DNA of 31,923 bases from Macrostomum lignano (taxonomy: Eukaryota), in assembly GCA_002269645.1 (NCBI GenBank), contig NIVC01002118.1, forward strand, positions 1 to 31,923. The letters run 5' to 3'. A program made the position numbers and the translations under genes. This document shows positions 1-31,923 of this stretch, piece after piece. The notes below the pieces were generated by a model. The model worked only from the letters and a program-made list of their open reading frames with translations. It had not been told where the DNA came from and searched no databases. Within the stretch, counting starts at the first letter, position 1, and each line of letters begins with the position of its first letter.

Positions 1-148
1 CGCCGCCTCCACCGCCTCCCGTCGGCTGCTGCTGCTGCTGCGGCTCCCCAGACTCGCGTCTCGACGCCATCTTGGTGACCGAGGCGTGGCCCGGACCTTG
101 CAGCGACGGAGTGTGCGTGTTGTCACCTGTGCCAGCTGCCTGCGATGT
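1..148 (-). CDS. CCDC180: Probable CCDC180 exon 14 (partial; continues beyond window)
   Basis: Acceptor ttttgcag at 150-149; GC-rich open frame TSQAAG...QQQQQPTGGGGG; phase does not match exon 13 as written. Confidence 0.5.
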
Positions 149-3100
149 CTGCAAAATTGACAAACCAAGTTTGCTTATAAAAGTTCGATCTGAGTATCGA
201 ATCTGAGTATCTGTCTAGAGGCAAGTCATCCACTGAATTTCTTAGTGTCTCAAACTCACCTGCTGCTCCTGTTGGGGCTCTGCATCTCCAGGTTTCTTCT
301 TTCTGCTGCCAGCTTTCTGTCTTTGGCACCGGCCAGGCCGCCGGCACCGCCGCCAGCGCCTCCGGCTTCGTCTCGGTCAGCCTCGATCACCACCTCGGAG
401 CCGCCGTGCGCTCGCGCTCGCTGGGTGCGCATGATGCGCTTGATGACCCCGGCTGACGGTTCCTCGGGCGGCTGCTTGCCGGGCCGGCTCACTGGAGTCG
501 GCTGGGTGCTGGGCAGCCGCACTATCTGCTGTTGCCTGCAGGAGTGGCAAATAAGTTGTGGTTTTAAAGGCTCTCCGACACGACATCCAATAGGACGTAA
601 GAAATTTCTCACCTAGTTGTGTCTCACCATAAAGATCAAGAAAGCACAAAGTATATGGTGTTATTTCTGAGCATTCATCTTGCCCTAATGCTATAACACT
701 TTTAGAAATGAAAAGTTAAACACTTTGCCTGTGACATTTACCTGCTTGTCGCGGTCCCGCCAATTCCGGCAGCTTCCGGAGAGCTCGAACTCCCGGCGGC
801 TGGTGCCGCGGCTGTAGCTTCGTCAACAGTGACAACCACAGGCGGCGGCTTCTGCGTGCCGATGCAGTTCAAGTAGACGCTCCGATCGTTGAACATGTCA
901 AAGATATCGTGCAGCCGCCGTAGAGGTCCTCGGGTCGGACGGTCTCCTTGTCCAGGTTCGGCCGGGCGCAGGCGTCCACGCGTTTGGCAAGGCTGTCCAG
1001 AGTCTCCACGAGCTTTAACGATTGCGAGTTGCTGTCAGACACCTCCGCTTTGATTTTGACCTGAGAATTGAAATTGATGCGAAAGTTTGGCTTAGCTTTG
1101 GACTTCCTGCCTTTATGAACAAATTAGTACATAGAAAAGTTGATCATCTAATGAGACAGCGCACGCGCGTTCAAATTTCTATTTATGTCAGCGCAGAATG
1201 TCATTCCTCGATCATCTCAAAATTTGTACTCATTTTTGCGTACCTGAGTGTTGGTGAGCCACCGCGCCACCTTCTCCATGAACACCAGGTCCACCATGTG
1301 GTTTCGGAACTGCTCTTCGAATTCGCGAACTTTTGCATTAGCCGCGTCCAACCGTTTCTTCTCCATTCCCTCCAACTCGGACAGGATGCTGGACTCCGCC
1401 GCGTCCACTCGGCTCGTCATCTTGTCCAGCCGCTTGCGGTAGTCGTCAACCTCCTCCGGGCAGAAGTTTCCGCCCTCGGAGAATAGCTTGAACGACTTGA
1501 CAAACCTGGCGTTAGCCTCGCGAAGCATCTGGAGCTTGTTGTCAAGGCCCTGGCGGAATTTGCGCAGGCTGGTGCGAATGCCCTCCATGAGAGTCTCCAC
1601 CTCGGTGGTGCACTGTGAGCTGAGCGTGACGAGTCTGCGTAAGTTGAAACCAAATTTCCACAAGCGGTTCAGGTGTTGTTGCTTCAACAGTTACTTTGGT
1701 GGGAGGCAGCACTATGCTATGTATGCTACTAGTCATGATACTACTTGAATACACAGAAGCTGTACGCTACCTGGACATCCAGAAAAGGCTTGCTTTATTT
1801 GATAATAAAATTACTAATAAAAGGTGTGCAACCGACAGCTCAGCCGCAGCTATTGCGAGGCGCATCTGAAGGCTTCGTACGGCTGTTCAGTCAAAGGACT
1901 GGGGGGTCGCTACACACAACCTCAATTAACCCAGCTAATGCTGGCACCATTTTACAGCTGGGTGAACTGAAGCAATGCACAGTTAAGTTTCTTGCTCAAG
2001 TTCGCGCAAGTTTTATATCAATAGAAGTGCGCCGCAGTACCAAAAGCGCTTACTTGGCAGACTTTGTCGCGCTGGTGTAGGCCTCTGTCATTCCGTCAAT
2101 CTTGGTGGCGAATTCGCGCATGAGCCGCTCGTGCTCTTCGTTCATGGCGGCAAATTCCGCTTTCATGGCGTCCAGAGTCTGCTGGACGCCCTTGGTGTGG
2201 CGCGTCACCCGCTCTGAGTGCATCACGAGCTCGGCAGCGCGCACGTTGTGAACGTCCAGCTCGGCTCGGCGGGCCCGAGGCTCGTGCAGGTGCAGGCGGA
2301 GGCGCAGCTCGGCCTCGAGCTCCTCGGTTTTGGCGCGGACGATGCCGGCGCCGCGCTGAGCCGCTTCCGGTCGCCAGGAGTCGAGAAAGTCCAGAAAGTT
2401 CTGCCGGATGCTGCGAGGTTGATGCAGAAGAGATTGGAATTTTTAGACCGATTTTGCCTCGGGGTTGATATTTTTCATCATCTGGATCATGGATTACTAT
2501 AAGTAGCGGGATGAGACCTTTTGTTTGTTGTTGTTAAATGGGGTGGGAAGCCGGGGCTACCCGCGGATCAGCCCAAGGAAGGGCTCTGCCGCTGGATCTT
2601 GTAGGGGGCCATACTACCTGGGCCGAAGCCCGAGTGGCCCAGATTGGGACCAGAACTCAAGGCCCGGTGAAGCCTTATTGGATGCTACTAACCCAAGCCT
2701 ATGGACTAAGACACCACCAACCCATAGTGGAATCAGGAGACACCGCCAACCCATAGTGGAATCAGGAGACACCGCCAACCCATAGTGGAATCAGGAGACA
2801 CCGCCAACCCATAGTGGAATCAGGAGACACCGCCAACCCATAGTGGAATCAGGAGACACCGCCAACCCATAGTGGAATCAGGAGACACCGCCAACCCATA
2901 GTGGAATCAGGAGACACCGCCAACCCATAGTGGAATCAGGAGACACCGCCAACCCATAGTGGAATCAGGAGACACCGCCAACCCATAGTGGAATCAGGAG
3001 ACACCGCCAACCCATAGTGGAATCAGGAGGACGGGTGCAAAGACTGATCCACCCAAGCCACCCCCGATGACAAAGCCCGAGTGTGCGAAATGTTTTTTGA

Positions 3101-6100
3101 AAAATAAACGAAACCGTCGGGATTCAGCATGGGCTTACGCCATTGCAAAATGACTCAGCCATCCATTGCGACACTCACGCAATCTTCGCCTCCAAGATCG
3201 TTCGCCGGGGCACCGCCGCGCTGCGGACATTCTCGTCCTCCTCGGCGGCCTTGTCCGTAGCGTCCGCGGGCAGCAGGGTGATGTAGCCGTGCTTCGCCTG
3301 TGACTCCTGCTGGTTCGCTGATTGCTGGTTTGTCGCCGCCGGCGGCTGCTGAAGGCTTTCAGCGTCTGGCGGTGGAATTCCATGCACGCCGGCCTCTGTC
3401 AGGACCCGGAACTCAGAGCCGCGGCTGGTGAACAAAATTTCGCGAAACGCCGTGCGAATCCATTCATCCTCCTGCAGCGTTTCAGAGAGTTCAGCATCTG
3501 TCTACTGCCAGTAGCATAAAAAGCATATTTTTAGCCTAAACTCGACTTTCCTTCAAGCTTTTAATATTAGAAATGTAGGCTGTGTATTCCATGTCTATCT
3601 CACATTGACTCTTTCCCTGAATCTGCCTCTCCGCTCTGATTCAGTCCCTGAATCTTCCTCTCCGCTCAGCCTCAGTCCCTGAATCTGCCTCTCCGCTCAG
3701 CCTCTGACCCTGAATCCGCCTCTCCGCTCAGCCTCAGTCCCTGAATCCGCCTCTCCGCTCAGCCTCAGTCCCTGAATCTGCCTCTCCGCTCAGCCTCAGT
3801 CCCTGAATCCGCCTCTCTCCGCTCAGCCTCAGTCCCTGAATCCGCCTCTCTCCGCTCAGCCTCTGACCCTGAATCCGCCTCTCTCCGCTCAGCCTCTGAC
3901 CCTGAATCCGCCTCTCTCCGCTCAGCCTCTGACTCTGAATCCGCCTCTCTCCGCTCAGCCTCAGTCCCTGAATCCGCCTCTCCGCTCTTCCGCTCAGCCT
4001 CAGTCCCTGAATCCGCCTCTCCGCTCTTCCGCTCAGCCTCTGACCCTGAATCCGCCTCTCCGCTCAGCCTCAGTCCCTGAATCTGCCTCTCCGCTCAGCC
4101 TCAGTCCCTGAATCCGCCTCTCTCCGTCCCTCCCTAGAGAATTAATCGTAGCCCCTCACAGTCGTTGCTCGACTTTCTTTCTTTAAATTCTTAAAATTTT
4201 ATAGAACCTGTTTTTCATTTACTACTTTGGTAAAGATTCAGCTTCTGTCGTCTGGCCCAACTTTATACATAATTTTTCATTATGTTTCATCTAGCCTGCC
4301 ATTCTAACTTTGCTTTGCGAAATTAGCAAGCCAGTTAGAAGAAGTTTTCAGCAAACGGAGTGTACAGATCTTTGCTTTGAAGGCAACGCCCAAAGAGTGA
4401 GGCGATGGGGCTTGCAGTGTTTTTCGGTCGGAGACTGGGTGGATGTTTCTAAGATGACGCGACGAGTAAACTCTGCTCAAAAGCGCAGAGGTTTGAGTAG
4501 AGCAGTCTCTGACTGCCCATTCCGTGTCTTTTTCTGAAAGCAGTCTCGCTCAGGTAGAAAATAGCAAGCCAGTTTGAAGTGCACGCGCGGAGCATCAGAA
4601 TAAAAAATGGAATTTTGCGATTGCCAGGTAACTGAGTGTCTCAGCAGACACTGAGTGGGTGGGTGAGTCGCCTTAGCAAGATGCAGAGAAAGAGAATTCT
4701 AGATGGATGCATGGCTATTCGATCCATCTCACCCCAGTTTTGAGCAGTTGTTGCTTTGCTCAGAGGAGCTCTGGGCCTCCCTGCCAAGAAGAAGTTTCTC
4801 GAAGGACGAGATAAACAAACAGCTGCGGCTAAGGCTCGGCGATGGCGCGCATTTCATTTCATTCTCTGGTCGCCCAGTCTGTCAGACCCTCTTTTTCTTA
4901 CCCTGGTCCACCCCACACCAGCGGGTCGCAATAAAACAAGCCAGATGAGCCCCGGCTTGGCCAGGTAGAGACAAAAGCTTTTTGATACTCGGGCAGCAAA
5001 CGGCTCAGTCCAAAGCTCGAACTCGGCAAAAATAATGGAGCGAAGCAACGCCATCGAGCGGCCCAGGAACGTGCCGTTCGAGCCCAATGGCAAGGTGCAG
5101 AGCTTCGAGATCATCTTGGACCGCAGCGACGGTCCGAACGGCATCGGCGTCTATTCGCCGGGCGAGCTGCTCACCGGGCACGTGCGCCTGGAGCTGACGC
5201 AGCGACTCACCGTTAGCAGCCTCGACCTGCTGGTGCAGGGCACTGGCAACGCGGCTTGGCGGCTGCGCACCCTGCAGGGTGACGAGCTCGTTTCCGACGA
5301 CGAGGTCTACCTGAACGAAATCGCCGAGCTCGTTGGCAAGCGAAGCTATGAGATGGTGACGCTGTCGCCGGGTGAGCACGTGTTCCCGTTCGCCTGCGAC
5401 CTGCCATTCGAACTGCCAGCGACTTTCACAGGGTCTTACGGCAACGTGTCCTACTTGGTGAAGGTGGTCATCCAGGCTGACCGAAATGAGCCGGTTCACC
5501 GCGAGCCCTGCATCACTACCAACGTCTTCATGGTGGAGTCACGACTCCCCCTGGAGGGCATGGCCAATCACCTGAACTCCTACCGGATTGACTACAAGCA
5601 CCCGATCAAAACCTCCGCTCTGACGACTGGCTCCAACTCAATCAAGGTGTCGCTGTTCATGCCGAGACGAGCCTACGACATCGGAGACAACATCTTCGTG
5701 AATCTGAACCTCATCAACTCGTCACGCAAGGTGGTTCGGAGCATGAGCATTGCGCTGGTGATGGAAGTCGAATATCGGGTCCGCGGTCGAGTGAACACTG
5801 AACGGCTGATTGTGACTGACTACGAGGACAAGTATGTGGTGCGACAACAGGAGAGTAAGTTAACCAGACTGTTTCTGCTGCTTTAGACATGCCTGCTCAA
5901 CTGATAATCACTGATTGATTGCTTAATCTTTCCAACAGACCGACAGTGGCGCCACGTGGGGCTGACGGTGCCGCGCTTCATCCCGCCGAGCGGCCTACCC
6001 AACTCCAGCATCATCGGCGTGCGCTACTGGCTGGTGTTCAAAGCCGAGGTTGAGCGCAGTCAGGAACCCGTGCAGCTGCGGACGCCGGTGCTGATTGGGC

Positions 6101-9100
6101 TGCAGCTGCCGGACGAGATAAAGCTGGACACCATTGAGAACAGCCTGGCCGGCGAGGCCACAGTGGCCGACGGCGCCAGTCCCACGGTCGGATCGGCTCG
6201 GATTATCTACCAGGGTAAGCAGGAGCCGCGAGTGGACCAGCGGCTACCGCCACCGCAGCAGCAGCGGCCTGTTCAGCAGCCGCTCTATGTCAACGTATCG
6301 CAGCAGAGGCCAGCGTCCGCCAGGCAGCAGCAGCCGCAGCCGCAGCCGCAGCCGCAGCCGCAGCCGCAGCCGCAGCCGCAGCCGCAGCAGAAACAGCTGC
6401 AGCCGCCAATGCCGCAGAATTTCTACCAGCCGATCAAAGGTCCTCAGCAGCAGCCGGAGCCGCAGGAGCAGCAGACGCAGCAACGACCCCAGGGATCGCC
6501 GGACTCTCAGGTCATCACCATGCGCTTTGCTGACGAGCTGGATGATCAGAACAATCCGTACGGACTGCCGCAGCAGCTTGCTCAAGTTGAGCAGAGACGG
6601 AGTCAGCCGCGAGACGAAGTGGACTACGAGCTGGGTGCCTACAACCATGTCTACCAGCAACAGGAGCAGCCGCAGCCGCAGCAGCACCATCCGCACGCTG
6701 CCAAAATAACCCGGAATCCATTGTACGTGCCGGACGAAGACGGAGCCGGGCCGAGTGGCAGCGGCGGCAGCGGCAGCGGCGGCGGCAACCGCAACGGCTT
6801 TCACGACGGAGCGCACGAGAGGCAAATTGCCGGAGGCAGCGGCAGCGGCAGCGGCGGAGGCGGCGGAGGCGGCAGCGGCAGCGGTGGCCAGGAAGACCGC
6901 GTGATCTCTGCGCTGAACGCCAGCCTGGACAACGGCGCTGAGGAGCTGTTCTACTGATTTTTGGAGCCGCTTAGAGAAGAGACACTGCTTTACGTTGACT
7001 TGTTGCTGTCGACTATGCGACTATTTATTAATCATTTGCTTGCACCAATTTTATTCGAAAACTTTGCTTTTGAATTTCAGTAGCCCTAAAATTTAGTTGT
7101 AATCGTTGACTGAAGTGTTGTTGAGCCTAAACTAAAGTAGCTCTGATAAACAAATACTAGTACACTATCATTTGCTTAATTGGTGATCAAATTACAAAAG
7201 CTTTATTCGAATTTAATCCGAAACTAGCGAAAGTTTCTTTATATTTTATTTTTTCGAAAAATATCGTGAATCTTATTATCTTATTATACCATTATAAAGA
7301 GTTTATAATGGTATAATAAGCTGAATTTCACAAAACAACTCACCTCGGATAGGCGAGCCTCCTGCGCGGCTTTGATCTTGGCGAGCTCCGCCGGCTTCAG
7401 ATTCGCTTTGACTTTCTTCTTCTCCACCTGAAGTAAAACCGGTCAGGTGATTTAGAAGGTTAAGAATAATAGATCGTAATATGCAGAACACTGACTTCAA
7501 TGCAAAACATTGAGCCTCTGAGCTAAAAATAGTTTGGAAACTAAAATAGTAGAAATTATTATTGTGATTACACTGATTACACCTGCCCCAATTGGGCCAG
7601 ATGTGCAACCGACAGCTCAGTCGCAGCTATTGCGCGGCGCATCTGAAGGCTGCGTACGGCTGTAGGAGGCTCTGTCGTCTCTGGCGTAGGACCGGGGGTC
7701 GCCTTATTACCCCCAGCTAATGCTGGCACCCATTTTACAGCTGGGTGAACTGAAGCAATGCAGAGTTAAGTGTCTTGCTCAAGGACACAATGGACACAAG
7801 GGATCGGGAATCGAACCCCCGACCTTCAAGTCGCGAGTCCGACGCCTAACAACTAGGCTACAACCCCCTCAGGCTACAACCCCTCAGGCTACAACCCCTC
7901 AGGCTACAACCCCTCAGGCTACAACCCCTCAGGCTACAACCCCTCAGGCTACAACCCCTCAGGCTACAACCCCTCAGGCTACAACCCCTCAGGCTACAAC
8001 CCCTCAGGCTACAACCCCTCAGGCTACAACCCCTCAGGCTACAACCCCTCAGGCTACAACCCCTCAGGCTACAACCCCTCAGGCAGCAACCCCTCAGGCT
8101 ACAACCCCTCAGGCTACAACCCCTCAGGCAGCAACCCCTCAGGCTACAACCCCTCAGGCTACAACCCCTCAGGCAACAACCCCTCAGGATACGAAGTAAA
8201 ATTTAAGTGTTGTAAAACGATTAATAGCTGGACTAAATGAACCATGCTAAGCTACTTTCGATTGGGCGTCTAATTGGAGTTTTTAGGTTAAATTTCCGCG
8301 CGAAGTAAATTTTATAATTGATTTTATTTAGCACATCTTTGACTACGCTATGTACAATGCAATCCTCTCTTTCCTCCTCGTGACTTCCTATTGGTTCATT
8401 TATCGATCTCCTCTTACCCCCAGTTCAAACCCTCTGACCGCACGCAGCCTCTCCTCCCTCTCTCCGTACCCGGGAGCGTCCCATCCCCATTTTATTGCCT
8501 CCCTCAGCCATGTACATTCTCAGTGGTGCTCGCTAAAGTACATCATAACAGACTGCATCGAAAACAAGTTGTTTACGCACTAAGTTTGCTAAATTATCCA
8601 GGAATTTACGGCTTGGACTGTCTGTTTTAAAACTACGTCGTATAGAAGATTTTGGCGCAGCAAAAAAATTTAGGAATTCGTGCGCACTCGTATGCCCATA
8701 AGAAAGTAGAAGTAAATGCATTTTATTAGAAAATTTTAGCAAATGGCCAATATTGAGTTTCTAATAGGTCCGTATATAAATTCCAATTGTATAAATATGC
8801 AGCACAGAATTATTGTGAAAATACGTGAGTGTGATTTCCGATTAAATTGTAGGAGCTAAAGAAGTACAGTGGAAAAAATAAGTTAAAGATTTAAATAGAG
8901 TTTTCTCACTGTGACATGCAGGTACAAAATGAGTTTTTGTGTATCGCAAAAAATGTTAAGGCAGTGCAGGAAGGATTGCAGCGATAGTAAAACTATACGG
9001 GAAAATTTGACAACGTCTGCAACCAACCTGCTGCTGAGCGTCCGGTTGAGACCCAGCGCCCACTCTGTCAGCCTGATAAGGCTGGGGGGCTGTGTCGGCA

Positions 9101-12100
9101 TTATCGGGCTCTGAGGCCTCCTCGGAATCCGACTGATTGACCAAACAATTCAGACAAAGTCGGAGGCGGTTAAGTCAATTGAAAATCATAAATATAGTCA
9201 GAGGAAATTGATTCGTCAGGGAAGCCCAAAACTGGGTTTCTGGAGGGCAAAAATGCGAGTCAGGGTGCAATAACTGTGTGTCAGGAGGCGCTACAACTGT
9301 GTCAGGGGGCGCCACAACTGTGTGTCAGGAGGCGCCACAACTGTGTATCAGGAGGCGCCACAACTGTGTGTCAGGAGGTGTCACAGCTGTGTGTCAGGAG
9401 GCGCCACAACTGTGTGTCAGGAGGCGCCACAACTGTGCGTCAGGAGGTGTCACAGCTGAGTCAGGAGGCGCCACAACTGTGTGTCAGGAGGTGTCACAGC
9501 TGTGAGTCAGGAGGCGCCACAACTGTGTGTCAGGAGGCGCCACAACTGTGTGTCAGGAGGTGTCACAGCTGTGAGTCAGGAGGCGCCACAACTGTGTGTC
9601 AGGAGGCGCCACAACTGTGTGTCAGGAGGTGTCACAGCTGTGAGTCAGGAGGCGCCACAACTGTGTGTCAGGAGGCGCCACAACTGTGTGTCAGGAGGTG
9701 TCACTGCTGTGAGTCAGGAGGCGCCACAACTGTGTGTCAGGAGGCGCCACAACTGTGTGTCAGGAGGTGTCACTGCTGTGAGTCAGGAGGCGTCACAACG
9801 TGCATCAAATGAAGCACAGATTGCAGTCAGTAAATTTAAGGTTTTGCTGAGAGACACGGAACATGAAAGGATCAAGTGAATCATACTTTTGTCGCTATGG
9901 TCGCCACTAATCAAAGGTGAATTGGAGGAGGGAGTCCACTGCAGAAAGCTCACCTTCTTCTTGTCCGCTCTCTCCAGTCCGAAGTACTCGCAGACCGCTC
10001 GTTCCAGGTTTTCGACCTCTTCTTCGACCAGTTTCGGGTAGGTTCGAACCTCAACCAGTTGTTCGTCTTTGAACTTCCGGTACGTGCCCTCGATGGCCTT
10101 CAGCGTGTCCAGCGCCCGGCTGAGCTGGTGCTTCAGGCCGGCCTCCGTGGACTCCTGGCGGAGCTTGTCCATCACGACGTCCAGCTGGGCTTCCCGGTCC
10201 TGGTTCTGCCGGTTGTGCTGCTCCCGGTTGGCGTCCAGGCGCTCTACCAGGGTGCGCTCAAGGCCGGCGAGGTCGAGCTGATGCCGATCCCACAGGTGCG
10301 CGGCGCCCTGTGCCAGCTTGTACAGCGACTTCAACTGGACGCCGATTCGCTTGGCGTTGGCCTCAAATAGACGCTGCGATAAGGGGTAATTGGGGTTTTC
10401 TATGCAGGCCAAGGGATAATTTTGTGCAACCCCAATTTGGCGGGGAAAACCCAGTAGGATTTCGGAGAGCTGGGAAAATCTACTGTGGGGAGATTATCGT
10501 AGAAATGAGTAAATTACTGGGCATTTTATTTTGACATGGGAGAAATCCGGGTAGGGTTCAGGGTAGAATTTCCATCTGCAGCTCACATCCATAGCCTCCA
10601 GTCGCTCCTCGAACACGCGCTGCTGCGCGCTGATGAGCGGCAGGCAGCGCTCCTTGACCATGGCGTCCGCCTCCTGCTCAGTGGACACGCCGTCGCTCAC
10701 CAGGCCCTGCTTGAGCTGGTCCATGGCCTCCAGGCAGTGCTGGCAGACTCTCTCGTAGTCTTCGTACACCTGCTGCAGGTACTTCTGGTTGGTCTCGTCT
10801 GAAGCCGCAGTGGATGCAATGCGTTGTTTTTTAGTCTCCGGTTTCGTAAGTTTACTACAGTAAGAGCTTTCATCATCAAGGCAAGTCTTCATTGAGCCCC
10901 AGTGGCCTGCGCAACCTTGGGCCAATCGCCCCAATTCAAAATTGCGCTTCTTAAAAAAATAGATTGAAAGAGTCAGCTAAGCTGTCTTAGGACGTGGCAT
11001 CCACCGGCCTAAGAGACTGGGGTAAGGACGCGCACGCCAAGACACCAAATATTGGCTGGCGCCCTTTAGGGTTGCGACTCCCTCCAATGAAAACTCCTGG
11101 GCACGCCACTGATTGAGTCTTAGAGGTTTTTAATGGTTTACGCCAATTAGGCCTTCAAAAACTTTCCATCAGTTTATACTCTAAAGAGTCCGTAGCCATA
11201 GGCCTCGTGAGAAATTCAGGGGCAGGTGTGCACCCTGCGCTTTAGAGTGTTGCCTCACGTTACTATTAGTAGTCTAATTAGTAGAACAGCAGATTGCCAC
11301 TTACCCAGCATCTTGCAAACTTGCTGCATTTTTTGGTGCCAGGCAGCCACCCCAGACTTGCAGGCGTTGGGCGGGGCTAAGCTGCTCAACTCCTCGATGA
11401 GTTCGAGTCGGCGGGAGTTGATCTCGGACTGCTCGGCGCGCATGTTGCTTAGGATGGACTCCAGGCTGGGCGGGGACTGTACCTGGAGTGCGGGGTGGGT
11501 CACAGGATTCGAGGTGGATCGAGGCGGCACATCAAAGTATTCGAGGTGGATCGAGGCGGCACATCAAAGTATTCGAGGTGGATCGAGGCGGCACATCAAA
11601 GTATTCGAGGTGGATCGAGGCGGCACATCAAAGTATTCGAGGTGGATCGAGGCGGCACACCAAAGGATTCGAGGTGGATCGAGGCGGCACACCAAAGGAT
11701 TCGAGGTGGATCGAGGCGGCACATCAAAGTATTCGAGGTGGATCGAGGCGGCACACCAAAGGATTCGAGGTGGATCGAGGCGGCACATCAAAGTATTCGA
11801 GGTGGATCGAGGCGGCACATCAAAGTATTCGAGGTGGATCGAGGCGGCACACCAAAGCATTCGAGGTGGATCGAGGCGGCACATCAAAGTATTCGAGGTG
11901 GATCGAGGCGGCACATCAAAGGATTCGAGGTGGATCGAGGCGGCACACAAAAGGATTCGAGGTGGATCGAGGCGGCACACCAAAGGATTCGAGGTGGATC
12001 GAGACGGCACATCAAAGGATTCGAGGTGGATCGAGGCGAAATATCAAATGATTTGAGGTGGATCGAGGCGGCACATCAAAAGATTTGAGGCGTTCATGGC

Positions 12101-14632
12101 GGCATATAAAAGGATTTGGAGATGTTCGTGGCGGCATATCAAAGCATTCGAGGTGGATTGTGGTGGCACATCAAAGGCTTGAAAAAATAGAAAAAAAACA
12201 CATGCACTTGTAATCACGATTCTAAAAATTGCTAGCTCGGCATTGATCGTCATTTGATCGGCAAGATAAGGCACCAATAGGAGCTAATTGAATCTTACCT
12301 GCGGGCTCTGAACGAACTGATGAAATCCGGCCACGGCGACCTCCACGTGTCCGGCGCGCCACTCGGTAATTTTGTCCTGCCACTGGGCGCGCATCCGGCG
12401 CTCTCTGTCCAGCTCGGACATGACCAATCGAGCGTTGAGGTCCGCGAAGCTGCGCTGGTTGCCCAGCAGGGTCTGGTTCATCTGCACAGCCTCGTCGTCC
12501 ACGATCCGGTGCAGCTCGGCTGGCGCCAGGTGGCTGACGCGTTCCAGGACCTCGCTGTAGGAGTGGAACACCCGGCGGATCTCGGTGACCCGGTCGGACT
12601 CCAGGGCTGGGGGCGGGGTTTGAGGCTTGAAAATCATTCAAAACGCGCGCGAAATATTTCCCAGGAAATTGAGGTTTCAGAATGCACTTATTTCGATGAG
12701 TATGCGATGCATGAGATTTCCAAGACACAGAACATCCAGAATTAATGACTTTAATGAAATTAAGCCTTTCGAGTGCGTTTTCTTAGAAATTAAGCAGCCG
12801 ATCTAAATGTAAATAAGATGAAAGATTTCCAGGAAAGACGTGCAGCTCATTGCGAACTTATTTCCCGAAACACCACACTCTACACGGGGGAGAAGTGGGG
12901 ACTCGAATCTTCCAATAAAATTGTACATTTAACAAAATAAATCATCCAGGATATGGGAAGTTCTGAGATGTTTGGATGACATTTGTAGAAAAATCTGCAG
13001 ATGATATGAGTTCTGAAACCCGGCACCGCTCACCCAGCAGGTCTTCGTCGAGGCTGCCGATGGCGTTGCGTCTATCGGCGAAGACCTCCGCGACGCCCTG
13101 CCACAGGCCGAGCAGCTGGTGCTGGTCCAGCGCCATCAGTGACTCGTTGGTCGCCAGCGGGCTCAGCCGACGGTCCAGCTCCTCCTCGAGCTTGGCCAGC
13201 GTCTCGTGTAGGTTCTGGCAACGCTGGACAATCAGCGGCTCAAAGGAGACGCCGACCTGATAGAGCTCCTGGTGCATCTCCTCCAGTGTGAGGTTGTGTC
13301 GCTCGCGTCGCTTCTCTTTGATCCGGTCGATCACGTCGGAGCGCAGTTTTGACGGTCGGACCTGGGATGTTGGTGTTTGAAGAAGACCGATTATGAATTC
13401 TCCGACATCCCTCAGAGCAGAGCGGGTGAACCTGCCCTAATTTGAGATTGAGTACACCTGCCCTAATGTGCAGACGTGCAACCGACAGCTCAGCCGCAGC
13501 TATTACGCAGCGCATCTGAAGGATGCGTACGGCTGTTCAGTTGAAGGACCTGGAAGTCACCACACATGCACACCCTCACTTACCCCCAGCTAATGCTGGC
13601 ACCCATATTACAACTGAACTGATGCAATGCAGAGTTAAGTGTCTTGCTCAACGACACAAATTGTTCCAAGTGGGTCGAGAATCGAACCTTCGACCTTTCA
13701 GTTGTTTAAGTCAGACACTCTAAACACTCGGCTACAACCCCTCTAGACTACGACCATAGGCTACCAACTTAAGGCTATAGAATGAAACAAAAAATTTATA
13801 GTAGAGTCACACGGACATCGGACATCCGATCGGACAGAAACACCAATCTCGACTGTCTACATGCACGAGAGTACTTGCAATACTCAATGATCTGCATTAC
13901 GACTCTTCGGCGAGATTAAAATGCTTATTTAAAACTCCCATTCAACTGCTTAGCGTCTTGAGTCACGCCAAGTGCTGTTGGTCTTTATGGCCTTTCTTTA
14001 GCCGAGTGGCCCGACAAACTATCGATTTCAGTGGGTTCGGCCCGGGGCTTTTGCTTCCGTATCCATGATGGTGCTCAAGTTTTCGGTGTCCTACAGCCAG
14101 CTTGAAAGTTTCAGCTCACCTGATCGGGCAGGTCGGCCACCTCGGTGGCGTGCTGGCCGGACTCGGTCTCGGCCGACACCAGGTCCAGCCACTCCGCCGT
14201 CTGCCTGGCCACAACCGGGTTCTCCGTGCGGCCGTCGTTCTCCAAGGCGCGCGTCCAATCGGCCTGACGGCCGGCCAGCATGCCGCGGCTGGTGGCTGGG
14301 GCGGCGTTGCGGACCACCGGCAGGCTGAGGTCCCGGGAGGACTTCACCTGCTTCACGGCCGGCTTGTTCTCGCGCCACCACCGGGTGCCGGCCAGCTGAT
14401 CCGTGAGCTGCACCTGCGCCTCGAACAGCTGGCGGTAAACTTCGTCGTTACGCAGAACTTTGGAGCCATCGACGGGCGCTGGACGCTTTTGCTGCAGGCT
14501 GGTGTGGCCGCTGCGCGTGTTGCCCGACCGCTGCTGCGGCGCCGGCGGCTGCGGCAGCGACATGGCGGCGGCTGCTGGCTCGTCAAATCTGCTAGCGTTA
14601 GGCTGGGAGGGATGAGCCACCTCCACTTCCAT
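1..14632 (-). CDS. CCDC180: Coiled-coil domain-containing protein 180-like (ciliary; DUF4455 N-terminal region), multi-exon, 3' end outside window
   Basis: Manual splicing gives GT-AG exons 14632-14120, 13361-13034, 12606-12299, 11482-11305, 10798-10587, 10373-9954, (9132-9028), 7427-7344, 3501-3179, 2410-2054, 1634-1244, 1060-742, 535-260 and ~148-1. Phases match except at the last junction and inside 1060-742. Peptides resemble CCDC180 as I recall it: YRQLFEAQVQL, LRLHLHEPRARRAELDVHNVRAAEL, KLFSEGGNFCPEE, DLVFMEKVARWLTNTQVKIK. Confidence 0.88.
260..535 (-). CDS. CCDC180: CCDC180 exon 13
   Basis: Acceptor cctgcag|G, donor CAG|gtgagt; QQQIVRLPSTQP...LEMQSP. Confidence 0.72.
742..1060 (-). 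CDS. CCDC180: CCDC180 exon 12 (apparent 1-nt frameshift near 918)
   Basis: Acceptor tctcag|GTC (VKIKAEVS...). The first frame stops at 871-869; the shifted frame LHDIFDMFNDRSVYLNC runs to donor AG|gtaaat. Confidence 0.75.
1244..1634 (-). CDS. CCDC180: CCDC180 exon 11
   Basis: Acceptor acgcag|A, donor CAG|gtacgc, phase 2 to 0; LFSEGGNF motif. Confidence 0.88.
1825..2000 (-). mobile_element. 5'-truncated third copy of the SINE (tRNA head missing)
   Basis: Same 3' body and partial CORE, ending at cttgctcaag. Confidence 0.78.
2054..2410 (-). CDS. CCDC180: CCDC180 exon 10
   Basis: Acceptor cgcag|C, donor AA|gtaagc, phase 2 to 2; IRQNFLDFL...HNVRAAEL...ATKSA. Confidence 0.88.
2709..3029. repeat. 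29-bp minisatellite, ~11 copies (CCDC180 intron)
   Basis: Unit caacccatagtggaatcaggagacaccgc. Confidence 0.95.
3179..3501 (-). CDS. CCDC180: CCDC180 exon 9
   Basis: Acceptor tag|ACA (exact site uncertain), donor GC|gtgagt, phase 0 to 2; contains ILFTSRGSEFRVL. Confidence 0.75.
3615..4128. repeat. ~31-bp minisatellite, ~16 copies with length variants
   Basis: Unit ccctgaatccgcctctccgctcagcctcagt. Confidence 0.93.
5035..6957 (+). CDS. Alpha-arrestin / arrestin domain-containing protein (ARRDC-like), 2 exons (5035-5854, 5939-6957), ~612 aa, with Q/P- and G/S-rich C-terminal tail
   Basis: Arrestin_N-like motifs: VYSPGELLTGHVRLEL, LSPGEHVFPFACDLP, LPATFTGSYGNVSYLVKV. Arrestin_C-like: PRRAYDIGDNIFVNLNLINSS, IPPSGLPNSSIIGVRYWL. 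84-nt GT-AG intron 5855-5938 (A|gtaagt...ccaacag|AC) preserves frame. Confidence 0.9.
6330..6388 (+). repeat. Coding (CAGCCG)n hexamer encoding a QP repeat in the arrestin tail
   Basis: In frame with arrestin exon 2 (QQQPQPQPQP...). Confidence 0.9.
7344..7427 (-). CDS. CCDC180: CCDC180 exon 8
   Basis: 84 nt, phase 0-0, acceptor acttcag|GTG, strong donor GAG|gtgagt; VEKKKVKANLKPAELAKIKAAQEARLSE. Confidence 0.75.
7578..7870 (-). mobile_element. tRNA-derived SINE with MIR/CORE-like central domain (most complete copy)
   Basis: Minus strand shows an A-box-like TAGCCTAGTTG and a perfect B-box GGTTCGATTCC (7817-7807), then TGTCCTTGAGCAAGACACTTAAC...CAGCTGTAAAATGGG (7790-7729), which resembles the MIR CORE consensus. 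Two further copies are in this window. Confidence 0.8.
7855..8185. repeat. 15-bp minisatellite, ~22 copies, derived from the SINE 5' end
   Basis: Unit aggctacaacccctc is identical to the SINE terminus seen singly at 13729-13743. Confidence 0.95.
9028..9132 (-). CDS. CCDC180: Tentative CCDC180 exon 7 (acidic linker, possibly a cassette exon)
   Basis: 105 nt, phase 0-0, acceptor aatcag|TCG, weaker donor CAG|gttggt; SDSEEASEPDNAD...DAQQQ; no homology support. Confidence 0.5.
9271..9797. repeat. 23-bp two-variant minisatellite with ~69-bp higher-order pattern
   Basis: Units tcaggaggcgccacaactgtgtg and tcaggaggtgtcacagctgtgag in a recurring 2+1 order. Confidence 0.92.
9954..10373 (-). CDS. CCDC180: CCDC180 exon 6
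   Basis: Acceptor tcgcag|CGT, donor AAG|gtgagc, phase 0 to 0, 140 codons; RLFEANAKR...ADKKK. Confidence 0.85.
10587..10798 (-). CDS. CCDC180: CCDC180 exon 5
   Basis: Acceptor cttcag|AC, donor GAT|gtgagc, phase 1 to 0; ETNQKYLQQVYEDY...LEAMD. Confidence 0.85.
10900..11111. mobile_element. Putative MITE / non-autonomous DNA transposon (hAT-like ends)
   Basis: Imperfect 14-bp TIRs cagtggcctgcgca / tgggcacgccactg (12 of 14 match). Flanks attgagcc(c) and attgagtc resemble an 8-9 bp TSD. Confidence 0.45.
11305..11482 (-). CDS. CCDC180: CCDC180 exon 4
   Basis: Acceptor ctccag|GTA, donor G|gtaagt, phase 0 to 1; VQSPPSLESIL...VCKML. Confidence 0.85.
11505..12180. repeat. 32-bp minisatellite, ~17 good copies plus degenerate tail
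   Basis: Unit gtattcgaggtggatcgaggcggcacatcaaa; fills most of the CCDC180 intron 3. Confidence 0.95.
12299..12606 (-). CDS. CCDC180: CCDC180 exon 3
   Basis: Acceptor cccccag|CC, donor CAG|gtaaga, phase 1 to 0; LESDRVTEIRRVF...FVQSPQ. Confidence 0.85.
13034..13361 (-). CDS. CCDC180: CCDC180 exon 2
   Basis: Acceptor atcccag|GTC, donor G|gtgagc, phase 0 to 1; VRPSKLRSDVIDRIKE...DEDLL. Confidence 0.85.
13453..13743 (-). mobile_element. Second copy of the tRNA/CORE-like SINE
   Basis: Shares gtgcaaccgacagctcagccgcagctatt, ccagctaatgctggcaccc, gcaatgcagagttaagtgtcttgctcaa, gaatcgaacc and ggctacaacccctc with the 7.6-7.9 kb copy. Confidence 0.8.
14120..14632 (-). CDS. CCDC180: CCDC180 coding exon 1
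   Basis: ATG at 14632 (alternative ATG at 14563 in gccgccATG context), 171 codons, donor CAG|gtgagc, phase 0. Confidence 0.8.
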
Positions 14633-16870
14633 TGTGCCTGACTTATTGGGTCTCTCTGTGCAGTGGCTTAATAGAAATAGAGCTGCAGTGACCTAACAGC
14701 TCTGGGTTCTGTGGGAATGAATCAACTTAGGTTATTAAAATTCTGACCGGCCTAATCGAATCCTAAAATACCATGTGGGAGATTTTTCACCATAATTAAA
14801 AATTTTTTTACCAATATTAGAGCGCTTAAAATAAGGAAAAAATATTTGAAATATAACTTCATTAACCCTCAGTCAATTAAAAATAATATGAATCAAAAGC
14901 ATGCCTATACATGCACCCAAAAGGTTGTATTTCATTTCTACGAAAGTTACTTTTCCTTTTTTATGAATTAGGGCATAGTTTAGTTTCTATTTTTAAACTC
15001 AAGTTTGCATAAATGCTGCTGTTAAAATGATGGCAAGGAATAATATTAAAAAATAATTTCTACTAAGGTTGAAGGCCAATGCTTTTAACTCCTGAAAATT
15101 GATGCTGAGTTCTTAAAATTCTATTTTTAACATAAAGCATTGCAACATGTAACAACTTAAAAATGTAACATGAATTAATTGGAAATAATGTTAGGCAGCT
15201 GCAGGGCGGTCCGAAGACGCAGCGGGGAGGCGAGCGTCGCCCATTTCGCTAAATAATGTTAGGCAATACTAAACTCAAACTAATTGAAGTTGACACGGTA
15301 AATATGAACTTTAAAATCAAATTAAACTTATGTACTAATTAAAAAATGAACAGTGTTTTCCGTTTCGAGTTCGAGAGCAACATATAATCAACTAAACTGT
15401 TACATATTTCGACAGTGCTCCTTCTTCATGATCTTAATTTTCAAGTATGACTCGTATTGAATGATTCATTGAGAATGTTTGTATAGAAGTTTTGCTCTAT
15501 TGATGGCTAACAAACACAAAAAGCATTTTTATGAAGATGGTTATTTTTAGACACAAAATCAAGATTATTTGCGAACTATATCGTTTTTAGCGTCGATATA
15601 AAATAATTAAAAAACCTGCATCATTACGCAATTTAAATCTGCCGTTGTTGAAGCAGCGTCAACATCAACCACTAAGAGTTGTAAAGTAAATGTAAACGTA
15701 TCGATTGCAATAAAAACCTTAGAAAAACTATATACTTGCGCGTTAGACTTTGCGCTTTAGCGACAAATAATTATTTTAAAACTTTGTTTGTATACGTGAA
15801 ATTATCGCCGCGATGAGGCAAATTAAACATTTTAGATTTTTAATAAAATCTTATTTTTTTTCTTCGAATGCAAAATTTTGTGGATCACTGTAGCTGCTTC
15901 TGGTTTATGCTTTATATGCTTGAGTAAATAGTGTTTTCTGGCATTTCAGCATACTTGAGGTCATTGGAAAACACATTTTTCTGGTAAAATTTTTATTTCT
16001 TGTCAGTTGAACACTGTTATGTTATCAATGATTAATTGAAGGAAGTGTATTTTGACACTTATTCTAATGGTTTGGTGAAAGTTAAAGTACAATTTTCATG
16101 AAGCTATGATACTTATTCATGACACTTGCTACCTATAATCTTTTTATATATTCCTTTGAGTTATAGATAGGTTCACAGATAACTCTATAGCTTTATATAT
16201 CAATATCACAAAACTTTTATATTCTTGAGTTAAATCAAAGTTTTCGACATTTTGACAATTTGCTATAGTGCTAATAAAATAGTGTGCTGTGATCCAAGGA
16301 GCCAAATTTTGGTTCGAAGGCCTCTAAAATCCTTCTGTTACATTTGGTCCAAGTCAACAAGTACTAATGTAATGGTTTTATTTTAAGTTATAGATCTAAG
16401 ATATATCTATGATCTACTTATTAGTATTAGTATTTAATTTTAAAGGTTATCTATTTATTTTAAAATTGTAGCAGAAAATTGAATTGGGTTTCCCTTTGAA
16501 ATTTAGCTGCTATATTGAAAATTATACCAGTGCAATATCTAACTTTTGTAAGCTTTTATTATATCTAGAATATAATAAAAATTTTTTATTAAAATGCATT
16601 GTAACTGCTTCAAATAGTGAGATTAAAAATCGTATACCAAAGTACAGCACTCACAGAAACTGCCTTAATGGCATTTTTAATCAGTTTTTCACTTTTATAA
16701 GAATCTTTCAAGATAATTAAGAAAGTCCTTAAAATTTTTTATTTAAACTTTTTTAAAAACTGAATTGATTTTTTAGGGGAAATCTACATACAAATTGAAT
16801 ATAACTTCAGATTTGGTTCCCAGCAGTTCTACTTGCATCAGAACTTGTAAAAACAGTTTGACCAGCAACC
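14633..16870. promoter_or_regulatory. AT-rich divergent intergenic region between CCDC180 and V-ATPase a (contains both upstream regions)
   Basis: Start codons point away from each other 2.2 kb apart; no coding-like sequence; TSS positions not identifiable. Confidence 0.5.
15183..15265. mobile_element. 53-bp GC-rich insertion flanked by a perfect 15-bp direct repeat
   Basis: aaataatgttaggca at 15183-15197 and 15251-15265, around a GC-rich core in AT-rich DNA. Confidence 0.6.
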
Positions 16871-17293
16871 ATGGGCGACCTGTTCCGCAGTCAGGAGATG
16901 ACCCTCTGCCAACTGTTCCTGCAGGCTGAAGCTGCCTACGCCTGCGTGTCGGAGCTGGGGGAGCTCGGCCTGGTGCAGTTCCGCGACCTCAAGCCCGACA
17001 CCAACGCCTTCCAGAGGAAATTTGTCAACGAAATCCGCCGCTGCGACGAGATGGAGCGGAAGCTGCGCTACCTGGAGAAGGAGATCCGCAAAGACGGCAT
17101 CCCCATCCTTGACACCGGCGACAACCCCGAGGCTCCGAACCCGCGCGAGATGGTCGATCTGGAGGCCACCCTGGAGAAGCTGGAGAACGAGCTTCGCGAG
17201 GTGAACGCCTACGCCGAATCGTTGAAGAAGAATTTCCTGGAACTCACCGAGCTGAAGCACATCCTGCGCAAGACGCAGACCTTCTTTGAAGAG
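16871..17293 (+). CDS. ATP6V0A1: V-ATPase a coding exon 1
   Basis: ATG in caaccATGG context, 141 codons, donor GAG|gtgagc, phase 0. Confidence 0.95.
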
Positions 17294-20200
17294 GTGAGCG
17301 GGCGGTAGCGGTGTGGCTATTTGCAAAAGTACATCTGGAAACGGGTGGAATAATTCCCAGTCTGACTGGGGCATGTGCGATTCCCTCACATGAGCCCACA
17401 TTCCTGACTGGGGCATGTGCGATTCCCTCACATGAGCACACATTCCTGACTGGGGCATGTGCGATTCCCTCACATGAGCACACATTCCTGACTGGGGCAT
17501 GTGCGATTCCCTCACATGAGCACACATTCCTGACTGGGGCATGTGCGATTCCCTCACATGAGCACACATTCCTGACTGGGGCATGTGCGATTCCCTCACA
17601 TGAGCACACATTCCTGACTGGGGCATGTGCGATTCCCTCACATGAGCACACATTCCTGACTGGGGCATGTGCGATTCCCTCACATGAGCACACATTCCTG
17701 ACTGGGGCATGTGCGATTCCCTCACATGAGCACACATTCCTGACTGGGGCATGTGCGATTTCCTACCATGAGCACAGATGCCTGACCCAAGGAAATCCTT
17801 ATACATGAAAGACAAGTATAGTATCTTCTAATAGTCCTAAAAATAGTTTTTCGTGTTTTTAATTCTCTTTTCACCTACTGTAAGTAGTAAGCTTCAAAAA
17901 CAGCTACCAAAAAAGTAACCCTGGTCAAAACATCACATACTCGAAGGCGTTGCACGACCAGCACATGACCGAAGAGGCAGTCGGCCTCATGACCGAGGAG
18001 GGCATGATGGCTGGTGGTCAGGCAGCTGGCCTTCGACTGCAGTGAGTGCCTGGCTTTGTTGCTATGGCAACCTCGCATCACTCATACGTTTATAGAAAAT
18101 GCAATATATTAAATATTTAAATGTTGTCTACGTGTACCTCAATTTCCTTTTAGTTCGTCTTGAGAGAAGTAGACGATGTACTTTTGAATATTTTATTATT
18201 GTTGTTGCATTATTAGAATCCTAGTTTTTCAGTTTCAGTGTTGTCCTGCACTCTTTTGCATAAATTTATTGTCAATCCATTTTCTGTTGAGTGCTGCGGC
18301 CGCGGCTGCGGATTTCAGGTTGAGGAATCGAAGTAATTAAAAAGGGAAGATTTTGGATTGGAAATATTTTGGATTGGGAAGATTGTGGATTGGGAAGATT
18401 GTGGATTGGGAAGATTTTGGATTGGGAAGATTTTGGATTGGGAAGATTTTGGATTGGGAAGATTGTGGATTGGGAAGATTTTGGATTGGGAAGATTTTGG
18501 ATTGGGAAGCTTGTAGATTGGGAAGCTTGTCGATTGGGAAGATTGTGAATTGTGAGGTTTGTGGATTAGGAAGTTTGTGGATTGGGAAGTTTGTGGATTG
18601 GGAAGTTTGTGGATTGGGAAAATGGGGTAATTGGGAGGGTTGGGGATTTAAAAAGCTTGACACAATCGTTTTTTTTTATTTTAGAAACTTTATAAAGTAG
18701 AAAAAATCAAATTCTTAAGGCAATCAACGTAAAACCCTTGTGAGTTTAAGTTATGATAAAACAATAAATACTTCACTAGGTAGTATTGAGAGGATGTTGT
18801 AACCGTTTTCTTAAAAAAATGCTTTCAACAAGACTGAAAGCCTGCCCAGCGCAGAGGACCCAGCTGCGGGCATGGCGCAGGGCGGCTCCCAGCTGCAGCT
18901 GGTCAGCCTCCGAGGCGATGGCGACGCCACAAGAACTGCCTCAGATACTACTGCTGTGGATGGCGGCGATAGTAGTAATAATGGTGGCAGCGACATCGGC
19001 GGATTAAAGCATTTGCAGTTTGAGTGAGACCTGCAACTGACTGCTTGGGGAATCTTTGATGTGGCTTTTGCTGATACATAATGACTTTGATTTGTGATCC
19101 TCAGCTGTGCTGACTTTTATCCCTGGTACCAGTGCCTGTGTGTGCAGTGTCGGTGCCTGTGTGCAGTGTCGGTGCCTGTGTGCAGTGTCGGTGCCTGTGT
19201 GTGCAGTGTCGATGCCTGCGTGTGCAGTGTCGATGCCTGTGTGCAGTGTCGATGCCTGTGTGCAGTGTCGATGCCTGTGTGCAGTGTCGATGCCTGTGTG
19301 TGCAGTGTCGGTGCCTGTGTGCTGTGTCAGTGCCTGTGTGTAGAGTCTGTGTGCGTGTGTGTGCAGTGTCGGTGCCTGTGTGTGCAGTGTCGGTGCCTGT
19401 GTGCTGTGTCAGTGCCCGTGTGTGTGCAGTGTCGGTGCCTGTGTGTGCAGTGTCGGTGCCTGTGTGCAGTGTCGGTGCCTGTGTGCTGTGTCAGTGCCTG
19501 TGCGTGCAGTGTCAGTGCCTGTGTGTGCAGTGTCAGTGCCTGTGTGTGCAGTGTCGGTGCCTGTGTGCTGTGTCAGTGCCTGTGTGCAGTGTCAGTGCCC
19601 GTGTGTGTGCAGTGTCAGTGCCCGTGTGTGTGCATTTTTACACGATTTTACAGCAGGAATATTTTATTCGTTTGCGTTGGGCTCGCACCTTCATTACTCA
19701 TTTTAACCTCTGCAGTGCTCGGTGTGCACATCTTTATTTCACTTTGCTGGGCAAAGCTCTATTGAGACTGTTTTTACTTTTGTGCAGAAATTTAGCAATC
19801 TAAATATTCCTTTTATACCCACATCGTAAAGCTTTTTGTACAGACGGAGGGATCAAAACAGTTTAGAAGAATTTCCTTGGCAAAAATCAGCTAGCTGCTC
19901 AATAAAATTGGTAGAGTTCTCCTTCCTCCTTGGGATTGGGACATTGTGACATTGGGATTCCCCTTAGCAACCATAAGAAACTGCCCTTAGCAACCATATT
20001 GAATTTCCCTTAGCAACCATCATTTGACATTGGATTTCCGTTAGCAACCATTATCTAGCATTTGGATTTCCCTTAGCAACTAATGTCTAGCATTGGGATT
20101 TCCCTTAGCAACGATTATCTAGCATTTAGATTTCCCTTAGCAACCAATTACTACCATTAGATGAAAATCCTGTAGTAAATTCACAACGAACTCTAAAATT

Positions 20201-23200
20201 TGCCTAAACACCTTAACAACGCTGCCATAGCAACCAGCTCGAAGTTTGAGCCCCGCCGCCCCCTCCCCCACCCAGATCGGTGGCCGGCGTCATTCTTCGT
20301 GAGCGCCTGCCGGCATTCGAGCGGATGCTGTGGCGAGTTTGCCGGGGCAACGTCTTCCTCAAGCAGGCGGAGATCGACACGGCCCTGGAGGACCCGGCCA
20401 CCGGCGACAAGGTGCTCAAGTCGGTGTTTATCATCTTCTTCCAGGGCGAGCAACTGAAGACTCGGGTGAAGAAGATCTGCGAAGGATTCCGGGCCACGCT
20501 GTACCCGTGCCCGGACAGCCAGGCGGAGCGGCGCGAGATGGCCATCAGCGTGATGACGCGGATCGAGGACCTCAACACCGTGCTCAACACCACGGTGGAC
20601 CATCGGATGCGAGTGCTCATGGCCGCGGCCAAGAACCTCCGCCTGTGGTTCATCAAGGTCGGCAAGATCAAAGCCATCTACCACACACTGAACATGTTCA
20701 ATGTTGAGGCCACCAACAAGTGCCTTATCGCCGAGGCCTGGTGCGCTGTTGACGATCTGGACAAGATTCACTTGGCGCTGAGGCGTGGCACCGAGAGGGC
20801 CGGGAGTTCGATTCCTCCTATTCTCAACCGGATGTCCACCAGGTTAGGCGCTGCTTCACTGACTTGTCCAATTCACTGAATGTAAACTGCATCCTGAACT
20901 CCATCATTCACAGATTGTGAACTCCATCATTCACAGATTGTGAACTCCATCATTCACAGATTGTGAACTCCATCATTCACAGATTGTGAACTCCATCATT
21001 CACAGATTGTGAACTCCATCATTCACAGATTGTGAACTCCATCATTCACAGATTGTGAACTCCATCATTCACAGATTGTGAACTCCATCATTCACAGATT
21101 GTGAACTCCATCATTCACAGATTGTGAACTCCATCATTCACAGATTGTGAACTGCATCATTCACAAATTGTGAACTGCATCCTAAACTCCATCATTCACA
21201 AATTGTGAACTCCATCATTCACAGATTGTGAACTCCATCATTCACAGATTGTGAACTGCATCATTCACAAATTGTGAACTGCATCATTCACAGATTGTGA
21301 ACTGCATCATTCACAAATTGTGAACTGCATCCTAAACTCCATCATTCACAGATTGTGAACCGCATCCTGAGCTCGCCAAACTTACAGCTCTTGAACCCCC
21401 CCCGCAGGGAGATGCCCCCAACCTACTTCCGGGTCAACAAGCTGACCTCCGGCTTCCAGAGCATCATCGACGCGTACGGCGTGGCGTCCTACCGCGAGGC
21501 GAACCCCTCGCCCTTCGCCATCGTGACCTTCCCGTTCCTGTTCGCCGTGATGTACGGCGACTTCGGGCACGGCACGCTGATGTTCCTGGCTGCGCTGTGG
21601 ATGGTGCTGCGGGAGAAGCAGCTGGCGCCTACTGCCAAGCTGTCCGAGATCTGGGCCACGTTTTTTAATGGCCGCTACATCATACTCATGATGGGGGCCT
21701 TCTCCATCTACACCGGGCTTATTTATAATGACTGCTTCTCCAGGTGAGGCCCACCCACCGGGTTCTAGTAGTATTCTGCGCACCTGAACTGTGTCCGTTT
21801 TTTGTGTTCGGGATCTGGGATCTGGAATCTGGGATTTCAGATTTGGAGTCTGGGATTTCGGATTTGGGATCTGGGATTTCGGATTTGGGATCTGCACTGG
21901 GATTTTGGATTTCGGATCTGCACTGGGATTTTGAATTTGGGATCTGGGATTTGGACTTGGGATCTGGGGTTTTGAATTTGGGATCTGGGATTTCAGATTT
22001 GGGATCTCGGATGTCGGACTTGGGATCTGGGATGTCAGATTTGGGATCTGGGATGTCGGATTTGGGATCTAGGATTTTGGGTTTGGGCTCTAGGATTTCG
22101 GATTTGGGATCTCTAATTTCGGATTTGGAATCAAGGTCGGATTTGGGATCTGGGATGTCGGATTTGGGATTTGGGATGTCGGATTTGGGATTCGAGATCT
22201 CCGATAACAGCGTTTGACTCTAGGATTTGAGATTTGTCATACTATATCAAATATTTGGGATTTGGGATTCAAGAGGTGAAATTGGGTCGAGTTTAGTAAT
22301 TTAAAAAGCTTGTCTAAGCAAACTCGCATCAATGCTGTTTATGATCTTCGGATTTCTGAGATGGAGATCGTGCAGGGACAAATTCTCTCATTTATCCCCA
22401 TCGGCCATGCAGGTCGGTGAACATCTTCGGCTCCGGCTGGAGCGTACGCGGCCAGTTCAACCAGTCCCTGACGCCCGACCAGATTCGAACTCAGGTCCGC
22501 GGCATCGAGTCGCTCCAGCTGAACCCCAACGACGCCCAGGCGAAGGCCTGGCGGGCCAACCCCTACCCGTTCGGCCTGGACCCGGTGTGGCAGGTGTCCG
22601 GCAACAAGATCACCTTCACCAACAGCATCAAGATGAAGACCTCCGTGGTGCTGGGCGTCATCCACATGCTGTTTGGCGTGTTTGTCAGCCTCACTAACCA
22701 TCTGCACCGCCGGGACATGCTGTCAGTTGTTGGCGAGTTCGTGCCGCAGGTCCTGTTCCTGCTGGGCATGTTCGGCTACCTGGTGATCCTCATCCTGTAC
22801 AAGTGGGCCGTCTACTCTGGCCGGAACAGCAACTGCGCCCCGAACCTGCTCATTGGTGAGGCTGTTAGACATCTGCGGTTCAAGGGTGTTAGACATCTGC
22901 GGTTAAAGGGTGTTAGACATCTGCGGTTAAAGGGTGTTAGACATCTGCGGTTAAAGGGTGTTAGACATCTGCGGTTAAAGGGTGTTAGACATCTGCGGTT
23001 AAAGGGTGTTAGACATCTGCGGTTAAAGGGTGTTAGAGATTCAAACGAGGTGTTAAAAGTTTGCGCGAGGGTGTTAGATATCTAAGCGAGGGTGTTAGAT
23101 ATCAACACGAGGTTGTTAGAGATCTAAGCGAGGGTGTTAGAGATCTAAGCGAGGATGTTAGAGGTCTAAGCGAGGGTATATATAGTAAATATCGACACGA

Positions 23201-25588
23201 GGTTGTTAAAGATGTAAGCCGAGGTTGTCAGAGATCTACGACGAGGTTGTTAGAGATCTAAGCAAGACTGTTAGAGATCTAAGCGAGGGTGTTAGAGATC
23301 TCTGCAACCCGTATGAGAGTGTGTTAGATATTTTAGCTAGGGTTATAGATCAGTCAGATTGGAAGGTGCCAGACGGGATGCTGAGCGCTCACCATCGCCC
23401 GCCCGTAGGCCTCATCAACATGTTCCTGTTCCGCTACGACAAAGCCACGAACGGCTGCCCGCCAATCTACACGGGCTATCAGGGCCTGCAGACCTTCCTG
23501 GTGCTGCTCATCATCCCCTGCGCTCCCTGGATGCTGCTGGTCAAGCCGCTGATTCTGCGCCGCCGTCAGCAGATGCTGGCCAGGGGCGGCGCCATGATGG
23601 GGCAGCAGCAGCCGCAGCCGCAGATGCAGCCGGATGCTGGAGTCGATGGTGGAGATCAAACTGAGCTGGGCATGGGCAGCAGCAGGATGGCGGCAACAAT
23701 ATCCATGACGGCGATAAGGCTGTCGATATGGGAGCCGGATATGGGGATCACGGAGAGGAGGTGAGCGGTGACTGTCACACAGTGTCACTAGCATGACTGT
23801 CACACAGTGTCACTAGCATGACTGTCACACAGTGTCACTAGCATGACTGTCACACAGTGTCACTAGCATGACTGTCACACAGTGTCACCAGCCTGACTGT
23901 CAGTGTCACTAGCATGACTGTCACACAGTGTCACCAGCCTGACTGTCACACAGTGTCACCAGCATGACTGTCACACAGTGTCACCAGCATGACTGTCACA
24001 GTGTCACCAGCCTGACTGTCACACAGTGTCACCAGCATGACTGTCACACAGTGTCACCAGCATGACTATCACAGTGTCACCAGCCTGACTGTCACACAGT
24101 GTCACCAGCATGACTGTCACACAGTGTCACCAGCATGACTGTCACACAGTGTCACCAGCATGACTATCACAGTGTCACCAGCCTGACTGTCACACAGTGT
24201 CACCAGCATGACTGTTACACAGTGTCACTAGCATGACTGTCACACAGTGTCACCAGCCTGACTGTCACACAGTGTCACCAGCCTGACTGTCAGTGTCACT
24301 AGCATGACTGTCACACAGTGTCACTAGCATGACTGTCACACAGTGTCACTAGCATGACTGTCACACAGTGTCACCAGCCTGACTGTCACACAGTGTCACC
24401 AGCATGACTGTCAGTGTCACTAGCATGACTGTCAGCGTCACCAGCATGACTGTCACACAGTGTCACCAGCATGACTGTCACACAGTGTCACCAGCATGAC
24501 TATCACAGTGTCACCAGCCTGACTGTCACACAGTGTCACCAGCATGACTGTCACACAGTGTCACCAGCATGACTGTCACACAGTGTCACCAGCATGACTA
24601 TCACAGTGTCACCAGCCTGACTGTCACACAGTGTCACCAGCATGACTGTCACACAGTGTCACTAGCATGACTGTCACACAGTGTCACCAGCATGACTGTC
24701 ACACAGTGTCACCAGCATGACTGTCAGTGTCACCAGCATGACTGTCAGCGTCACCAGCATGACTGTCACACAGTGTCACCAGCATGACTGTCACACAGCG
24801 TCACCAGGCTGACTGTCACACAGTGTCACCAGCATGACTGTCAGTTTCACCAGCATGACTGTCACACAGTGTCACCAGCCTGACTGTCACACAGTGTCAC
24901 CAGCCTGACTGTCACACAGTGTCACCAGCATGACTGTCACACAGCGTCACCAGGCTGACTGTCTCACAGTGTCACCAGCATGACTGTCAGTTTCACCAGC
25001 ATGACTGTCACACAGTGTCACCAGCCTGACTGTCACACAGTGTCACCGGCATGACTGTCACACAGTGTCACCAGCATGACTGTCACACAGTGTCACCAGC
25101 ATGACTATCACAGTGTCACCAGCCTGACTGTCACACAGTGTCACCAGCATGACTGTCACACAGTGTCACCAGCCTGACTGTCACAGTCACCCCGCCCGTC
25201 ACGGCACCCGCAGGTGGACATCGGTGAGGTGTTCGTGCACCAGGCCATCCACACGATCGAGTACTGCCTGAGCTGCATCTCCAACACCGCCAGCTACCTG
25301 CGGCTGTGGGCCCTGTCGCTGGCCCACGCCCAGCTGTCCGAGGTGCTGTGGGGCATGGTGCTGGCCATCGGACTCAAGCGTGAAGGATTCGGCGGCTGCT
25401 TGGCCCTGTTCGTGGCCTTCTCATTCTGGGCTCTGCTCACCGTGGTTGTGCTGCTGCTCATGGAGGGCCTGTCGGCATTTCTGCATGCCCTGCGGCTGCA
25501 CTGGGTGGAGTTCATGAACAAGTTCTACAAGGGAGAGGGCTACAAGTTTGAGCCGTTCTCATTTGCCAGGGCAGAGCTGGAGATGTGA
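16871..25588 (+). CDS. ATP6V0A1: V-type proton ATPase V0 subunit a (116 kDa subunit; ATP6V0A1/Vha100-like), ~863 aa
   Basis: Exons 16871-17293, ~17947-18041 (or alternative 18833-19017/19023), 20276-20842, 21408-21743, 22413-22855, 23409-23760, 25214-25588, all GT-AG. Hallmarks: [63 protein letters not shown] (essential Arg), [11 protein letters not shown]. One 1-nt frameshift near 23675. The specific a1-a4 paralogue name is not meaningful in an invertebrate. Confidence 0.95.
17361..17790. repeat. 42-bp minisatellite, ~10 copies (V-ATPase intron 1)
   Basis: Unit ctgactggggcatgtgcgattccctcacatgagcacacattc. Confidence 0.95.
17947..18041 (+). CDS. ATP6V0A1: V-ATPase a exon 2A (variable linker)
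   Basis: [31 protein letters not shown](Q); donor CA|gtgagt phase 2 joins A TCG GTG of the next exon. Acceptor uncertain (aag at 17946 or cag at 17961, both phase 0). Confidence 0.75.
18058..18071. promoter_or_regulatory. RFX X-box motif (full consensus match)
   Basis: GTTGCTATGGCAAC matches the GTYNCY-AT-RGNAAC consensus; function untested. Confidence 0.45.
18344..18625. repeat. 16-bp minisatellite
   Basis: Unit ttgggaagatt(t/g)tgga. Confidence 0.92.
18833..19023 (+). CDS. ATP6V0A1: Candidate alternative V-ATPase a exon 2B
   Basis: GC-rich open frame [13 protein letters not shown]...GGLKHLQF; phase-0 acceptor tttcaacaag|ACT; phase-2 donors at 19017 (CA|gtttga) or 19023 (GA|gtgaga). Confidence 0.5.
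19133..19632. repeat. ~19-21-bp TG-rich minisatellite
   Basis: Unit tgtgtgcagtgtcggtgcc with variable TG count. Confidence 0.92.
19955..20150. repeat. Degenerate ~25-30-bp repeat with conserved core cccttagcaac (7 copies)
   Basis: Seven ttagcaac cores between 19960 and 20146. Confidence 0.8.
20221..20234. promoter_or_regulatory. Near-consensus RFX X-box
   Basis: GCTGCCATAGCAAC, one mismatch, adjacent to the seven-half-site repeat. Confidence 0.3.
20276..20842 (+). CDS. ATP6V0A1: V-ATPase a exon 3
   Basis: Acceptor cccag|A, donor AG|gttagg; [20 protein letters not shown]...ILNRMST. Confidence 0.93.
20895..21365. repeat. 23-bp minisatellite, ~19 copies
   Basis: Unit tgaactccatcattcacagattg. 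Confidence 0.95.
21408..21743 (+). CDS. ATP6V0A1: V-ATPase a exon 4
   Basis: Acceptor ccgcag|G, donor AG|gtgagg; [11 protein letters not shown]...IYNDCFS. Confidence 0.93.
21808..22270. repeat. Degenerate gggatttcggatttgggatct repeat
   Basis: Recurrent (gat)ttgggatct/ttcg motifs with ~20-bp period. Confidence 0.85.
22413..22855 (+). CDS. ATP6V0A1: V-ATPase a exon 5
   Basis: Acceptor atgcag|G, donor G|gtgagg; SVNIFGSGW...APNLLI. Confidence 0.93.
22860..23350. repeat. 24-bp minisatellite grading into a degenerate ~21-bp repeat
   Basis: ggtgttagacatctgcggttaaag x~7, then gagggtgttagagatctaagc-like units. Confidence 0.88.
23409..23760 (+). CDS. ATP6V0A1: V-ATPase a exon 6 (apparent 1-nt deletion at 23674-23676)
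   Basis: Acceptor cgtag|GC; LINMFL...PWMLLVKP; donor GAG|gtgagc is in phase only after adding one G. Confidence 0.88.
23768..25190. repeat. 25-bp minisatellite (with 21/23-bp deletion variants) filling the whole last V-ATPase intron
   Basis: Unit tgactgtcacacagtgtcac(c/t)agc(a/c). Confidence 0.96.
25214..25588 (+). CDS. ATP6V0A1: V-ATPase a terminal exon
   Basis: Acceptor ccgcag|GTG; [19 protein letters not shown]...FEPFSF; TGA at 25586-25588. Confidence 0.95.
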
Positions 25589-25694
25589 CTCTGGTTGGTG
25601 GACTGGGGTTTCACAGGGACTGATGAGGATGGGAGCCTGGTTTTGAGTAGTCAAGACTGGAGGTTTGTTTGGTTGTTATTTTGTAATTTATTGA

Positions 25695-26090
25695 TTATCA
25701 ATTAGTGATTTATTGATGATCAATCAGTGAATTATTGATGATCAATCAGTGAGTTATTAATGATCAATCAGTGAGTTATTGATGATAAATCAGTGATTTA
25801 TTGATGATAAATCAGTGATTTATTGATGATAAATCAGTGATGTATTGATGATCAATCAGTGACTTATTGATGATCAATCAGTGACTTATTGATGATCAAA
25901 TCAGTGATATTTTGCTGATCAATCAGTGAGTTATTGATGATCAATCAGTGACCTATTGTTGATCAATAAGTGAGTTATTGATGATCAATCAGTGATTTAT
26001 TGATGATCAATCAGTTACTTATTGTTGATCAATCAGTGATATTTTGCTGATCAGTCAGTGACTTATTGATGATCAATCAGTGACTTGATG
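25695..26090. repeat. 22-bp AT-rich minisatellite just 3' of the V-ATPase stop codon
   Basis: Unit atcaatcagtgatttattgatg. Confidence 0.92.
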
Positions 26091-27824
26091 ATTTTCAACA
26101 ATTTTAAAAACCTCGGCTAACGAATAACTTATGATATGGTCAATACACGAAATGATGATGAGAAAGTAATGTTTATCGAGAAAGTTTTCTCAAGACCCTC
26201 GGCATCAGCTGCACATCAATTTAAGCAAACTCAGTCAAGAAATCATTTGAAGCAGAACGTCAGCAGCTGATCCGGCGGTCATTACCCAAGGCGAATTCTT
26301 GCTATAACAAAAATGCATAATTATCTGCTTAACACAAGCGGTCGCGATATTCCTATTTATATTGCTACTCATATTCAGTAGTGTAGTTAGTTTTTTGTTA
26401 TTTTTCTTGTTTAATTTAGTCAGCTGCTTTTTGTTGCTAGGGCGTTTCCGTGTCACACTAGCAAGTTTATCGCTTTAATTCATGCATTATTATTAGCACG
26501 CAGTCACAGGTGTTTAGACATCTCTATTTATATAAAGCTGCCGTTTAATCTATTGGGTCCTAATCCGCAATGATCCTTTAACCTCATACAGCTGGTTTTC
26601 GCAAGCTGTTGAAAATTCAGTCAGTTTAAATATTTACGAGCTGTACTTGTTGTCACTGTTTTGACAGTTTATTTATTCTGTTTACGATGTATTATCTGCA
26701 ATGCTGCAATTCACCTGAAATTATTAATTAAATGTCACGGAATGTTTTTGATTTTGATGTACCTGGTTTTGAAGGCTGCTATCTGAGAGGAATGTACCAA
26801 TGAATTTTTATTCATTAACGCGTTAATAATAATAGAAAAATCAATATTTAGATGTTGTGACATTAGAATTTATTGTTTTAATATATTTAGTCATTTACAC
26901 ACAATGTATTTTATCCCTGTTTATCGCGGTGAGCCGTAGCGAACTTTGCAATTATGGTTAAAATTTGTTAAATCGATTAAAAAAATTGCTTTTAGACTCT
27001 GTAGAATAGAAAATATATACGTATTTGTAAGCAAATATTCTATTCGTGTTGTGGCATTGCAAATTTCTACCATTGCCTCTTCCTTCCTTTGTTCTCTTGG
27101 CGCAACAACCCTTGGCGACACCGTCCATTTCCCTGACTCGTGACCACATACAAGAGCCACAAGCCCAAAGGAATACGGCCGTACATATGAATCTGGTATA
27201 GATGCAGACTCATAAGTGCTCTGCATGCACTCTAGACTAGGATGAATGCGATTTTTGGCCCAGTAAAAACCAATAAGATAAGAAGTGACTCAATGTACCT
27301 GAATAGCTTGCAGTTTCACACTGGCCAGTTTAAAACTGAAATTAGATAAACACACAAAAATCACTTAGACTTGAGCAAAAGCAGAGCTAGCGGTTCAGTG
27401 TGTACGAACACAAGCCCGAGGGGGGGGGCAAAAAACTGGGCGCACGCTATAAAATCTTAAATCAGCCCAAATAATGGTGACAAAACGCATTCGCTGCTAC
27501 TAACCAACACGAGCGCCAAGTTTTTCACTCTATATTTGAAAAAGTCTAACAAAAATTAATAAAAAATAAAAACAAAGTTGCTTAGTAAAAACAGTTCAGC
27601 TGCGGATGTACAGAACAAACGAATGGAGCTGTGGGTTGTCGTTTTATAAATAAATAAAACACATGTGAAAATTTTCACTGTTAATGGGCACTAATAATTA
27701 GACATAAAAAAGCTAATGTTGTCACAAATAAAATAAAAATCATTGTGGCTATCAGCATAAAGAAACACAAAGTTACAAAAATTATTGTTTGATTCAGGGG
27801 TCGACAAGCTTTCACATCTGGGGC

Positions 27825-30800
27825 CAGATGAGAGTGGAAATGATAGGGGATTGAAGATGACAGATGAGAGTGGAAATGATAGGGGATTGAAGATGACAGA
27901 TGAGAGTGGAAATGATAGGGATTGAAGATGACAGATGAGAGTGGAAATGATAGGGGATTGAAGATGACAGATGAGAGTGGAAATGATAGGGGATTGAAGA
28001 TGACAGATGAGAGTGGAAATGATAGGGGATTGAAGATGACAGATGAGAGTGGAAATGATAGGGGATTGAAGATGACAGATGAGAGTGGAAATGATAGGGA
28101 TTGAAGATGACAGATGAGAGTGGAAATGATAGGGGATTGAAGATGACAGATGAGAGTGGAAATGATAGGGGATTGAAGATGACAGATGAGAGTGGAAATG
28201 ATAGGGGATTGAAGATGACAGATGAGAGTGGAAATGATAGGGGATTGAAGATGACAGATGAGAGTGGAAATGATAGGGGATTGAAGATGACAGATGAGAG
28301 TGGAAATGATAGGGGATTGAAGATGACAGATGAGAGTGGAAATGATAGGGGATTGAAGATGACAGATGAGAGTGGAAATGATAGGGGATTGAAGATGACA
28401 GATGAGAGTGGAAATGATAGGGGATTGAAGATGACAGATGAGAGTGGAAATGATAGGGGATTGAAGATGACAGATGAGAGTGGAAATGATAGGGGATTGA
28501 AGATGACAGATGAGAGTGGAAATGATAGGGGATTGAAGATGACAGATGAGAGTGGAAATGATAGGGGATTGAAGATGACAGATGAGAGTGGAAATGATAG
28601 GGGATTGAAGATGACAGATGAGAGTGGAAATGATAGGGGATTGAAGATGACAGATGAGAGTGGAAATGATAGGGGATTGAAGATGACAGATGAGAGTGGA
28701 AATGATAGGGGATTGAAGATGACAGATGAGAGTGGAAATGATAGGGGATTGAAGATGACAGATGAGAGTGGAAATGATAGGGGATTGAAGATGACAGATG
28801 AGAGTGGAAATGATAGGGGATTGAAGATGACAGATGAGAGTGGAAATGATAGGGGATTGAAGATGACAGATGAGAGTGGAAATGATAGGGGATTGAAGAT
28901 GACAGATGAGAGTGGAAATGATAGGGGATTGAAGATGACAGATGAGAGTGGAAATGATAGGGGATTGAAGATGACAGATGAGAGTGGAAATGATAGGGGA
29001 TTGAAGATGACAGATGAGAGTGGAAATGATAGGGGATTGAAGATGACAGATGAGAGTGGAAATGATAGGGGATTGAAGATGACAGATGAGAGTGGAAATG
29101 ATAGGGGATTGAAGATGACAGATGAGAGTGGAAATGATAGGGGATTGAAGATGACAGATGAGAGTGGAAATGATAGGGGATTGAAGATGACAGATGAGAG
29201 TGGAAATGATAGGGGATTGAAGATGACAGATGAGAGTGGAAATGATAGGGGATTGAAGATGACAGATGAGAGTGGAAATGATAGGGGATTGAAGATGACA
29301 GATGAGAGTGGAAATGATAGGGGATTGAAGATGACAGATGAGAGTGGAAATGATAGGGGATTGAAGATGACAGATGAGAGTGGAAATGATAGGGGATTGA
29401 AGATGACAGATGAGAGTGGAAATGATAGGGGATTGAAGATGACAGATGAGAGTGGAAATGATAGGGGATTGAAGATGACAGATGAGAGTGGAAATGATAG
29501 GGGATTGAAGATGACAGATGAGAGTGGAAATGATAGGGGATTGAAGATGACAGATGAGAGTGGAAATGATAGGGGATTGAAGATGACAGATGAGAGTGGA
29601 AATGATAGGGGATTGAAGATGACAGATGAGAGTGGAAATGATAGGGGATTGAAGATGACAGATGAGAGTGGAAATGATAGGGGATTGAAGATGACAGATG
29701 AGAGTGGAAATGATAGGGGATTGAAGATGACAGATGAGAGTGGAAATGATAGGGGATTGAAGATGACAGATGAGAGTGGAAATGATAGGGGATTGAAGAT
29801 GACAGATGAGAGTGGAAATGATAGGGGATTGAAGATGACAGATGAGAGTGGAAATGATAGGGGATTGAAGATGACAGATGAGAGTGGAAATGATAGGGGA
29901 TTGAAGATGACAGATGAGAGTGGAAATGATAGGGGATTGAAGATGACAGATGAGAGTGGAAATGATAGGGGATTGAAGATGACAGATGAGAGTGGAAATG
30001 ATAGGGGATTGAAGATGACAGATGAGAGTGGAAATGATAGGGGATTGAAGATGACAGATGAGAGTGGAAATGATAGGGGATTGAAGATGACAGATGAGAG
30101 TGGAAATGATAGGGGATTGAAGATGACAGATGAGAGTGGAAATGATAGGGGATTGAAGATGACAGATGAGAGTGGAAATGATAGGGGATTGAAGATGACA
30201 GATGAGAGTGGAAATGATAGGGGATTGAAGATGACAGATGAGAGTGGAAATGATAGGGGATTGAAGATGACAGATGAGAGTGGAAATGATAGGGGATTGA
30301 AGATGACAGATGAGAGTGGAAATGATAGGGGATTGAAGATGACAGATGAGAGTGGAAATGATAGGGGATTGAAGATGACAGATGAGAGTGGAAATGATAG
30401 GGATTGAAGATGACAGATGAGAGTGGAAATGATAGGGGATTGAAGATGACAGATGAGAGTGGAAATGATAGGGGATTGAAGATGACAGATGAGAGTGGAA
30501 ATGATAGGGGATTGAAGATGACAGATGAGAGTGGAAATGATAGGGGATTGAAGATGACAGATGAGAGTGGAAATGATAGGGGATTGAAGATGACAGATGA
30601 GAGTGGAAATGATAGGGGATTGAAGATGACAGATGAGAGTGGAAATGATAGGGGATTGAAGATGACAGATGAGAGTGGAAATGATAGGGGATTGAAGATG
30701 ACAGATGAGAGTGGAAATGATAGGGGATTGAAGATGACAGATGAGAGTGGAAATGATAGGGGATTGAAGATGACAGATGAGAGTGGAAATGATAGGGGAT

Positions 30801-31859
30801 TGAAGATGACAGATGAGAGTGGAAATGATAGGGGATTGAAGATGACAGATGAGAGTGGAAATGATAGGGGATTGAAGATGACAGATGAGAGTGGAAATGA
30901 TAGGGGATTGAAGATGACAGATGAGAGTGGAAATGATAGGGGATTGAAGATGACAGATGAGAGTGGAAATGATAGGGGATTGAAGATGACAGATGAGAGT
31001 GGAAATGATAGGGGATTGAAGATGACAGATGAGAGTGGAAATGATAGGGGATTGAAGATGACAGATGAGAGTGGAAATGATAGGGGATTGAAGATGACAG
31101 ATGAGAGTGGAAATGATAGGGGATTGAAGATGACAGATGAGAGTGGAAATGATAGGGGATTGAAGATGACAGATGAGAGAGGAAATGATAGGGGATTGAA
31201 GATGACAGATGAGAGTGGAAATGATAGGGGATTGAAGATGACAGATGAGAGTGGAAATGATAGGGGATTGAAGATGACAGATGAGAGTGGAAATGATAGG
31301 GGATTGAAGATGACAGATGAGAGTGGAAATGATAGGGGATTGAAGATGACAGATGAGAGTGGAAATGATAGGGGATTGAAGATGACAGATGAGAGTGGAA
31401 ATGATAGGGGATTGAAGATGACAGATGAGAGTGGAAATGATAGGGGATTGAAGATGACAGATGAGAGTGGAAATGATAGGGGATTGAAGATGACAGATGA
31501 GAGTGGAAATGATAGGGATTGAAGATGACAGATGAGAGTGGAAATGATAGGGGATTGAAGATGACAGATGAGAGTGGAAATGATAGGGGATTGAAGATGA
31601 CAGATGAGAGTGGAAATGATAGGGGATTGAAGATGACAGATGAGAGTGGAAATGATAGGGGATTGAAGATGACAGATGAGAGTGGAAATGATAGGGGATT
31701 GAAGATGACAGATGAGAGTGGAAATGATAGGGATTGAAGATGACAGATGAGAGTGGAAATGATAGGGGATTGAAGATGACAGATGAGAGTGGAAATGATA
31801 GGGGATTGAAGATGACAGATGAGAGTGGAAATGATAGGATTGAAGATGACAGATGAGAG
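27825..31859. repeat. 36-bp satellite, ~112 nearly identical copies
   Basis: Unit cagatgagagtggaaatgataggggattgaagatga; variants are five GGG units, one GG unit and one T>A substitution at 31180. Confidence 0.99.
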
Positions 31860-31923
31860 CAGAGAGCAGAGGCGACATATGGGATGATGGAAAATATACA
31901 AGATAAGAGGAGAGAGAAGAGGG

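What the first reader, a model, noticed from the sequence alone, without database searches (positions are those of the whole stretch)
17947..19023. Candidate mutually exclusive exon pair (2A/2B) in the variable N-terminal linker of V-ATPase subunit a
Seen: exon 1 ends in phase 0 and exon 3 starts in phase 2 with (A)TCG GTG GCC = SVAGVI. Two separate GC-rich open segments between them each have a phase-0 acceptor and a phase-2 donor: 17947-18041 (...GQAAGLRLQ) and 18833-19017/19023 (...DIGGLKHLQ[FE]). Both end in L-Q just before SVAGVI. Including both via the phase-0 acceptor hits TAA at 19005-19007, and skipping both shifts the frame, so exactly one must be used. Known: this linker, just before the LGFVAGVI-type strand, is the poorly conserved part of the subunit-a cytosolic domain, and that domain controls targeting and regulation (yeast Vph1 versus Stv1). 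Inference: one gene could generate isoform diversity that vertebrates obtain from four paralogues. Caveat: phase-2 AG sites at 18840 and 18849 would let 2B act instead as a cassette after 2A.
Basis: partly seen in the sequence, partly recalled or inferred. Interest (0 to 1): 0.7.

Follow-up and report, generated by a model that had tools for sequence, protein, structure and literature searches.

The report
Alternative linker exon in flatworm V-ATPase
A proton-pump gene of the flatworm Macrostomum lignano carries a second, probably real, alternative exon for a flexible linker, at the same spot where nematodes, insects, ticks and octopus swap exons, so it looks like a new example of a known trick; no RNA data could be reached to show how the exon is used.

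Summary
The window is a whole 31,923-bp Macrostomum lignano scaffold carrying V-ATPase subunit a gene Mlig000414g2. E1+2A+E3 and E1+2B+E3 are open. 2A plus 2B from 18833 hits TAA at 19005-19007. Skipping both shifts the frame.

2A is the canonical linker exon (z 8-14 against mollusc, ant and schistosome linkers). 2B is probably a real exon. It is the highest-GC non-repeat stretch of the gene's introns. It diverges less than its flanks between gene copies (pooled p = 4e-4). A 73%-identical paralogue has a counterpart at the same relative place, with the same TTTGA|GTGAG donor, a phase-0 start and a Phi-x-Phi-E ending.

How 2B is spliced is unresolved. Four error-prone UniProt models contain it. 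Three join it after 2A as a 174-nt cassette from 18850; the fourth starts inside it. The RNA-guided GenBank models use 2A only. No transcript evidence was reachable.

Swapping exons at this junction is already known: C. elegans unc-32 exons 4a/4b/4c (all 3n+2), and RefSeq isoforms of ant, mosquito, tick and octopus.

Odds:
- mutually exclusive: about 0.45
- cassette: about 0.25
- non-functional: about 0.2

This would be a new member of a known kind, of modest interest.

The parts
16871..17293 (+). Exon 1 of V-ATPase subunit a (MGDLFRS...KTQTFFEE); ends in phase 0; donor GAG|gtgagc
   Evidence: Identical to the N-terminus of GenBank PAA60733.1 / PAA51091.1.
17947..18041 (+). Exon 2A, 95 nt (3n+2). 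The canonical linker exon: [31 protein letters not shown](Q). Acceptor cgaag|G, donor CA|gtgagt.
   Evidence: Used in all GenBank models of the three gene copies. Clearly homologous to the linker of mollusc, ant and schistosome proteins (z 8-14).
18833..19023 (+). Exon 2B in its mutually exclusive form, 191 nt (3n+2): [63 protein letters not shown](E). Acceptor caacaag|A (phase 0), donor TTTGA|gtgaga (phase 2).
   Evidence: Highest-GC non-repeat intron window (0.64 against a median of 0.38). 1 difference in 191 nt against 27 in 504 nt of the upstream intron, compared with copy g7. Counterpart in the paralogue.
18850..19023 (+). Exon 2B in its cassette form, 174 nt (3n), read after 2A: ...LRL(H)AEDPAAG...HLQF(E). 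Acceptor gcccag|C (phase 2). A second phase-2 AG gives a start at 18841, but that AG is lost in copy g7 (18839 A>G).
   Evidence: This exact junction is in UniProt A0A1I8JMT7, A0A1I8JAW3 and A0A1I8J9A3.
19005..19007 (+). TAA reached when 2A is followed by 2B from 18833. This premature stop would make the double-inclusion mRNA non-productive.
   Evidence: ORF 18786..19007.
19024..19029 (+). Donor GTGAGA of 2B. The alternative donor at 19018 (GTTTGA) is weak.
   Evidence: Five of the gene's six other donors are GTGAG. The paralogue has TTTGA|GTGAGT at the equivalent place. The 2B>E3 junction HLQFE|SVAGVI is used in the UniProt models.
20276..20842 (+). Exon 3. Its first base A completes the split codon, giving Q after 2A and E after 2B, then [12 protein letters not shown]...
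21408..25588 (+). Remaining exons 21408-21743, 22413-22855, 23409-23760 and 25214-25588 (stop included). This copy lacks one G at 23673-23675 (GGG here, GGGG in the sister copies), which shifts the frame in exon 6.

Best explanation
2A and 2B are two alternative versions of the linker exon of a V-ATPase subunit-a gene, and only one is used per mRNA.

2A is the default, canonical version. 2B is a minor, probably tissue-restricted version. It would splice E1 (17293) to 18833 and 19023 to E3 (20276). That replaces a 32-residue linker with a 64-residue Gly/Ser/Asp/Thr/Ala-rich one that looks disordered. The new linker still ends in the hydrophobic-x-hydrophobic-x pattern (L-Q-F-E) that leads into the SVAGVI strand of the distal lobe of the cytosolic N-terminal domain.

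Exclusivity would be enforced at least by the reading frame. Both exons are 3n+2. Using both exons (with 2B from 18833) or using neither gives a premature stop, and presumably nonsense-mediated decay.

Shown: the frames, the splice-site positions, the exon-like composition, the local conservation, the counterpart in the paralogue, and the precedent in other animals. Inferred: that 2B is spliced at all, that it joins E1 rather than 2A, that it is tissue-specific, and that it changes targeting or regulation of the pump.
For: 1. Frame logic verified. The scan finds only the two candidate exons between E1 and E3.

2. 2B is the highest-GC non-repeat window of all the gene's introns. It is single-copy per gene copy, not a dispersed repeat.

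3. Divergence between gene copies:
- Identical in g4.
- Against g7, 1 difference in 191 nt in 2B against 27 in 504 nt in the non-repeat upstream intron (p = 0.002).
- Between the two paralogue copies, 1 difference in 152 nt, synonymous in the proposed frame, against 19 in 579 nt in the flanks.
- Pooled p = 4e-4.

4. The paralogue Mlig018962 (73% identical) has a GC island at L001:13538-13689 (GC 0.77 against 0.43), at the same relative place between its exon 2' and exon 3'. It has:
- the same TTTGA|GTGAGT donor
- GC3 of 0.90 in the proposed frame
- the ending F-R-F-E
- two AGs at the start of the conserved block (exon starts 13538 and 13544), both phase 0, which fits E1'>2B' and not exon 2'>2B'
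- an indel at 13501 between the two copies, which puts the coding start after that point.

5. Precedent at the same junction:
- unc-32 exons 4a/4b/4c are mutually exclusive, 155/107/122 nt (all 3n+2) and tissue-specific.
- RefSeq isoforms of one gene in Monomorium, Armigeres, Ornithodoros and Octopus differ by a swapped segment that runs from residue 142, right after FF[DE]E, to just before F[VL]AGV. In three of the four it is the only difference. Octopus has a second swapped block.
- No cassette placed after the canonical exon was seen in any of them.

6. A 64-residue linker lies closer to the 19-53 residues seen in other proteins than the 90 residues of the cassette form.
Against: - No transcript or protein in the databases shows the E1>2B junction.
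- The models that join 2B to an upstream exon join it to 2A from 18850, which is a CAG acceptor and stronger on its face than the AAG at 18833.
- The RNA-guided GenBank annotation gives 2A-only proteins for g2, g4 and g7, and exon-2'-only proteins for the paralogue. Any 2B isoform is therefore rare or was filtered out.
- Codon bias of 2B is weak (GC3 0.60 against 0.87). Its second half is AT-rich at third positions.
- 2B and 2B' are only weakly alike as proteins (z 1.5-2.4). Neither resembles the alternative exons of other phyla.
- The one 2B difference in g7 (18839) changes an amino acid in the proposed frame, but would be intronic for the 18841 or 18850 start.
- The gene copies are about 97-98% identical and some introns do not differ at all, so the conservation test has little power. 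AT-rich flanks may also carry more assembly errors.
- Phase-2 acceptors also exist inside the paralogue exon (13573, 13612).
Confidence: 0.45

Rival explanations
1. 2B is an optional cassette exon inserted after 2A, using acceptor 18849|18850 (174 nt) or 18840|18841 (183 nt). The result is a 90-residue linker, ...GLRL-H-AEDPAAG...HLQFE-SVAGVI. Here 2B's own L-Q-F-E replaces 2A's L-R-L-Q as the lead-in to the strand.
For: - The frame is open in this form.
- This exact junction is in three UniProt models built on the ML2 assembly (A0A1I8JMT7, A0A1I8JAW3, A0A1I8J9A3).
- 18850 has a CAG acceptor with C-rich sequence upstream, like the gene's other acceptors.
- The only 2B difference in copy g7 (18839) would then lie in the intron.
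Against: - These models are full of frame errors and gene fusions. From memory they come from an evidence-guided gene predictor, which I could not check because the paper is not held. A predictor that makes one isoform and must keep the homology-supported 2A can only add 2B through a phase-2 acceptor, so the models do not show real use.
- The RNA-guided GenBank models lack 2B.
- In the paralogue, the acceptors at the start of the conserved block are phase 0. The phase-2 AGs lie 35 nt or more inside it, and the first is a GAG.
- None of the RefSeq isoforms examined has a cassette after the canonical linker exon. Their optional micro-exons lie before it.
Confidence: 0.25
2. 2B is not a functional coding exon. 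It is a GC-rich intronic relic or pseudo-exon that happens to be open in one frame, and that gene predictors pick up. It looks conserved only because the gene copies are very recent duplicates.
For: - Codon bias is weak.
- It has no homologue outside M. lignano: one hit in 1.84 billion representatives, itself an M. lignano model, and no Pfam match.
- It is absent from the RNA-guided annotation.
- An open frame of 63 codons at this GC content is not rare.
- Several introns are identical between copies.
Against: - A matching island with the same donor, phase and ending sits at the same relative place in a paralogue only 73% identical at the protein level, where the rest of the introns no longer aligns.
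- In both genes it is the single highest-GC non-repeat intron window.
- Divergence drops locally inside the block in both copy pairs.
- The one change in 2B' is synonymous.
Confidence: 0.22
3. 2B acts as a 'poison' exon. Inclusion after 2A through the first AG (18833) brings in the TAA at 19005-19007 and sends the mRNA to nonsense-mediated decay, lowering subunit-a output.
For: The 2A+2B(18833) product carries a premature stop upstream of five further exon junctions. 18833 is the first AG after the pyrimidine stretch.
Against: A poison exon does not need 63 open codons, a phase-matched donor or a strand-compatible ending. All of these are present, and the donor, phase and ending are also found in the paralogue. 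No case of this kind is known to me for this gene family.
Confidence: 0.05

Closest known systems
C. elegans unc-32 (V-ATPase subunit a), mutually exclusive exons 4a/4b/4c (Pujol et al. 2001, cited in PMC3585155; Kuroyanagi et al. 2013, PMC3585155 and PMC3627589)
   Same: The same gene family, with a cluster of alternative exons between two constant exons. Every alternative exon is 3n+2 (155/107/122 nt, against 95/191 nt here), so the frame allows exactly one. The alternative exons are unlike each other in sequence. In the worm the choice is tissue-specific (intestine, neurons, pharynx).
   Different: unc-32 has three exons and experimental proof (RT-PCR, reporters, the regulators UNC-75 and ASD-1/FOX-1, and the exon-4b mutant e189). 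Here there are two exons and no RNA evidence. I could not check with these tools that unc-32 exon 4 encodes exactly this linker. That rests on the shared 3n+2 class, the pattern in other animals, and my memory of the protein. The UG-rich and GCAUG repeats in the window's introns are not conserved in the paralogue.
RefSeq isoforms of the a1/Vha100-1-type gene in Monomorium pharaonis, Armigeres subalbatus, Ornithodoros turicata and Octopus sinensis
   Same: Isoforms of one gene differ by a swapped segment that starts at residue 142, right after FF[DE]E, and ends just before F[VL]AGV. That is the same junctions as 2A/2B. One version is the canonical type, to which 2A clearly belongs.
   Different: Their second version is a recognisable shared type (QEH...GPVQLG) of 30-35 residues. 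2B is 64 residues, low in complexity, and shows no similarity to it. Those isoforms are pipeline predictions. From general knowledge of that pipeline they are RNA-seq supported, but I did not check this.
Vertebrate ATP6V0A1 splice variants a1-I to a1-IV (Poea-Guyon et al. 2006, cited in PMC3812966)
   Same: Alternative splicing at the same FFDE junction. Antechinus isoforms differ by the 7-residue AELHHQQ insert. The variant a1-I is sorted to nerve terminals, so splicing of this gene can affect targeting.
   Different: The vertebrate event is a 3n micro-exon placed before the canonical linker exon. It is not a swap, and not an insert after it.
Yeast Vph1 / Stv1 and the mammalian a1-a4 paralogues
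   Same: The N-terminal cytosolic domain of subunit a sets the location and regulation of the pump (PMC8294626).
   Different: There the diversity comes from separate genes, not from splicing. M. lignano itself has at least two paralogue families, each in several copies.

Membership tests
V-ATPase subunit a (V_ATPase_I, PF01496) | Full-length similarity to subunit a, with the Pfam domain | tested here: met
   E = 0 against hundreds of animal subunit-a proteins, all with PF01496. 99-100% identity to M. lignano GenBank and UniProt entries.
Mutually exclusive exon cluster (unc-32 exon 4 type) | Two or more alternative exons lying side by side between the same two constant exons | tested here: met
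   2A (17947-18041) and 2B (18833-19023) lie between E1 and E3. The scan finds no third candidate.
Mutually exclusive exon cluster (unc-32 exon 4 type) | Same entry and exit phase, and a length that is not a multiple of 3, so that using both or neither breaks the frame | tested here: met
   95 and 191 nt, both 3n+2. Using both gives TAA at 19005-19007. Using neither gives a frameshift. The unc-32 exons are 3n+2 as well. A phase-2 acceptor at 18850 offers an in-frame way round this.
Mutually exclusive exon cluster (unc-32 exon 4 type) | The alternative exons encode the same part of the protein | tested here: inconclusive
   Both fill the linker and end in hydrophobic-x-hydrophobic-x before SVAGVI. 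2A and 2B show no sequence similarity (z about -0.2). The known alternative versions in ant, tick and octopus are just as unlike each other.
Mutually exclusive exon cluster (unc-32 exon 4 type) | Mature mRNAs contain exactly one of the exons | not testable with these tools
   No M. lignano transcript data could be reached. Database proteins show 2A alone or 2A followed by 2B, never 2B alone after E1.
Mutually exclusive exon cluster (unc-32 exon 4 type) | Same position as the known clusters in subunit-a genes of other animals | tested here: met
   The swapped segment of the ant, mosquito, tick and octopus isoforms begins after FF[DE]E and ends before F[VL]AGV.
Cassette exon | Length a multiple of 3, and in frame with both neighbouring exons | tested here: met
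   18850-19023 is 174 nt and 18841-19023 is 183 nt. Both are open after 2A.
Cassette exon | Transcripts both with and without the exon | not testable with these tools
   Only gene models are available: with the exon in UniProt/ML2, and without it in GenBank/Mlig_3_7.
Mutually exclusive splicing through competing RNA pairing (docking site and selectors) | Intron sequences that pair so as to bring one exon forward or loop one out | tested here: not met
   In the window the longest perfect inverted repeat is 12 nt, matched or beaten in 13 of 200 shuffles. The paralogue does have a significant stem. See the items noticed in passing.

The most novel reading that the evidence does not exclude
2B is a two-way exon kept in both subunit-a paralogues since before they split. 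Its first AG (phase 0, 18833) is in frame only when it is joined to E1. A downstream CAG (phase 2, 18850) is in frame only when it is joined to 2A. One exon would then give three productive linkers (A, B and A+B), with the reading frame plus NMD pairing each acceptor with its proper upstream exon. In the paralogue, a 28-bp intron-bridging stem would set the default by looping the extra exon out.
Probability: 0.12. Interest if true: 0.5.

Novelty: new member of a known kind. Interest (0 to 1): 0.3.

Why it matters
If 2B is used, M. lignano would be a flatworm example of linker-exon choice in subunit a. M. lignano is a transgenic, regenerating model animal. This linker lies in the part of the pump that, in yeast and mammals, helps decide where the pump goes and how it is regulated. 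The same junction is alternatively spliced in nematodes, arthropods, molluscs and vertebrates, so a flatworm case would add to the argument that this splicing hot spot is old in bilaterians.

In practice, the GenBank models miss the exon and the UniProt models may join it wrongly. Both are worth correcting before isoform-specific knock-downs or reporters are designed. The principle is already established in C. elegans, so it would not change how the field thinks.

Tried and rejected
1. The word-index search with the 2B peptide alone found nothing. This says nothing either way. P0086 contains the peptide and was still missed. Hit lengths suggest the search only admits candidates of a length near the query's.

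2. HMMER with 2B against 1.84 billion representatives gave one hit, P0246, which is UniProt A0A1I8FGZ5, another error-ridden M. lignano model starting inside 2B. Its contig is not on record.

3. No protein derived from M. lignano transcripts appeared. I therefore did not run an exact look-up of predicted isoforms. Any such protein would have topped or been listed among the cluster members.

4. Intron tandem repeats as splicing-factor sites (GCAUG x10 before 2A, UGUGUG x35 after 2B): rejected. They are absent from the paralogue, and GCAUG also occurs 41 times in constitutive intron 6.

5. RNA pairing in the window: nothing above chance. Whole-segment duplex folding gave no useful signal, and a first attempt timed out.

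6. An alternative first exon starting at ATG 18872: rejected, because the paralogue's block has no in-frame Met.

7. A transposon or dispersed repeat: 2B occurs once per gene copy and has no Pfam match.

8. Descent of 2B from the 'type B' exon of arthropods and nemerteans: no similarity.

9. 2B as the counterpart of the paralogue's annotated exon 2': rejected. That exon lines up with 2A by position and (weakly) by sequence, and the paralogue has its own separate 2B'.

10. The paper describing the ML2 annotation is not held, so I could not check how the cassette models were made.
Full report
WHAT THE WINDOW IS

The window is an entire 31,923-bp scaffold of the Macrostomum lignano Mlig_3_7 assembly (GCA_002269645.1). 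GenBank protein PAA60733.1 (BOX15_Mlig000414g2, 757 aa) sits on a contig of exactly that length and matches the window's exons.

The gene is V-ATPase subunit a (PF01496), on the + strand. From splice sites and homology, the exons are 16871-17293, 17947-18041 (2A), 20276-20842, 21408-21743, 22413-22855, 23409-23760 and 25214-25588.

Sister copies g4 (locus L002) and g7 (locus L003) are about 97-98% identical, introns included. A second paralogue family, Mlig018962, is 73% identical at the protein level (loci L001 and L005).

CHECKING THE OBSERVATION

Every coordinate and frame statement holds.
- E1 ends in phase 0.
- 2A is 95 nt. 2B is 191 nt from 18833 to 19023, or 185 nt to 19017. All are 3n+2.
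- E3's first base completes the split codon.
- E1+2A+E3 and E1+2B+E3 are both open.
- 2A followed by 2B from 18833 stops at TAA 19005-19007.
- Leaving both out shifts the frame.
- The phase-2 AGs that give exon starts at 18841 and 18850 exist, and both give open cassettes after 2A.

One correction concerns the donor. Position 19023 (TTTGA|GTGAGA) matches the GTGAG shared by five of the gene's six other donors and recurs in the paralogue. Position 19017 (GTTTGA) is poor. So 2B most likely ends ...HLQFE, not ...HLQ.

A mechanical scan of the region between E1 and E3 looked for AG...GT[AG]AG segments that are 3n+2 long and open in phase 0. It returned only two donors, 18041 and 19023. The same scan on the paralogue also returned only two.

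IS 2A THE NORMAL EXON?

Yes. [31 protein letters not shown] aligns with the linker of a chiton (ALHDPSLIDENVGLLGEEGLLAGGQAMRLG), an ant and a schistosome relative, at z = 8-14 over shuffles. All GenBank models of g2, g4 and g7 use it alone.

IS 2B A REAL EXON?

Evidence for:
- Composition. It is the highest-GC non-repeat 150-nt window in all the gene's introns (0.64 against a median of 0.38). It occurs once per gene copy.
- Divergence between copies. It is identical in g4. Against g7 it has 1 difference in 191 nt, while the non-repeat intron just upstream has 27 in 504 nt (p = 0.002).
- A counterpart in the paralogue. Its introns no longer align with the window's. Yet between its exon 2' (L001:11371-11525) and exon 3' (starting at 15044) lies one GC island, 13538-13689 (0.77 against a median of 0.43).
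- Features of that island. It ends in the same TTTGA|GTGAGT donor. It is open with GC3 of 0.90 in the matching frame (the gene's exons have 0.87). Its ending F-R-F-E parallels L-Q-F-E.
- Divergence in the paralogue. Between its two copies the block has one change, synonymous in that frame (CGC>CGT), against 19 in 579 nt of flank. An indel at 13501 places the start of any coding block after that point. Pooled over both genes, p = 4e-4.

Evidence against:
- 2B's own codon bias is weak (GC3 0.60).
- 2B and 2B' are barely alike as proteins (z 1.5-2.4).
- Neither has relatives outside M. lignano.
- The gene copies are so similar that some introns show no differences at all.
- The RNA-guided GenBank annotation (StringTie/TACO plus a de novo assembly) does not include it.

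I put the chance that 2B is truly spliced into mRNA at roughly 0.7-0.75.

SWAP OR INSERT?

Favouring a swap (mutually exclusive use):
- In the paralogue, the two AGs at the start of the conserved block (exon starts 13538 and 13544) are both phase 0. That fits E1'>2B', not exon 2'>2B'. The first phase-2 AG lies 35 nt inside the block and is a GAG.
- In the window, 18833 follows the first AG after the pyrimidine stretch.
- The same junction is a known site of exon swapping. C. elegans unc-32 exons 4a/4b/4c are mutually exclusive, all 3n+2, and chosen by tissue.
- RefSeq isoforms of single genes in an ant (three versions plus a micro-exon), a mosquito, a tick and an octopus differ by a swapped segment. 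It runs from residue 142, right after FF[DE]E, to just before F[VL]AGV.
- In those species the only optional inserts lie before the canonical exon, never after it.
- A 64-residue linker is nearer the observed range of 19-53 residues than a 90-residue one.

Favouring an insert (cassette):
- Four UniProt models from the older ML2 assembly contain 2B. Three join it to 2A from 18850 (A0A1I8JMT7, A0A1I8JAW3, A0A1I8J9A3). The fourth (A0A1I8FGZ5) starts inside 2B.
- 18850 is a CAG acceptor with C-rich sequence upstream, like the gene's other acceptors.
- The single g7 difference (18839 A>G) changes an amino acid in the swap frame, but would be intronic for the 18850 start. It also removes the AG that serves the 18841 start.

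These models carry many frame errors and gene fusions. A single-isoform predictor that keeps 2A can only add 2B through a phase-2 acceptor. I therefore give them limited weight. I could not read how they were made.

No transcript-level evidence could be reached.

HOW IT WOULD WORK

Shown: the frame rules mean only A, B, or A plus a shortened B give full-length protein. Any other combination gives an early stop, with five exon junctions still downstream.

Inferred:
- 2A is the default.
- 2B is a rare or tissue-limited choice. It swaps a short conserved linker for a long, acidic, Gly/Ser/Thr-rich and probably disordered one at the entry to the distal lobe of the cytosolic domain.
- By analogy with unc-32 4b and mammalian a1-I (PMC3585155, PMC3812966), this could tune where the pump goes or what it binds.

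I found no convincing regulatory signal in the window. The intron tandem repeats carry GCAUG and UG-rich motifs, but these are not conserved in the paralogue and also occur in a constitutive intron. No RNA pairing exceeds chance.

COMPARISON AND NOVELTY

This is the same kind of arrangement as unc-32 exon 4 and the arthropod and mollusc isoforms. Exon layout, phase and length class, and position were tested and met. Transcript exclusivity could not be tested.

2B differs in being longer, low in complexity, and unrelated in sequence to the other phyla's second version. It may be a Macrostomum-lineage exon, or simply too diverged to recognise.

M. lignano also has at least two paralogue families.

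VERDICT

- Observation: confirmed.
- Novelty: a new member of a known kind.
- Interest: about 0.3.

A count of junction reads in existing RNA-seq data would settle the question.

Noticed in passing
window 23673-23675 (exon 6): This gene copy has GGG where sister copies g4 and g7 have GGGG. The missing G shifts the frame. GenBank PAA60733.1 is therefore cut to 757 aa and lacks the last membrane helices. This is either a homopolymer error in the long-read assembly or a copy that is decaying.
   Followed up: yes
L001:13538-13689 (NIVC01000874.1, paralogue Mlig018962g4); also L005:5781-5932: An unannotated candidate alternative exon 2B' in the paralogue's intron 2. It is a GC island (0.77) with GC3 of 0.90, phase-0 AGs and the donor TTTGA|GTGAGT, and it ends ...GRGFRFE. 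Neither GenBank model of the paralogue contains it.
   Followed up: yes
L001:11551-11578 and L001:14921-14952: A 28-bp stem with two bulges and a perfect 17-nt core (duplex energy about -48 kcal/mol). It links a site 25 nt after the exon 2' donor to a site 91 nt before exon 3', and would loop out 2B'. No shuffle out of 200 reached 17 nt (the maximum was 14). Both arms are intact in the second copy, L005. It could be a splicing bridge or the inverted ends of an old transposon. No counterpart exists in the window.
   Followed up: partly
window 17362-17786, 18344-18620, 19132-19630, 19961-20158, 20895-21368, 21810-22192, 22859-23301, 23769-25187: Every intron of the gene holds its own, unrelated tandem-repeat array, with units of 7-46 nt and up to 58 copies. 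The paralogue's introns hold different arrays again. Copy number varies between sister copies.
   Followed up: partly
window 27825-31859: A 4-kb array of a 36-nt unit (CAGATGAGAGTGGAAATGATAGGGGATTGAAGATGA), 112 copies, 99% identical, with a very strong G-over-C skew (0.87). It runs nearly to the end of the scaffold.
   Followed up: no
window 5035-6957 (+) and 9783-10412 (-): Two other genes lie in the window. One is an arrestin-domain protein (Arrestin_N 7e-24, Arrestin_C 5e-11). The other, on the minus strand, is a DUF4455 protein (1e-32). The fused UniProt models of 1,504-1,510 aa seem to join two subunit-a copies through sequence that reappears among the window's ORFs at about 14.1-14.6 kb.
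   Followed up: partly
P0179 vs P0152 (Octopus sinensis isoforms), residues 668-723: The octopus isoforms carry a second swapped block in the C-terminal half. This recalls unc-32 exons 7a/7b. I did not look for a counterpart in the M. lignano gene.
   Followed up: no
L004 (Logan SRR30276804 contig 22530): A full-length transcript (861 aa, P0126) from an unidentified sample, closest to the Mlig018962 paralogue among the hits. It carries an exon-2'-type linker only.
   Followed up: no
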